Under the pieces are notes generated by a model. The model had not been told where the DNA came from, ran no database searches, and worked only from the letters and a program-made list of their open reading frames with translations. From Candidatus Latescibacterota bacterium (GTDB lineage: Bacteria > Latescibacterota > UBA2968): a DNA stretch of 64,000 nt. Every line of letters starts with the position of its first letter. Within the stretch, counting starts at the first letter, position 1. The translations under genes and the position numbers were made by a program. The DNA lies in assembly GCA_965116885.1 (NCBI GenBank), contig OZ220741.1:3040001-3104000 (forward strand), given 5' to 3'. This document shows positions 1 to 64,000 of this stretch, piece by piece.

Positions 1-51
1 GGTGTGGCAGCAGCACCAGATCGAGGGGAAAGAGGGGCAGTTCCATTGGGG

Positions 52-951
52 TCAGGAGGCGAGTTTTTGATCGCTGTTTAAGAGAATATCGAGCAGTTTT
101 TGGGTGGCGATTGACAAACTGCGTCCTTTCCGAAAGAGGATGCCCAATGGACGCTCAAAATCACGATCTACAAAGTGAAGATATGTAAGGGTTTTGCGAG
201 CGAGTTCTTGCTCAATGGAATTGAGTGGCAAAATCGAGATGCCAATATCGACTTCTACGGCGTGTTTGATAGGGGCTATGTGGTCGAGTTCCATGACGAT
301 ATTGGGACGTATTTTGTATTTTTTTAAGAACTGATCAATGGCACGCCGAGTTGGGGTTTCGGGGGTGAAGAGGACCAGCGGAAATTTGTTGAGTTCTCGT
401 GGCAAGAATGCGTTGCGAGAGGCCAATTCGTGATCGGGATGCATGGCCACGACCATCTTGTCCTGTGAAAAGGGTATCACATCTACATTGCGCTGGGTGC
501 GGGGATATGGCACAATGCCCAAATCGACTTCGCCATTGGCAACATCGTCATAAATTTTATTTACCTGATCGTATTGGAGACGGAAATTAACCCGGGGATA
601 GGCTTTGAGGTAGGTTTTGAGAAAGGGCGTGAGTTCGAGCATTCCCACGCTGTAAATAGATGCCAGACGAACAGTTCCCGAAACCACCCCTCCCAGAGCC
701 TGGATGCGGTGTTCCATTTCTTCGTAGCGCCGGACAATGTCTCGGGCATAAGAGTAAAAAATTTCGCCTTCTGCTGTGAGTGTCAGACGTCTTTTTTCAA
801 CGCGTTCGATGAGTTGTTTTCCCTGGCGTTTTTCAATGCTTTTGAGTTGCTGGCTTACCGCGGATTGAGTAACGGAATTGAGGACAGCTGTTTTGGAAAA
901 ACTCTGCGTTTCAATTAAGTCACAGAAGACTTTCAGACTTGTAATCAGCAA
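52..951 (-). CDS. LysR-family transcriptional regulator
   Basis: N-terminal HTH 'SFSKTAVLNSVTQSAVSQQLKSIE' plus substrate-binding domain. TTG start after an AAGGAG RBS. Confidence 0.93.
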   Translation of the reverse strand: MLITSLKVFCDLIETQSFSKTAVLNSVTQSAVSQQLKSIEKRQGKQLIERVEKRRLTLTAEGEIFYSYARDIVRRYEEMEHRIQALGGVVSGTVRLASIYSVGMLELTPFLKTYLKAYPRVNFRLQYDQVNKIYDDVANGEVDLGIVPYPRTQRNVDVIPFSQDKMVVAMHPDHELASRNAFLPRELNKFPLVLFTPETPTRRAIDQFLKKYKIRPNIVMELDHIAPIKHAVEVDIGISILPLNSIEQELARKTLTYLHFVDRDFERPLGILFRKGRSLSIATQKLLDILLNSDQKLAS

Positions 952-1019
952 GGGGCTTTCTCCTTTGTTAAAATTATAAGAGGATGTGAAATTATGAGGG
1001 GGTGTAAATTAGGGCGACA

Positions 1020-1048
1020 AATCTATAAGAAAAATGAAACTATGTCAA
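1020..1048 (-). promoter_or_regulatory. sigma70-like promoter of lysR
   Basis: TTGACA-17bp-TAGATT on the minus strand. Confidence 0.55.
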
Positions 1049-1156
1049 TAGAAAAACTGGATTTGAAAAATAGTGTCCATTTTGAACAGCATAAAAAAAA
1101 ATCGGAGTACGATTTTGGTAAGGCCGATTGCCAAAACGCTAATTTTGGATTTGCCC

Positions 1157-1185
1157 TTGTAAAAAACTCCAGAACATCTTATACT
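1157..1185 (+). promoter_or_regulatory. sigma70-like promoter of accD-aroQ
   Basis: TTGTAA-17bp-TATACT, about 30 nt upstream of the accD ATG. Confidence 0.55.
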
Positions 1186-1216
1186 TCAATTTGTTATCGC
1201 TATATGGAGATCACTT

Positions 1217-2086
1217 ATGAACTGGTTTAACAAGCTCAAATCTGGCATTCGGACGCTTGTGCGAAAGCGTATGCCCGAAAATATTTGGATTAAGTGCGAG
1301 CGATGTGAGCAAATAGTTTACCGAAAGAAACTCGAGCAAAATACAGGTATTTGCCCGCATTGCAAACATCACTTTCGCATATCCAGTGCCGATTATATCG
1401 CCGCTGTGCTCGATGCAGATTCGTTTGAAGAAATAGGCCGGGAAGTCAAATCGGCCGATCCCCTCGCATTTGTCGATCTACAACCCTACCCCGATCGGAT
1501 CAAGGAATATCGCAAACGTACCAATATGGATGCCGCTGTACTGGCAGGTGTGGGGAAGATCGATGGTGCGCCTGTGGGTATTGCCGTGCATGAATTTGGT
1601 TTTATGGGGGGGTCGCTCGGTTCGGCTGAAGGCGAGCGAATTTGTCGGGTGATTGATCGATGTATGCGCGATCAATTGCCGCTGATTATTGTGTGCCGGT
1701 CCGGCGGTGCGCGCATGCAAGAGAGTATTTTTTCGCTAATGCAAATGGCGAAAGTCAATGCCAGGTTGTCCCAATTTGCAGATGTGGGACTGTTGTTTAT
1801 TTCCGTTCTGATAGATCCCACAACAGCCGGTGTAAATGCCAGTTATGCGTCAATTGGCGATATCAATATCGCCGAGCCAAATGCGCTGATTGGGTTTACG
1901 GGATCGCGTATTACAGGGTCTTCTGTGAGTGCCTCCGAGATGGAAGCTCTGAGGCAAGCACAGCGCGCGGAGCAAGTGCTCGAACACGGTTTTGTCGATA
2001 TGATTGTTTCCCGAGATAAAATGAAAGCTACTCTGTCTCAGTTGATTGAGATGTTGAGTAAAAATCCCCCCGAGGTTAGTTCATGA
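1217..2086 (+). CDS. accD: acetyl-CoA carboxylase carboxyltransferase beta subunit
   Basis: Zn ribbon CERC..CPHC, 'FMGGSLGS', 'SGGARMQE', 'AEPNALIGF'. Confidence 0.93.
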   Translation: MNWFNKLKSGIRTLVRKRMPENIWIKCERCEQIVYRKKLEQNTGICPHCKHHFRISSADYIAAVLDADSFEEIGREVKSADPLAFVDLQPYPDRIKEYRKRTNMDAAVLAGVGKIDGAPVGIAVHEFGFMGGSLGSAEGERICRVIDRCMRDQLPLIIVCRSGGARMQESIFSLMQMAKVNARLSQFADVGLLFISVLIDPTTAGVNASYASIGDINIAEPNALIGFTGSRITGSSVSASEMEALRQAQRAEQVLEHGFVDMIVSRDKMKATLSQLIEMLSKNPPEVSS

Positions 2087-2535
2087 AGATTCTCGTTTTA
2101 CAAGGTCCCAATATTAACATGCTGGGACGGCGCAAAGCAGAGCATTACGGTACTGTGACAATGGACGAGATTCACAGGCATCTCGAACAAAAGGCGGATG
2201 AGTTGGCGTGCGAAATTGTGTGTTTTCAGTCGAATTACGAGGGGGCACTCGTCTCAAAAGTGCAGGAACTGCGCGATTCTGCAGATGGTATTCTTATAAA
2301 TCCCGCAGGACTGACTACAACGAGTGTATCGCTACGGGATGCGCTTGAAGACGCGGGTTTACCACTGGTCGAAATTCATCTGTCCAATATCCACGCGCGA
2401 GAAGCCTGGCGGCGGCATTCTCTGTTTTCTGAAATTGCGGTGGGCATTATTGCCGGATTCAGGTGGCGCGGCTATGTGTCGGCACTTGATATGCTGGTTG
2501 GCATGTTGCGAGATGAAGAGAGAAGTGTGAAGTGA
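2083..2535 (+). CDS. aroQ: type II 3-dehydroquinate dehydratase
   Basis: 'GPNINMLG', 'QSNYEG', 'VEIHLSNIHARE'. ATGA overlap with accD. Confidence 0.93.
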   Translation: MKILVLQGPNINMLGRRKAEHYGTVTMDEIHRHLEQKADELACEIVCFQSNYEGALVSKVQELRDSADGILINPAGLTTTSVSLRDALEDAGLPLVEIHLSNIHAREAWRRHSLFSEIAVGIIAGFRWRGYVSALDMLVGMLRDEERSVK

Positions 2536-2606
2536 GAAGTCCTTCCATCCTGCCCTAAAACTGGTATATCATCCTACCTTTCGATTCACCCTTCCTACTT
2601 CACCGG

Positions 2607-2636
2607 GAACTGGTCTGCGACCAGTTGTACCCCGTT
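2607..2636 (-). repeat. GTAC-hairpin REP-like repeat, copy 1
   Basis: gaactggtc-tgc-gaccagtt-gtaccccgtt. Related to 51333-51359 and 59696-59726. Confidence 0.55.
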
Positions 2637-2643
2637 TCCTACT

Positions 2644-3369
2644 TCATTTGTAAAGGTCAAATGTCTCTATAAATTGGGCAATAGATTCTGGCACGAGATC
2701 TGTGATGGAATCTCCTGATCGGATGCGTTTGCGTACCTCAGTAGAGGAGATATTGCCAAAGGATGGGGGTAGTTGAAGAGGGTGTACGCGGTTTGCAAAA
2801 GGCGCGCATTCGGGACGAGCCATAAATCTGTGAAAGACTTCCCGAGAAGAATTTTCGCGATTGGCAGATACAATATGGCAAAGTGAAAACAGTACTTTGA
2901 GTTCAGCGGACATGTCGGTGTAATATCGCGGATCAAAGATGCGTATCAAGGTGTCGTGCCCGACGAGAAAGTAGATTTGGGTATCGGGTGGAATATGTGC
3001 TCTGAGTGCGTGCGCTTTGTCAATAAAGCGGGCATGGCTACATGCTGCAATTGACAGGCAGGTGCCCAGTTGGGTGTCACAATTTGCGTAATTGACCATC
3101 ATGGCGAGACGTTGGCCTAAATCTGCACCAAAGAGGGCTTTATCGACATTGGTTTTGGCGAGGAGGAGGACGATTTCGTCAAAGTTAAAAGCATTTTGTG
3201 CATGGTGTACAAGTGCTTCGTGGGCGAGGGTGAGCGGGTTGAAGGATGCGTCGAGTACCCCGATATGTTTGGGTTGTGGAGGTGCGGCTCGATGTACAAA
3301 TTGCACCACAGGGGTATTTTGGGGATCGAGGCTATCCATGAGGATGCGGTAGTTTTCAAGGGTGTTCAT
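2644..3369 (-). CDS. nicotinate/nicotinamide-nucleotide adenylyltransferase-like protein (NadD/Pof1-like)
   Basis: 'ASFNPLTLAH' (HxGH-like motif), 'GHDTLIRIFDPRYY', 'ISSTEVR'. Confidence 0.8.
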   Translation of the reverse strand: MNTLENYRILMDSLDPQNTPVVQFVHRAAPPQPKHIGVLDASFNPLTLAHEALVHHAQNAFNFDEIVLLLAKTNVDKALFGADLGQRLAMMVNYANCDTQLGTCLSIAACSHARFIDKAHALRAHIPPDTQIYFLVGHDTLIRIFDPRYYTDMSAELKVLFSLCHIVSANRENSSREVFHRFMARPECAPFANRVHPLQLPPSFGNISSTEVRKRIRSGDSITDLVPESIAQFIETFDLYK

Positions 3370-3461
3370 GATGGGAAAAATTTATGTTAGAGACTGGTGT
3401 GGAGCAAGGAAAAATAACGATTAGCCCAGCCACCTCTATCGAAGTGCGTGAGGATATTAAA

Positions 3462-4214
3462 ATGATTTACCGATTGTTTTTAATGGCATTTGTCATCCTG
3501 TTTGCCTATCCCGTTGTGCCGTTGGCATCTGAGCAGGATGTGGAAACTATTGTAAAAAAAATTGACGCGCTCTATCGCAGCAATACCAGCGTGGCTGATA
3601 TGGAGATGCAAATTGTTACGCCGCACTGGGAACGCACACTGTCGTTGAGGGTGTGGACAAAGGGGATGGATAAGACTTTCATACGCATTGACGCGCCCAA
3701 AAAGGAAAAGGGCGTTACAACGCTGCGCATCGGCAACGAGATGTGGAATTATCTTCCAAAGACCAACAAGGTGATAAAAGTGCCGCCATCGATGATGATG
3801 GGGTCGTGGATGGGGTCGGATTTTACAAATGATGACCTCGTCAAAGAGTCGTCAATGCTCAACGATTATATCTACGATTTGATTGTGCCAGATGACGCAC
3901 AACCGGGGCATCTTTACATCCAGTTCATTCCAAAGGAAGATTCTCCAATTGTTTGGGGCAAGCTCATTACGGCTGTGCGGGCAGATGGTCTGATTCCGGT
4001 GTGGCAACATTTCTACGATGAGAAGGGCAAGTTGATGCGGGTTTTGAATTTCAAGGAGATTGTGTCATTCGGCGGCAAGACGATTCCATCCGTGATGGAG
4101 ATGGTGCCGCAGAACAAGGACAGGCACAAAACGGTTATGCGTTATCTCAGGGCCGAGTTTGATGTGCAGATAGATGACGATGTATTCACGCGGCGCAATC
4201 TTCAGAGGAAATGA
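3462..4214 (+). CDS. outer-membrane lipoprotein-sorting protein (LolA-like)
   Basis: Signal peptide, 'MWNYLPK', 'SWMGSDFTNDDL'. First gene of the ABC operon. Confidence 0.8.
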   Translation: MIYRLFLMAFVILFAYPVVPLASEQDVETIVKKIDALYRSNTSVADMEMQIVTPHWERTLSLRVWTKGMDKTFIRIDAPKKEKGVTTLRIGNEMWNYLPKTNKVIKVPPSMMMGSWMGSDFTNDDLVKESSMLNDYIYDLIVPDDAQPGHLYIQFIPKEDSPIVWGKLITAVRADGLIPVWQHFYDEKGKLMRVLNFKEIVSFGGKTIPSVMEMVPQNKDRHKTVMRYLRAEFDVQIDDDVFTRRNLQRK

Positions 4215-5428
4215 CGATGCTCAAAATAGCATTTCGCAATATCTTTCGTCAAAGACGGCGCACTGTGTTGACTGCGCTTGCAATGATCGTGGGGTTCACG
4301 CTTTCGTCGGTTTTTATTGGCTGGTCAGATGGCGCGTATTCAGATATTATTTCAATGTTCACGCGGAATCGCATCGGGCATATTCAAGTGCATCGCCTGG
4401 GCTATCTCGACAAGCCGTCACTTTACGATGTGATCGACAGTTATGAATCCATTGGCGAGAAGATTGCCGGTGTTGAGGGTGTTGAGGCGTGGACGCCGCG
4501 CATCTATTCAGCGGGACTCGGTTCGGTGGGCGATAAGACAATGGGGGTGCAAATCATCGGCGTCGATGTGGGGCGTGAGGTGAAAGCCACGCGGTTTGAT
4601 CAGAAGATCACCAGTGGGGCGATGTTTTCAAATACCGCCGCGCGCGAAGCGATTCTCGGCGTTGGGTTGGCGCGCATCCTGAAGGCGGATGTTGGCCGCG
4701 AAATTGTGCTCGTCACACAGGGCACGGACGGTGCTATCGCCAATGATTTGTACACGATTATCGGCATTGCAGAAAGCGGCGACAAAGCGACTGATCGGAT
4801 GGCATGCTATCTCCATATCGATGACGCGCAGGACTTGCTCGTGCTCGACGGGCGCGTTCATGAAATCGCCGTGATCGCCGAAGCATTGGATCACGTCCCC
4901 AAAATCACCGCTGCGATTGAGGCGCAGATCAATGATACAACGCTTCAGGTGTCGCCGTGGCAGGTCGTCGCAAAATCATTTTATCGCGCGATGCAGGCCG
5001 ATAGACAGGGCGATCTTATCGGACGCATGATTATTATGCTGATTGTCGCCATTGGCGTGCTGAATACGGTGCTGATGTCGGTGCTGGAGCGCACGCGAGA
5101 ATACGGCGTGTTGAAAGCGATGGGAACAAAGCCGAGTCAGATCTTCGGAGTGGTGGTGGCTGAGGTGACGTTCATCGCGCTTGGCAGCATTTTTATTGGT
5201 GCATTGTTCGGTGCGAGTCTTAACTATTTGCTGTCGATCTACGGCATTTCACTGCCGCAAGAGTTCTCCTATGGCGGTATTGTGTTTCAGACGATGTACG
5301 CCGCAGTTACGGTGCGAAGCCTTGCAATTCCCGCAGTTACGGTCCTTGTCTCGGCAATTTTTGTCAGCCTGTTTCCCGCGCTGAGAGCAGCGCGAATTGC
5401 CCCAGCCAGCGCAATGAGAACGCATTAG
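4211..5428 (+). CDS. ABC transporter permease, LolE/FtsX/MacB type
   Basis: 'AFRNIFRQRRRT', periplasmic domain, 'SVLERTREYGVLKAMG'. Confidence 0.9.
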   Translation: MTMLKIAFRNIFRQRRRTVLTALAMIVGFTLSSVFIGWSDGAYSDIISMFTRNRIGHIQVHRLGYLDKPSLYDVIDSYESIGEKIAGVEGVEAWTPRIYSAGLGSVGDKTMGVQIIGVDVGREVKATRFDQKITSGAMFSNTAAREAILGVGLARILKADVGREIVLVTQGTDGAIANDLYTIIGIAESGDKATDRMACYLHIDDAQDLLVLDGRVHEIAVIAEALDHVPKITAAIEAQINDTTLQVSPWQVVAKSFYRAMQADRQGDLIGRMIIMLIVAIGVLNTVLMSVLERTREYGVLKAMGTKPSQIFGVVVAEVTFIALGSIFIGALFGASLNYLLSIYGISLPQEFSYGGIVFQTMYAAVTVRSLAIPAVTVLVSAIFVSLFPALRAARIAPASAMRTH

Positions 5429-5433
5429 GAACT

Positions 5434-6663
5434 ATGTCCTGGATACTGATAAAGCTCGCGTGGAAGAATCTCTTTCGGCATAAACGCCGCTCCATTATTG
5501 CTGCAACAGCTATGGGAATTGGACTTGCGGCCCTTATCTTTGCCGATGCCCTCTGGTTGGGGATGGAGCGGAACATGGTCAAAACGGCGACGGCGTCATT
5601 TCTGGGAGATGCACAGATTCATCGGGAGGGGTTTTCCGACGAGCAAGCAGTTGAGTTGACGGTTAACCAACTCGATGCGGTGGTCGCCAATCTTCGACGG
5701 GAAGGTATCGTGGCGCACTTCACTTTGCGGACGTTCGCCTTTGGTATGATAACTTCACCGGCAACTGTTGCGGCGGTCAATCTCGTGGGTGTGGAACCAT
5801 CTACTGAGCAGTATCTGTCCCAAATTGACGATGCGATTGTTGAAGGCGCGTATTTTGAGGGATTAAATTCGCGGGATATTGTCATGGGCGAGGAACTCGC
5901 GGAACGCCTCGAGGTGGGATTAAATGACAGGATTGTCGTGACGATGGCGCAAGCCGGGAGCGGCGATCTCTCGCAGGAGATGTTTCGCGTTTCTGGAATT
6001 TATCGTTTTGCCGACGAGGGGATGAACAGCGGCATGGCGTTTATTCGATTGGGGAAGGCGCAGCAGATGCTCGCTCTCGGCGCGGGGGCGCATGAGATTG
6101 CGCTGAAGTTTATCGATTCGACATCAGCGGAGGATCAGAGCCTGCTGTTTTGGAAAACTTATTCGCAAGGGGGAAACAAAGCGCGCAGTTGGACAGAGGT
6201 TTTGCCAGAGGTGCAAGCGATGTTCGAGATGTCGAAGTTCAGCAAGTACATTATGGGCTTTGTGCTGTTTGGCGTGGTTGTTTTTGGCATTGTCAATACG
6301 CTGTTTATGTCGCTTTACGAACGGATGTTTGAATTTGGCGTGTTGCGCGCAATTGGCACGCGTCCGTTTGGCATGGCGCGGTTGATTCTGTTTGAGGCGG
6401 GGGCATTGGCAGTTCTGGGTATTATTTTGGGTACGATTTTTGGGTTCTGTGTCACTTTAATTTTTTCAACGATTGGCATTGACTATACGGGGATCGAGAT
6501 GATGGGCATCACTATGCAGGAGTTGATCTATCCGGATCTGCGTATCCAACCGTTTATTTTTTATTCGATCTGGATTTTTGTTTTTACAATTATCGCAGGG
6601 CTGTATCCGGCGCGGTCTGCGGCGAAGATGTCTGCGGCGACGGCGATGCGAAGAAGTTTTTGA
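5434..6663 (+). CDS. ABC transporter permease, LolE/FtsX/MacB type
   Basis: 'AWKNLFRHKRRS', 'SLYERMFEFGVLRAIG'. Confidence 0.9.
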   Translation: MSWILIKLAWKNLFRHKRRSIIAATAMGIGLAALIFADALWLGMERNMVKTATASFLGDAQIHREGFSDEQAVELTVNQLDAVVANLRREGIVAHFTLRTFAFGMITSPATVAAVNLVGVEPSTEQYLSQIDDAIVEGAYFEGLNSRDIVMGEELAERLEVGLNDRIVVTMAQAGSGDLSQEMFRVSGIYRFADEGMNSGMAFIRLGKAQQMLALGAGAHEIALKFIDSTSAEDQSLLFWKTYSQGGNKARSWTEVLPEVQAMFEMSKFSKYIMGFVLFGVVVFGIVNTLFMSLYERMFEFGVLRAIGTRPFGMARLILFEAGALAVLGIILGTIFGFCVTLIFSTIGIDYTGIEMMGITMQELIYPDLRIQPFIFYSIWIFVFTIIAGLYPARSAAKMSAATAMRRSF

Positions 6664-6676
6664 AGAGGATATCGCG

Positions 6677-7366
6677 GTGTCTGTAATTGTGACAGAAGGG
6701 GTGACCAGAGTTTATTCGGACGATGGCGTGCCCGTTCACGCCTTGCGCGGGATTGATCTGTCCATTGAACGCGGCGAATTTGCGGCATTGGTTGGGCCGT
6801 CTGGGTCGGGGAAGACGACTTTTCTCAATATCATCTCTGGGCTGGATACACCAACAGATGGAAAGGTATGGCTCAATGGCAAACTTTTGTCGCGTATGAG
6901 TGGTAATGCGCTTTCGGATTTTCGGCGAGATAATATCGGTTTTGTCTTTCAAGCGTACAATTTGATTCCGGTGCTGACTGTCGAGGAGAATATCGAGTAT
7001 ATTATGCTCCTGCAAAAGGTGCCCAAATCCGTGCGGCACGAGCGCGTGCTGGCGATACTGGATGAGGTGGGATTAGGTGGGATGGCGAGTCGCAAGCCAC
7101 CGCAACTTTCGGGTGGGCAACAACAACGGGTTGCGATTGCGCGGGCTATGGTGTCTCAGCCAGCGATTATTCTGGCGGATGAACCGACGGCGAATCTCGA
7201 TTCAAAGATCGGCGCTGAGTTGCTCGATATGATGTATCGGCTCAATACGCAGACTGGAATGACATTTATTTTTTCTACGCACGATCCGATGGTGATGGCG
7301 CGCGCGAGGCGGCTGATTGCGCTGAAAGACGGAGAGATTGAGCGCGATGAGGTGAGGTCGCCATGA
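6677..7366 (+). CDS. ABC transporter ATP-binding protein (LolD/MacB-like)
   Basis: Walker A GPSGSGKT, LSGGQQQR, 'ADEPTANLD'. GTG start after GAGG. Confidence 0.93.
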   Translation: MSVIVTEGVTRVYSDDGVPVHALRGIDLSIERGEFAALVGPSGSGKTTFLNIISGLDTPTDGKVWLNGKLLSRMSGNALSDFRRDNIGFVFQAYNLIPVLTVEENIEYIMLLQKVPKSVRHERVLAILDEVGLGGMASRKPPQLSGGQQQRVAIARAMVSQPAIILADEPTANLDSKIGAELLDMMYRLNTQTGMTFIFSTHDPMVMARARRLIALKDGEIERDEVRSP

Positions 7367-8532
7367 GATGGCTTGTTGGGGCAATGATTGTGTTTTTGCC
7401 ACAGGCTGTCACGGCTGTACAACTGAGTGGTTTTTACAAGAGTTTCTCCGTTGCCTTTGATCCGCCGCAGGTGGGCGATCCCGTGACTGGTATGGTGAGT
7501 AATCGGCTGCGGTTCAATCTCGCCAATTCGTTCAGTGAGCACCTGTCGTTTGATCTCTCCTACGACTTTATCCTGCGTATTCAGAATGAGAACCAGGCGG
7601 AGATTCTTACTATTGATCCGCACGATTATCGCGTTGCCGATCTGGATTCGCCTATTTATCCCGGCGATAATGATCCCATCGGTAGCGTTGGCGTGTTTCA
7701 AAACCTCGACCGCGCCAGTGTGACAGCGCGTTTGCCTTTTGCAGATGTGATTGTCGGGCGTCAGGCGATTGCGTGGGGAAGTGCGCGGGTCGTCAATCCG
7801 ACGGATGTGATCGCGCCGTTTACCTATAGCGAGTTGGATACGGAAGACCGACCTGGTGTCGATGCCGTGCGCGTACGCGTCCCGGTTGGAGCACTGAGCG
7901 AAGTCGATGTGGGGTATGTGTTTGGACGGGACTTCGCGGTTGATCGGAGTGCGTTTTTTGTTCGCGGTCAATTCAATGCGGTGGAGACCGATGTGTCGCC
8001 TCTGGTCATTCGTTTCCGCGAGCAGTTGCTCCTGGGTCTTGATGTTGCGCGTGGGATTGGAAGTGTTGGGGCGTGGATAGAGGGTGCCCGCGTTTTTACG
8101 ATGGGACGAGATGCGAGCGACTATTTTCGCGTATCTACGGGCATGGATTACAGTTTCGGTGGCGAGACTTATGGATTCATCGAATACCACTTCAACGGAG
8201 CGGGGGTGCGCGATCGTGAAGATTATCTCGTCAACTTAGATCGCCCGGCATATCGCGATGCTGCTGTCTATCTTATGGGCACCCACTACCTCGCGCTCGG
8301 TATCACCCATCAACTCACGCCGCTGGTCGCGTTGAGTGGGCAGTTTCTCGCCAATGTCACTGATTCGTCGTTCTTTTTTTCACCTGCGATTGAATACAAT
8401 ATCGCGCAGGATTTCTATCTTTCTGCAGGTGCGTTTATAGGTATTGGTGATCGCCCGAAATCCGAGCATTTTCAATCTGAGTTTGGCGGGTATTCCAATA
8501 TCCTGTTTTTTTCGTTCCGGATTTACTACTGA
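7363..8532 (+). CDS. putative outer-membrane beta-barrel protein
   Basis: Signal peptide, amphipathic strands, 'GRQAIAWG', C-terminal 'FRIYY'. ATGA-coupled to the ATPase. Confidence 0.65.
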   Translation: MRWLVGAMIVFLPQAVTAVQLSGFYKSFSVAFDPPQVGDPVTGMVSNRLRFNLANSFSEHLSFDLSYDFILRIQNENQAEILTIDPHDYRVADLDSPIYPGDNDPIGSVGVFQNLDRASVTARLPFADVIVGRQAIAWGSARVVNPTDVIAPFTYSELDTEDRPGVDAVRVRVPVGALSEVDVGYVFGRDFAVDRSAFFVRGQFNAVETDVSPLVIRFREQLLLGLDVARGIGSVGAWIEGARVFTMGRDASDYFRVSTGMDYSFGGETYGFIEYHFNGAGVRDREDYLVNLDRPAYRDAAVYLMGTHYLALGITHQLTPLVALSGQFLANVTDSSFFFSPAIEYNIAQDFYLSAGAFIGIGDRPKSEHFQSEFGGYSNILFFSFRIYY

Positions 8533-8639
8533 TTGCAATTCAGACTTTTATCATTTTTCTTGACTTCACCATCACAAGGCGTTTTCATATCAGCGCAGAT
8601 GAGATAACTGACAACAGTTTTTTATCAGGAGGTAATACA

Positions 8640-9503
8640 ATGCATGTGGGTATGCGAATCCCGCCGATGGGGCGGGAAATGGGGTTGGAGGGCATTATTC
8701 AGTGGGCAGCAGAAAATGGTTTGGGATCAATTGATTTGCCCGAAGTAGATGCTGAAATTCGCAAGCTGTGTGATAGTGCTGAGATTGGGATTGGCACTGT
8801 GGATTGGGGGGCAGGTGGTGGGTTGTTGAGCAAAGATGATGGTGCGCGAGAAGAAGCTGTGGCCGCGATGAAAGCGCGCATTCAGGCGGTTGGCGCATAC
8901 GGTTCAGGGGTGATTTTTTTGTGTTTGGCTCCAGACGACCGATTGCAGGCTCGGGCTGAGACGTTTGAGGTGTTTAAGCAGGTTTATCCAGAGATTGTGA
9001 AAGAGGCAGAAGCACACGAGGTTTTTCTGGCGATTGAACCCTGGCCTGGACCGGCTCCTGCGTATCCGAATTTGGGTTGTACGCCCGAGACCTTGCGGGC
9101 GGTGTTTGAGGTTGTTCCGTCGCCCAATCTGGGGATTTGTTACGATCCGTCGCATTTTGCACGCATCGGCGTCGATTACAAGCGGTTGCTGATGGAGTTT
9201 GGCAGCCGGGTGCGGCATGTGCATGCAAAGGATACCGAGTTGTTGGCGGATGGGCTGTACGAGTTTGGCTGTCTGGGTCAATCGTTTGGTCAGCGCTACG
9301 GTTATGGCGAGGGATGGTGGCGTTATTGCATTCCCGGGTGGGGCGTGGTGGATTGGAAATGGGTGATTGCGCGTCTGGAAGAATTGGGCTATGACGGGCC
9401 GCTGGCCATTGAATTGGAAGATCATCGCTACAGCGGCAGTGCCGAAAAGAATGCAGCGGGTATTTTGGCTGCGAAAAGCTATCTCGAAGATATTTTGGGA
9501 TGA
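8640..9503 (+). CDS. sugar phosphate isomerase/epimerase (xylose isomerase-like TIM barrel)
   Basis: 'LAIEP', 'YDPSH', 'HVHAKD', 'LAIELED'. AGGAGG RBS. Confidence 0.88.
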   Translation: MHVGMRIPPMGREMGLEGIIQWAAENGLGSIDLPEVDAEIRKLCDSAEIGIGTVDWGAGGGLLSKDDGAREEAVAAMKARIQAVGAYGSGVIFLCLAPDDRLQARAETFEVFKQVYPEIVKEAEAHEVFLAIEPWPGPAPAYPNLGCTPETLRAVFEVVPSPNLGICYDPSHFARIGVDYKRLLMEFGSRVRHVHAKDTELLADGLYEFGCLGQSFGQRYGYGEGWWRYCIPGWGVVDWKWVIARLEELGYDGPLAIELEDHRYSGSAEKNAAGILAAKSYLEDILG

Positions 9504-9518
9504 AGTGCTCGATAAGGC

Positions 9519-9560
9519 AAAGCCCCCACAAGCGATGTGCTGTGGGGGCTTTTTGTTTTT
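9519..9560. terminator. bidirectional intrinsic terminator
   Basis: aaagcccccaca/tgtgggggcttt stem plus T tract between convergent genes. Confidence 0.8.
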
Positions 9561-9570
9561 TAAGCAGTGC

Positions 9571-10458
9571 TTAACCCGATAGGGCGCGTTTCATTGTTGC
9601 GCCCATTTCGGCGGGGCTTTCGCACACGTGAATGCCGGCTTCACGAAGCGCGGCCATTTTGTCGGCGGCGGTGCCCTGTCCGCCAGAGATAATCGCGCCC
9701 GCATGTCCCATGCGTCGCCCCGGGGGCGCTGTTTGACCCGCGATAAAACTGACCACGGGTTTGTCAAAGTGCGCTTTGACATAAGCGGCGGCTTCTTCTT
9801 CGGCGGTGCCGCCAATTTCACCGATCATGATGACGGCGTCTGTGTCGGGGTCGTCCTTGAAGAGCGCGAGGCAGTCTGTAAAGGTTGTGCCAATGATGGG
9901 GTCTCCGCCAATGCCCACACACGACGATTGACCAAAGCCACTATCGGTGAGTTGGGAGACCGCTTCATAGGTGAGTGTGCCGCTGCGCGAAATGACGCCA
10001 ATGCGACCTTCTCTGTGAATCGCGCCGGGCATAATGCCGATTTTGCACTTGCCCGGAGAAATCAGGCCCGGACAATTGGGGCCGATCAAGCGCGTGTTTT
10101 TATCTGCCAGATAGTGTTTGGCTTTTAGCATGTCGAGTACGGGTATGTTCTCGGAGATGCAAACGACCAGAGGTAGGCCTGCATCGGCTGCTTCCATGAT
10201 GGTGTCTGCTGCAAAGGGCGCGGGAACAAAATTGGCCGATGCCGTGGCACCTGTTTGTTCTGCGGCATCGGATACCGTGTCAAAAACGGGTATGCCATCC
10301 ACGCTCTCGCCGCCTTTGCCCGCGTTGACCACGCCGACGATTTGCGTGCCGTAATCTACCATTTGCTCCAGATGAAATCGCGCTTCGCCACCCATTGCTC
10401 TGCTGCTGGAAAAGCTCTGGATGATTACGCGGGTGTTGTTGTCAATGAGGATGCTCAT
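9571..10458 (-). CDS. sucD: succinyl-CoA synthetase alpha subunit
   Basis: 'IGPNCPG', 'SRSGTLTYE', 'GEIGG', phospho-His motif 'RMGHAGA'. Confidence 0.95.
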
Positions 10459-10476
10459 AAAATCTCCAGTATTCGT

Positions 10477-11157
10477 TTATTCAAGGATTCTTTCTTCGAT
10501 TGTGCCATCTGTTTTGCCGATGATGATGCGGTCAGTCAGGCCAATGAAAAGACCGCATTCGACCACGCCGCACAAGGCGTTGATTTTTTTTTCGAGTGTG
10601 GGAGGATCGTCAATGCGACCAAAGTCGCAATCAATGATATAATTGCCGTTGTCTGTGACAAAAGGCATGTTGTCCTGTGCGTTGCGAAGTGTGGGTTGAC
10701 AGCCCAGGTCTGCGAGTTGGCGTTGTATGGCTTGCCAGCCAAATGGGATGACCTCAACGGGTAGGGGAAAAGCTCCCAGGTGTACTACTGTTTTGGATTC
10801 GTCGGCGACAATGATTTCCCTGTCGGATAGAGATGCGACGATTTTTTCTCGCAAAAGCGCGCCGCCGCCACCTTTTATGAGGTTAAAGTCCGGGTCAAAT
10901 TCATCCGCGCCGTCAATGGTCAGATCAATGCGGGTAACTTTGCCGAAGTCGGTGAGTGGGATATTTTCAGATTCAGCCTGAATGCGCGATTGCTCTGAGG
11001 TGGGTATGCCGCATATATCGAGTCCTTCAGCGATGCGCTGGCCGAGTTTTTGAATTGCAAAAAAAGCCGTTGATCCCGTGCCCAGACCGACGACCATGCC
11101 ATCTTCGACATATTCGGCAGCCCGTTCTCCTGCCAATTGTTTTGGGTGAATTGTCAT
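10477..11157 (-). CDS. rpiA: ribose-5-phosphate isomerase A
   Basis: 'GLGTGST', 'DGADE', 'KGGGGALLREK', 'TDNGN'. Confidence 0.96.
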   Translation of the reverse strand: MTIHPKQLAGERAAEYVEDGMVVGLGTGSTAFFAIQKLGQRIAEGLDICGIPTSEQSRIQAESENIPLTDFGKVTRIDLTIDGADEFDPDFNLIKGGGGALLREKIVASLSDREIIVADESKTVVHLGAFPLPVEVIPFGWQAIQRQLADLGCQPTLRNAQDNMPFVTDNGNYIIDCDFGRIDDPPTLEKKINALCGVVECGLFIGLTDRIIIGKTDGTIEERILE

Positions 11158-11321
11158 GGCTCTCCCATTTCGAAATGTGAAAAGATAAACGCAATATAAT
11201 AATTTGGCAATAATTTTGACCCACACGGGCGCGATATTTTTCTATTTATTTTTTTTAAAAATTGTCATACTCTATCAAATAGGCAGGACAAAGTTGAATA
11301 TGATTAAATTCGGAGAAAAAT

Positions 11322-12158
11322 ATGGCTTATCGCACATTGGAAGACTTTTTTGGTGATATTGTGGGGAAAGCGCGTCGGGGACAGGGGATTTCGGAATCGG
11401 AACTGGCGCAACAGGTGGGGCTTAGTGTTCGAGAAATCGGGCAAATAGAATCGTACGAGTTGACACCTGACGATCAGACCATTTGCCGACTTGCAGACAC
11501 GCTTCATCTCAATGGCGAAAAACTGGTGGAAGTGGCGCGTGGATGGGTGCCAGCGCAGGGCAATGCGGCGTTTGAAGATGAGAATATGCGGGTTGACCGA
11601 TTGATTCTCGATGCGGGCATGACGGTGAATTGTTATGTGCTAATATGCAAGACATCGAGTAAAGGGGCCGTGATTGATCCCGGTGGGCAGGCGCAGTTGA
11701 TTTTGGATGCGATAGCCGATGTACAGGTGACGCACATTTTGCTCACACACGGGCATGGTGATCACGTTGGGGCACTCGAAGCAGTTGCCGATGCGACACA
11801 GGCGCAGGTATGTGGTTGCGATCGCGATTTTGCGTTGATGGGCGGGCGCAGCCAGCGGGTGACTGAACGCGTGGATGAGGGCTGGCAAACAGCGGTTGGC
11901 GAACTCGGTATTGATACAGTGAGTTTGCCCGGGCATACAGGCGGTGGCATTGGTTATTATACTGCGCCCGTATTTTTTTCGGGCGATGCGCTATTTGCGG
12001 GCTCTCTGGGAGGGGCGAGGGGAGATGCCTACCGAGGGCAAATTCAGGCTGTGCGTGCAAAGGTACTCTCTCTGCCAGAGGAAACGACTATTTTCCCCGG
12101 TCATGGTCCGATTACGTCTGTAGTGCAAGAACTGGCGCACAATCCCTATTTTGTTTGA
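11322..12158 (+). CDS. XRE-type HTH fused to metallo-beta-lactamase-fold hydrolase (glyoxalase II-like)
   Basis: N-terminal 'ARRGQGISESELAQQVGLSVREIGQIE', then 'THGHGDH', 'PGHT', 'GDALF', 'PGHG'. Confidence 0.85.
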   Translation: MAYRTLEDFFGDIVGKARRGQGISESELAQQVGLSVREIGQIESYELTPDDQTICRLADTLHLNGEKLVEVARGWVPAQGNAAFEDENMRVDRLILDAGMTVNCYVLICKTSSKGAVIDPGGQAQLILDAIADVQVTHILLTHGHGDHVGALEAVADATQAQVCGCDRDFALMGGRSQRVTERVDEGWQTAVGELGIDTVSLPGHTGGGIGYYTAPVFFSGDALFAGSLGGARGDAYRGQIQAVRAKVLSLPEETTIFPGHGPITSVVQELAHNPYFV

Positions 12159-12178
12159 AAAGAATCCGGGAACCTTTT

Positions 12179-12376
12179 TTATTCTTTTTCGGATGCCTGG
12201 GTTTCAACCCATTGTCCAATGGCCTGGCGAATGGATTCGACAGCGGCTTTTTTGCGCTCAAGGCGGTCAATATGCACGCGTAGCTGATCAATTTGTGCGT
12301 CGAGATCTCGAAGTTCACCATTTGCGGCTTCAAGTGCTTGTTGGTACAGGGGTTCGCTATGGGTCGGTTCTGCCAT
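12179..12376 (-). CDS. small coiled-coil protein
   Basis: 65 aa, AAGGAG RBS, heptad pattern 'LRDLDAQIDQLRVHIDRLERKK'. Confidence 0.65.
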   Translation of the reverse strand: MAEPTHSEPLYQQALEAANGELRDLDAQIDQLRVHIDRLERKKAAVESIRQAIGQWVETQASEKE

Positions 12377-12720
12377 GAATTAAGCTCCTTGTAATAAAAA
12401 AATAGAATACGCGATTCAGCTAAACATAACTTGTGTGGCCTTGTGTCGAAAAAGTCCGCTCGTTGTTGGTTTGGGAAAACGGTGTATTTTTTTGTCTTTA
12501 CAACCCGTTACAATTTATTACAATTTTCATGGGAACGAAGTGGTTTAGATGGTTGTTTAATGCTGTAAATTACAGATTCTTAGAGATATGCAACTTTCTT
12601 TTGATTCACGCATTTAAAAAAAAAGTAGTAAATTCCAATATATAGTGGGCGTTGAGAGTATGTCAACGCTGTCTCACAAGGATATTTCTCACAGTTGATT
12701 CCGTCGCAAAGGAGCTAAAC

Positions 12721-15700
12721 ATGGCTCGGTGGTATCGTCTTTTCGCGCGAAACGCAATATTCGTCCTCATTTTGGGGGTTTCAACCTCTGCTTTCGGACA
12801 GGAATATTTTGGCAAAAACAAGGTGAATTACAGCCAGTATGCATGGCATTATATCGACAGTGAACACTTCACGGTTTATTTTGACAAGGGTTCACTGGGG
12901 CTGGCCGAGTTTGTTGCCAAAGAAGCCGAAAGATCACTGGTACACATTGAGAAAACGCTGAAATATACGATGAAGGATCGCTATCCCATTGTTATTTACA
13001 ATTCTCACAATGGATTTTCAGTGTCGAATATTATTAGCGGGGAACAGTCTGAGTTTACGGGCGGATATACCGAATTTGCACAGGGGCGCGTGGTGATTCC
13101 CTTTACGGGGTCTTATGGAGATTTGCAGCACGTTATCCATCACGAACTCGTTCACGCTGTTACAATTGAGTTGTGGACCGGTGGGGGCTGGTTGGGATCT
13201 CTGGTTTCGCAGACATCGACATTGCCTCCGCTGTGGATTGCCGAGGGTATTGCCGAGTACGTATCTCGATATGGCTGGCATAAGGAGCACGATAATTTTA
13301 TGCGCGATGCAACCATTACCGGATATGTGCCGACTATCGAAATGATGTCCCTGAGTTATTTTGCCTATCCCGGTGGCAATTCAGTTTTTTACATGATAGA
13401 ACAGGAATATGGGAAGGATAAGGTAGCGTCCTTTATTTCTTCTTTCCGCACGGCCAAAACCCCCGATAAAGCACTCAAAGCATCTCTGGGGTTTGGGATG
13501 AAGGAATTGGAGGAAAAATATCAATTGTGGCTCAAGCGGCAATACTGGAATGAGATCAATTTGCGCCATACGCCCAAAGAGATGGCAACAAATTTGACAG
13601 AGCGCGAAGATAGGCGTTCGTCGTATAATTTATCTGCTGCGTTATCTCCACAAGGCGACAAGGTTGCGTATTTGACCGACCGAAATGGCACGTTTGATAT
13701 TTATTTGATGTCGGCGATTGACGGCAAAGACCTGGGGCGTTTGGTCGAAGGGCAAAAGTCGTCTGCTTTTGAGTCGATGTTTGTTTTGCGGCCCGGATTT
13801 ACCTGGTCTCCGGATGGTCGGCATATTGCATTCGCTGCCAAATCGAATAATAAAAATACCCTGTATATCCTCGAAGTAAAAAATAAACAAATTCGCAAGC
13901 GATTTAAGTTTGATCTCGATGGCTTGTTTGAACCTACCTGGTCGCCCGATGGAGAAAAAATTGCCGTCGCGGGTATTAAAGATGGCTGGTCTGATATCTA
14001 TGTGGTCGATTTGAACGACGAGTCGCTTACGCGGCTTACAAATGATCCCTATGACGAGCGGCATTTGGATTGGTCGCCCGATGGCACATGGATCGCCATG
14101 AGTTCAGATCGTCCCGATACCCATTTGACGTTCAGCGGGGGGAAGGATTTTGCTTTCGGTCAGTACGACATTTTTTTGATGCGTACAGATGGCTCTGAAA
14201 TGCGCCGCATTGTCGCGTCTGAAGACGCCGAAGATTCACACCCCGTGTGGGGTGCCGATAGCAAACACATTGCCTTTGTTTCCGACCGCACGGGTGTAGG
14301 CAATATCTATATTGCAAATGTTGACAGTACGCAGAAGATATATCCCATTACCAATCTGCTATCGGGGGCGCAATATATCGATTGGTCAGCCGATGGCAAA
14401 AAGATCGTGTTCAATGCGTTTCACAAGGGTGCCCTGGATATATTTGTGATGCGCGACCCGCTCGCACAGCGAAAAGAAATGGCTGATTTGCCGCGTACCC
14501 GGTTTGTCAAGCGCCTTGCCGGCGAAGATGAAAAGATGTTTGTCGAGTTGCAAAAAGAAAAATACGAGAGCCGCAAGATAGCCAAAGTAGAAGCCGATAG
14601 TACCGCGGTTGATTCGACAGCAGAAAAAACAGAGAAGAAAGTGGCGCAGTGGATTTCCGATCAGGAAGCGCTTGCAGCGGCAGAGAGCGCACCTGCAGAT
14701 AGTACGGCTGAGATCGATACCACGCATCCGGTCGCAGGCAGTCCAGAAATGGCCGATACTGGCAAACAAGGGGTTAAAAACTGGGGCGAAAAGGAATTTC
14801 AGGTTAAGAAGTACAAGCTAAAATTCAAGCCTGAACTGTTTGGTGCACAGGCGGGATTTGATACGTTCTACGGCGTGAGCAGCTCTATTGTATTGTCCAT
14901 GAGTGATGTGATGGGCGATCACCGCGCCACGTTGGTGACGAGTTTGAATTTTTCGCTCAAAGACAGCGACTTTCTGCTTGCTTATGCCTATTTGAAGAAT
15001 CGCACAAATTACGGTGCGCAGCTTTTTCACACGCGGTTCTTCTTCTTTGATAATACAGGTCGTCTGACTGCGGATCGATATTATGGGCTTTCTGGGATGC
15101 TCGAGCGGCCATTTAATCGGTTTGCCCGTTTGGAACTCAGTACGCGTTTTGTATCTGTTGATCGCGAAGAGGTGTTTACGGATATCAACAATTATTTGTA
15201 TCAGCCGGGCTTTCGCGGCGTTGGGCGGTTTTCGAGCCAATTGATCGAACGTCGTCGGGCGGCTATCGGCGAAGTGGCTCTGGTGGGCGATAGCGCGCTG
15301 TACAGTTTGTTTGGCGCGGTAGATGGGCATCGCTATCGGTTGAATTTTGAAGGTTCCGGCGTGGGCATGGAATTTGCCACATTTACGCTGGATTATCGTA
15401 AATATATGCGGTTGTTGAACGAATATACCTTTGCCATCCGGATGTCGGGTGGGACGAGTTATGGCCCCAACAGCACTATGTTTTTCTTGGGCGGTGTGAA
15501 CAATCCGGTCAATCCGACATTTTCAACCATTGCCAGTGTTGATCAGAGTCGCGTATTTTTCTCTTCTTACGTTTGGCCCCTGCGCGGCGCGAGATTGCTC
15601 GAAATGGCGGGCGATTCTTATGTGCTGGCCAATGTCGCATTCCGGTTCCCGCTCATCCGGCAATTGGCTATGGGCTGGCCTTTGCCGTTTTTCTTCCAGA

Positions 15701-15990
15701 ATGTGCAGGGTGAATTGTTCTTCGACATCGGGGGAGCATTTAACCGCGTCAATTGGAGAGACGGATGGGTCTCCAGGGATGGGGGGTTTGAGCTCAATGT
15801 CCCGCAGCACTTTCGCAGCGGATCGAGACATGGACTACCAAAACCTCAAATGGCTGCCGGATACGGGTTTGGCGTGCGGGTAAATTTGGGTTATTTCCTG
15901 TTCAGATACGATCTGGCCTGGCCTACGGATCTCGCCGAAACATACCATCCACACCAGTATTTCTCAATTGATTTCACGGGTTTGTTCTAA
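12721..15990 (+). CDS. Omp85/BamA-family protein with N-terminal zinc metallopeptidase and PD40/TolB-like beta-propeller
   Basis: Signal peptide, 'HHELVH..WIAEGIAEY', repeated WSPDG, 'PLRGA' loop motif, C-terminal Phe. Confidence 0.8.
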   Translation: MARWYRLFARNAIFVLILGVSTSAFGQEYFGKNKVNYSQYAWHYIDSEHFTVYFDKGSLGLAEFVAKEAERSLVHIEKTLKYTMKDRYPIVIYNSHNGFSVSNIISGEQSEFTGGYTEFAQGRVVIPFTGSYGDLQHVIHHELVHAVTIELWTGGGWLGSLVSQTSTLPPLWIAEGIAEYVSRYGWHKEHDNFMRDATITGYVPTIEMMSLSYFAYPGGNSVFYMIEQEYGKDKVASFISSFRTAKTPDKALKASLGFGMKELEEKYQLWLKRQYWNEINLRHTPKEMATNLTEREDRRSSYNLSAALSPQGDKVAYLTDRNGTFDIYLMSAIDGKDLGRLVEGQKSSAFESMFVLRPGFTWSPDGRHIAFAAKSNNKNTLYILEVKNKQIRKRFKFDLDGLFEPTWSPDGEKIAVAGIKDGWSDIYVVDLNDESLTRLTNDPYDERHLDWSPDGTWIAMSSDRPDTHLTFSGGKDFAFGQYDIFLMRTDGSEMRRIVASEDAEDSHPVWGADSKHIAFVSDRTGVGNIYIANVDSTQKIYPITNLLSGAQYIDWSADGKKIVFNAFHKGALDIFVMRDPLAQRKEMADLPRTRFVKRLAGEDEKMFVELQKEKYESRKIAKVEADSTAVDSTAEKTEKKVAQWISDQEALAAAESAPADSTAEIDTTHPVAGSPEMADTGKQGVKNWGEKEFQVKKYKLKFKPELFGAQAGFDTFYGVSSSIVLSMSDVMGDHRATLVTSLNFSLKDSDFLLAYAYLKNRTNYGAQLFHTRFFFFDNTGRLTADRYYGLSGMLERPFNRFARLELSTRFVSVDREEVFTDINNYLYQPGFRGVGRFSSQLIERRRAAIGEVALVGDSALYSLFGAVDGHRYRLNFEGSGVGMEFATFTLDYRKYMRLLNEYTFAIRMSGGTSYGPNSTMFFLGGVNNPVNPTFSTIASVDQSRVFFSSYVWPLRGARLLEMAGDSYVLANVAFRFPLIRQLAMGWPLPFFFQNVQGELFFDIGGAFNRVNWRDGWVSRDGGFELNVPQHFRSGSRHGLPKPQMAAGYGFGVRVNLGYFLFRYDLAWPTDLAETYHPHQYFSIDFTGLF

Positions 15991-16050
15991 TCTGCAGATG
16001 GACACAGATAAAAGGCGAGATTGAGTTTAGGGTTGGATAGAAAACCGATG

Positions 16051-16083
16051 AGGAGAGGCGTGCTGTACGTCTCTCCTTTTTTT
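16051..16083 (+). terminator. intrinsic terminator
   Basis: aggagaggcgt/acgtctctcct stem plus T run. Confidence 0.75.
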
Positions 16084-16167
16084 GTCAGGTTGATGGATGG
16101 TGATTTTTTTTGTATTATTTGAAGTGGTCAAAATACACGTTAAACCACGAATAAAATGAGGTTCTTC

Positions 16168-16482
16168 ATGGCAACCAAAGAGTATTATATGGCGGGGTTG
16201 AGTAAGTTGGGAACTGGAGATCTGGAAGGCGCGATTGTCGAATTTGAGAAGGCTGTTGCAGACGATGCCTCGTTTTACATAGCGCATCTGGGATGGGCGC
16301 AGGCACTGGATCGGCAGGGGAAGATTGACGAGGCGATTGAACAGGTCAAATGTGCTTTGCAAATAGTTCCCGATGAGGCACTGGCCCATACGAGTCTGTC
16401 GCGCTTGTATCAGCAGAAAGGGATGATTGAAGAGGCCGAAGAGGAAATGGCTATTTCTCACAAACTCTCTCAAAATATTTGA
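16168..16482 (+). CDS. small TPR protein
   Basis: TPR pattern 'AHLGWAQALDRQGKIDEAIEQ..ALQIVPD'. Confidence 0.8.
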   Translation: MATKEYYMAGLSKLGTGDLEGAIVEFEKAVADDASFYIAHLGWAQALDRQGKIDEAIEQVKCALQIVPDEALAHTSLSRLYQQKGMIEEAEEEMAISHKLSQNI

Positions 16483-18521
16483 AAATGGCTCGTGTATTGA
16501 AAATGGGGACGTCCTGTTTGGGCGTCCTCTCTGTTTTTGTGTTAATCGCGTGTGTAACAGCAAGTGCAGATTCAGTTGATTCGCTGCTGGCACGCGCGCA
16601 GAGCGATACGTTGAAACCACTTGATTACCGCATTGGGTTGCTCCGAAAAGCGCTCAATGTGGATGGGGATCGCGCTGATGTCTGTGCGGCATTGGGCGCG
16701 TTGTTTATGCAAAAGAATACGCCGGCGAGCAGGGTGCGTGCAGATCGCTATATTTATCGCGCGATTGTATTGGACCCTGAGAATATAGACTATCATCTGT
16801 CTTACGCGACTCTGCAGCGCAAGAAGGGTTTTCGGTACAATGCCAGGCGATATTTTGAAAAGGTGCTCACCATAGATTCAACACAGGTTGAAGCAGCCTG
16901 TGAAGTGGGCGATTATTATTTGCAGGATATGTTAAAATACGTCGATGCACGACGTTTTGACGGAGGTGGGAGTATGCGGTCTTTTGCAATGGAGAGTGTG
17001 CAAAAGGCCGCGGATTATTACCACTACGCACTTGCATATGATCCCTATTGTAGGCGCGCGTATTACGGGTTGGGTATGCTGAGTATAGAGGGTGGGTATA
17101 ACGAGGATTTGATTGTTATTGCACGGGCACTTTTAGACCGATGGCCACAGGATCGGGACGGTCTTTTGTTTTTGGGATTGGGGTATTATGTGGCCGAAAA
17201 GTTTGAGGCAGCAGGCAAAGCATTTGGTCGCGCATACGCGCAGATGGATTCTGTTGGGCAGGCGGCGATGACTTCAATAGAATTGTTGGGTGGTGGGGAT
17301 GAGGCACACGCGCTTTTTTGGCAAAAACGCGATCCTTTATTTCTCACGCCTGTGAACGAAAGAAAGTTGGCACATCGCGGGCGGGTTGCTTATGCAAATT
17401 TGAGATTTGGTCTGCCCGATGAGGGAATTGCGGGTTGGGAAACGGATATGGGCAAGGTGTGGATTCGCTATGGTCGCTATGTCAATCGCGTGAGAACGCT
17501 TATTCCGCACCGGGAGATCTGGACTTATGAAGATTTTTCAATGGCCTTTTTTTCTTACGATTCTGTGCATTGGAAATTGGAATCGATGAAGGATGAGCGC
17601 TGGGCGCTCGTTCCGGGTGGATGGGGCAGAAGTCAGATTCTGTCGTCTGATTTTTATTTGCCCGAGCGCTATGTCGATCCATACGGAGACCAGAAATACG
17701 GATTGCCCGTACAGGTGGGATTTTTTGAGACAGGAGAAGGACAAGTCAAAGTGGCACTATCATGGGGTATTCCCAAGCATCAGTTGCAGTATCTCAAGCT
17801 CTATGAGACCTATCAAGTCGATTTAGATGCCGGTATTTTTGTACACAGAAGCAATGGGCAAGAGGTAACCCGGGTCAGATGGCAACCAGAGACATTTCGG
17901 GATGTTTGGACCGATTCATTAAAGGCGCAGTATTTATTGGGTCAACGCGATCTGATTTTGGCAGCAGATCAAATTGCTTCACGGTTGGACGCCGATTCAC
18001 TTGCATTGTCTTTAGAAATTAGAGATGTGGGAAAGAAAACAGTGGGCATATTCCGCGATACGGTTTTTGTACAGACATTTCCCGATGATGTGGTTTCGAT
18101 GAGTTCTGTATTGCTGGCTTCACATGCAGGGGAGGGCAAAGAGGGAGTTGAAGTGATACCCAATCCGTTGAGAACTTTTGGCGCGGACGAGTTGTTGTAT
18201 ATCTATTTTGAGATCTACAATCTGGTACGCGATGAGTTTGGGCAGACGGATTTCTCTGTATCGTACAGAGTAGGACCACCAGATTTGCGGCGTTTTTCTG
18301 ACAAAAGAGATCGAGAGGCAATTGCGCAATTGGGTATGAGTGATGACAGGTGGCGTATTTCCGTTAGTACAGATTATCGAGGAAGGGAGGTGCAGGAGCC
18401 GGTTTATTTATCCGTTGATTTAAGTGAGTTGGGGCCTGGCGTGCATCTGCTATCTATAGTTGTCACTGACCGTCAGACGGGTTTACAGACATGGCGAGAA
18501 ACTCTGTTTCGCATTTTGTGA
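16479..18521 (+). CDS. GWxTD-domain protein with TPRs
   Basis: Signal peptide, TPRs, 'FWQKRDP', 'GWETDMGKVWIRYG'. Confidence 0.85.
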   Translation: MKMARVLKMGTSCLGVLSVFVLIACVTASADSVDSLLARAQSDTLKPLDYRIGLLRKALNVDGDRADVCAALGALFMQKNTPASRVRADRYIYRAIVLDPENIDYHLSYATLQRKKGFRYNARRYFEKVLTIDSTQVEAACEVGDYYLQDMLKYVDARRFDGGGSMRSFAMESVQKAADYYHYALAYDPYCRRAYYGLGMLSIEGGYNEDLIVIARALLDRWPQDRDGLLFLGLGYYVAEKFEAAGKAFGRAYAQMDSVGQAAMTSIELLGGGDEAHALFWQKRDPLFLTPVNERKLAHRGRVAYANLRFGLPDEGIAGWETDMGKVWIRYGRYVNRVRTLIPHREIWTYEDFSMAFFSYDSVHWKLESMKDERWALVPGGWGRSQILSSDFYLPERYVDPYGDQKYGLPVQVGFFETGEGQVKVALSWGIPKHQLQYLKLYETYQVDLDAGIFVHRSNGQEVTRVRWQPETFRDVWTDSLKAQYLLGQRDLILAADQIASRLDADSLALSLEIRDVGKKTVGIFRDTVFVQTFPDDVVSMSSVLLASHAGEGKEGVEVIPNPLRTFGADELLYIYFEIYNLVRDEFGQTDFSVSYRVGPPDLRRFSDKRDREAIAQLGMSDDRWRISVSTDYRGREVQEPVYLSVDLSELGPGVHLLSIVVTDRQTGLQTWRETLFRIL

Positions 18522-18531
18522 CGTCAGGGAC

Positions 18532-19530
18532 CTATTTTTTTTCTTTTTTGTGCCAGAGGAGGTTAATCAGTGGTGGGCCGCCAAATAAAAGAAAGCCGAG
18601 GAGCGCGACTGCGTGTACCGACGTGGCAAATGCCAATGCGGTTTCTGGTGGCACATGGTAGAAGTGGTGGAGGGTTCCGGCGCAAAAGAAATGGTATGAG
18701 CCTATACCACCCGGCGCAGGAACGACAAATCCGATCGTGGCGATGGTCATCACAACCATAGCTTCAAACAAGCCAAGGTTGTAGTTATGTGATAGGTCAA
18801 AACTGTAGAAGGGCAAGTACATGGCGAACAAATAAAGGCTATTGAGAATCAGGGTTGATACCAATATCCCCGCGTAGCCTTCTACAGTGTGAATGGCTCT
18901 CATGCCCTGTAAAAAAGAACGCAAAATATGGGTTGCACCATCGGCCATCCTGGGAGAGAGGCGCGCCAGCAGGCGGTGAAAAATGGACAGGCCGCGTTCT
19001 CCTCGGGCGGAGAGCAGTCCCAAAAATACGAAAGCCAACAGAATTACAGGCAATGTCAGCAAGGCAACTTGTTCAAGTTTAAATTGGGGAAATGCCGCGC
19101 CGATCTGCTCTCTGGCAAAGAATAAGACCACGCCAAAGATGATCAAGAGGGTGAGTATATCGAGCAAGCGTTCTACAATCACTGTCGCCAGGATTGCACT
19201 GATGCCGGTAGGGTGATCCCTTTCGAGGGCGAGAGCACGCGCAACTTCGCCAGCGCGTGGGAATACGACATTGCCCGCATAGGCGACCATGACAGCCCAA
19301 AATGCCGAGCGAATGGAAATATTTGAGGCAACGGGCAATAGCAAAATGCGCCAACGCCAGGCTCGGGGCAAGCCCGAAACGATTACTGCGATAGCCGATA
19401 AGAGCAACCACAGGGGATTGGCCGTTTGCAGGGCTTCCACAAGGAGCGTCCCATTGACATCTCTAAACGCTGCCCAGAGAAACCCCCCCATTAACACAAG
19501 ACTGGCTGCGAGTTTGAGAAAGGTTTTCAT
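18532..19530 (-). CDS. lysylphosphatidylglycerol synthase TM-domain / flippase-like membrane protein (UPF0104)
   Basis: 'RAWRWRILL', 'PRAGEVAR', 'ERLLD', 'PGGIG'. Confidence 0.88.
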   Translation of the reverse strand: MKTFLKLAASLVLMGGFLWAAFRDVNGTLLVEALQTANPLWLLLSAIAVIVSGLPRAWRWRILLLPVASNISIRSAFWAVMVAYAGNVVFPRAGEVARALALERDHPTGISAILATVIVERLLDILTLLIIFGVVLFFAREQIGAAFPQFKLEQVALLTLPVILLAFVFLGLLSARGERGLSIFHRLLARLSPRMADGATHILRSFLQGMRAIHTVEGYAGILVSTLILNSLYLFAMYLPFYSFDLSHNYNLGLFEAMVVMTIATIGFVVPAPGGIGSYHFFCAGTLHHFYHVPPETALAFATSVHAVALLGFLLFGGPPLINLLWHKKEKK

Positions 19531-20414
19531 GACAGGCCATATCCCAGACTGCGAAGGGCGGTGTCTTTTTTGCGCCAGTTCTCATAGACTTTGACGTGCA
19601 GGTCGAGGTAAATTGGGTGTTCCAAAAAGGCCTCTATTTTTTTTCGTGCCTGATGTCCAATGGTTTTGAGGGTTTTTCCTCCCCGTCCTATGACAATGCC
19701 TTTTTGTGAATTGCGTTCGACAATGATATTGGCCTGAATATAGACTTTGGGGCGATTTTCTTCAAATGCCTCAATGTCGATTGCCGTTGCATAAGGCAAT
19801 TCCTGGCGGAGATGGTGGAATACTTCCTCTCGAATGAGTTCCGCAACAAAAAATCTTTCGGGCTGTTCGGTGAGCATATCTTCCGGGTAGTATTGTGGGC
19901 CTTCTGGCAGTGCATGGCGCAAAGCGGTGTGAAGGGCTTGTATGCCCTGTCCGTTGATGGCCGCTACGGATAAGACGGTCTGTGTAGCGAGTGAAGCGCG
20001 AATCTGTTGTTCGCAGCGTTTTGCTCGCGCATGTGAGATGAGGTCGGTTTTATTTATAGCGATGATTTTGGGAATATCCCATTGTCCGAAGATTTGTCGT
20101 ATTTCGGCGTCATAAGAGGTGTCAAATTCTGAACCATCGACAATGCCCAAAAGCACATCGGCACTTTGATATGCACGCCCAATTTGCCGATTCATAAATT
20201 CGTGAAGGCGATAGCGCGCAGACAAGATACCAGGGGTGTCGAGAAATATCATTTGAGTCTGTTTATCTGTGACAATACCCAGGATATTATTGCGAGTTGT
20301 CTGGGGTTTGGGCGAAATAATGGATAGACGCTCCCCCACGAGTGCATTAAAAAGCGTGGATTTGCCGACATTAGTGCGTCCAGCGATTATGACATATCCA
20401 GATTTGAAAGCCAT
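19527..20414 (-). CDS. era: GTPase Era
   Basis: 'GRTNVGKST', 'PQTTR', 'DTPG', 'NKTD', KH domain 'IVIGRGG'. Confidence 0.96.
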   Translation of the reverse strand: MAFKSGYVIIAGRTNVGKSTLFNALVGERLSIISPKPQTTRNNILGIVTDKQTQMIFLDTPGILSARYRLHEFMNRQIGRAYQSADVLLGIVDGSEFDTSYDAEIRQIFGQWDIPKIIAINKTDLISHARAKRCEQQIRASLATQTVLSVAAINGQGIQALHTALRHALPEGPQYYPEDMLTEQPERFFVAELIREEVFHHLRQELPYATAIDIEAFEENRPKVYIQANIIVERNSQKGIVIGRGGKTLKTIGHQARKKIEAFLEHPIYLDLHVKVYENWRKKDTALRSLGYGLS

Positions 20415-20424
20415 TACTGTCCAA

Positions 20425-21396
20425 TCAAAAAAATAAAATGGCCGAAATTCGGTACGTATTGTCGAGTTGGTCGTGTTCCATGAAGGCGAGATCTACGCCG
20501 AACCGACGAAGTTGCAATCCAGTGCCTGCTGTAAAGTGCCCGTCTTTGTGTCCGAGGCGAAAAGCAAGGCGGTGTTGCAGGCGGTATTCTATGCCGAGTT
20601 GTATGCTGCGTGTTTTTTCCAGTGTCGATTTTTTGTCATTCAGGTGCGTGCTAAAACCGACTTTCATATCGCCGCCGGGCACCCTGCGTTGGAGAGCAGT
20701 ACCAATGAGAAGAGATGGCGAAATGCTATCTGCAATGCCATCGGGAAATGCAATGCGCGTTTTTGTGAGATCGCGTATTATCGCGCCAATGTGAAACGTC
20801 GATGTGGGTAGATAGAGCAGACCGATGTCCAGGCCAAAACCACTTCCGATGCCCACGCTGAGATCGCGTCTGATCATTTTTATACCTGCCCCAAGACGCA
20901 ATTTATCTGTGATCTGCCGGCCATAAGCAATTCGAAAGACGTAATCTGCCGTGCCGATTTTATCGATTATTACGGGACGATTATCTGGACCAATTGGACG
21001 GTCTGGATCTTCCAGACCCGTCAGAGCAATCCCATCAACGCCAGCGCGAACAATGCCCAGACCAACGCCACCTTTTCTTATGGGCAAGCGCAATGCGAAA
21101 ATATCTTGATTCACACTGCCGCCAAATTGCTCTGCATGTTGTAAGTGAATCTCACGTTTTGGCAGCGATGAGTTGCCATTCAGTCCAGGGTTGTACACCT
21201 CTGGAGCCAGTCCTGCGGGGTTCCAATAGATCGCTGTTGCATCAAAACTGAGCGCGACATAAGCACTTCCCATGCCCAGAGCGCGGGCACCGGCACCCAA
21301 TAAGAGTGGATCTCCTGCATAATGGGATGTCTGCGCATGGGTTGGGCTTGTAAGCGCGCATGTGCAATATAATGCCAGGGTCGCAAAGCGTTTCAA
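20425..21396 (-). CDS. PorV/PorQ-family (FadL-like) outer-membrane barrel
   Basis: 'GARALGMGSAYVA..DATAIYWNPAGL', C-terminal Phe. Confidence 0.8.
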   Translation of the reverse strand: MKRFATLALYCTCALTSPTHAQTSHYAGDPLLLGAGARALGMGSAYVALSFDATAIYWNPAGLAPEVYNPGLNGNSSLPKREIHLQHAEQFGGSVNQDIFALRLPIRKGGVGLGIVRAGVDGIALTGLEDPDRPIGPDNRPVIIDKIGTADYVFRIAYGRQITDKLRLGAGIKMIRRDLSVGIGSGFGLDIGLLYLPTSTFHIGAIIRDLTKTRIAFPDGIADSISPSLLIGTALQRRVPGGDMKVGFSTHLNDKKSTLEKTRSIQLGIEYRLQHRLAFRLGHKDGHFTAGTGLQLRRFGVDLAFMEHDQLDNTYRISAILFF

Positions 21397-21896
21397 GGAT
21401 TGGCCTCTGCATGGGGAATGAAGATGGCGATATTGCCGGGATGCAATGCCGACCCCAGGGCTTTGATATCGAGAGGAGATAAAGTGAGATACGGAGTGGC
21501 ACCTGTTAGAATTCCATCCGCTCGAATGACGAGATTTGGCGTAAAGTAGAGGCGGGAACGGTGGCGAGGTCCTTCTATCAGGCGCCCGGAGAAGTCGAGG
21601 GGAAAAAGCCGTTCGCGAAGTCGCAGATTTGCATTTCCGGGTTCAACAGAGATGGGATCAATTCTGTTTACAAAGTGATAGGTCTGAGTGAGACGTGCTT
21701 CTGTGGGCGACAAGTTGAGAATGGGGCAGGTTCTCAGGACATTGCCCTTTGATTTGAGGTGAATTTGTTTGGACTGGAGATCAATAATAAGGTAGAAACC
21801 ATCCGGTGATGTTTTGATTTGATCAAGTTCGCGAACAAGGGCTTCGCGGTAGTTTTGAAGAACGATTTTGTCCTGACCAAATACAGGCGTTTCCAT
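21393..21896 (-). CDS. L,D-transpeptidase (YkuD)-like protein lacking catalytic His/Cys; start uncertain
   Basis: Colinear with the upstream LDT ('FYLIIDLQSKQIHLK..VLRTCPI', 'PYLTLSPLDIKALGSALHPG'). Stop overlaps the PorV-like start. Confidence 0.55.
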   Translation of the reverse strand: METPVFGQDKIVLQNYREALVRELDQIKTSPDGFYLIIDLQSKQIHLKSKGNVLRTCPILNLSPTEARLTQTYHFVNRIDPISVEPGNANLRLRERLFPLDFSGRLIEGPRHRSRLYFTPNLVIRADGILTGATPYLTLSPLDIKALGSALHPGNIAIFIPHAEANP

Positions 21897-21910
21897 CAGA
21901 AGGAAGCAAA

Positions 21911-22495
21911 TTAGTAGATATAGACCCGGTCGCCAACTTGAAGTGAGCGATACACAAAAGCCAGGTCTTCGTCGTTGAGGCGAATACATCCGTGTGTGAT
22001 ATGCCGTCCGAGCAATGTGGGATAAAGAGTACCGTGAATTTCGTACCCATCGCCCAATTCGAGGGCGTAGGCACCGAGGGTTGTCCGGTCGAGACGCCGA
22101 AATTCCCAGGGCAATACAGTGGGTTCTTCTCCAGTCTCGATAAAGGCCCACAGGGGCTTGGCCCAGATGGGGTCTGTCACTTTGTGCAAAATAGTTCTGA
22201 CACCCAATGGGGTGTGAAATTGCCAGCGTGCCGAAGCACCTGGATGGAGCAGTACTTTGCCGCTGCCTGTCGCACACGTCGCTTCTCGTATTATCTGGTT
22301 GTTGTGCCAAACTTGAAGACGGTTATGTACGGTATCGATAACGATGTAGGTTTCTGCTGAGTGTCGTTTCAACACTTCCTGAAGTGATGCGATGTCAGCT
22401 TTGAGTTGTTCGATCTCTGTTTCTCGCGCGGGTATATGAAGGGAAAAACTGAAGAACAAATAGAGAGCGAGCAATATGGTGTGAAAGCTGTGCAT
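21911..22495 (-). CDS. L,D-transpeptidase (YkuD family)
   Basis: 'TPLG', 'IHGT..LLGRHITHGCIRL'. N-terminal TM segment plus coiled coil. Confidence 0.9.
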   Translation of the reverse strand: MHSFHTILLALYLFFSFSLHIPARETEIEQLKADIASLQEVLKRHSAETYIVIDTVHNRLQVWHNNQIIREATCATGSGKVLLHPGASARWQFHTPLGVRTILHKVTDPIWAKPLWAFIETGEEPTVLPWEFRRLDRTTLGAYALELGDGYEIHGTLYPTLLGRHITHGCIRLNDEDLAFVYRSLQVGDRVYIY

Positions 22496-22513
22496 GTATG
22501 GCTCAGAAATTGT

Positions 22514-22546
22514 AAAACCGAGGCGCGCAAAAAGCACCTCGGTTTT
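22514..22546 (-). terminator. hairpin/terminator between lipoprotein and LDT genes
   Basis: aaaaccgagg/cctcggtttt inverted repeat. Confidence 0.6.
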
Positions 22547-22580
22547 GTCTTTAAGAAGATATTTGGATGGTGCTGCCTAC

Positions 22581-23207
22581 CTACAGGCGGAAGTACCAGG
22601 GTTTGTGTCGCTCTTTCCAATCTTCGATTTTCTGGAGCGCGACCGAAACAGCACCCTGAACCTCGGCAAGTTTGTTTTCTGCACCCTGAGCTTGACCAAG
22701 AGCATCTCTGTATTGCCCGTTGTCGAGGCTGCTGCGTGCATCGCTTATACTGGTCTCGGCCTGATTCAGGTCGGCATTGAGCTGATCGAGATCATCGTCT
22801 GCGCCTTTTCCACGAGGTGCCTCACCCAAACTGACTCTGGTATCTGAAATACCGGGCATTACGCGTTCGATAATTGCCTGGGTATCGGCCTCCAGTTGCC
22901 TATTGGTGTCAGCTTCTGATTTGGCGCTATTGGCTAACTCCTGAGCTTCTACATAAAGAGGCTCGGCCTCGTCAAATTTATTAAAGAAGAAGAACTTTTT
23001 TTCTTCAAATTTCTTGGCAGCACTGTCTATGGCAGCAGTTGCTAAACTATATGCGGCGGGCGCATAAGCTTCAGCCTGAGCCGCCTGAGCTGCGGCATAA
23101 GCTGCCTCAGTATCTGCTTTCAATTTTACCAATTCTTCGGAAGGCCCACAACCCGTTATGGCAAATGCCATAACCAGAACAGTGCAAAGGCTTAAAATGG
23201 ATCGCAT
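22581..23207 (-). CDS. Ala-rich helical lipoprotein (DUF4398-like)
   Basis: Lipobox 'AITGC', 'AQAEAYAPAAYSLA'. AAGGAG RBS. Confidence 0.75.
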   Translation of the reverse strand: MRSILSLCTVLVMAFAITGCGPSEELVKLKADTEAAYAAAQAAQAEAYAPAAYSLATAAIDSAAKKFEEKKFFFFNKFDEAEPLYVEAQELANSAKSEADTNRQLEADTQAIIERVMPGISDTRVSLGEAPRGKGADDDLDQLNADLNQAETSISDARSSLDNGQYRDALGQAQGAENKLAEVQGAVSVALQKIEDWKERHKPWYFRL

Positions 23208-23264
23208 CCTTAAACTCCTTGAGTTTGTTGTCAATAAAGGCTTTACGCATTGTTTCCTTTGCGG

Positions 23265-23293
23265 AAGATAAAACACAAATTTCCGCTTGTCAA
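23265..23293 (-). promoter_or_regulatory. sigma70-like promoter of the lipoprotein-LDT operon
   Basis: TTGACA-17bp-TATCTT. Confidence 0.65.
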
Positions 23294-23349
23294 CACCAAT
23301 TTTGGTATATGAGAAATGGCGTTGAGCAGTCATTGGGGATGTATTTTAT

Positions 23350-24201
23350 TTATCGACGTTCACTTTTTTTATAAAAAAGTTTGTTCAGCGGGCTTTTGGG
23401 AGCTGTAAGGTATTTGGCTTCATCGGGCGTCAAGGCTTTGCCAAAAACAGCGATTTCATCGATTTCTCCAGGATATTTGAAATGATTAAATCGCATCACA
23501 AGAGTTTCTATATCCCAGGTCATATTCTGCTGAAGCGGACCTTTGCGCCCTGCTTCTGTGCCATCTATATACAACGCCCATTCTGCATCGGCCTTGCCAC
23601 TGTTAAAGTTGGACCATGTAATCGCGATGTGGTGCCAGTCATTTGCACGCCAATTGACTGGCACAGAAATCACACGAGCAGCGACCACATCGTCGGTAAC
23701 TGGCTGCTCTTTGTTGGGATAACATCCAAACCGAAGTGTGCCATCGGCTTTTTTGAAATCGACAAATACGACTGCATCGTCCCAGGGATATTTTTCACCG
23801 TCTTTTTTCCCAACATGAAAAGGTTCTGGATAATTGTCTTCAAAGCTGGCGATGTCGGCTTTGAGCCAGAATGCAATGCTGCCAGACCACGCGCTGTTTG
23901 CACTGTAGGCGAGGTTGTTTTTTCCGCTGTAATTGAGTGCGCCTGCATTTGGGCTAAAAGCCAAATACCCGTCGGGATTGCCGCCCTGCTTAATGTGGTT
24001 GGTGTTGGCTGTGTCAAAGGTCGCCAACGGATCGCCGAGGCTATCGAGGGCATCCACGCCTTTTTCAAAGTTGGCAAAAAAAAGTATGTGTGCTCGCAAG
24101 CTCTCTTCAATGGCCTTTTCGGGACCACCACAAGCTGTTGCGATCGCCAAAAATATAACGATTAGAGTGCCACGGGATAAATGGGGAAGATGGAACGACA
24201 T
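23350..24201 (-). CDS. LamG/concanavalin A-like jelly-roll lipoprotein
   Basis: Lipobox 'ATAC', 'GSIAFWLK', 'WHHIAITW', 'LYIDG', 'GEIDEIAVF'. Confidence 0.8.
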   Translation of the reverse strand: MSFHLPHLSRGTLIVIFLAIATACGGPEKAIEESLRAHILFFANFEKGVDALDSLGDPLATFDTANTNHIKQGGNPDGYLAFSPNAGALNYSGKNNLAYSANSAWSGSIAFWLKADIASFEDNYPEPFHVGKKDGEKYPWDDAVVFVDFKKADGTLRFGCYPNKEQPVTDDVVAARVISVPVNWRANDWHHIAITWSNFNSGKADAEWALYIDGTEAGRKGPLQQNMTWDIETLVMRFNHFKYPGEIDEIAVFGKALTPDEAKYLTAPKSPLNKLFYKKSERR

Positions 24202-24358
24202 GTGTAAGGTCTCCTTAAAAAGAAATTTGGCGCATTGTTAAGTTAAATGCATAAATTGATATACTCCCAAAATGCGGGTATGTCAATACTAAAATTACGA
24301 GATTGCAAAGATAGCTTAATTACTCGAAAAACCAACTGTGTGTGTCTCTGAAATTGTC

Positions 24359-24387
24359 TTGACATCTCAAAAGTTATTTATTAGCAT
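24359..24387 (+). promoter_or_regulatory. sigma70-like promoter of the giant permease operon
   Basis: TTGACA-17bp-TAGCAT. Confidence 0.55.
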
Positions 24388-24437
24388 AAAAATCCAATTT
24401 TCTCAAAACGTTCGGCATTTTAACAGGAGCCTCCTCG

Positions 24438-27400
24438 ATGCGTAAAATCGGCACAGGTATTCTCTGGATTATCACGATTTTGATGTTGTCTTCAGTGACC
24501 ATTTTTAATCCGGGACAGGTGACGGATTTTTTTGTAACGCTTTTTAATATTAAACCGAGTATTCCCGAACTCAAACCCATTGAAATTTCAGAACGCGATC
24601 GCGAAATTCGATCCATTGCAGAGTCCATTACACAAGAAGATGTGCATCAAATCATTGCCGACCTGTCGGGAATGGGGTCCCGGGTCCCTGGCTATTCGGG
24701 GCATAGGCAGGCTTTTGAATATGTCAAACAGCATTTTGAGCAATTTGGCCTTGAAGATATCGCGGTCGAAGAGCACACGGTAACGGTTCCTATTGACAAA
24801 GGAGCTTCACTCACTTTGACGGATACCGGCGAAGAAATTGCGATCTACGGTTTTTGGCCCAACCATGTACAAACGCCCTCTGTGCCCAGCGCAGGGATTT
24901 CGGGGGCGCTTATTTATGGGGGCAAGGGGGCGTTTGCAGAACTGAATGGCAAAAAGGTCGAAGGTAGCGTTGTCCTGATGGACTTCGATTGTGACCAGGG
25001 CTATTTAAGTCCGCGTATGCTGGGGGCAAAGGCCATTTTATTTTATGACAATGGGCGGGTTACACAGGGTCAGGCTATGGATAAGTTTTTGCCCGTGCCC
25101 GTTGATGTGCCCCGGTTCTGGGTCAAAAAAGACGATGCTTTGCGTTTGCTCGAACTGGCCCAAACGCAATCTCCCGAAGTGCGTTTGACTTCGAAGATGG
25201 ATTGGGAAGAGGTGCCGACCTGGAATATTTTTGCAACTCTTCCAGGGTCCGAAGACTATATCACGGAGCGCGAAGAACGCAAGTGGAAAGACCAGCAGAT
25301 TGTGCTGAGTGCTTTTTACGATGCCATATCCGTTGTGCCGGCTCTCGCGCCGGGTGCTGAAAATGCGTCGGGATTGGCCGCGCTTTTACACACTGCCCGC
25401 GTTTTGAGACAGAATCCGCCCAAATATTCGGTGACCTTTTTGGCAACTGGCTCTCATTTTCAAGGGCTGGCAGGCATCAATGATTTTGTGTATAGGCATT
25501 CGCGCGAAAGCGATCATTTCCGCGATAAGATTCCCGATAGTGTATCGGTGGCCGGTGCTTATCTCGATGGCGAACTTATTCCACGCGACAGCGAAGAGTT
25601 TGAAGAACTCATTCCCGATAGCTATAAAATTGATTTTCGGTTATTTATCGGGTTGGACCTGTCGAGTGAATCCGATCAGTTGGCGAGCTTTTCGCACGGC
25701 ACCTTTAACAACCCAAATTGGCAGACAGACAATTATCTAAATAATCTGCTGGCGCCTTATGCAGACAAATTCGATAAATATATGGCCAAAGTATTTCCGG
25801 GTGAAGAAGTGCGCCATGTCGATGCGATTGCACCGCCAAAACGCACGTGGAAAAATTTTATGCCCATTCGCCTGGGATTTGACAGTGAGGCCGTTACTTT
25901 TGTTGGGAAAGAAGGCATTACTCTGGCGACGCCATCAACTGTGAGGCGTTTTGTCGATACGCCCATTGATCGCGTTGAGAATGTCAATATGGACAATTTG
26001 ACGCGCCAGGTCCAAACGGCGATAGCTGCCATGATGAAAGCGGGTGAAGATCCCGAATTTTTCAGGGTATCCAAGCTCAAACTGCAAGATCGCGGACACA
26101 GTTTGAAAGGGCGCGTATTGTGGTTTGATCGCAATGTCGATTTCGCGTTGCCTCGCGTGCCCGTGCCCGGTGGGGTTGCGACGTACCGGCAGCCGGGCAA
26201 TGTTCACAGTTGTGCGGGAGTGCGGACGCTGATTATTGACAAGACGACAGAAGGTCCCATTTACGATGTTAAATTGGCAAAAAATAGAACTGATGTAGAT
26301 CTAAACTTGTATGGCGACCCGGACAAAGTTAAACAAACCGGAGAGTTTTTCTTTAATATTATGCGAAATCGGTTTACCAATCGCATTTTGGCTTATGATA
26401 TTGACGAAGAGGGGAATATTACGTCGGCACCCGACATGGGTTCTGAGGGCGATAAGAAATTTCCACTGACACAGCGGTATGGCTGGTGGGAAAATGAAAT
26501 GATGACGGTTCTGTTCAAGAGCCGTTCCATCAGTGTTTTTGAAATTATCGATTCGAGCTATTTGTCCGCACTTGATTTTATGACGGTGCTCAATGAAAAC
26601 GATACACAGCCCCTGGAATTTGGTTATACGTATTTGCCTGGGCAAAGCACCAAAGAGGGCGATGTGACGCGCGCTGCTGTGACGTTTGCGCGTGTGGATG
26701 AACACACGGGGGAAGCCGAGCGGTTGAAAGTTTTGATGAGCACGGGCTTGTTTGGTGTTAAGTATTTGTTGATTAATGCGCCCCAGAAATTTTTGGACAA
26801 TCCGATTGATAAACGCGAGGTGAATCCCGATATTCTGGAAGAGGCACGAGGTGAAGGATATGAACCCGGCGTCATTTTCACGCCCTCGTATCAGGCCGCT
26901 AAGGATATGTGGGTGATTGACGATGTGCGAATGAAACAGTTGGCGCAATTTGGTATTGAAAACAATCGTCTCACCCTGTTGCACAACAGCGCGCGCGAGG
27001 CATTGATCGAAGCGCGCCAGCATCTTGAAAATTTGGATTACGAAGGGTTTATGGCCGCATCTCGGCGGGCATGGGGGCTGGAGGCTCGGGGGTATCCCGA
27101 AGTGATGGCGACGGCCAATGATACTGTGCGGGGTATTATTTTTTATTTTATTTTGTTATTGCCGTTTTCATTTTTCTGTGAGCGGTTGTTGATCGGCGCG
27201 TCGAGTATTACTGCGCGATTGAGTTGGTTTGCCGCATTTTTTGTGTTTTTCTTTATCGTTTTGCGCTTTGTCCATCCGGCTTTTCAGTTGAGCAATTCCC
27301 CCTATATTATTTTTCTCGCATTTGTGATTATGGCCCTCGGCGGCGTGGCGATGGTTATTGTGGTGTCTAAGTTTGGCGATGAAGTTCGCAAGATGAAGCA

Positions 27401-29285
27401 GGCGTCTGCAGGAACTTATGAAGCCGATGTTGGACGCATTAGCGCGACGTCGGCCGCGGTTGTACTGGGTATTTCAAATCTGCGAAAGCGCCCCATGCGC
27501 ACGGGATTGACGGCGATTACGCTGACCTTATTGACGTTTACGACATTGTCTTTTACATCGGTGCAGACTTCGTTGAAGTTTTACAAATTGCCCCGCGATA
27601 ACGAGCCGTCGTATCAGGGGGCACTCGTGCGCGACCGATCCTGGCGCGGGATGCAAGAATCCGTGCTCAATTATCTCAATAGTGCCTTTGAAGGTCGCGC
27701 CGATATTGTGCCGCGATCGTGGTATTTGTCACAGGTGCGTGGTGAGCGTGCTTATGTGAATTTTTCTCGTATGACAGAGGCCACTGCCGATATGGGCCCC
27801 AAGGAGATTTACGTCGATTTCGATGTGGGCATTACCACGGGGAAAGACAGTTTTGTCAATGCGCTGTTGGGGCTTACACCAGACGAACCCAAAATTACCG
27901 GGGCTGATCGCTATTTGATGAGTGGGCGATGGTTCGAACCCGGGGAAGAGTTCGTTTGCCTGTTGCCAAATGATCTGGCCGAGCTTGTCGGTATTTTCCC
28001 CGAGGATGCAGGAACGGCTAAGATTGAAATGCAGGGACAAGTTTTTACGGTGATTGGCATTCTCGATTCTGAAATGTTTAACAAGTTCAAAGATTTGGAT
28101 GATGAAAAACTGACTCCTGTTGATACGGTTAAAGAGAAAGACGATTTGGCAGATGCACAGGATCAGGATCCGAGGGTTGTCGCGGCTGCGCCGATTGAAA
28201 CCTTTACTCATTTGGAATCGACCAATGTGCTTGTCGTGCCCTATGAGTATATTCGGGATATCGGGGGTGTATTGGCCTCGGTGGCGATTGCGAATTTTAA
28301 GGATGAGAGCGGGCAGCCTAAGTTGAATTTTGTTCCCGACATCGAAGAGTTTATGGCGCGCGTGTCTTTGACGATGTTTGTGGGCAAGGATGATGGTGTA
28401 ACCGTCTATAGTTCGATTGGTTCAACGTCGCTTTCTGGATTGGGCAATTTGTTTATTCCGATCTTGATTGCGGCACTTATTGTACTCAATACTATGATGG
28501 GTGCTGTGTATGAGCGTTTCCGAGAGATCAGTATTTATTCCTCGGTGGGATTGGCTCCCAATCATATTGCCGCACTTTTCCTCGCGGAGGCTGGCGTATT
28601 TGCCACACTCGGCGCGGTTATGGGATATTTGATTGGACAAGTCCTGGTGCTCGTACTTTACAATGAGGGATTGCTGGGAGGCCTGGAATTAAATTATTCG
28701 TCGCTGTCTGCAATTTCCGCCACGTTGATTGTGATGGCAACGGTATTTCTCTCCGCGCTTTATCCAGCAAAGAAAGCCGCGGATATGGCAGTGCCCGATG
28801 TGACTCGCAAATGGGAATTTCCCGATCCTGATGGCGATCGGTGGGTATTTGATTTTCCCTTTACTGTAGGCGGTGCCGAGGTATTGGGCATGTACTCCTA
28901 TTTGACCCGGGTTTTTGAATCTTATGGCGAGGGATCGGTGGGTGATTTTGTTGCAGATCATGTGAAGTTCTGGTCTGAGGATCACGAGGGAGAACCGCAA
29001 TACAATATTGACCTGACGGCATGGTTGGCGCCTTATGATCTGGGAATTAGCCAGGAAGTGCAGTTAAAAGCCATTCCAACGGGTGAGCACAATATTTATA
29101 AAATTGAAGTGGTGATTAATCGCTTGAGTGGCGATGTGGCGTCCTGGAAACGGATCAATCGCGGGTTTTTGAATGTGTTGAGAAAGCGATTCCTGGTCTG
29201 GCGCACAATTCCGGGCGATATGAAGTTCAATTATGCAGAAGACGGACGCCGGGTTTTGTCTGGCGAAGTCGCGGCAATAGCATAA
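24438..29285 (+). CDS. 1615-aa membrane protein: degenerate M28 peptidase/PA ectodomain + TM bundle + FtsX/MacB-type permease
   Basis: 'SRVPGYSG..AFEYV', PA-like 'LIYGGKG', 'SAFYD', 'PGAENASG'. FtsX hallmarks 'NLRKRPMRTGLT' and 'VYERFREISIYSSVG'. Confidence 0.8.
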   Translation: MRKIGTGILWIITILMLSSVTIFNPGQVTDFFVTLFNIKPSIPELKPIEISERDREIRSIAESITQEDVHQIIADLSGMGSRVPGYSGHRQAFEYVKQHFEQFGLEDIAVEEHTVTVPIDKGASLTLTDTGEEIAIYGFWPNHVQTPSVPSAGISGALIYGGKGAFAELNGKKVEGSVVLMDFDCDQGYLSPRMLGAKAILFYDNGRVTQGQAMDKFLPVPVDVPRFWVKKDDALRLLELAQTQSPEVRLTSKMDWEEVPTWNIFATLPGSEDYITEREERKWKDQQIVLSAFYDAISVVPALAPGAENASGLAALLHTARVLRQNPPKYSVTFLATGSHFQGLAGINDFVYRHSRESDHFRDKIPDSVSVAGAYLDGELIPRDSEEFEELIPDSYKIDFRLFIGLDLSSESDQLASFSHGTFNNPNWQTDNYLNNLLAPYADKFDKYMAKVFPGEEVRHVDAIAPPKRTWKNFMPIRLGFDSEAVTFVGKEGITLATPSTVRRFVDTPIDRVENVNMDNLTRQVQTAIAAMMKAGEDPEFFRVSKLKLQDRGHSLKGRVLWFDRNVDFALPRVPVPGGVATYRQPGNVHSCAGVRTLIIDKTTEGPIYDVKLAKNRTDVDLNLYGDPDKVKQTGEFFFNIMRNRFTNRILAYDIDEEGNITSAPDMGSEGDKKFPLTQRYGWWENEMMTVLFKSRSISVFEIIDSSYLSALDFMTVLNENDTQPLEFGYTYLPGQSTKEGDVTRAAVTFARVDEHTGEAERLKVLMSTGLFGVKYLLINAPQKFLDNPIDKREVNPDILEEARGEGYEPGVIFTPSYQAAKDMWVIDDVRMKQLAQFGIENNRLTLLHNSAREALIEARQHLENLDYEGFMAASRRAWGLEARGYPEVMATANDTVRGIIFYFILLLPFSFFCERLLIGASSITARLSWFAAFFVFFFIVLRFVHPAFQLSNSPYIIFLAFVIMALGGVAMVIVVSKFGDEVRKMKQASAGTYEADVGRISATSAAVVLGISNLRKRPMRTGLTAITLTLLTFTTLSFTSVQTSLKFYKLPRDNEPSYQGALVRDRSWRGMQESVLNYLNSAFEGRADIVPRSWYLSQVRGERAYVNFSRMTEATADMGPKEIYVDFDVGITTGKDSFVNALLGLTPDEPKITGADRYLMSGRWFEPGEEFVCLLPNDLAELVGIFPEDAGTAKIEMQGQVFTVIGILDSEMFNKFKDLDDEKLTPVDTVKEKDDLADAQDQDPRVVAAAPIETFTHLESTNVLVVPYEYIRDIGGVLASVAIANFKDESGQPKLNFVPDIEEFMARVSLTMFVGKDDGVTVYSSIGSTSLSGLGNLFIPILIAALIVLNTMMGAVYERFREISIYSSVGLAPNHIAALFLAEAGVFATLGAVMGYLIGQVLVLVLYNEGLLGGLELNYSSLSAISATLIVMATVFLSALYPAKKAADMAVPDVTRKWEFPDPDGDRWVFDFPFTVGGAEVLGMYSYLTRVFESYGEGSVGDFVADHVKFWSEDHEGEPQYNIDLTAWLAPYDLGISQEVQLKAIPTGEHNIYKIEVVINRLSGDVASWKRINRGFLNVLRKRFLVWRTIPGDMKFNYAEDGRRVLSGEVAAIA

Positions 29286-29322
29286 CGCGCAGATTTTGTG
29301 AATTTCCTTCTGGGAGGCAATT

Positions 29323-31380
29323 TTGGCAACCGATGAACCAAGAGATACAGAAGAAACAAAAGAGGATCTGACAGAATACGAACAGATTATGCCAGAGGAC
29401 GCGCCCTTTGAAGATGGCTTTGGCTTGAAGACGATATGGGCGACCATGTTCGTTGGGATTGTCATGTTGCCGGGGGCGATTTATTTGGGCCTGGTGACCG
29501 GGCAAAGCATGGCCGGCGCGTCTGAGTGGGTGACGATTATTCTCTTTTTAGAGATTGCCAAGCGCTCTTTTGTTCGGCTCAAGACACAGGAAATTTTGAT
29601 TATCTATTGGGTCGCTGCAGGGCTGTTGGGCATTGGGGTAAAACTCGGCTCCGGCGCGCATCTATACGGTGGACCTTTTGGAGGGTTGATCTGGGATCAG
29701 TATTTGATTCAGTCACCCGCGGCAAAAGGTTTGGATAGTTATATCCCAAATTGGGTGACGCCGCCTCTGGATTCGCCAGTATATGCCGAGCGCACGTTTG
29801 TGCATACCGACTGGATTTTGCCGGTGTTGATTCTGTTTCTGGCCATGATCATCAATCAGACTGCGCGGCTGTCCTTTGGGTATGTGATGTTTCGCATTAC
29901 CAGCGATATCGAACAATTGCCTTTTCCGCTGGAACCCGTTCACGCGAGAGGTGTTACGGCACTGGCTGAGACATCGGCCAAAGCCGAGGGTTGGCGGTGG
30001 CGCGTGTTTAGCACGGGAACGTGTATTGGTCTGGTATGGGGATTGCTCTATGTGGTTGTGCCCACGTTGTCGGGCATTTTTCTTACGGAGACAGTTCAGG
30101 TTCTGCCGATTCCGTTTATCGATTTTACCGCCGAAGTAAAAACCATATTGCCCGCTGCTGTGTTTGGCATAGGAACGGATTTGGGGCATTTATTGATCGG
30201 TTTTGTCCTGCCGTTTTACGTGGTGGTGGGGTCGTTTATCGGTGCTGTGCTCGCCAATCTGGTGATTAATCCAGTGCTTTATCTTCACACAGATGTCTTG
30301 AGCCGATGGGCACCAGGGATGACGGCGATTCCCGCAAGTATTTCCAATCGTTTTGACTTCTGGTTGAGTTTTGGGATCGGCACGTCATTCGTGATCGCGT
30401 TCACCGGATTTTATATGGTGGGTAAAACACTGTTAGAACAGCGCAAGATTCAGAAGGAAACAGGACATCACTCGGTAAAAATTAGTATGGAGGATTTGCC
30501 CGAAGGGCGAGGGGATATACCGATGAAGTGGCCCCTTGTTTTGTGGGTCATGGCTTCTTTGGCAGCCATTGGGCTGTGCCAGTGGCTCGTACCGGAATTT
30601 CAATGGTACTGGCTGGTTTTCTTCGCGTTTATTTATACGCCTATTTCGTCTTATATCGGTGCACGAATGATCGGTCTTACGGGCAGTCCTTATGGGGCGA
30701 GCATTCCGTATATTCGGGAAGCGGCCATTTTTCTGTCGGGGTATAAAGGTGTGGCGGTGTGGTTTGCTCCCATTCCTCTGCACGACCACGGGCTGGCCGT
30801 GCGACAGTTTAAGCAACTGGAATTGACCAAAACGAAGATTGGCAGTTATATCAAAATGGTGGTGATTACGACTTTTGTGATTTTCATCTGCAGCTTTATG
30901 TTCTATGAGTTTATCTGGCGTTTGGGTCCCATTCCATCTGCGACATATCCCTACGTGCAGTTGTTCTGGCCATTTGAAGCTACGATGCAAACTATGTGGC
31001 TCAAATCGACTTTGCCACCTGGAGAAGTGCAAGGTGCTGCGGGTCTGGAACTCCTGACAGATATTATCAAGGCAGAATATATAGGTGTTGGTTTCGTTAC
31101 AGGGGGACTTCTCTATCTGGTACTGGTCGCAGCCAAGGTTCCCGTGCTGGCATTTTTCGGTTTTGTGAATGGTCTGGCGCAATGGCCGCATTTTGTCATT
31201 TTGAATTTTGCCGGGGCGATGCTGGGGCGATATCATTTTGCCAAGCGATTTGGCGAGTCCAAATGGAACGCTTACGCGCCTATTTTATTAGCGGGTTATT
31301 CCTGCGGCATGGGGCTTATTGGCATGACGTCAATTGCCGTGGCTCTGATCTCCAAAGCCGTGTCTCAAGTGGTTTTCTAA
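29323..31380 (+). CDS. OPT (oligopeptide transporter)-like polytopic membrane protein
   Basis: About 16 hydrophobic segments, 'EQLPFP' motif. TTG start after GGAGG. Confidence 0.65.
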   Translation: MATDEPRDTEETKEDLTEYEQIMPEDAPFEDGFGLKTIWATMFVGIVMLPGAIYLGLVTGQSMAGASEWVTIILFLEIAKRSFVRLKTQEILIIYWVAAGLLGIGVKLGSGAHLYGGPFGGLIWDQYLIQSPAAKGLDSYIPNWVTPPLDSPVYAERTFVHTDWILPVLILFLAMIINQTARLSFGYVMFRITSDIEQLPFPLEPVHARGVTALAETSAKAEGWRWRVFSTGTCIGLVWGLLYVVVPTLSGIFLTETVQVLPIPFIDFTAEVKTILPAAVFGIGTDLGHLLIGFVLPFYVVVGSFIGAVLANLVINPVLYLHTDVLSRWAPGMTAIPASISNRFDFWLSFGIGTSFVIAFTGFYMVGKTLLEQRKIQKETGHHSVKISMEDLPEGRGDIPMKWPLVLWVMASLAAIGLCQWLVPEFQWYWLVFFAFIYTPISSYIGARMIGLTGSPYGASIPYIREAAIFLSGYKGVAVWFAPIPLHDHGLAVRQFKQLELTKTKIGSYIKMVVITTFVIFICSFMFYEFIWRLGPIPSATYPYVQLFWPFEATMQTMWLKSTLPPGEVQGAAGLELLTDIIKAEYIGVGFVTGGLLYLVLVAAKVPVLAFFGFVNGLAQWPHFVILNFAGAMLGRYHFAKRFGESKWNAYAPILLAGYSCGMGLIGMTSIAVALISKAVSQVVF

Positions 31381-31487
31381 AATAAAATGATGGGTGGAAC
31401 TTTTATCCGGGCATGTGTCGTCTAATCTGTTGCGATTTATGCCCGGATTTTTATAGGCATTTTTTAACTTTTTCAAAGGAGCAGATT

Positions 31488-31991
31488 ATGCAGAGATTTC
31501 GACTCTTCGGTTTTTTGGCAGTGGCAATGGTTATGGTTGCGTCCTGCGATTTGTGGGCACAGCCGCAAAGAGGCGGTCAAGGTCAACGCGGTCAAGGTCA
31601 ACGCGGCGGCGTTCAGGTGCAGCGTTTTTTGCCGGTTGAACAGGCGCTGACCTATCTGGCGTTTAACGAGAATGTCGCCCTGAGCGATGAGCAACTCGTC
31701 AAGGTGCGCGCATCACTCAAGGGGATTTATGCAAAACGCCAGGAGTTGCAAAGAAGCCTGCGCGGAAGCAACGACCAGCAGGCGGCCATGCAGAAAGTGC
31801 GCGCTCTGCGAATGGAAATGATGCAGGGCCTGACAGCCATTCTCAATGAGAACCAGACAAAGGTATTTCAAGAACAGATGCAGCGGATGGGGCAGCGCGG
31901 GCAACGCGGTCAGCGCGGCGGGCAAGGTGGTCGTGGTGGGCAAGGTGGTCGTGGCGGGCAAGGTGGTCGTGGCGGTGGTGGCGGTGAGTAA
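31488..31991 (+). CDS. secreted Spy/CpxP(LTXXQ)-like protein with Gly/Gln/Arg repeats
   Basis: Signal peptide, 'LSDEQ' and 'ILNENQ' motifs, GQRG/GGQGGR tails. Confidence 0.7.
   Translation: MQRFRLFGFLAVAMVMVASCDLWAQPQRGGQGQRGQGQRGGVQVQRFLPVEQALTYLAFNENVALSDEQLVKVRASLKGIYAKRQELQRSLRGSNDQQAAMQKVRALRMEMMQGLTAILNENQTKVFQEQMQRMGQRGQRGQRGGQGGRGGQGGRGGQGGRGGGGGE
31917..31970 (+). repeat. coding 18-bp tandem repeat x3 (GGQGGR)
   Basis: ggYgggcaaggtggtcgt x3. Confidence 0.9.
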
Positions 31992-32023
31992 AGACTCTAC
32001 GTCTGTTCAGTGTTAGAGATGTC

Positions 32024-32063
32024 AAAACGCGGGTTTCTTTGAAGAAGCCCGCGTTTGTTTTTT
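32024..32063 (+). terminator. intrinsic terminator
   Basis: aaacgcgggtttctt/aagaagcccgcgttt stem plus T tract. Confidence 0.8.
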
Positions 32064-32127
32064 CCGGTGTGCTTGTTTATCACAAAAAAATGGGTTACAT
32101 TATCTCCCATTGCAATGGGAGGGTTTT

Positions 32128-33483
32128 GTGGTACCTGAGTCTATTAAACATCTCAAGCGGCCTTTTTCATTTGCGGTTGTGAGTGATACGCATTTTGTGA
32201 CGCGAGATTTTATTGGGCAGGCATTTGACGCGACAAGGCCGCTCAGCACTGAGGGGTATGTGGAAAATGTAACCTATTCGCTCGCGCCAATGATGGATGC
32301 TCTGCGCCATCTCAAACCGGACTTTATAGTTTTGACCGGCGATGTGGCCGAACCCCCGTTGGATCCAGAATGTCACCGCGAGAATCTCAAGGCTGCGCTG
32401 GATTTTTTTTCTACATGCGATATTCCCCTGATCGTCGCTCGTGGCAATCACGATGGTACTTCGGCTTTTGATGAGGTTGTGGGGCCGCGTATTGCACAGT
32501 TTTTAGGTGAGGCACCCAGGGCGCATTATTTTTCATTTGAGGTGGATGGTTGCCAGTTTATTATTCTGGATACGCCATTTTGGAATACTGAGCAATGTCA
32601 GTGGCTCGATGCCGTATTAAAAGAAAATGCTTATGCACCGTCCTTTTTATTGGGGCATCATCCTATATGGCCGGTAGCCCGCGCTTTTTTTTATAATCGC
32701 GATTTTCAGACGGATATGGTCGATCTTCTGTCTCGGCACGCGATTGATGCCTATTTTTGCGGGCATTCACACAATCAAAGCATTGTGTTGCACCGCACGC
32801 CCTATTTGCCGGTGTTGCAGTGTATGGGTGCTCTGGTCGGGTTGTCTGATACGCCGCCACTTCCGCTCAACCGAGTTCAGGCCCTTTTACCCACGTCCGA
32901 TGATCTTATGGCTGTTTGGCCCGGATATATTGAAAATACGGCTCCGGGGTGGTTTATGGGATATGTTGCACAGGGCCGGGCGCGTGTGGAATGGCATCAT
33001 ATTAACCGCGGGGCCGAAGCCCTGGTGCGCTGGTTTCGCCCTGGAGACATTCAGACGTTTTGGACAATGGATCCCGCGCCACCAGCTCAACTCATTGAAG
33101 CAAATTTAGGGCGTATTCGCCAGGGGATCCTCCGTTTTTGTGCCTGGGATAGTATGGGAGATGCGCGCGTATTTCTCAATGGATATGAGATTGGTCTTTT
33201 GCCGCGTGCAGATAATTTTACGCCCAGTCGTCTGTCTTTACCACCCAACGCGCTCGCTTGTTTACAGATGGAAAATAAGGTGCGTATTGAACCAGCTGAG
33301 GGAAGTGAGATAACGCTTGGCAATCTGGTTCTCGAAGTGGTATTGCCCGGTGGTCGTTATGTGCGGTCGCTGGTTTTCGAAGATATTTATACGTGGTCTG
33401 ACCGGTGGGAGGGGTATGAATATGAGACGTTGCAAAAGATGAAACCGGGACGACCGTTATCAACGGTGTTGTCTTTCAGGTGA
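32128..33483 (+). CDS. calcineurin-like metallophosphoesterase with C-terminal extension
   Basis: 'SDTH', 'TGD', 'GNHD', 'HHP', 'GHSH'. Confidence 0.85.
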
Positions 33484-33490
33484 GGATGTG

Positions 33491-35530
33491 ATGGACGATA
33501 GAAGAGATACCAATAGATTGGTCCACGAGACCAGCCCGTATTTATTGCAGCATGCACACAATCCCGTTGCGTGGTTTCCTTGGGGAGAAGAGGCGTTTGA
33601 AAAGGCTCGGGATGAAGACAAGCCCATTTTTTTAAGCGTGGGATATGCGGCCTGTCATTGGTGCCATGTGATGGCGCACGAGAGTTTTGAAGACGAGGAT
33701 ATTGCGCAGATTATGAACGCGCATTTTGTCAATGTGAAGGTCGATCGGGAAGAACGTCCCGATGTCGATGAAATTTATATGAATGCGGTACAGGTTATGA
33801 CCGGTTCCGGGGGATGGCCTATGAGCGTGTTTTTAACACCTCAGGGTGTTCCGTTTTACGGAGGTACGTATTTCCCGCCGGAGAGCAGGCACAACATACC
33901 GGGCTTTCCCCAGGTTCTGGAATCCGTTGCCAGGCATTATCGAGAAAAAGGTGAAAATGTCGCAGATGTGGCGAATCGGTTGCAGGAGCACTTGCGGGCA
34001 ATGGCGCATATTGATGCTTTGGCAGATGACCTGACTGAGGCGGATTTTGATGGCGCATTTCAAAAGATTAGATCGAATTTTGATTTTCAAAATGGCGGGT
34101 TTGGCACACAGCCCAAGTTCCCCAATTCGATGAATCTCGATGTGTTTTTGCGAGCCTATTTGCGTACGGGGGACATAGAGGCACGCGCGATGGTAAAATT
34201 GACGCTCGAAAAAATGGCGCGCGGGGGCATTTACGATCAGCTCGGTGGGGGATTTCATCGCTATTCTGTGGATAGCCGCTGGTTGGTACCTCATTTTGAG
34301 AAGATGCTGTATGACAATGCACTGCTCGCACAGCTTTATACACAGACTTATCAGGTGACGAGGCAACCGTTTTTTGCGCGCATTGTTAGGTCAATTCTGG
34401 ATTATACGCGTCGAGAGATGACTGCGCCAGAGGGCGGTTTTTATTCTACGCAAGATGCCGATAGCGAAGGAGAAGAGGGCAAGTTTTTTGTGTGGACGCC
34501 GCAGGAGGTGGTGGATCTATTGGGCGAAGAAGAAGGGGCGGTATTTTGTCAGTATTTCGATGTGACGGAGCGGGGCAATTTTGAAGGTAAAAATATTTTG
34601 AATATTCCTCGTATTTATAAGGTAGATGAAGACGCAATGGCGCGCAGGTGTGCAATATTGTTTGAGGCGCGAGAAAAGCGCGTAAAACCCGGACGAGATG
34701 AAAAAATCCAGGTGAGTTGGAATGGGATGATGATTTCGGCCTTTGCCCAGGCATATCGGGCATTTGGCGATTCCGTTTATCTGGATAGTGCGTCAGATGC
34801 GGCTCAATTTATCCTGGAGAATATGTGTACGGATCGCGGGCTTTTGCTGCATACTTATAAAGATGGTCGCGCGCGTTTCAATGCCTATCAGGATGATTAT
34901 GCCTGTTTGATCGTTGGGTTAGTCGATCTGTACGAGGCGAGTTTTGAGCCTTCTTATCTCATTGCTGCCCGCGATTTTATGGAGGTGATGATCGATCAAT
35001 TTTGGGATAATGAAGATGGCGGATTTTTTTATACGGGAAGAGATCACGAGGAGTTGATTGTGCGTTCAAAAAATCCCTTTGACAATGCGACTCCCTCTGG
35101 CAATTCAACAGGGGCGATGGCACTGCTGCGATTGGGGACGCTGCTGGAGCGCGAAGATTGGCGGGATATGGCCGCCCGTATTTTGCATCTTTTTGGCAGA
35201 CATATTCGGGAGGTGCCTTCGGGTTTTGGCAATATGATTTGTGCCCTGGATCTCTATTTGCAAGGGGCAGTTGAGGTTGCTGTTTTGGGCGATCGAGACA
35301 GTGCGGATACGGTTGCACTGCTCGATGTGGTAAATAAAACATGGCGACCCAATGTCGTTTTGTGCGGGGGAAGTGATCCCGTGTCCGACGCTATTCCGCT
35401 TCTGAAAAATCGCGGTATGATCGACGGGCGCGCTACGGCTTATGTATGCCGCAATTTCGTCTGTTCAGAACCCGTTACAGATGCCGAGGCACTGGAAAAA
35501 TTACTGGATGAAGTTGGTTCGGGACAGTAA
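33491..35530 (+). CDS. thioredoxin-domain/six-hairpin protein (YyaL/SPATA20, DUF255)
   Basis: '[17 protein letters not shown]', 'CHWCHVM', '[10 protein letters not shown]'. Confidence 0.95.
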
Positions 35531-35585
35531 TTTGAACGGAGGCGTCAACAATTTAACAGCTAAATTCCAAATGAAAGGATATGTT

Positions 35586-36131
35586 ATGGCAGATGTTTTG
35601 ATTATAGGCGATGGACCTGCGGGATTGAGTGCCGCGTTGTTTTTGGCGAAGAATGGTCAGAATGTGACGGTGTTTGGTCAAGATGGGACGCCGATGCACA
35701 AGGCGATGCTTTACAATTATCTGGGTATTCCCGAGATGACGGGGAGTGAGTTTCAGCGGGTAGGTCGAGCGCAGGTCCAGAATTTGGGCGGCAAAATTGA
35801 GGATGTAGAAGTGACCGATGCCGAAAAGACCGATGGGGGGTTTGCGGTTACAACGGGGGATGGAGATCGAAGAGAAGGGAAGTATCTCATTTTAGCTACC
35901 GGTACAAATACCAAATTGGCCGAGGGGCTGAGTTTGGCTAAGGAGAATAAGGGTATTGTTGCCGATGGCGATGGTCGCACTTCCGTTGAGGGGCTTTTTG
36001 CAGTGGGTTGGAATACGCGTCTCATCCGCACGCAGGCGATTATTTCCGCCGGGCAAGGTGCCGCAACTGCGCTGGAAATACTATCGCTCGAAGCTGGTGA
36101 AGATTTCCATGACTTTGATGTTGTTGAATAA
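35586..36131 (+). CDS. short FAD-binding thioredoxin-reductase-like protein
   Basis: 'IIGDGPAGLSAA', 'LATG', 'TSVEGLFAVG'. 181 aa. Confidence 0.82.
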   Translation: MADVLIIGDGPAGLSAALFLAKNGQNVTVFGQDGTPMHKAMLYNYLGIPEMTGSEFQRVGRAQVQNLGGKIEDVEVTDAEKTDGGFAVTTGDGDRREGKYLILATGTNTKLAEGLSLAKENKGIVADGDGRTSVEGLFAVGWNTRLIRTQAIISAGQGAATALEILSLEAGEDFHDFDVVE

Positions 36132-36151
36132 GGTAAGATAAATTTCTTCGG

Positions 36152-36201
36152 GAGGTTCCAGGGCCTGTGCAGGCAGATGGGTATCTGGAACCTCTTTTTT
36201 T
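36152..36201 (+). terminator. intrinsic terminator
   Basis: gaggttccag/ctggaacctc stem plus T7. Confidence 0.65.
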
Positions 36202-36239
36202 GCTTCTGAATGATTGAAACCAGGAATGGAGGAAAAAGT

Positions 36240-36443
36240 ATGGCCGGACAAGGTTCGGGCGGCAATGTTCTTGCAGCTTTGTGTAGCTTTTTTATTCCGG
36301 GTTTGGGGCAGTTGCTTCAGGGACGTTTGCTCATTGCCCTTTTCCAATTTTTCCTGGCGGCCATCCTGTGGTTTATCTGGATGGGCTGGGTGATCCACCT
36401 GTGGTCGGTTTTGAATGCGGCCCGGTGGAGACCAGGAGATTAA
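36240..36443 (+). CDS. small two-TM membrane protein (TM2-like)
   Basis: 'AALCSFFIPGLGQLLQGR'. GGAGG RBS. Confidence 0.8.
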   Translation: MAGQGSGGNVLAALCSFFIPGLGQLLQGRLLIALFQFFLAAILWFIWMGWVIHLWSVLNAARWRPGD

Positions 36444-36455
36444 GAGGGACTTCAG

Positions 36456-37604
36456 GTGAAAATTGATGCCGCGGAAATTCGATATGTCGAGTTGCCACTG
36501 ATTTCGCCATGGCGCACGGCTTATGGCGAGGATGCGACGATTCATTCGGTGATGGTTAAACTCTCGGGCGGGGGGACCTCTGCCTGGGGTGAGGCTACGC
36601 CGTTTTACGCGCCGACTTATTCACCCGAGTCGGCCCGATCTGTTTATGAAACGGCGCGGGAATTTTTCTTGCCGTATATCGTGGGGGAGCAGATAGAGAC
36701 AGCGGCGGAACTGATGGCGCGGATTGCGGTGTTTAAGGGCAATCCCTTTGCCAAAGCGGCTGTGGAGACTGCGTGGTGGGCATTGGATAGTAAGTTGAAG
36801 GGCGTACCGCTCTGGCAGTTACTGGGCGCGACTGATCCTACGGTGGCATGTGGGGCTGATTTTGGTGTGCAGGATACGATTGATGAGCTTCTGTCGCTGA
36901 TCCAGAGTGCTGTGGATGTGGGGTATCCTCGGATAAAGCTGAAGGTACGACACGGATGGGATATCGAGATGCTCAAAGCCGTGCGTTCGGCTTTTCCCGA
37001 TCCCGTGATTCATGTGGATTGCAATTCGGGGTATGATTTGAACGTGGATTTTGATACACTCAAGGGATTTGATCAGTTCAATTTGGCGATGATTGAACAG
37101 CCATTGGATCATCTGGATCTGATCGAGCACGCGGAGTTGCAAAGCCAAATCGAGACGCCTGTTTGTTTGGATGAGTCGGTCAAACGTCCGCGGGATTTTG
37201 AACTCGCCCTGAAAATTGGCGCATGTCGCGTGATCAATGTGAAACCCGGTCGCGTGGGAGGCTTGTTAAACGCTGTGAAAATTCACGATATGGCGCGCGA
37301 TGCGGGCATAGATGCGTGGGTGGGCGGGATGCTGGAGAGCGGTGTTGGCGCAGGGATTTGTGCGGCGTTGGGTACGTTGCCGGGATTTAACTATCCGGCA
37401 GATGTGTTTCCATCCCGCAAGTTCTATGTTGAGGATATTACAAATCGGTGGATTGAGCAGGATGAGAACTGCAATGTGGTACTGGATGAGACACCCGGCG
37501 TTGGGTTCGATCCAATTCCCGAGCGTCTGGAGAAGGTGACGGTTATGAAGGCGCAGCGTCTGGAGAAGGTGACGGTTATTTTTCCTCAATCGGCTCTACG
37601 GTGA
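36456..37604 (+). CDS. menC: o-succinylbenzoate synthase / N-succinylamino acid racemase (enolase superfamily)
   Basis: 'KLK', 'VDCN', 'IEQP', 'CLDES', 'NVKPGRVGG', 'GGMLES'. No other men genes nearby, so an NSAR role is plausible. Confidence 0.8.
   Translation: MKIDAAEIRYVELPLISPWRTAYGEDATIHSVMVKLSGGGTSAWGEATPFYAPTYSPESARSVYETAREFFLPYIVGEQIETAAELMARIAVFKGNPFAKAAVETAWWALDSKLKGVPLWQLLGATDPTVACGADFGVQDTIDELLSLIQSAVDVGYPRIKLKVRHGWDIEMLKAVRSAFPDPVIHVDCNSGYDLNVDFDTLKGFDQFNLAMIEQPLDHLDLIEHAELQSQIETPVCLDESVKRPRDFELALKIGACRVINVKPGRVGGLLNAVKIHDMARDAGIDAWVGGMLESGVGAGICAALGTLPGFNYPADVFPSRKFYVEDITNRWIEQDENCNVVLDETPGVGFDPIPERLEKVTVMKAQRLEKVTVIFPQSALR
37522..37579 (+). repeat. 25-bp direct duplication at the menC 3' end
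   Basis: agcgtctggagaaggtgacggttat at 37522-37546 and 37555-37579. Confidence 0.95.
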
Positions 37605-38451
37605 CAGATACGGTGAGCGCGTGTTGACCGCCGCCCAGGACCACGCCTTTGAGAGGGGTGACGTCGGCAAAGTCACGGCCCCAGGATACGGTGACGTGCC
37701 GGTCATCGGGCATGAGATTGTTGGTCGGATCAAAGTCGATCCAGCCGTGATTGGGCAGGTAAACAGAGAACCAGGCATGGGAGGCATCTGCGCCAATCAG
37801 GTAATCTGTTCCAGGGGAGGGCAGGGTCTCGAGATAGCCGCTGATATAGCGTGCGGCCAGACCCATAGCGCGGAGGCAACCGATGGCCAGGTGGGCAAAG
37901 TCCTGGCACACGCCTTTGCGGTGTTTGAATACATCGGATAATGGCGTGGATATGGTGGTGAATCCAGGTACGTATTCAAAGTCGTTGTAGATGCGTTGGG
38001 TGAGGTCGCTAACCGCTTCTATAAAGGGACGGTCTTTAGAAAATGACGGTTCTGCATATCTTGTCAACTCGGGGGCGGTAGATACTTTGGGGGAGTCGAG
38101 TACAAATTGGCGCACTGAAAGAAGGTTGGGATCGGTTGTGGTTTTGAGGATGTGATACACAGTTTCCCAGGGCATATCGCTGGTCAATTGGGTTTGCGAT
38201 ACGATATGCACATCGCTTTCTGCTGTGACTGAGAGGATATTGTGGGGTTGTTCGATGGAAAAATAGGCGGTGCGATTGCCAAAAAAATCTTTTCGCTCGC
38301 GAAAAGATGCTGGCTGTGGATTGATGGTGATGTGGCTATTCAAGCATGTCTGATTGAAAAAACTGCGCGGGCTCAATCGGGCTTGATTGTGAGACAGGCT
38401 CACGGTCTCTGCATATTCGTAGTGGCTCTGATGTGTGATGCGATAATTCAT
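37576..38451 (-). CDS. bacterial transglutaminase-like protein (N-terminal domain + core)
   Basis: Catalytic triad in 'GVCQDFAH', 'SHAW', 'FDPTN'; also 'GRDFADVTP'. Confidence 0.93.
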   Translation of the reverse strand: MNYRITHQSHYEYAETVSLSHNQARLSPRSFFNQTCLNSHITINPQPASFRERKDFFGNRTAYFSIEQPHNILSVTAESDVHIVSQTQLTSDMPWETVYHILKTTTDPNLLSVRQFVLDSPKVSTAPELTRYAEPSFSKDRPFIEAVSDLTQRIYNDFEYVPGFTTISTPLSDVFKHRKGVCQDFAHLAIGCLRAMGLAARYISGYLETLPSPGTDYLIGADASHAWFSVYLPNHGWIDFDPTNNLMPDDRHVTVSWGRDFADVTPLKGVVLGGGQHALTVSVTVEPIEEK

Positions 38452-39941
38452 GTGCCAAAGTTCCGGTGTGGGAGACCGTCAATCACCCAGGTGTCTTTGC
38501 TGTGTACAAACGTATGCGTAGGAACGACAAAATTGTCGCGTTCGGGTGCGCTGCGCGTGAGGCCTCCAGGCATTACCGAGTATGTATTTTGGTGGGAGAC
38601 TGCAAAGGCTGTGAGGGTGGTATAGCGAGATTCGAGATGCCCGTTGATCAGGGAAGGCGCTGTTGCAAAGCTGACTTGTTCCTGGCCTGCGTAACGGGTG
38701 GGATTTGCCCTGATGCGATCGCGCCAGACTTCGCGCTCGGCGCGGCTGAGCAAGGCACCGAAGACGCGGGGAATAGCTGATTGCTGATCAATTGGACAGA
38801 GAACCAGACTGTCGAGATGGTCGAGTACGTAGTTCATTTCTCGCGCTTGTCCGCACCACCAGGTGGCTACCGAGGGCAGGATGAGGTCTTCGTCCAGCAA
38901 GTGTCGCGCAATGCCGGGCAAAAAAGGCATCAAGCCCGGATTTTCGAGTACGCTACTGCCCAGAGGATTGGCAATGGCAACGTGCCCATTTCGCACGGCA
39001 TCGAGTAGCCCGGCAACGCCGAGTAGCGATTCTTCGTAGAGTTCCAATGGGTCGCAAAAATCGTCATTGATGCGGCGCAAAATGATATCAACGGGATACA
39101 AGCCATCGATGGATTTGAGCCACGCGTGCCTATCGCGCACGATGAGGTTATCGCCTTGCACAAGGGTATAACCCAGATAAGCTGAGAGATATGCATGCTC
39201 AAAATAGGTGGCGTTAAAAGGCCCTGGGGTCAGTACGACGATCCGGGGGTTTTCTTTGTTGTGAGGGGCAATTTCAGACAGGCCAGATTGAAAGGTGCGA
39301 AAAAAATCGGCCAGACGCCGCACATTGCAGTCGTTGAACAAGGTGGGCATAATGCGCGACATCGCGGTTCTGTTTTCGAGCGCGTACCCCAGGCCCGAAG
39401 GTGCCTGTGTGTGGTCGTACAAAACCCACATTTGTCCATCGGGTCCTCGCGCGAGATTGGCGGCATAGATGCGCAATTGATGTTCAGCAGGCAGAAAGAC
39501 ATCTTTGCAGGATCTCAAAAAACCCGCGTGATTGTAGATGGGTTCAAAGGGTAAAAGGCCCTCTCGGATGAGTGTTTGGGGACCGTAGATGTCTTTGAGC
39601 ACAAGGTTGAGCAATTCGGCGCGTTGGGATACTCCTCGCGCTATATGGGTCCAGTCATTTGCCTGAAGCAGGAGGGGGATAGGATCGAGTTCCCGAGGGC
39701 GATGCAAGCCATCGGGATTGTCGGGTACGTTATACGTAACGCCGTTTTCGCGCAGCAATAGTCGCGCTTCCTGGTCGCGGCGTGCCAGTTCTTTGCTGCC
39801 CATGCGTTCTATTGCTGAAAAAAAGGGATGCCAATGGGCGCGCACCCCGTCTTTTTGATCCCACATTTCGTCGTAAGAACCGGGGGCAGGGGCGTACCCT
39901 TCGGGCATAATATCGGCAATTTCAGGTGGGGTTTTGGACAA
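38448..39941 (-). CDS. circularly permuted type 2 ATP-grasp protein, divergent copy
   Basis: 'TQAPSGLGYALENR', 'TYFEHAYL', 'MPGGLTR', 'SKDTWV'. Confidence 0.88.
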   Translation of the reverse strand: MSKTPPEIADIMPEGYAPAPGSYDEMWDQKDGVRAHWHPFFSAIERMGSKELARRDQEARLLLRENGVTYNVPDNPDGLHRPRELDPIPLLLQANDWTHIARGVSQRAELLNLVLKDIYGPQTLIREGLLPFEPIYNHAGFLRSCKDVFLPAEHQLRIYAANLARGPDGQMWVLYDHTQAPSGLGYALENRTAMSRIMPTLFNDCNVRRLADFFRTFQSGLSEIAPHNKENPRIVVLTPGPFNATYFEHAYLSAYLGYTLVQGDNLIVRDRHAWLKSIDGLYPVDIILRRINDDFCDPLELYEESLLGVAGLLDAVRNGHVAIANPLGSSVLENPGLMPFLPGIARHLLDEDLILPSVATWWCGQAREMNYVLDHLDSLVLCPIDQQSAIPRVFGALLSRAEREVWRDRIRANPTRYAGQEQVSFATAPSLINGHLESRYTTLTAFAVSHQNTYSVMPGGLTRSAPERDNFVVPTHTFVHSKDTWVIDGLPHRNFGT

Positions 39942-39966
39942 AGCTGGATCCTACGATAAAAAACGC

Positions 39967-40033
39967 GAATAGACGAACCCCGCTCCACCACCCAAGTCAG
40001 TGCGAACTCCATTCGTTGATTCGCAGATTCGTC
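39967..40033. repeat. intergenic cassette bounded by inverted CGAAT/ATTCG short repeats
   Basis: gcgaatagacgaa ... attcgttgattcgcagattcgtc. Same unit as at 51258. Confidence 0.5.
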
Positions 40034-40037
40034 GGTT

Positions 40038-40997
40038 TCAGACGGTCGTGGAGGAGGGCGAAGTTGCGAAGAAGGTTTCGAAAATTGCGTTGTCAAGCTG
40101 GTTGAGTCGCGTTTGAAATGCGTCGAGGTATTCGTGCAGGCCCTGCGAAATGATTTCATCGATACTGGTGTAATCCAGTTCGGCGAGCAGGCGCCCCAGT
40201 ACTTGTTCGGATGTGTTTTGGAAAGAGCCTTCGGGTGTACCCGATATGGTGCGCAACGATTGATTGGCCCCGAAAAGACAGTATCGAATGGCGCGGGGAA
40301 ATTCGCGATTTAAGATCAAGAAATTGACCACATTGTGGGGTTCGATAGGGCCATATTGTTTGCGATACATTTCGAGGGCACTGGCAGATTTGAGCAATGC
40401 CGCCCACTGGATATCGTCAAAGGGCGTGCCCACATCATCAACTTCGGGTAATAAAAAAAAGTATTTGACATCGAGGATGCGCGAGGTTTTATCGGCGCGT
40501 TCTAAGTCCCGACCCAGTCGAGCAAATTGCCATGCTTCGTTGTGAGACATGGTGTTGCGCTGAATGCCTGTGAACAGGTGACTGGCCATAATGATATCTG
40601 TAAAGTAGGCATGGGGAGCATCCTGTGCCTGGGGTTTGTCGATGTTTTGCACCTGCAAGTAGAATTTGTTAATCTGTTCCCACATTTCCGTTGAGATAAT
40701 CTCTCGGATAGAACGCGCATTTTCGCGGGCGTTTTGCAAGCAGGAGAGAATGGAGTTGGGATTTACGGGGCTAAATGTCAGGAAGTCGATGACGTTGGCT
40801 TGATTGTCCGTTGCGTAGTTTTCGTAGAACAGGTGCTGATCACCTGTGGTGAGCACAAGCGGTTCCCACTGCCCTTTGGCTTCAACGGGTAAGTCGAGCA
40901 TCAAGTGGCAATTGACCTCGATAAAGCGGGCGACATTTTCGGCGCGTTCAAGATAACGGCTCATCCAGTAAATGGATTCTGCTGCGCGGCTTAACAT
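40038..40997 (-). CDS. alpha-E domain protein (DUF403)
   Basis: 'MLSRAAESIYWMSRYLERAEN', 'ARENAR', 'LERAD', 'FPRA'. Confidence 0.93.
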   Translation of the reverse strand: MLSRAAESIYWMSRYLERAENVARFIEVNCHLMLDLPVEAKGQWEPLVLTTGDQHLFYENYATDNQANVIDFLTFSPVNPNSILSCLQNARENARSIREIISTEMWEQINKFYLQVQNIDKPQAQDAPHAYFTDIIMASHLFTGIQRNTMSHNEAWQFARLGRDLERADKTSRILDVKYFFLLPEVDDVGTPFDDIQWAALLKSASALEMYRKQYGPIEPHNVVNFLILNREFPRAIRYCLFGANQSLRTISGTPEGSFQNTSEQVLGRLLAELDYTSIDEIISQGLHEYLDAFQTRLNQLDNAIFETFFATSPSSTTV

Positions 40998-41012
40998 AAT
41001 ATGACTCGTGCG

Positions 41013-42494
41013 TTAGTGCGTTTGTGAAAGGTACCTGGACGGGACAAATGGATCGTCACTGTCGTATAATACCCAGGTGTCTTTGCTACCCCCGCCTTGC
41101 GAAGAGTTGACGACCAGAGATCCTTTTTTTAGTGCCACGCGCGTGAGTCCTCCGGGCAAGACATAAATATCTTCGCCATTGTAGAGGACATAGGGCCGCA
41201 AATCGACATGCCTGCCTTCAAAGTGGTCATCTACCAGAATAGGGCTTCGCGAGAGTGCTATGGTGGGCTGTGCAATATAATTGCGTGGGTTTTGGGTTAT
41301 GCGGTTGGCAAAGTCTTCGCGTTCGGATCGTGTGGAATTTACGCCAATGAGCATGCCGTATCCACCCGACTCATTGGCGGCTTTGACCACAAGGGTGTCC
41401 AGGTTTTCGAGTACATGCTGGCGCTGGTCGTCTTCCCAACAAACATAAGTGGGCACATTGGGCAGCAGGATGTCTTCGTTGAGATAATATTTGATGATCT
41501 GCGGCACATAAGCATATACGACCTTGTCGTCGGCAACACCTGTGCCGGGCGCATTCGCAATGGCGACCTGACCATTTTTATAGACCTCCATGAGTCCGGG
41601 TACGCCCAACATAGAATCGGGGCGAAAGACTGCTGGATCGAGAAATTCGGCATCAATGCGCCGATAAATAACGTCGATGCGTTGAAATCCGCGGGTCGTT
41701 CGCATTGCCACAACACCATCGGCAACGACGAGGTCTCGTCCTTCGACCAATTCGACACCCATTTGTTGGGCGAGAAAGGCATGCTCAAAATAGGCCGAGT
41801 TGTAGATGCCGGGTGTGAGTAAAACGACCGTTGGCGATGTGACATGGGAAGGAGATAGAGAACGCAATGTGTTGAGCAATTGAGCGGGATAGTCATCGAC
41901 GTGTCGCACATGAGAAGCTTCAAATACTTCCGGGAATATGCGTTTGAGAACCTCGCGATTTTCAAGCACATAAGACACGCCCGAAGGACAGCGCAGGTTG
42001 TCTTCGAGGACGTAAAACTGACCGTCTTTATCGCGCACGAGGTCAATGCCGGAAATGTGACACCACACATCTTTGGGCGGCGAAAGGCCAATGCAGGGTT
42101 TCAGGAATTCTTTAGCTGTATCAATGACGTAGCGGGGAATGATGCCGTCTTTGAGGATTTTTTGATCGGCGTAGATGTCGCAGAGAAACAGATTGAGGGC
42201 CTGGATGCGCTGCACGAGGCCCTTTTCAATGTATGTCCAATCGGTATGAGAAATGATACGCGGAATGATGTCAAAGGGAAAAATTTTTTCAACGCCGGCT
42301 TCGCTGCCATACACGTTGAACGTGATGCCCATGTTCATCAAGGCCAGTTCGGCGGCTTGATGGCGTTTTTGGAGTTCGTCTTTGGAGAGTTCGCCGAGTT
42401 TTTCGAGGAGTACTCGCGCGCCGGGATGGGGACTGTTCGGAGATTCAAAGAGTTCGTCGTAAAATCCACCGAGTTCATAAGATGAGAAGTCCAT
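41013..42494 (-). CDS. circularly permuted type 2 ATP-grasp protein
   Basis: '[13 protein letters not shown]', 'YFEH', 'SGGYGM', '[13 protein letters not shown]'. Confidence 0.94.
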
Positions 42495-42543
42495 GTGCTC
42501 ACCATCCAGCGAAAGAATGACTTACGTGACGTGGCGAAAAAAA

Positions 42544-42572
42544 ATAATAAGCCGATGGAGAGCACCTGTCAA
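42544..42572 (-). promoter_or_regulatory. sigma70-like promoter of the ATP-grasp operon
   Basis: TTGACA-17bp-TATTAT. Confidence 0.7.
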
Positions 42573-42670
42573 TTGTTTTTTGGGTGAACGACGAGTTGGG
42601 GTTTTAGGATGAGCAGGATGAAAAGCGGGAGGTGTACGCAGATGGCTTGTCACATCTCACCACCATCTCA

Positions 42671-42699
42671 TTGACCACGTACTGCAATTGCAGTATATT
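42671..42699 (+). promoter_or_regulatory. promoter containing a perfect 16-bp palindrome (candidate operator)
   Basis: TTGACC-17bp-TATATT with TACTGCAATTGCAGTA at 42680-42695. Confidence 0.7.
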
Positions 42700-42743
42700 T
42701 TCTATTACTTTTCTTTTACTTTAGGCCATTATTTTGAGGAGGT

Positions 42744-44597
42744 ATGGTTATGGCTATCGCTACTCAAAGTTTCCAGGAACGACTCAAGGACGGGGATATG
42801 ACCCTGGATGTTTCTCCGGAGGTGGATCCGAGCAATCTGGTGTATTACAAATTGTGCTCTGCTGATGATTTTGAAGAAGGCGAAGGGAAGCCGTTTACGG
42901 TGGAGGGCACCCACATCGCCGTTTTCCGCTACGAGGGGGAGTTCAATGCGGTAGATAACCGCTGTCCGCACATGGGATATCCGATGTCCGAGGGCAGTGT
43001 CCGGGACGGGGTCCTGATCTGTCACTGGCACCACTGGGAGTTCGACCTTAAGACGGGCGGCTGTTTCATAACCTCCGGAGCTGGAAACGATCTGAAGAGC
43101 TTTCCCGTGGAGGTGCGAGACGACGGGTGTCTGTACGTGGGACTTGCGCCGGGCGAAAAAGAGGCGGCCAGACGTCGGCGGATTGACCGGGGGAAATATA
43201 TTCTTGAGCAAGGTCTGAAAGATCGGAGCTCGCTCCTGATTGCCAAGGCGATTACTGCGCTAAGGGCTGCGGGTGCCACGCCGCAGGAGATGATCCAGCA
43301 GGGACTTTTTTACGGAGCATATAAGTCGAATGAGGGTTGGTCATCGGGGGTGGCCATTTTAACATTGGCTGCAAATATGTGGGAAGATGTAGATGAGAAG
43401 GACCACAATCTTTTCCTGGTTCACGGGCTGACGCAGATTTCCAGACGCACATCAGGAGGTTCGCGGCGGCAGGGTTTCCCTTTGCCCAAAACATCGGACG
43501 AACCGGACCTGGCGACCCTCAAACGCTGGTTTCGGCGGCTGGTAGATCAGCGCAGCAGCAGCGCTGCACAGCGTATTCTGATGACCATGTACGACCGTGG
43601 ATATTCATCTGAAGAGATTGCAGATATCGTTTTTACCACGGCGACGGACTTTTATTTTACCGGGGACGGTCACGCGCTCGATTTCGCGAATAAGATGTTC
43701 GAGGCCTTAGATTATGTAGATTGGGAAGGGGCAAATGAGATTTTGAGACCGATTGTGGTAGATTTAGTGGGCAGAGAACGACACGAGGAGACCGCCCGGT
43801 GGGAAGACAGCGTGCCGGTCCTGGAAGATATTTTCACCCGTCTGGACGAGATGTGGGAAACGAACCAGGAGAATGAGGCACCGCTGGATATTTCTGCTTT
43901 TACGCAGACGCTGCTGGGGGAGGAGTTCGAGCCGATTGTCGCCGAGATTGAAGATAAACTGCGCGAGGGTGTGAAGCCCACCGATATCTGCCGGGCGATG
44001 ACCTATGCCGGGGCCATTCGCACGGCGCGGTTCCACCTCAAGAATGAGGGAGACTGGCACGATGTGGCGAATATTTACTCTTACGCCCATGCCCTCTATC
44101 GCGCTTTCCACCTGGCGCCGAGCAAAGAGCTTTTGCGCGGCATTTTTCACGGCGCTGTGTTTATGACCTATTTGCGCTGGCTCAACATGCCAGCGGCCCG
44201 TCTGCCCAGGGAAGGACAGCGGCTGGACGAGCCGTTCGCGTCTGAGGACGAGATGTTGGACCGGCTACAGGAATTTGCGGATTTCCAGAAGGTCTTCGAG
44301 GCTGAGGTGCTGGTAAGCCAGTACCTGGAGGAAGGATACGATATCGCGAAGCTCAGGCATACTTTGGCCCATATTATGCTGCGCGAAGATGCAGAGCTGC
44401 ACATGTTCCAGGTGCTGGAAGTGGCGTTCCGACACTACGATCTGTCGGACGATCCGGAGGAGAAGCGTATGCACCTGCTCGCGGCGACCCGGTATATTAC
44501 CGCCCAGAAGGTGATGAAGGGGATTCTGTGGTCCACGGAGAACGCGGAGCGACTGCAGCGCGGGGAACTGCTAAGCGAGCGGGATGATGATAATTAG
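42744..44597 (+). CDS. Rieske [2Fe-2S] domain fused to a large helical repeat domain
   Basis: 'CPHMG..ICHWHHW', followed by about 480 aa of helical sequence with spaced His motifs. GAGGAGG RBS. Confidence 0.85.
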   Translation: MVMAIATQSFQERLKDGDMTLDVSPEVDPSNLVYYKLCSADDFEEGEGKPFTVEGTHIAVFRYEGEFNAVDNRCPHMGYPMSEGSVRDGVLICHWHHWEFDLKTGGCFITSGAGNDLKSFPVEVRDDGCLYVGLAPGEKEAARRRRIDRGKYILEQGLKDRSSLLIAKAITALRAAGATPQEMIQQGLFYGAYKSNEGWSSGVAILTLAANMWEDVDEKDHNLFLVHGLTQISRRTSGGSRRQGFPLPKTSDEPDLATLKRWFRRLVDQRSSSAAQRILMTMYDRGYSSEEIADIVFTTATDFYFTGDGHALDFANKMFEALDYVDWEGANEILRPIVVDLVGRERHEETARWEDSVPVLEDIFTRLDEMWETNQENEAPLDISAFTQTLLGEEFEPIVAEIEDKLREGVKPTDICRAMTYAGAIRTARFHLKNEGDWHDVANIYSYAHALYRAFHLAPSKELLRGIFHGAVFMTYLRWLNMPAARLPREGQRLDEPFASEDEMLDRLQEFADFQKVFEAEVLVSQYLEEGYDIAKLRHTLAHIMLREDAELHMFQVLEVAFRHYDLSDDPEEKRMHLLAATRYITAQKVMKGILWSTENAERLQRGELLSERDDDN

Positions 44598-44632
44598 GAC
44601 AGGAGCCAGGTGAAGGCAGTGGGCTGAACATG

Positions 44633-44665
44633 CAGTAGCAGGCAACGTCCTGCTACTGTTTTTTT
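44633..44665 (+). terminator. intrinsic terminator
   Basis: cagtagcagg/cctgctactg stem plus T7. Confidence 0.8.
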
Positions 44666-44675
44666 GTATGCATCC

Positions 44676-45674
44676 CTATCTGATCGGTAGAAATTTTCCA
44701 CCTTTTCTCGCCGATTCTTCGGCTGTAATACAGGCATTGGCAACGGCGAGGGTGTCGTCTGTTGAGATCGAGTTTTCTTCGCCACGCGAGAGTGCATCGA
44801 TCATATTTTCAACAAATGCGTGATTGGTTGAGGGCGGGAGTTTGGGTTCGTAAGTGCCCGATTTGTTGGAGACAATGAGCACGTGATCGTCGGCATAGGC
44901 GCGCAAGTGTGCCGAGCCTTCGGTGCCCATAATAATGAATCGCGTGTCGCCAAAAGATCGCGCATCTTTAGGGGTGAGCCAATCGGCAGTGGCGGTGGCA
45001 AGTGCGCCATTGTCGAGTTGAAACGAAGCCTGGACGTGATCGAATGTGAGGCCCGTGTCGATGTGTTTTTTGAGTGTGCCGAGCGCGTGAACACCCGTGT
45101 ATTCTGCGCCGGTGAGCCAGCGAATTTGATCCACGCCGTGGCCTGCCAAATCGTGGAATGTACCCACATATTTGTCAGCATCGAAGTAGAGTGCGGGGGG
45201 ATTGACGCCGAGTTTGTGCGGATGTGTGGTGATGAGGCTTACGAGGTCACCCAAATCGCCGTTTTGAATCGCCTGTCTCAATGCGATAAAGGCTCCATAA
45301 CTGCGAGAGGTGAAAAAGGTGGAAAGTTTGATGTTGTTTTTTGCAACAGCAGTTTTGATGCGTTGTAATTCTTCCTGCGTTCGGCAGAGCGGTTTGTCGA
45401 GTAGCATATGGACGCCAGCTGCCGCACACGTTTCAATGACAGGCGTTTTTTCGTGATGTTCGAGACCCTCAATTACCAGGTCGGGTTTTGCTTTTTCAAG
45501 CATCTGCTCAAGTGTGGCAAAGCGGGTGATGTTGTGGTCTGCAGTATATTTCTTGCAAAGTGCGTCATCGGATTCTACAATGCCGACGATTTCGCCATTT
45601 GGCGCGTTGACCGCCGAGTGAAACATACCGCTTATATGTCCGTAGTGCATGCCCATAATACCGATTTTCATCAT
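44676..45674 (-). CDS. Gfo/Idh/MocA oxidoreductase
   Basis: N-terminal Rossmann fold, 'LLDKP', 'DLAGHGVD', 'GTEGSA'. Confidence 0.88.
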   Translation of the reverse strand: MMKIGIMGMHYGHISGMFHSAVNAPNGEIVGIVESDDALCKKYTADHNITRFATLEQMLEKAKPDLVIEGLEHHEKTPVIETCAAAGVHMLLDKPLCRTQEELQRIKTAVAKNNIKLSTFFTSRSYGAFIALRQAIQNGDLGDLVSLITTHPHKLGVNPPALYFDADKYVGTFHDLAGHGVDQIRWLTGAEYTGVHALGTLKKHIDTGLTFDHVQASFQLDNGALATATADWLTPKDARSFGDTRFIIMGTEGSAHLRAYADDHVLIVSNKSGTYEPKLPPSTNHAFVENMIDALSRGEENSISTDDTLAVANACITAEESARKGGKFLPIR

Positions 45675-45684
45675 AGTGTCCTTC

Positions 45685-46458
45685 CTACGCTCGCCACCTG
45701 CGTGATTCGAGCACCGTATGTGTTAAAAAGAGGAAAAAAGCCGCAGCACTAAGAAAAAATACCACATCGTGCGTATCGACAACACCGTGAATCATATCTC
45801 GGGTGTGTTCTATAAGGGAGAGAAATCTCAAAATAACAAAGAATATGTCGCTGGCAAAACGCGCTGCCCAGTCGATAATCCACAATAGAATTAAAAAGAA
45901 AAAAGACAACACAGCTGCGATAATCTGATTCTCGGTCAAAGACGACGCCAAAATGCCCACGCTGATAAATGTGGCACCAATCAGCACCACAGCCAGCGCA
46001 CCGGAAAAAATGGGCCCCCAGTCCAATTGCGCGTGCATAGACAACACGCCAATATAGCCGAAGGCCATTGCTTCAATTAGCAAATACAATACATAACAAG
46101 CGAGAAATTTTCCTATCAAAATTTGTGCTGAAGTAATCGGCGAGGTCATCAATAACTCATACGTGCCCCCGCGTTTTTCCTCGGCGTAGAGACGCATCGT
46201 GAGCATTGGAATCACGATCATCCAGATAAAAGTCTGAAATTCAAAAAATGGCGTGACGACTTCTGTATTGACGTTTAGCAGAATTTTTTCCTCGCGTTCT
46301 GCCAATTTCAGATATACGGCCATATCGTGAAATTCGAGCAACTGGTTGCGAAAAACAAAGCCGCTAAATAGCAAAAACACGCCAGCCATCACGTATGCAA
46401 TTGGCGAGCCAAAATACGACCGCATCTCTTTGTCAAAAATCGCCATTATATTGCCCAT
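45685..46458 (-). CDS. ABC-2 permease (GldF-like)
   Basis: 'KEMRSYFGSPIAY', 'TMRLYAEEKRGGTYELLMTSP'. Confidence 0.88.
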   Translation of the reverse strand: MGNIMAIFDKEMRSYFGSPIAYVMAGVFLLFSGFVFRNQLLEFHDMAVYLKLAEREEKILLNVNTEVVTPFFEFQTFIWMIVIPMLTMRLYAEEKRGGTYELLMTSPITSAQILIGKFLACYVLYLLIEAMAFGYIGVLSMHAQLDWGPIFSGALAVVLIGATFISVGILASSLTENQIIAAVLSFFFLILLWIIDWAARFASDIFFVILRFLSLIEHTRDMIHGVVDTHDVVFFLSAAAFFLFLTHTVLESRRWRA

Positions 46459-47384
46459 TACACCTCCTCCTCGTGTATGGTCAGCGCGTGAAAAATTTCT
46501 TCCAAAGACATGGCCTCACGCTTCATTTCCACCAGTCCCATGCCCAATTCGACAATGCGAGCCGATACTGCGGCACTCAAATCCGCTTTAGCTGGCCAAT
46601 GGACATGCAGCCCATTGTTCACGTGCGTCACGTCGCTAACCCCTTCAATAGTGGCAATGGCTTTGGCTGCAATATCCACATCGCCCGATATCCGAACAAA
46701 AAATCGCGTTGTATCGCGCGTATGAGCCGTGAGATTTTCAGGGGTATCAACAGCGACAATTTTGCCTTCGTGAATAATGATTACGCGATTGCAGGTCATT
46801 TCAACTTCGGGCAAAATATGCGTGCTCAAAATTACCGTACGCTTCTGGGCAAGTTCGCGGATCAATTGTCGCACCTCGATGATCTGATTGGGATCGAGGC
46901 CCGAAGTCGGCTCGTCCATGATGATTACTTCAGGGTCGTGTAATATCGCCTGTGCAAGCCCTACCCGCTGTCGATATCCTTTGGATAAATGACCGATGAG
47001 TTGCTCGGTGCGATCCACAATCCCGCATTGGGCAATGACTTCATCAATTCGCCGTCTGGATTCTTTTGTCGCAACGCCCTTGATTTTAGCGATAAACTCC
47101 AGATATGTACGCACGCGCATATCGCGGTATAGGGGAGGCAATTCGGGCAAATACCCAATGCGTTTTTTGACTTCCAATGGATTGTCAAAAATGTCGTAGC
47201 CGGCAATGCGCGCTGTGCCTTCTGTGGCGGGTAAAAAACAGGTGAGCACGCGCATGGCCGTGGTTTTGCCCGCGCCATTTGGCCCCAAAAAACCGACAAT
47301 TTCGCCTTTACCTACCTGAAACGAAATGTCGTCAACAGCCGTAAATGCGCCGTATCGCTTTGTCAGGCGTTCAACTTCTATCAC
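46458..47384 (-). CDS. ABC ATP-binding protein (GldA-like)
   Basis: 'GPNGAGKT', 'LSKGYRQRVGLA', 'DEPTSGLDP'. Confidence 0.92.
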   Translation of the reverse strand: MIEVERLTKRYGAFTAVDDISFQVGKGEIVGFLGPNGAGKTTAMRVLTCFLPATEGTARIAGYDIFDNPLEVKKRIGYLPELPPLYRDMRVRTYLEFIAKIKGVATKESRRRIDEVIAQCGIVDRTEQLIGHLSKGYRQRVGLAQAILHDPEVIIMDEPTSGLDPNQIIEVRQLIRELAQKRTVILSTHILPEVEMTCNRVIIIHEGKIVAVDTPENLTAHTRDTTRFFVRISGDVDIAAKAIATIEGVSDVTHVNNGLHVHWPAKADLSAAVSARIVELGMGLVEMKREAMSLEEIFHALTIHEEEV

Positions 47385-47394
47385 GTCTTGCTCC

Positions 47395-48276
47395 TTATCC
47401 TTTAATTTTTTTTGCCCGCATTCTGAAAAATTGCATCAACGGTTCGTGATACGCTCCTTGAGTCGAAATATTCACGGCGTCTAAGCCCATGCGTCGAAAT
47501 AACGCTTCACGGTCATCGCGCTCTTTTTTTGTCAGCTTTTGGAATGTCTCGCGCACTGCTGCATCGCCAAAATCGACCATTATACCTTCGCCCGTCTCAG
47601 CATCTTCCAACTCCACAATGCCAATTGCAGGCAGATCGTACTCCCGCGGATCTTCCAGTGCTATCGCTACCAGATCATGACGCCGATTGGCAACGCGCAA
47701 TGCTTTCTCATAGTCAGAAGCGAAAAAATCCGATACCAGAAACACGACACTGCGCCGATAGGTCACGCGATTTAAATATTCCAATGCCGTATCGATATTT
47801 GTACTGCGTCCTGAGGGCTGGAAATACAACAACTCTCGAATTACGCGCAGCACATGCTTTTTGCCCTTTTTTGGGGGAATAAATAATTCGACTTCGTCGG
47901 TAAAAATGATCAGTCCCACACGATCATTATTCTGAATTGCGGAAAAGGCGAGCAAAGCACAAATCTCAGCACCTATCTCGCCTTTCATTTGCGCCACCGT
48001 TCCAAAGTCACCCGAGGCACTCGCATCCACCATCAATATTACGGTGAGTTCTCGCTCCTCATCGAACACTTTGACAAAGGGATCTCCCATACGCGCTGTC
48101 ACATTCCAGTCAATTGTGCGAACATCATCACCGGGCTGATATTCTCGCACTTCCGCAAACGCCATGCCCTTGCCTTTAAATACCGAATGGTATTCGCCGG
48201 CAAATATTGTATTTACCAGATTGCGCGTGCGCAACTCAATGCGTTTCACTTTTTTTAAAATTTCAGTTGGAATCAT
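47395..48276 (-). CDS. DUF58 (vWA-like) protein
   Basis: 'EVREYQPGDDVRTIDWNVTAR', 'VDASAS'. Confidence 0.92.
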   Translation of the reverse strand: MIPTEILKKVKRIELRTRNLVNTIFAGEYHSVFKGKGMAFAEVREYQPGDDVRTIDWNVTARMGDPFVKVFDEERELTVILMVDASASGDFGTVAQMKGEIGAEICALLAFSAIQNNDRVGLIIFTDEVELFIPPKKGKKHVLRVIRELLYFQPSGRSTNIDTALEYLNRVTYRRSVVFLVSDFFASDYEKALRVANRRHDLVAIALEDPREYDLPAIGIVELEDAETGEGIMVDFGDAAVRETFQKLTKKERDDREALFRRMGLDAVNISTQGAYHEPLMQFFRMRAKKIKG

Positions 48277-48287
48277 GAGAAAAATTA

Positions 48288-49283
48288 TCACGGCACTTCA
48301 ACGTGATCGAATATTTGGCGTGCGATTTCTTCGGAGTTAATTTCCTCGGCTTCTGCCTCGTAAGTTACCAATACGCGGTGGCGCAATACGTCCAGGCCAA
48401 TGGCTTTCACATCTTCGGGAGTAACATAGCCGCGGTGGCGCAAAAACGCATGCGCTTTGGCAGCACGGGTCAGGGCGATAGACGCGCGTGGCGATCCACC
48501 AAATTCGATCAGAGCGCGCAAATTACCCAAACCGTAAGCTTCTGGATCGCGGGTTGCCAACACGAGATCGACGATATAATCTTTGATTTTATCATCCACG
48601 TAAATCTCGTCGGCTACACTCCGCGCGCGAATGAGATCGTCAGTTGTTATGACGGTCTCAATTTTTGGGGGGGCATTGCGGCTCATGCGATCGACAATGG
48701 CGCGTTCTTCCTGTTTATTGGGATATGTTACCCGTACTTTTAGCATAAAGCGATCGACCTGGGCCTCGGGTAGTGGATAGGTCCCTTCTTGTTCGATGGG
48801 ATTTTGCGTGGCCAGCACCAAAAAGGGATCGGGCATGGCAAATGTTTCGTTTCCAATGGTAACTTGACGCTCTTGCATAGCTTCGAGCATGGCACTTTGC
48901 ACTTTTGACGGTGCGCGATTGACTTCATCGGCGAGTACGAGTTGGGCAAAAATAGGCCCTTTTTGAGCCATAAATTCGCCCGTCTCCCGGTGATAGACCA
49001 TTGTGCCAATCAGGTCTGCGGGCAATAAATCGGGTGTAAACTGAATGCGTTTAAAAGATGCCTGAATCGCCTGAGCCAATGAATTGACGGCTAAAGTTTT
49101 AGCAAGACCGGGCACGCCTTCGAGCAGGACATGGCCGTTGCACAATAAGCCGATTAGCAATCGCTCAATCATGTCCTGCTGTCCGACAATGACCTTGCCG
49201 ACCTCGGATAATAATCGATCGACAAACGCGCTTTCGCGCCCAACCCGTTCATTGATTAATTGAATATCTTGTCCAACTGTCAT
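48288..49283 (-). CDS. moxR: MoxR AAA+ ATPase
   Basis: 'GVPGLAKT', 'RIQFTPDLLPAD', 'ATQNPIEQEGTYPLPEAQ'. Confidence 0.95.
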   Translation of the reverse strand: MTVGQDIQLINERVGRESAFVDRLLSEVGKVIVGQQDMIERLLIGLLCNGHVLLEGVPGLAKTLAVNSLAQAIQASFKRIQFTPDLLPADLIGTMVYHRETGEFMAQKGPIFAQLVLADEVNRAPSKVQSAMLEAMQERQVTIGNETFAMPDPFLVLATQNPIEQEGTYPLPEAQVDRFMLKVRVTYPNKQEERAIVDRMSRNAPPKIETVITTDDLIRARSVADEIYVDDKIKDYIVDLVLATRDPEAYGLGNLRALIEFGGSPRASIALTRAAKAHAFLRHRGYVTPEDVKAIGLDVLRHRVLVTYEAEAEEINSEEIARQIFDHVEVP

Positions 49284-49302
49284 TGCATCACTCTCTACTA
49301 TT

Positions 49303-49340
49303 GAATTAGGAATTAGGAATTAAAAATTAAAAATTAGGAA
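49303..49340 (+). repeat. 7-bp short tandem repeat (aattagg/aattaaa) x5
   Basis: gaattaggaattaggaattaaaaattaaaaattaggaa. Confidence 0.8.
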
Positions 49341-49381
49341 GCGGTGTACCTGTTTGCCTCCTGCTTGTGCGTGTCCCGCCC

Positions 49382-49870
49382 TCACTCCTCAATGGCATTT
49401 ATTGGTTTGGTACGCAACCACTGATCGGGCACTTTGCCCAAATTTTCTATTGAAAACTTGGCATCATCCACTAACTCAGAGTTTGGATAGGTATCAATCA
49501 CCTGTTGATAGGCTACCCGCGCTTGTTCGTAATCGCCGAGTTGATCGTGGATATAGCCAATCATAAACTGTGCCTGTACACAATATCGGCTCTGTGGAAA
49601 TCGCGCGATCAGGGTTTCGTATCGCGCAATGGCTTCTTTGTGCTTTTGTTGATTCATCAATACCCTTGCCAGGGCCTGTAGTGCCACCTCTGCACGAGGG
49701 TCGTCGGGAAAACGCGTCAGAAATTCCGCCAATTTGACTTCAGCCACGGGATACGACGCCATATCGTGTGTGGCCTGTTCGCCCTCTCGAAAGAGTAAAT
49801 CCGCAGATTGTTCTTGTGCCCCACAGGCGACAAATAGTGGCAAAAAGAATAAGAATCGAAATCTGTGCAT
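49382..49870 (-). CDS. TPR lipoprotein (BamD/CpoB-like)
   Basis: Lipobox 'FVAC', repeated 'RFP', 'AQFMIGY', 'YPNS'. Confidence 0.78.
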   Translation of the reverse strand: MHRFRFLFFLPLFVACGAQEQSADLLFREGEQATHDMASYPVAEVKLAEFLTRFPDDPRAEVALQALARVLMNQQKHKEAIARYETLIARFPQSRYCVQAQFMIGYIHDQLGDYEQARVAYQQVIDTYPNSELVDDAKFSIENLGKVPDQWLRTKPINAIEE

Positions 49871-49956
49871 CTTTGCCGACCTCCTTTGCTTATTTATACT
49901 TTTTCAAAACGTTTTTGCCCAATTCGAGTTCCGTTTTTTCTTTTTAGACAGTGCGA

Positions 49957-51246
49957 TCAGATTGGACGGTGTATATTAAAAAAACGTCCTATTTTCGTCA
50001 AGATTTCTGTGCGCTTGAGAAGCAAAGACAGGATGCCTACCAGTATTAATCCACCATATTCTACCCATTGGACCCATGCGGCTTCTTCCCATATACCACG
50101 GGCCTGGTATTGGATCAATATGTGATAGGATAAGACCACCAGGAGTGAGAAAGCGATCCAGGGCGGATGCCGAAAGAAAACGAGAAATGGAATTAACCAC
50201 AAGACATACCACGGATGGAGCGTGGGGGTGAGTAGAACAAAGGCCGCCGCAGTCAAATATGCGCAGCGCAACAGGGGAATCCGCTTCCAGACCAGAAACA
50301 GAACAACACTTAAAAAGACCAGGCCAATAATGCCACGCGCTATCTGTCCATTGCCGCAAAGCTGAATGAGTATATCAAATACCGCGCTGTTAAATGACCA
50401 GTGTTGTGCATAAGTACCCAGGCTACCCAAAACAGGCACGCCGGTCCACGCATAGGGCAAATATCCCAGAAGTATGACACAGGGTACCATGAGCAGAGCG
50501 GGCCAATTGGTTGGCAGCCACCCTTTCCAACGCACGAGATTCGGAAAAAAAACAAGGGGGAAGAATTTCACCAGAACAGCCCCACCCAGCGCACTTAGCG
50601 CGATGCGGTCTCGCCCTTTTAAGAATAGATACAATGCAGCCAATAAAGCGACAATGCCCAGCGATTCGAGATGTCCATTGCCAGCAATTTCCACTACGAC
50701 CAGCGGATGCCAGAAGTAAATCAAAACCCATTGTGTCCGCTGCCCAAAATGCCTGAGCAAACAGACTATAAGCCATCCCGCAATCAGGTCGGCACATGCG
50801 AGTAGCACCTTGATACCCAGTATGCCACCCGAAATGCCATATCCCACCCAGAATGCTATTTGAGCGATGGGCGGATAAATGGTCGGCAATTCGGGGTGGT
50901 TAATTTTAGGGAAAATGAGCGCGTCTCGTACATGCGCCAGTTCTTGTGCTGCAGGTGCAAACCGGTAGGGGTTGATACCCGCCCACTGTACGCGTCCATC
51001 CCATACATAGCGATAAATATCATCGGACAGCGCTGGGAAGGAAAACAAAAGGCTAAGCCGGAACACAGCGGCAGCGATCACAATAGCCGTCAATGGCATA
51101 TGTTCACAATGCCAGACTGCAATGAGATAGGCCACAGATGCAATGCCAAAAAGTACAAAAAAAACCGGCAGGCCCAATGCCGGCATCGCAGCAAAACTGC
51201 TCGTCATGACCAACCCCATCAAAAGGGGCACGATCCACCGCTGCAT
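49957..51246 (-). CDS. GT-C-fold membrane glycosyltransferase (GT87/DUF2029-like)
   Basis: 'SDDIYRYVWDG', 'TIYPP', 'GHLE', 'HPWY'. Confidence 0.85.
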   Translation of the reverse strand: MQRWIVPLLMGLVMTSSFAAMPALGLPVFFVLFGIASVAYLIAVWHCEHMPLTAIVIAAAVFRLSLLFSFPALSDDIYRYVWDGRVQWAGINPYRFAPAAQELAHVRDALIFPKINHPELPTIYPPIAQIAFWVGYGISGGILGIKVLLACADLIAGWLIVCLLRHFGQRTQWVLIYFWHPLVVVEIAGNGHLESLGIVALLAALYLFLKGRDRIALSALGGAVLVKFFPLVFFPNLVRWKGWLPTNWPALLMVPCVILLGYLPYAWTGVPVLGSLGTYAQHWSFNSAVFDILIQLCGNGQIARGIIGLVFLSVVLFLVWKRIPLLRCAYLTAAAFVLLTPTLHPWYVLWLIPFLVFFRHPPWIAFSLLVVLSYHILIQYQARGIWEEAAWVQWVEYGGLILVGILSLLLKRTEILTKIGRFFNIHRPI

Positions 51247-51257
51247 AAGTATCTCTC

Positions 51258-51372
51258 GACGAATAGACGAATAGACGAATGGACGAATGGAAATACATAC
51301 TGATTTTGGGAGGATGGGCGGGGTCCGTTGATGAACTGCTGACGCAGTTGTACCCCGTTCCGTCTATTCGTT
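51258..51372. repeat. cassette: 8-bp tandem repeat (gacgaatR x4), GTAC-hairpin copy 2, inverted unit tctattcgt
   Basis: Visible directly between the DAC stop and the glycosyltransferase start. Confidence 0.7.
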
Positions 51373-52279
51373 ACCGCTGGTCTTGTCCAATGTGCCACCG
51401 GTGTGTGTTGATTTGCAAAACGATTTTGCCCTGTTTAAATACTCGAACCGTTCCGGTTGACTCAGAAATAGCCAGGGCGATGGCCCGGGTGGTTTTGGTA
51501 ATCGCCGCCGCCGCCACATGCCGTGCGCCCAACCCCTTGGGCAAGGTGAGACCGCGTGCACTCGCTGAAATATAGCGCCCTCCAGATAGGATAACCCCAT
51601 CTTCCCGAATGATAAATGCACCATCCATTAGCGATACTTCTTTGACACCTTCGTGAACATCGGGATTGCAGATATTTTTTTCTTTATCGGAATATCCACG
51701 AAAAGGATCAAATGTCATGGACCGCGAATGGTGCAAAACCCGCTTGGAATCGCCTATGACAAATAAGGTGCCAACCGGTTCGCCTTCGCGACCTTCCTTA
51801 CCAATATCGATGGAAAGATCGAGCGTGGTTTTGACAACTTTGAGTGGTAGATCGCCTGCTATGGCTGAGATTTTTGCCGAATCGTATATATCAAACCCAA
51901 TACTGGTATCCATCATCGTTATCGCATCCACACCCCGAGAAGCCAGCATATGACTCAGGCATACCAGTCGCGTATCTCGGCGAATATACCCATTCTCCAT
52001 GCCTCTGATAACGCATTGTCGCAACTGTTCGAAGTGCGTGTCATTGCCCAGGCGATAATCATAAGTCAAACGCTGTACACCCTTCTCTTCAACACCTTTC
52101 AAAAAGTGTTTTTCCCGCGTAACAATCAGGACCTGGCAGGTGGTGTTCAACTTGAGTACATCAGTGTGGCTCACGTCGGAATCGGCCACGAGCAGGATCA
52201 TATCGGCGCAGGTTTCCCGAGCCAAATTTTTGGCGGTACTCAGCAAGGACTGCGTGTGGTTTTTGTGGGAGTTAGCCAT
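51371..52279 (-). CDS. diadenylate cyclase, DacZ/CdaZ-like (N-terminal alpha/beta domain + DisA_N)
   Basis: 'EGREGEPVGTLF', 'MDGAF', 'GLGARHVAAAAIT', 'SESTG'. Confidence 0.85.
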   Translation of the reverse strand: MANSHKNHTQSLLSTAKNLARETCADMILLVADSDVSHTDVLKLNTTCQVLIVTREKHFLKGVEEKGVQRLTYDYRLGNDTHFEQLRQCVIRGMENGYIRRDTRLVCLSHMLASRGVDAITMMDTSIGFDIYDSAKISAIAGDLPLKVVKTTLDLSIDIGKEGREGEPVGTLFVIGDSKRVLHHSRSMTFDPFRGYSDKEKNICNPDVHEGVKEVSLMDGAFIIREDGVILSGGRYISASARGLTLPKGLGARHVAAAAITKTTRAIALAISESTGTVRVFKQGKIVLQINTHRWHIGQDQR

Positions 52280-52338
52280 AAAACGCTTTTGTGAGAAGGT
52301 TATTCTGGCCTTGTGAACATGTCCAAAACAACTATTTA

Positions 52339-52962
52339 CTACCGCCGGGATGAGAAGCGTCGCCGCCGCCCATAAGTTACATTCTCTCGTTCCTGGGATA
52401 TGTTATGTGATGTTATGCCCCCTCCCCGTTCTAAATCCAAAAATTCCCCAGGAATATGTTTGGTCAATACGGTTGGGCCACAATCGTAGAAATGCACGCC
52501 ACTCTGATGGGCGCGTGTCGCAGCAATGCGTATGACAGCCCCTCGGCGTCCGGGTCTGGCGCTTAACCTCGCGGCGACATCGGCATCAAACGACAAATGT
52601 ACATAATCGCGATCATCTGGTGCCAAGCCTTCGGATAATAATCGCTCAGCATCGGCAGAATCTACTCCTTTATACAGAAATTCGGGGGGTTCTGACGGGT
52701 CGAGACCCAGATCAATGGAAAAACTGTGTCCATAACGCGCTCGAATGCGGTTTTCCACAATCTCGAAACGTTGCTTTTCTCCATCATAAACCACTTTTTC
52801 AATATCTTCAAGAGTAAATGTCGAATTTCGGTCTTGAAATGCACTTAAAACCGCATCGAGGTCGGCAAAACCATAGCGATCAACTTGTAGTCCAAACTCA
52901 TCGGGCCTGTGTCGCAACATCAATGACAACAATTTGGAAATGTGTACAATTCTCGGTGCCAT
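52339..52962 (-). CDS. kptA: RNA 2'-phosphotransferase (KptA/Tpt1 family)
   Basis: 'SKLLSLMLRH', 'KQRF', 'IRARYGHS', 'RDYVHLS'. Confidence 0.88.
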   Translation of the reverse strand: MAPRIVHISKLLSLMLRHRPDEFGLQVDRYGFADLDAVLSAFQDRNSTFTLEDIEKVVYDGEKQRFEIVENRIRARYGHSFSIDLGLDPSEPPEFLYKGVDSADAERLLSEGLAPDDRDYVHLSFDADVAARLSARPGRRGAVIRIAATRAHQSGVHFYDCGPTVLTKHIPGEFLDLERGGGITSHNISQERENVTYGRRRRFSSRR

Positions 52963-52986
52963 GCGCTTTCTCCGTAATAATAATCT

Positions 52987-54354
52987 CTATGAAAACACCA
53001 CATCTTGCGCGGCATCCACATCCTGAACGCCAATCAACGACAGGCCATCGGGAATGCGCGCGCCACTCAAATTTGCTTTGGCGGCAATACACCGCGTGAA
53101 GCCCAGTTTGCGCGCTTCGGTCATTCTGCGTTCAATTTGACCAACCGCACGCACTTCTCCACCCAACCCAACTTCGCCAATTACAACCGTATCGCGGTAC
53201 ATCTGTCTGCTGCGAAAGCTCGACGCCATAGCCATAGCTACACCCAGATCGACAGCGGGTTCGTCGATACGCAAGCCCCCTGCGACATTTAAGAAAATAT
53301 CTTCAGTTCCCAATTGCAGGCCCGACCGTTTTTCGAGCACGGCAATTAAAATCGCCATTCGCCGGGCATCAAATCCCGTGGCCACGCGCTGCGGGTATCC
53401 GAAATTGCTGCGGCTGACCAGTGCTTGCACTTCGACCAAAATGGGACGTGTACCTTCAATTGTGCAAACAATGGCTGTGCCTTCGCGCTCGGCCTCGCGC
53501 TCGGGCAAGAATACCTGTGAGGGATTATCCACTTCGACCATTCCCCGATCACACATTTCAAAAATGCCAATTTCATTTGTCGATCCAAACCGGTTCTTGG
53601 CCGCCCGCAAAATGCGAAACGCACCGTGTTGTTCGCCCTCCAGATAAAGTACGGTATCGACGATGTGCTCGAGCACGCGCGGCCCTGCAACGGTGCCTTC
53701 TTTGGTGACATGTCCGATTAAAAAAATCGATGTGCCCGTGCGTTTGCCCAGTGCGACCAGTCTTGCAGAAGATTCTCTGACCTGTGCCACACTTCCCGGC
53801 GCGCTTTGTAGATCTGGGCTAAAAATGGTCTGCACCGAATCGACGACAACTGCGATGGGCTGCATTTCTTCGATGTAGCCGCAAATCAGATCGAGATTGG
53901 ATTCAGAAATCAAGTACAATTCATCGGATAACGCGCCGATTCTTTGGGCGCGCATCCGCGTTTGGCGAGGGGATTCTTCTGCGGATACGTACAGTGCCTT
54001 CATACCCGAAAATGCGAGTTGTGCGACCCCTTGCAACAGCAATGTGGATTTGCCAATGCCGGGATCGCCGCCAACAAGCGCAGCCATGCCGGGCACTATG
54101 CCGCCACCCAATGTGCGGTCAAATTCGCCGATGGCTGTTTCAATGCGGTCTTCTCTGCCCCCCACCACTTCCGTAATCGGTTGCGGCGGATTTGCTTTGA
54201 CCCATTCGTCCGCGCGTCTGTTTTGTTTTTCCTCGGGCGATGCCTGTTCTTCGACACAGGTGTTCCATTCTCCACAGGATACGCACCGACCAAACCACCG
54301 TCCCGAATCAGCACCGCATTGCTGACATACATACCGCACGCGCACTTTGCCCAT
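52987..54354 (-). CDS. radA: DNA repair protein RadA/Sms
   Basis: CxxC Zn finger, 'GDPGIGKST', 'KNRFG', Lon-like C-terminus. Confidence 0.97.
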   Translation of the reverse strand: MGKVRVRYVCQQCGADSGRWFGRCVSCGEWNTCVEEQASPEEKQNRRADEWVKANPPQPITEVVGGREDRIETAIGEFDRTLGGGIVPGMAALVGGDPGIGKSTLLLQGVAQLAFSGMKALYVSAEESPRQTRMRAQRIGALSDELYLISESNLDLICGYIEEMQPIAVVVDSVQTIFSPDLQSAPGSVAQVRESSARLVALGKRTGTSIFLIGHVTKEGTVAGPRVLEHIVDTVLYLEGEQHGAFRILRAAKNRFGSTNEIGIFEMCDRGMVEVDNPSQVFLPEREAEREGTAIVCTIEGTRPILVEVQALVSRSNFGYPQRVATGFDARRMAILIAVLEKRSGLQLGTEDIFLNVAGGLRIDEPAVDLGVAMAMASSFRSRQMYRDTVVIGEVGLGGEVRAVGQIERRMTEARKLGFTRCIAAKANLSGARIPDGLSLIGVQDVDAAQDVVFS

Positions 54355-54366
54355 GGGCTATATTCC

Positions 54367-55740
54367 TCAGGGAAAATCGCGATAGATTTCGGGCTCTTCA
54401 AAGCGGAGGAACTCTGCCTGAAAGACTAAAAAAACGCTGCCAATCGGCCCGCTGCGCTGCTTGCCCAAAATGATCTCGGCTCTGCCTTCTTGCGTATTGC
54501 CCTCTTCATCTACAATGCCATATACTTCGGGGCGAAAGAGAAACATCACCACATCCGCGTCCTGTTCCAGCGAACCACTCTCACGCAAATCAGCCAATTG
54601 TGGTCGTTTATCCGTGCGACTTTCCACAGCCCGCGATAGTTGTGCGCAGGCAACGATCGGAATATCGAGTTCTTTGGCGAGAGCTTTCAAAGACCGCGAA
54701 ATATAGGCGATTTCTTGTTCGCGGCTGCCAAAATTTTCAGATGCGGTCATCAGTTGTAGATAATCGACAATGATTAACTCAATATTGTATTCGGATTTTG
54801 CGCGTCGCGCTTTGGCACGCAGTTCCATGACGGAAATAGCAGGTGTGTCATCGATGTATATGGGGGCTTCAATGAGCTTTCCCGTCCACTCGGATAATCG
54901 TTGCCATTCCTCTTCTGATAGCCTGCCCGTTCGCAAACGGTGCGAACTCACGCGCGCTTCTGCACACAAAAGTCGCTGTGCGAGTTGCTCTGTTGACATT
55001 TCCAGAGAAAAATACAGCACGGGTGTACTGCCCTTCACGGCGGCATTGCGCGCCATGCACAATGTGAGTGCTGTTTTGCCCATCGATGGACGCGATGCGA
55101 GGATGATCATGTCCGAAGACTGCAAGCCTGCTGTGATTTCATCCAGGTCCGTATATCCCGTGGTCACGCCAGTCAGCGCGCCGGGCTGTTCGTGCGCGCG
55201 CTCAATCGCTACATAAGCCTCTTCAATTGCGGATGCAAGGGACATGACGCCTTTGCCCAATTCACCTTCGGCAATTTGAAAGACCCGTTGTTCGGCACGG
55301 TCGATGAGTTCGCGCACATCCTCGGTTTCTTCATAGCTTTCGGTAAGCGTTTGGGTCGCTGCGGATATCAACCGCCGCCTCTGCGCCTTCTCCAGAACGA
55401 TCTGCGCGTGGTATTCGGCATTGGCCGCCGTCGCCATTTCACTGGCCAGTTCGGCAATTAAAACCGCACCGCCGATATCTTCGAGTTGTCCTCGCCGCAA
55501 GAGTTCTGCAGTGAGTGTGACCTGATCGACGGGCTCGCCGCGCTCAGATAATTTTTGAATTGCCGCATAGATTTTTCGATGCGGTGTATGATAAAAAGCC
55601 GTTTCATCCCCCAATACTTCTACCACGCGATTGATTGCCATATTGTCAATCAACATGGCGCCCAATACAGCGCGTTCGACTTCGAGTGCCTGGGGTAGCG
55701 CGCGTTCAACCGTGTTTGATGCCGGATTTTGGGCAGCCAT
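54367..55740 (-). CDS. dnaB: replicative DNA helicase
   Basis: 'SRPSMGKT', 'FSLEM', 'DYLQLM', 'DLRESGSLEQDAD'. Confidence 0.97.
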   Translation of the reverse strand: MAAQNPASNTVERALPQALEVERAVLGAMLIDNMAINRVVEVLGDETAFYHTPHRKIYAAIQKLSERGEPVDQVTLTAELLRRGQLEDIGGAVLIAELASEMATAANAEYHAQIVLEKAQRRRLISAATQTLTESYEETEDVRELIDRAEQRVFQIAEGELGKGVMSLASAIEEAYVAIERAHEQPGALTGVTTGYTDLDEITAGLQSSDMIILASRPSMGKTALTLCMARNAAVKGSTPVLYFSLEMSTEQLAQRLLCAEARVSSHRLRTGRLSEEEWQRLSEWTGKLIEAPIYIDDTPAISVMELRAKARRAKSEYNIELIIVDYLQLMTASENFGSREQEIAYISRSLKALAKELDIPIVACAQLSRAVESRTDKRPQLADLRESGSLEQDADVVMFLFRPEVYGIVDEEGNTQEGRAEIILGKQRSGPIGSVFLVFQAEFLRFEEPEIYRDFP

Positions 55741-56411
55741 CAGATTTTAGTTCCATCGTAAAGTTTGCGAACGAGTTTCAAGTCTTCCCAGGCAGGGCGC
55801 TTCCAGTGTGCATTTCGCAACAGGGCAGCAGGGTGATATGTGGGGACTAATTTCGCGCCCTGGTATTCAAAAACTTTTCCCCTCAAACGCCCCATCGACT
55901 CGGTGGTTTGCAACAGGGTTTGCGCGGCAAAACGTCCCAAAGTACAGATTACAACCGGCGCAATCAAATCAATTTGTTGTAGTAGATAAGGCTGACATTC
56001 GGCAATTTCATCGGGTTTGGGATCCCGGTTATTGGGGGGTCTGCATTTGATAATGTTGGCGATATAGACGTCTTCGCGCGTCAAACCCATGGCTTCGATC
56101 ATGCGCGTCAACAGTTCTCCAGCAGCCCCTACAAAAGGCAACCCCCGCCGGTCTTCTTCCGCACCGGGTGCTTCACCGACAAACATGAGGTCTGCATTAG
56201 TTTTTCCGCTTCCAAACACGACTGAGGTGCGCGTTTGCGCCAGTCCACATTTTTGACAGTTGGAAACCTCTTGACCCAAAATAGTCAGGGAATCAGCGTC
56301 TGATTTCCGATCATCCATCCGCGCCACCGAGACGGGGGCATAAGCGATTTCTCGCGATAGAAAATCGCGTGCAAGCGCGAGGGTTTCCAACAGGTCGGGG
56401 GATTCATTCAT
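55740..56411 (-). CDS. uracil-DNA glycosylase family 4
   Basis: 'CQKC', 'GEAPG', 'KCRPP', 'YHPAALL'. Confidence 0.93.
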
Positions 56412-57609
56412 GCGCGTTCTCCCAACGCGACACCAGCCAATCCAAAATGCGATCTGCCACATCGCGTTTGGACATCAAGGGCAATGCGACAGGTTCTCGA
56501 TGGGGTTCTATAAAAGTCACGACATTGGTATCGACGCCAAACCCCGCACCTTCCACATTCAATTCGTTTAACACAATCAGGTCAAGGTTTTTCTCGTGGC
56601 GTTTTTTGTGGGCATTCTCCAGCGCGTGATCGGTTTCCATCGCAAAACCGATTACGACTCGCTCACCCTTGTTTTGTCCCAGGGGAATTAAAAAATCTTC
56701 GTTGGGCAGAAGGTGAAGCGAAAGACCGCCATCGCGTTTTTTTATTTTTGATTCGGACACATGTTCGGGGCGAAAATCGAGTACGGCTGCGGTCATAATT
56801 AGTGCGTCGGCATGCTGATATGCGCGGACGGTCGCTGCTTTCAAATCGGCAACTGTGCGGATAGATTCGACCTGTACACCGGCGGGGGCGGTGAGTTCCG
56901 TCGGTCCACTGATCAACGTGACATCAGCCCCTCGGCGGTGCGCTTGTTCGGCAATAGCATAGCCCATTTTACCCGTTGAGCGATTGGTAATAAAACGCAC
57001 GGGATCAATGGGTTGCTCTGTCCTGCCCGCTGTCACTACAATGCGTTTCCCGGCAAGTGATTGTGTCGCGCCTATCATACTACTGGCTTCATCCACAATC
57101 TCATGGGGTTCGGCCATGCGTCCCATTCCCTCGGCACCGGAGGCGAGCAATCCCGTCCCCGGCCCAACCATCCGATAGCCGTCTTTTTTTAAGAACTCGA
57201 TATTTTGTCTTACAGCACCGCGTTCCCACATTTGGGTTTCCATTGCCGGGGCGAGTAAAACAGGTGCTTCTGCCGCCAACAACGCACAGGTCAACAGGTC
57301 GTCGGCCAACCCCTGGGCCAATTTGCCCATGCAATTTGCAGTTGCTGGCGCGACAATGATTAGATCGGCCCACTTGCCCAAATGCACGTGGATAACATCG
57401 GGGTCGCCATCCGACGGAAACAAATCCGTATAGACGCGATGGTGTGAGAGTGCTTCAAAAGTGAGGGGCTGCACAAATTTTTGTGCAGCGGGCGTCATGA
57501 CCACCCGAACCTCTGCGCCTGCATTCTGAAGAAGGCGCAATAAGAATACACTTTTATAGGCGGCAATGCCACCGCTAACGCCCAGAAGAATCCTCTTTCC
57601 CGTCAGCAT
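56404..57609 (-). CDS. coaBC: phosphopantothenoylcysteine decarboxylase/ligase
   Basis: 'GGIAAYK', 'APATAN', 'PAM', '[15 protein letters not shown]', 'GFAMET'. Confidence 0.96.
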
Positions 57610-57802
57610 AGGTCACCTGAATTTTCTTTTCTACAATTCGGTCCAGTGCAATGGTTGTTATTTTTTCTTCACCTTCGGGCACACCCGCAACCAGCCGGGC
57701 TTTATTCAACCTTCGCGCTTCTTTTGATGCCAGCAATACAGCTTGATAGGAATTCATATCTTCTTCAACAGTTAATTCCTCAGTGAAAAATACGTTTGAC
57801 AT
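57575..57802 (-). CDS. rpoZ: RNA polymerase omega subunit
   Basis: 'NSYQAVLLASKEARRL..KITTIAL'. gmk-rpoZ-coaBC synteny. Confidence 0.8.
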   Translation of the reverse strand: MSNVFFTEELTVEEDMNSYQAVLLASKEARRLNKARLVAGVPEGEEKITTIALDRIVEKKIQVTYADGKEDSSGR

Positions 57803-57879
57803 AATGCACTCCTTATTAGAAATGGGATTCTCGTACCTCAATAACGGGACGGGAATAGGTAGGGAGCCTGGCTAGATTT

Positions 57880-58533
57880 TTAGTGATTCAATTCACGCAA
57901 ACACATCCGATGTGTGCGCCGTCTCTCTGCGTGAATAATTGCGAGTAAATCGGCGATGGCTTGTTCCAATTTGTCATTTACAACAACGTAATCGCTGTTT
58001 TTGGCCTGGACAAGTTCAGAAACTGCATTTTCCATACGCAAGCGAAAGGCCGATGTGCTTTCAGACTGTCGCGCATTGAGTCGCTCTGCAAGCACATCGA
58101 GGGATGGCGGCACGATAAATACGGTCACACAGCGATCTCCCAAGACCTTTTTCCACGCGGCTACGCCTTGCACATCCACGTCCATTAACATCACCTGTCC
58201 GCCGCTCATGGCTTTTACAACCGCGTCGAATGTTGCACCGTAAAGATGTCCGTGTACTTCGGCAGACTCGACAAAATCACCTCGTTTTTGCATGGCTTCA
58301 AATTGTGCAACTGTCACAAAATGACGGGCAACACCTTCTACTTCGTCATCGCGTGGTGGTCGCGTCGTTGTCGTCACGCACCGCCGCACGCGGGAATCTG
58401 CACGCAAAACTCCCTGGCATATCGTCGTTTTTCCCACTCCCGATGGCCCGGCGACGACCACGGCAAATGCGTCGGGACTATCGCTCAACTTTTGCCGAAT
58501 TCTTTTAACATCCGTTTTTTCTGATTTAATCAT
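57880..58533 (-). CDS. gmk: guanylate kinase
   Basis: 'GPSGVGKT', 'TTRPPR', 'DVDVQG', 'FIVPPS'. Confidence 0.95.
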   Translation of the reverse strand: MIKSEKTDVKRIRQKLSDSPDAFAVVVAGPSGVGKTTICQGVLRADSRVRRCVTTTTRPPRDDEVEGVARHFVTVAQFEAMQKRGDFVESAEVHGHLYGATFDAVVKAMSGGQVMLMDVDVQGVAAWKKVLGDRCVTVFIVPPSLDVLAERLNARQSESTSAFRLRMENAVSELVQAKNSDYVVVNDKLEQAIADLLAIIHAERRRTHRMCLRELNH

Positions 58534-58542
58534 CCGCGACTT

Positions 58543-59415
58543 TTACTCGATGTTTTGAATCTGTTCTTTGAGTTTTTCAATTTCTTCTTTGATATCTACG
58601 ACCACATGGGCTATCGTCGCGTCACCTGCTTTGGATCCCATGGTATTGGCTTCTCTGAGCATTTCTTGTAACAAAAAATTGAGACGCCGGCCAACTGCTT
58701 CTTTGCGGTCGAGCATATCGAGAAACTGTGCGTTATGACTGTGAAAACGCACGCATTCTTCTGTTATGTCGCTGCGGTCGGCCAGGAGAGCAATTTCCAT
58801 CAATAGCCTGCTCTCATCAATTTGTTCGGGCGTTAATAATTGCGCCAATTTTTCCTCTAATCGCGTCCGAACAGTTTCTACTCGCTCGGGTGCGAGTTCT
58901 TCGACGCGCTGGAGAAATTTATTGAGCACTAAAATGCGCGTATGGAGATCACGGGCGAGTTTTTCACCTTCTGCCAGACACATGGCCCGACAGGCGTCAA
59001 TAGCCTGACTGAGTGCTACAGATACCACCTTCCAGAGGGCTTCAGAATCGAGTTCGGGAATTTCAAATGCGAATATTTGAGGTAACTGGGCAATTTGCAT
59101 CAGATCGATATCGCCCGATATATCCGCGCGAATTTCTTCGATCCCTTTGAGATACGCGGATAGAACTTCGGGCTTGAGTACAGGAAGACCCTGCTCCGAT
59201 GCAGTACCCTGTAAAGTTATACTCACATCGAGTCGCCCTCTTGTAAAGACCGATAAAACCCGTTCTTTGATGCGAGATTCAAGCTCAGACAAAGAACGGG
59301 GCATGCGTACTATCACATCGCCATAGCGCCCATTGACCGACCGCATTTCAACAATAACGCGGCCCACATCCCCTTCTGCAATACCCTTTCCAAAACCGGT
59401 CATGCTGGCGATCAT
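58543..59415 (-). CDS. yicC: YicC/YloC endoribonuclease
   Basis: 'SMTGFG', 'RSVNGR', 'GRRLNFLLQEMLREANTMGSK', 'EQIQNIE'. Confidence 0.93.
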   Translation of the reverse strand: MIASMTGFGKGIAEGDVGRVIVEMRSVNGRYGDVIVRMPRSLSELESRIKERVLSVFTRGRLDVSITLQGTASEQGLPVLKPEVLSAYLKGIEEIRADISGDIDLMQIAQLPQIFAFEIPELDSEALWKVVSVALSQAIDACRAMCLAEGEKLARDLHTRILVLNKFLQRVEELAPERVETVRTRLEEKLAQLLTPEQIDESRLLMEIALLADRSDITEECVRFHSHNAQFLDMLDRKEAVGRRLNFLLQEMLREANTMGSKAGDATIAHVVVDIKEEIEKLKEQIQNIE

Positions 59416-59470
59416 ACCCACTCCCACCTGCTGGCAAATGCAATAAAAATGTCTGAAATAATAGCTAAAA

Positions 59471-59499
59471 AAGATAGTCAATTTACATATTATTGTCAA
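59471..59499 (-). promoter_or_regulatory. sigma70-like promoter of the yicC operon
   Basis: TTGACA-17bp-TATCTT. Confidence 0.65.
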
Positions 59500-59592
59500 T
59501 CAAACCGGATAGAACTACAGATTTGTGGTTATCAATCGCATTTCTTCGCAGCTCGCAATGGGGTGGTTTGGTGTTGCGTTTCTACACTTTGA

Positions 59593-59621
59593 TTGACCTC
59601 AACGTGGTAAGAAGGTATATT
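59593..59621 (+). promoter_or_regulatory. sigma70-like promoter of lepA
   Basis: TTGACC-17bp-TATATT. Confidence 0.6.
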
Positions 59622-59642
59622 CTTATGCTTTATGGCGTTTAT

Positions 59643-59726
59643 TGAACTGTTATACTGAAGTTGTGCTGCGCGTGTGCAGTCGTGCTCGAAGCGATGTACA
59701 ACTGCGACGCTTTATCAGCAGTTCAT
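59643..59726 (+). repeat. inverted doublet of GTAC-hairpin repeat (REPIN-like) in the lepA leader
   Basis: tgaactg..agttgtgc ... gtacaactgc..gcagttca. Confidence 0.5.
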
Positions 59727-59773
59727 TACTCGTCTTCATATACAACTTCTCAAACTTGTAGCAACGCAAAAAT

Positions 59774-61573
59774 ATGAATCTTCATAATATTCGAAATTTT
59801 TCCATCATTGCGCATATTGATCACGGAAAATCGACCTTGGCTGACCGGTTGCTCGAAGAGACGCAAACTCTGAGCAAATATCAAATGCAAGATCAGGTGC
59901 TCGATAGCATGGATCTCGAACGCGAGCGGGGTATTACCATCAAATCGCACGCCATTCGCATGGATTATACAGCGCCAGATGGTCAGATTTATGAACTCAA
60001 TCTCATCGATACGCCGGGTCATGTCGATTTCTCTTATGAGGTCTCGCGCAGTCTCACCGCGTGTGAAGGTGCGCTGCTCCTCGTTGACGCGGCACAGGGA
60101 GTGGAAGCCCAAACCGTTAGCAATGTTCTCCTTGCTATGGAGCACGACTTGTTCATCATTCCCGTGATCAACAAGATTGACCTGCCCGGTGCCGAAGTAG
60201 ATCGCGTGGTCATGCAACTCCATGACTTGCTCGGTGTAGAAGAAGAGGAAATTGTCAAAATCAGTGCTAAAGAGGGCATTGGGATCGATAAACTCCTGGC
60301 CGCTATTATCGATGAGATACCACCTCCGGAAGGGAATCCGGATGCTCCGCTTAAGGCTCTCATCTTCGATTCTATTTTCGACCAATATCGCGGTGTCGTG
60401 GCTTATGTGCGCGTTTTTGATGGCGTGTTAAAAAAAAATATGCCCATCCGTCTCTTTTCGACCCACCAAAATTACGACGCCGAAGAAATCGGTACCCTCA
60501 AACTCAAGCGTATCAAACAGCAAAGCCTCAGCGCAGGCGAAGTCGGGTATCTTATCGCGGGGATAAAGGACCTTGAAGACGCTCGGGTCGGCGACACTGT
60601 CACCGGCTCTGCGAATCCCGCTCCTGACCCCTTGCCCGGCTATCAGGAAGTCAAACCCATGGTCTTTGCCGGGCTTTATCCCATATCATCAGATGACTTT
60701 GAAAACCTTCGCTCTGCACTCGAAAAACTGCACCTCAACGATGCGTCATTGTCCTACGAACCCGAAACTTCGACAGCACTCGGTTTCGGGTTTCGATGTG
60801 GCTTTCTCGGCCTGCTCCACATGGAAATTGTCCAGGAGCGACTGGACCGCGAATTTGACATAGACATCATCACTACTGTGCCGAATGTCGAATATCGCGT
60901 GCGCCTGACCAGTGGAGAGCAGGTCAATGTGCAAAATCCCGCTGAGATGCCCCCAGCGGGAAATATAGAAGATATTGCCGAACCGATACTCGATGCCCAA
61001 ATTCTGGTGCCCTCTGAATATGTGGGCAATATTATGCGTATTGCACAAGATCGTCGGGGCCATTATCGGACGACCGAATACATTGATCCCACCCGTGCTC
61101 TCTTGCGCTATGATCTGCCGTTATCCGAAATTGTGCTCGATTTCTACGACCGCCTCAAATCGGTCTCGCGCGGTTATGCATCGTTTGACTACGAATACAA
61201 AAAACACCAGGCAGCAGATCTGGTCAAACTCGATCTGCTCATCAACGGCGAACCCTTAGACGCACTCTCTGCAATTGTTCACCGCGATAAAGCCTATGAA
61301 TGGGGGCGCGCATTGAGTCAAAAACTCAAAGCACTGATCCCGCGCCAGCTCTTTGAAGTCGTTATTCAAGCGGCAATCGGTGCCAAAGTGATTTCGCGCG
61401 AAACCGTGCGGCCCTTCCGCAAAAACGTCACCGCCAAATGTTATGGCGGCGATATTACCCGCAAGCGCAAACTCCTCGAGCGCCAAAAAGAGGGTAAAAA
61501 GCGCATGAAACAAGTCGGTGCAGTAGAAATCCCTCAAGAGGCGTTTCTCGCTGTTTTGCAGATGGAAGTGTGA
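59774..61573 (+). CDS. lepA: elongation factor 4 / LepA
   Basis: '[13 protein letters not shown]', '[11 protein letters not shown]', '[13 protein letters not shown]'. Confidence 0.98.
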
Positions 61574-62268
61574 GGAAAATGCCCCCAAAAAGATCCGTGA
61601 CTATTGAATATATCAAGGCCATCTTACTCGCGTTTGTACTCGCGCTTTTTATTCGCATATTTGTCGTGCAGGCATTTCGCATTCCTTCAGGGTCGATGGA
61701 AAACACTTTGCTGATCGGAGATTTTCTGCTGGCGAATAAATTTATTTACGGTGCTCGCATACCCTTTACCGACATTCGCCTGCCCGCGTGGCGTTCGCCA
61801 GATCCCGGAGATATTGTTATTTTTCAGTATCCCAGAGATCTATCCCGCGACTTTATCAAACGCATTGTAGCAGGACCCGGACAGAAAGTTGAAATAAAAG
61901 ATAAAATCCTTTATGTTGACGACAAGCGCGCGATTGATCCATCCAGAGCCAAATATATCGATTCTGTTATTCTCAGACGGAGGTCGGTGGTCAATACACG
62001 GGATAACTACGGGCCTAAGATCGTGCCCGAAGACTGTTATTTTGTGATGGGCGACAACCGCGACAGCAGTGAAGACAGTCGATACTGGGGCTTTCTCAAG
62101 CGCGATCTCATTCGGGGAAAAGCATTTGTTCTCTACTGGTCCTGGGCACCTGATGATCGCGTCCCCGCATATAGCAACGTGACGTCTCTATTCGGTATCG
62201 CGCTCTATAATCTGTTCCACTTTCCCGAGCGCGTGCGCTGGCGGCGCATTGGTATGCTCGTGGAGTGA
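61570..62268 (+). CDS. lepB: signal peptidase I
   Basis: 'PSGSM', 'FIKR', '[14 protein letters not shown]'. Confidence 0.96.
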
Positions 62269-62275
62269 AGATTTC

Positions 62276-63385
62276 ATGCACCTCGGCCTTTACATCCATA
62301 TCCCATTTTGTCACTCGCGCTGTCCGTATTGCGATTTTGCATTTGTCGTGGGAAAAAATCATATGGCGAAACGCTATACGGATGCGGTGATTGTTGAAAT
62401 GCAAACCCGCATGCAGTCTTTTGGAACGGTCCCGGTGTTCGATACGCTGTACTTTGGGGGAGGCACGCCTTCGGCAATACCACCTGGACAATTGGATCGG
62501 ATTCTGACAAGTGCGAAAAGCGCGGTCGCTCCCGATGCAGAGATTACGGCAGAGGCCAATCCCAATGACTGCGAGCACTTTGAAAAATTATATGAATATG
62601 GTGTAAACCGCTTGAGTCTGGGCGTGCAGGCATTTACAGATCGCGCACTCAAAGCACTGGGGAGATTTCACACGGCGTCAGATGCGATCGAGGCGTTTCA
62701 AACCGCCCGTGATGTGGGGTTTAAGAACATAAGTATTGACCTCATGTACGGCGCGCCGGAACAGACGCTTGAAGAATGGGCAACGAGTATTCAGAGAGCC
62801 ATAGATCTGGGGCCTGAACATATCTCGGTGTATGGTCTCACGATTGAACCCCAGACCAATTTTGCGCGCCGCTTTCAAAAAGGGAAATTGGATGTGCCGC
62901 CTGAAACCGACCAGGCCGAGATGTATATGTATGCTATTGACCACCTCGAGGCTGCCGGGTACATACATTACGAAATTTCCAATTTTGCCCAACCGAGATT
63001 TGCGTCGCGTCACAATCTCAACTACTGGCATGATCGCCCCTATCTGGGCGTTGGTTTATCTGCACATTCGTATCTCGATAATCGGCGATTCTGGAATGTG
63101 CGGGGCATCACAACTTATATACAGCATATTGAGGCAACCGGATATGCAGTGGAAAGAGAAGAACAACTCACCCCGACACAGCACCTGTTGGAGCGAGTTA
63201 TGCTTGGATTGCGCCAACGCAGGGGGCTTTGCGCAGAGTTTTTGAGTCATCCAAAAATCCACAAACAGTATATCGCGATGGCAAATCAGCACTTGCTGGA
63301 ACGAACTGATAACCGCGTTCGCCTGACGCGGCGAGGTCTCCTGCTCGCCGATCTGGTATGCACCGAACTCATTAGAGAACTATAG
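62276..63385 (+). CDS. hemW: radical SAM heme chaperone HemW (HemN-like)
   Basis: 'YIHIPFCHSRCPYCDF', 'GGGTPS', 'YEISNF', 'HNLNYW'. Confidence 0.92.
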   Translation: MHLGLYIHIPFCHSRCPYCDFAFVVGKNHMAKRYTDAVIVEMQTRMQSFGTVPVFDTLYFGGGTPSAIPPGQLDRILTSAKSAVAPDAEITAEANPNDCEHFEKLYEYGVNRLSLGVQAFTDRALKALGRFHTASDAIEAFQTARDVGFKNISIDLMYGAPEQTLEEWATSIQRAIDLGPEHISVYGLTIEPQTNFARRFQKGKLDVPPETDQAEMYMYAIDHLEAAGYIHYEISNFAQPRFASRHNLNYWHDRPYLGVGLSAHSYLDNRRFWNVRGITTYIQHIEATGYAVEREEQLTPTQHLLERVMLGLRQRRGLCAEFLSHPKIHKQYIAMANQHLLERTDNRVRLTRRGLLLADLVCTELIREL

Positions 63386-64000
63386 ATGGAATTTCGCATC
63401 CGCCTGCCCGGTTCCACCGCCAATCTCGGTCCCGGTTATGATGCACTGGGTATGGCACTGTCTATTTACAATTATATCGGGATAAGAATCCGTTCCCGAC
63501 CGGGCGTGTCGTTTAGCATTGAGGGTGAAGGCAAGGATATCTTGCCTGCTAATGAGGAGAATCTCTTCTATCAATCCGCACAATTTGCCGCCCAACGCGC
63601 AGGCAAAACACTGCCCGGGATCGATATTCACATGCACAATAGCGTGCCACTTGCCCGGGGATTGGGTAGCAGTTCAACGGCTATTGTCGGCGGTGTTGTT
63701 GCAGCGAATCGTCTCTTGTGCGAACCCTTTTCTCCAGAGGAGATGCTCGATATTGCCACGACTATTGAAGGGCATCCGGACAATGTCTCGCCCTGCTTGC
63801 TCGGCGGCCTCACTGCTTCTACTATGGATGGCAACCGCGTTGCATGCGTGCGCGCCCTGCCGCCGCAAGAATTGCGCGCTGTGGTCGCCATTCCCGAATT
63901 TGAACTCAAAACCGAAGATGCTCGCAATGTCTTGCCCGACGCGATTTCGCACCGTGACGCCGTTTTCAGTACAAGCCGAGCATGCATTGTTACCGCAGCG
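63386..64000 (+). CDS. thrB: homoserine kinase, 3'-truncated by the window edge; absent from the ORF track
   Basis: Hand translation from ATG 63386: 'MEFRIRLPGSTANLGPGYDALG', 'PLARGLGSSS', 'EGHPDN'. Confidence 0.93.
   Translation, partial: MEFRIRLPGSTANLGPGYDALGMALSIYNYIGIRIRSRPGVSFSIEGEGKDILPANEENLFYQSAQFAAQRAGKTLPGIDIHMHNSVPLARGLGSSSTAIVGGVVAANRLLCEPFSPEEMLDIATTIEGHPDNVSPCLLGGLTASTMDGNRVACVRALPPQELRAVVAIPEFELKTEDARNVLPDAISHRDAVFSTSRACIVTAA

Follow-up and report, generated by a model that had tools for sequence, protein, structure and literature searches.

What does a sponge-associated Latescibacterota bacterium do with a 1615-residue membrane protein (gene 1) encoded beside a gene for an OPT-like permease (gene 2)? 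The locus lies in a window of 64,000 nucleotides, the whole stretch of DNA analysed here, in which an earlier note had read gene 1 as a dead M28 peptidase fused to an FtsX/MacB permease and handing captured ligands to an OPT-type carrier. With moderate confidence, our analyses support genes 1 and 2 as two parts of one inner-membrane module, in which gene 2 would be the carrier and gene 1 a binding-type accessory subunit. No paper describing this module was found in the literature; the pairing is unstudied and recurs across the phylum.

Table 1. Features of the gene 1/gene 2 region, in window coordinates.
Feature	Position	Strand	Basis
Promoter-like TTGACA-17-TAGCAT, about 50 nt upstream of gene 1 start	24359..24387	+	Consensus scan, 10/12 matches
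Gene 1, M28-like/FtsX giant membrane protein, 1615 aa	24438..29285	+	ORF, ATG start; Pfam M28 and FtsX
N-terminal signal-anchor helix, residues 4-22	24447..24503	+	Hydropathy scan; preceded by short basic N-terminus
PA/M28-like head, residues 62-545	24621..26072	+	Pfam; family profile against solved structures
PA insert, about residues 166-237	24933-25148	+	Pfam
Remodelled metal-site positions F293, D295, E308, H340, F341, D407, D507	25314..25958	+	Mapping onto M28 ligands
Second outer region, residues 546-895, without known family	26073..27122	+	Pfam, solved-structure comparison
Three extra membrane helices, residues 896-977	27123..27368	+	Hydropathy scan
One MacB/FtsX-type module	27369..28784	+	Pfam FtsX; solved relatives
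Family-specific C-terminal domain, residues 1450-1615	28785..29282	+	Profile search
Gene 2, 685-aa multi-pass OPT-superfamily permease	29323..31380	+	ORF, TTG start, GGGAGG 6-7 nt upstream
Third ORF, 192 aa as listed; likely start Met26, 31488	31413..31991	+	Translation
Terminator-like hairpin, 14-bp stem then T run, 3' of third ORF	32025..32056	+	Consensus scan

The fused architecture described in the earlier note (anchor, PA/M28-like head, second region, FtsX module and C-terminal domain) proved real, as judged from the open reading frames, Pfam and hydropathy (Table 1). Pfam scored Peptidase_M28 at 33.7 bits (cut-off 21.3) over residues 282-441 and FtsX at 49 bits (cut-off 25.5) over residues 1339-1449. 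The PA match is weak in this protein (E 0.016); of 27 family members, 23 show PA and 26 show M28. Hydropathy helices occupy residues 4-22, 896-914, 924-942, 955-977, 1332-1350, 1377-1407 and 1423-1441, and the Thr-rich TM1 of the FtsX module (about 1022-1042) falls below the threshold of the scan. The "about 4 TMs" formerly counted ahead of the module thus comprise the three extra helices and TM1, which belongs to the module itself. The latter consists of a basic linker and TM1 (978-1042), a periplasmic domain (1043-1331) and TM2-4 (1332-1449), with MacB (9.1e-8), YtrF (3.8e-7) and LolC (1.9e-4) as solved relatives. A domain search did not detect MacB_PCD in the window's gene 1 protein, and found it in own-genome paralog B and some homologues.

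For the second outer region, Pfam returned nothing across 27 members beyond two weak CarboxypepD_reg matches, and no solved relative was found with the family profile; many of its residues are invariant in the family alignment, and in P0276, a member of the family, the outer part includes LysM and an NMB0315-like domain. The C-terminal domain, presumably cytoplasmic by analogy with MacB topology, gave no match in an Atlas search; its 22-sequence profile, run against 1.84 billion representatives, yielded 1550 matches at E<=0.001, of which 1339 reached <=1e-10. Among the 150 matches listed it ends, nearly always, within about 20 residues of the protein C-terminus, the exceptions including the fusion P0382 (see below) and P0306, P0379 and P0323. 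Relatives of gene 1 numbered 587 at E<=0.001 among 7998 scored candidates, and 398 in species-representative genomes. Mean pairwise identity reaches 64-72% in the membrane and cytoplasmic parts (65.5% for the three extra helices, 22 homologues) against 52-54% in the periplasmic parts, a pattern that would fit an unvarying core and a binding surface that diverges. The TM2-TM3 loop of the FtsX module is invariant. In MacB-type transporters this loop is the docking site of the ATPase, and its invariance here would point to a partner ATPase or to some other fixed contact in the cytoplasm.

Is the head a peptidase? All the motifs quoted in the earlier note (SAFYD, PGAENASG, GSHFQGL, GFDSE and VDTP) are present in gene 1, and the comparison with M28 and transferrin receptor folds that it proposed gave profile matches to the PA-domain aminopeptidases 2ek8 (Aneurinibacillus; E 1.5e-12) and YwaD (Bacillus subtilis, 6hc6; 3.1e-8), which likewise carry a PA insert inside the M28 core, and to transferrin receptor (2.4e-6) and nicalin (7.5e-5). 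With the profile of the M28-like core, nicalin came second (1.4e-6), just behind an aminopeptidase variant (5.2e-7); the Pfam Nicastrin model matched weakly in one of 27 family members. The site was mapped in three ways, namely onto the solved PA-M28 aminopeptidases 2ek8 and 6hc6/YwaD, onto the Vibrio aminopeptidase 1amp, and by profile-profile alignment with six canonical Latescibacterota M28 proteins (E 3e-7 over 185 columns, probability 93.2%). These PA-domain enzymes and the Vibrio aminopeptidase share with gene 1 the framework motifs xxYD, PGAxN, an xxGLxG strand, an NLD-type strand and xTPxD. Unlike them, gene 1 keeps only one Asp of the five zinc ligands (D407). By this alignment the two His ligands correspond to F293 (Y in most relatives) and D507, the bridging Asp to E308, the Glu ligand to F341 and the catalytic Glu to H340, so that the six canonical positions read F/Y, E, H, F, D, D; the SDH motif corresponds to D482-S483. 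The retained D407 had been missed in the earlier note.

The homologue alignment, which the earlier note had also called for, showed the altered residues to be conserved: all 27 sequences compared, the most distant at 36% identity, have D295, E308, H340, D407 and D507 unchanged, and likewise the nearby H354, R356, E484 and R503. Position 293 is F, Y or L across the family and position 341 is F, or H in the two own-genome paralogs. "Dead" is too strong a word for a site in which E308, H340, D407 and D507 are rebuilt and frozen. On alignment evidence the metal site is remodelled rather than decayed, and it may still bind a ligand or a single metal, or even support a different catalysis.

For gene 2, 1592 of 8000 scored candidates were relatives at E<=0.001. 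"Peptide transporter" is the name that relatives bear at NCBI, and also that of the nearest Atlas clusters, in which PF03169 occurs on 15-33% of members. The "OPT-like" label rests on a lenient six-frame genome search (PF03169, 35.1 bits, E 7.1e-9) and on moderate profile-profile scores: hhalign aligned gene 2 end to end over 523 columns with eight canonical Latescibacterota OPT proteins (77.5%, E 1.9e-5), and with 40 DUF6785 proteins at 92.8% (E 3.9e-7), with reversed-sequence controls of at most 1.2% (E 0.045-0.3). The label stands as a distant superfamily relation, but, unlike the OPT family, neither gene 2 nor any of the 32 family members examined has an OPT match in Pfam hmmscan, gene 2 and 31 relatives having no match at all; no solved relative was found by sequence. 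With the OPT family (PF03169, oligopeptide/yellow-stripe-like) and DUF6785/DUF6784, the latter themselves distant OPT relatives by profile-profile comparison, gene 2 shares similar length, multi-pass character, colinear end-to-end profile matches and an ERLPFP-like motif near residue 200. Only eight of 101 sampled phylum genomes have canonical OPT genes, and the window's own genome has none.

The tie between the two genes is conserved. In 75 of 80 species-representative loci related to gene 1, an OPT-superfamily gene lies within 1 kb on the same strand (58 of gene-2 type, 16 of DUF6785 type, one both; the spacing in the window is 37 nt). The remaining five are L046 (gene-2 type, 4.5 kb off), L050 (DUF6785, 2.6 kb off), L051, L054, which is a 2.9-kb contig, and L072, which is cut at the gene. 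In loci at 47-58% identity the pairing persists, although every other neighbour present in the window is gone. Homologues separated from the permease, which would have spoken against the earlier proposal, were not the rule: the gene-1 clade without gene 2 (16 loci, tree support 100) is flanked by DUF6785/DUF6784 instead. The gene 1 and gene 2 profiles match the same 142 of 153 phylum genomes; the 11 missed are likewise shared and all belong to family f10, which also lacks DUF6785 and the small FtsX described below, so that this co-occurrence reflects one event only. Furthermore, gene 1 is fused in frame to a following DUF6785/DUF6784 in P0382 (2120 aa), L143:5790-12158 (2123 aa) and L144:3671-9970 (2100 aa). 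All fusions seen are of DUF6785 type; a search for longer proteins containing gene 2, itself weak evidence, found none. In the own genome all three gene 1 paralogs lie with an OPT-superfamily gene: paralog A with gene 2 downstream; paralog C with an overlapping DUF6785/6784 upstream and, downstream, a gene-2 type of 814 aa (hmmsearch E 2.3e-193); and paralog B with a same-strand DUF6785 gene 5.9 kb upstream, two TPR genes between. Of the 40 own-genome DUF6785 genes, only these two lie at or near a gene 1 paralog; superfamily permeases clearly work without an adjoining gene 1.

In the module that we favour, gene 2 would be a distant OPT-superfamily secondary permease and gene 1 its accessory subunit. 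A base of four MacB/FtsX-type helices and three extra helices would hold a large periplasmic assembly (PA/M28-like head, second outer region and MacB-type domain) above the membrane, with the family-specific domain in the cytoplasm. The head lacks the co-catalytic two-zinc aminopeptidase site, its frozen Glu-His-Asp-Asp constellation being a putative binding site for a ligand or single metal. Most probably the assembly would bind, and perhaps trim, a substrate and pass it to the permease, possibly by MacB-style movements transmitted through the membrane; physical contact, binding, import direction, substrate kind and power source are parts that we infer. The closest parallels are partial. Like Type VII ABC permeases (MacB-MacA-TolC, LolCDE-LolA, FtsEX-EnvC, YbbAP-TesA), gene 1 has a C-terminal three-helix FtsX domain and a basic stretch with TM1 ahead of a large periplasmic domain, and its head may be likened to the periplasmic hydrolase-type partner of YbbAP-TesA and FtsEX-EnvC (PMC12646458, available part). 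Unlike them, its hydrolase-like part is covalently fused with the canonical site rebuilt, it has extra helices and a family-specific C-terminal domain, its operon lacks an ATPase gene, and its constant partner is a secondary-carrier-type permease, for which the available part of PMC12646458 describes no counterpart. Transferrin receptor, nicalin and nicastrin are also membrane-anchored PA/M28-like ectodomains without the two-zinc site, whereas gene 1 is bacterial, fused to a transporter-type module and invariant at the replaced residues. ADOP duplicated orphan permeases (TIGR03434), "orphan" in their NCBI family name, are FtsX-type and usually have no adjacent ATPase gene; unlike gene 1 they have two FtsX units and no peptidase-like head, and TIGR03434 matches gene 1 weakly (residues 1317-1452, 19.4 bits, far below the cut-off of 622.3).

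The earlier note was right that no ATPase gene is adjacent: the gene 1/gene 2 operon has none, and the closest one in the window lies at 6578-7366, within another, LolA-like/two-permease operon. It is possible, if doubtful, that the module is nonetheless ATP-powered, the FtsX part of gene 1 pairing in LolC/LolE fashion with a small four-helix FtsX lacking a periplasmic domain, driven by two copies of a LolD/MacB/FtsE-like ATPase, and movements of the periplasmic assembly gating or feeding the permease or extracting something from the membrane. The candidate motor, which all gene 1 paralogs would share, is the single-copy pair encoded elsewhere in the genome, at C1:385-1847. Five of the 80 loci (L047, L052, L056, L060, L067) run gene 1, gene 2, a 293-aa protein, a PqqD-like protein, a 228-aa FtsX-only protein and an ABC ATPase, and the own-genome counterparts of the last two (55.7% and 78.5% identity, respectively) adjoin each other. 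A single copy of the small FtsX occurs in 140 of 153 phylum genomes, and like genes 1 and 2 it is missing from f10 (0 of 11); the invariant TM2-TM3 loop points the same way, as do the periplasmic partners, a hydrolase included, of Type VII ABC systems (PMC12646458, available part). However, the neighbourhood survey found no such pair within 10 kb in 75 of the 80 loci; the five exceptions form one gene-1 clade in which the housekeeping genes MgsA and Ddl follow the pair, so adjacency may be lineage synteny; the f10 absence is the single event noted above; and neither protein reaches any NCBIfam cut-off.

That the head is an active enzyme, a re-tooled single-metal site of Glu308, His340, Asp407 and Asp507 cutting a periplasmic polymer (peptide, peptidoglycan, or another envelope or dietary substrate) whose products gene 2 imports, we consider unlikely. 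Invariance of these four at canonical ligand or base positions, extending to D295, H354, R356, E484 and R503, exceeds what a mere scaffold needs, and the domains of P0276 suggest that this variant contacts cell-wall glycan or peptidoglycan. Yet for each canonical zinc two of the three ligands are missing or replaced by residues of another kind, His stands in place of the general-base Glu, the pseudo-peptidase nicalin and transferrin receptor are among the matches, and invariance fits a binding site equally well. Nicalin and nicastrin serve membrane-protein machines in eukaryotes, and by this parallel gene 1 might stand outside the transport cycle and serve the biogenesis, stability or quality control of large OPT-fold permeases. 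The rank of nicalin and the own-genome ratio of three gene 1 copies to two gene-2 type and 40 DUF6785 genes would suit such a shared helper, but one-to-one adjacency, clade-specific partner type and covalent fusions better suit a stoichiometric subunit; we consider this reading very unlikely.

At the start of gene 1, AGGAG stands 8 nt before the ATG. The sigma70 promoter proposed upstream exists as a promoter-like site, but the region has no excess of sites of this kind (16 against 10.8 +/- 2.9 in shuffles), which makes it a position-based lead only. Contigs from sponge metatranscriptome RNA libraries of two studies, which may include DNA and do not prove a single transcript, span the gene 1/gene 2 junction (X9 record 26 on 24426-31900; X3 record 20 on 26753-29802). 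The third ORF, found in 39 of 80 loci, all within the close gene-1 clade, encodes a small, putatively exported protein with Q/R/G repeats and what we take by eye to be a lipobox-like signal and LTXXQ-like likeness; Pfam and NCBIfam searches gave no family. The hairpin beyond it is the strongest terminator-like site in 24100-32200.

Gene 1, coding for the M28-like/FtsX giant, and gene 2, coding for an OPT-superfamily permease, lie on the same strand with a spacing of 37 nt, in a window that belongs to one 5.56-Mb contig (see table). The promoter-like site preceding gene 1 has its position alone in its favour, since such sites were not enriched around the module (16 against an expected 10.8 +/- 2.9). 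Neither gene 2 nor the third small ORF matched a Pfam or NCBIfam family. The latter, which was kept in 39 of 80 related loci, all from the close clade, has a probable start at Met26 and displays a lipobox-like signal, recognized by eye, together with Q/R/G-rich repeats at both ends.

Coordinates of the features of the locus (window nucleotides unless a contig is named) and of gene 1 (residues)
Feature	Position	Strand	Remarks
Gene 1	24438-29285	+	ATG, 1615 aa
Gene 2	29323-31380	+	TTG, 685 aa
AGGAG	8 nt 5' of gene 1 start		
GGGAGG	6-7 nt 5' of gene 2 TTG		
Third small ORF	31413-31991	+	downstream of gene 2
Terminator-like hairpin	32025-32056		after third ORF; strongest such site of the region
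Promoter-like TTGACA-17-TAGCAT	24359-24387		in 236-nt gap before divergent upstream gene
Small-FtsX/ATPase pair, own genome	C1:385-1847 (= L131:385-1847)	-	223-aa FtsX-only protein (no periplasmic domain) and LolD/MacB/FtsE-like ATPase
Gene 1, N-terminal anchor	residues 4-22		hydropathy
Gene 1, three helices	residues 896-977		hydropathy
Gene 1, FtsX-module TM1	residues about 1022-1042		Thr-rich, preceded by basic stretch
Gene 1, FtsX helices	residues 1332-1441		hydropathy
First His ligand	F293		Y in most relatives
Bridging Asp	E308		conservative change
Catalytic general-base Glu	H340		invariant in 27 sequences
Glu ligand	F341		H in two own paralogs
Asp ligand	D407		sole unchanged zinc ligand
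Last His ligand	D507		

The conservation of the pair was assessed in the best 80 of 398 gene 1 relatives from species-representative genomes, using HMMs of both permease types. In 75 of these loci an OPT-superfamily gene was located within 1 kb on the same strand, being of the gene-2 type in 58, of the DUF6785/DUF6784 type in 16 and of both types in one. The remaining five loci are L046 (a gene-2-type permease 4.5 kb off), L050 (a DUF6785 gene 2.6 kb off), L051, L054 (a 2.9-kb contig ending in a partial gene 2) and L072 (a contig that begins inside gene 1). Other window neighbours were common to close orthologues only, and distant loci keep just the pair. The Era, LamG-like, metallophosphoesterase and DUF255 neighbours, syntenic among close orthologues only, were consequently rejected as parts of the system. 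The 16 DUF6785-flanked loci formed one clade in the gene 1 tree (support 100), and partner type was constant within each paralog lineage. Because kin share labels, this clade-wise distribution demonstrates persistence of the association, not co-evolution.

The genome from which the window derives (own genome) harbours three gene 1 paralogs. The window copy (paralog A) is followed by gene 2; a second copy (paralog C) has an overlapping DUF6785 gene upstream and an 814-aa gene-2-type permease downstream; the third (paralog B) lies 5.9 kb downstream of a DUF6785 gene, with two TPR genes in between. A 563-aa ORF after paralog B was rejected as a permease (hhalign to three permease profiles, <=0.2%) and results from a reading frame extended too far across a lipoprotein-like gene. 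Profiles of gene 1 and gene 2 matched an identical set of 142 out of 153 phylum genomes, with one to seven gene 1-family matches in each. The 11 genomes devoid of both (G009-G019) all belong to a single family, f10, from which DUF6785 and the small FtsX protein described below are likewise missing, so that the co-occurrence of the four genes counts as one event and was discarded as independent support. A canonical M28 peptidase was observed in all eight f10 genomes sampled.

The strongest single item for the pairing is a gene fusion. In the 2120-aa representative protein P0382, gene 1 is followed directly by DUF6785/DUF6784 in one reading frame, and two genomic ORFs of 2123 and 2100 aa, from two genera, present the same arrangement. 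No fusion of the gene-2 type was found when longer proteins holding gene 2 were sought at E<=1e-20, a result that constitutes weak evidence. Furthermore, sponge metatranscriptome contigs from two studies span the gene 1/gene 2 junction. A 7.5-kb contig from a relative with 95% identity, aligned on 24426-31900, includes all three ORFs, with the caveat that such RNA libraries can contain DNA and that one contig is no proof of a single transcript. In sponge run X9, the contigs of the adjacent genes extend up to 24185 and from 32146 onwards, and the contig on 24426-31900 reaches neither of them; these ends were not used as transcript boundaries, an uncovered stretch being no finding.

Two Pfam domains were detected in gene 1, Peptidase_M28 at residues 282-441 (33.7 bits, cut-off 21.3) and FtsX (PF02687) at residues 1339-1449 (49 bits, cut-off 25.5). 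Across the family, M28 (PF04389) was found in 26 of 27 members at E<=0.05 and a PA domain in 23 of 27 relatives, the latter being weak in the window protein (E 0.016, residues 166-237). The ectodomain family profile matched the PA-M28 aminopeptidase 2ek8 (E 1.5e-12), YwaD (6hc6, E 3.1e-8), the transferrin receptor (E 2.4e-6) and the Vibrio aminopeptidase (E 3.9e-6 to 1.4e-4), while the best solved relatives of the C-terminal part were MacB, YtrF and LolC. The periplasmic core domain PF12704, which lies between TM1 and TM2 in such permeases, was not matched in the window protein, which has a 289-residue outer stretch at the expected place; it was matched in own paralog B (E 2.1e-6), in several listed homologues, and in the representative proteins P0382 and P0276. 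Placing the domains according to the MacB topology, which we take to apply here, the head (62-545), a second outer region (546-895) assignable to no known family and a MacB-type outer domain (1043-1331) would be periplasmic, and the last 166 residues would be cytoplasmic.

This C-terminal domain is family-specific. In a search of 1.84 billion proteins its profile retrieved 1550 representative clusters (50% identity), and it marks at least 1339 of them at E<=1e-10; a search of the ESM Atlas with the domain gave no usable match. In nearly all of the 150 matches listed the domain ends no more than about 20 residues from the protein end, the exceptions including the fusion P0382 and a few proteins in which the tail is longer or the copy internal, among them P0306, P0379 and P0323. 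Its hosts mostly comprise 1450-1900 residues, with some of up to 3053, and short matches look like gene fragments. The same ectodomain-plus-membrane architecture was present in 89 of the 90 listed matches of at least 1400 aa. The family includes larger members (P0244, P0245, P0248 and P0276): three of 2769-3053 aa carry N-terminal extensions of 1100-1250 residues with Big_5 domains, and the remaining one, 2451 aa long, bears LysM and NMB0315-like domains in its outer part. On a smaller scale, an acidic insertion of about 32 residues (window 25569-25664, gene 1 residues about 378-409) directly precedes the conserved GLDLSS strand of the M28-like core and, among the aligned sequences, is restricted to the window protein and its three closest relatives.

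The earlier note had read the zinc-site motifs of the ectodomain as altered and the site as dead. Alignment to solved aminopeptidases and profile-profile mapping to canonical M28 (hhalign of the gene 1 family against six canonical M28 proteins of the phylum: 93.2%, E 3e-7, 185 columns) confirmed the motif readings. The set of five co-catalytic zinc ligands (His, Asp, Glu, Asp/Glu, His) is absent from gene 1. Nevertheless, D295, E308, H340, D407 and the D507-T-P-x-D511 motif are invariant in 27 sequences with identities down to 36%, as are H354, R356, E484 and R503. The two-zinc aminopeptidase site has thus been lost, yet the frozen replacements indicate a pocket under strong constraint, so that the word dead is too strong. 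Judging by these residues, gene 1 would fail as an M28 peptidase on both its ligands and its catalytic Glu, and the Glu-His-Asp-Asp set could be a putative holder of one metal or cationic ligand.

Relatives of gene 2 bear the NCBI label 'peptide transporter', and a precomputed PF03169 match is attached to 9 of the 120 listed. An hmmscan against Pfam detected OPT (PF03169) neither in gene 2 nor in any of 32 family members, and DUF6785/DUF6784 (PF20581/PF20580) were likewise without a match in gene 2 or its family members. Among sequences of solved structures no relative of gene 2 was retrieved, whether with the single sequence or with a profile. A six-frame genome search with PF03169.20 gave gene 2 35.1 bits (cut-off 25.8, E 7.1e-9), covering model positions 134-413 only, and a language-model search placed it beside 'peptide transporter' clusters in which 15-33% of the members carry PF03169. 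These look-alike clusters bear the labels Lentisphaerota, Armatimonadota and Planctomycetota. Profile-profile comparison aligned the gene 2 family end to end with eight canonical OPT proteins of the phylum (77.5%, E 1.9e-5, 523 columns), a score that appears adequate for kinship at superfamily level and insufficient to place gene 2 in the family itself. The gene 2 family also aligned with the 40 DUF6785 proteins of the own genome (92.8%, E 3.9e-7, 575 columns), and DUF6785 with OPT (82.5%, E 9.8e-6, 555 columns); five reversed-sequence controls reached at most 1.2% (E 0.045-0.3). On the basis of these and the other distant matches, we refer to gene 2 as an OPT-superfamily permease and not as a member of the OPT family.

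The likeliest of the readings considered, to which we give about even odds, is that the products of gene 1 and gene 2 form one module. If so, gene 2 would be the carrier and gene 1 a periplasm-facing accessory whose binding head would load or gate it. Identity within gene 1 amounts to 64-72% in the membrane and cytoplasmic parts and 52-54% in the outer parts, which fits a constant docking core with diverging binding surfaces. A different energy source is invoked in an ATP-powered version driven by a shared small-FtsX/ATPase motor, and a different chemistry in one where an active, re-tooled hydrolase feeds the carrier; the pairing itself is compatible with both. Concerning the former, the claim that no ATPase gene is adjacent stood for the operon, and none was found within the fetched flanks in 75 of 80 loci. 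In the remaining five, belonging to one clade, a small-FtsX/ATPase pair lies 2-2.4 kb downstream of gene 2, in the order DUF6785, TPR protein, gene 1, gene 2, 293-aa protein, PqqD-like protein, 228-aa FtsX-only protein and LolD/MacB/FtsE-like ATPase. The pair of the own genome adjoins sugar-nucleotide genes, and its small FtsX occurs as a single copy in 140 of the 153 genomes of the phylum. In MacB-type proteins the TM2-TM3 loop is the ATPase docking site. This loop is invariant in gene 1, so that an ATPase acting in trans is possible, with the own-genome pair as a candidate; the pair itself represents a lead, not a finding. Gene 1 resembles a type VII ABC permease in its membrane domain but not in being encoded with a cognate ATPase. 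The ATP-powered version appears rather unlikely.

The hydrolase alternative has the constrained pocket in its favour and the loss of the two-zinc site against it, and we deem it improbable. A biogenesis or stabilising factor of the nicalin-like kind, nicalin being among the ectodomain profile matches (E 7.5e-5; core alone 1.4e-6), is very improbable beside the carrier-accessory reading. A window operon at 3384-7366, which encodes a LolA-like protein, two MacB_PCD/FtsX permeases and an ABC ATPase and constitutes a Lol-type system, was also considered as the missing motor and rejected, as it is a complete system by itself and there is no evidence for such a role. A broader proposal would be hybrid primary/secondary transport, in which a MacB-type mechanotransducer with a re-tooled peptidase-like receptor, energized by a shared small-FtsX/ATPase motor encoded elsewhere, docks on carriers of the OPT fold in order to load or gate them, each paralog serving a different carrier of the gene-2 or DUF6785 type. 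Such a combination seems doubtful; if true, it would be a design without earlier description and a distinguishing trait of envelope physiology in the Latescibacterota.

Regarding possible substrates, the DUF6785 genes are expanded in the own genome (40 copies), where their recurrent neighbours include sulfatases (9), TPR proteins (11), a TonB-type receptor accompanied by a PorV-like protein, enzymes of the enolase superfamily and of the GFO/IDH/MocA kind, and FG-GAP/ASPIC proteins. These neighbourhoods suggest nutrient-use loci and a putative role in nutrient uptake for an unstudied carrier family. The LysM domain of one gene 1 variant may hint at cell-wall glycans as a substrate context.

Among known systems, those closest to the module are type VII ABC machines that work with periplasmic partners, including the hydrolase complex YbbAP-TesA (PMC12646458), together with PA-M28 aminopeptidases and M28-like pseudo-peptidases. 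Within the literature searched, we found no description of the gene 1/gene 2 module, nothing on DUF6785, no paper joining three or more of FtsX, M28, oligopeptide transporter and Latescibacteria, and no mention of peptidase M28 in the listed work on type VII ABC/FtsX systems; the sponge Latescibacterota paper PMC12993501 contained none of the six terms sought in it. Database names for these parts are 'M28 family peptidase', 'FtsX-like permease' and 'peptide transporter'. Should the two proteins constitute one machine, MacB/FtsX mechanotransmission would serve cooperation with a secondary carrier in addition to ATP-driven efflux, the release of lipoproteins and control of the cell wall. It would also provide a first functional handle on the permease branch comprising the gene-2 type and DUF6785, the latter with its sulfatase-rich nutrient-use loci, and add a bacterial example of a peptidase fold turned receptor. 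The module is of real interest for specialists in transporters and in the bacterial envelope.

Other features of the window were recorded. In a 1112-aa protein encoded at 12652-15990, a Peptidase_MA-like domain occurs together with PD40 beta-propeller repeats and an Omp85-type barrel, and a minus-strand cluster at 37576-42494 codes for two circularly permuted ATP-grasp proteins, an Alpha-E protein and a transglutaminase-like protein. GC skew changes sign at about 44000-48000, being positive from position 1 to about 46 kb and negative thereafter, with the maximum of the cumulative skew at the switch, which could correspond to a replication origin or terminus, or merely to a change in gene orientation.
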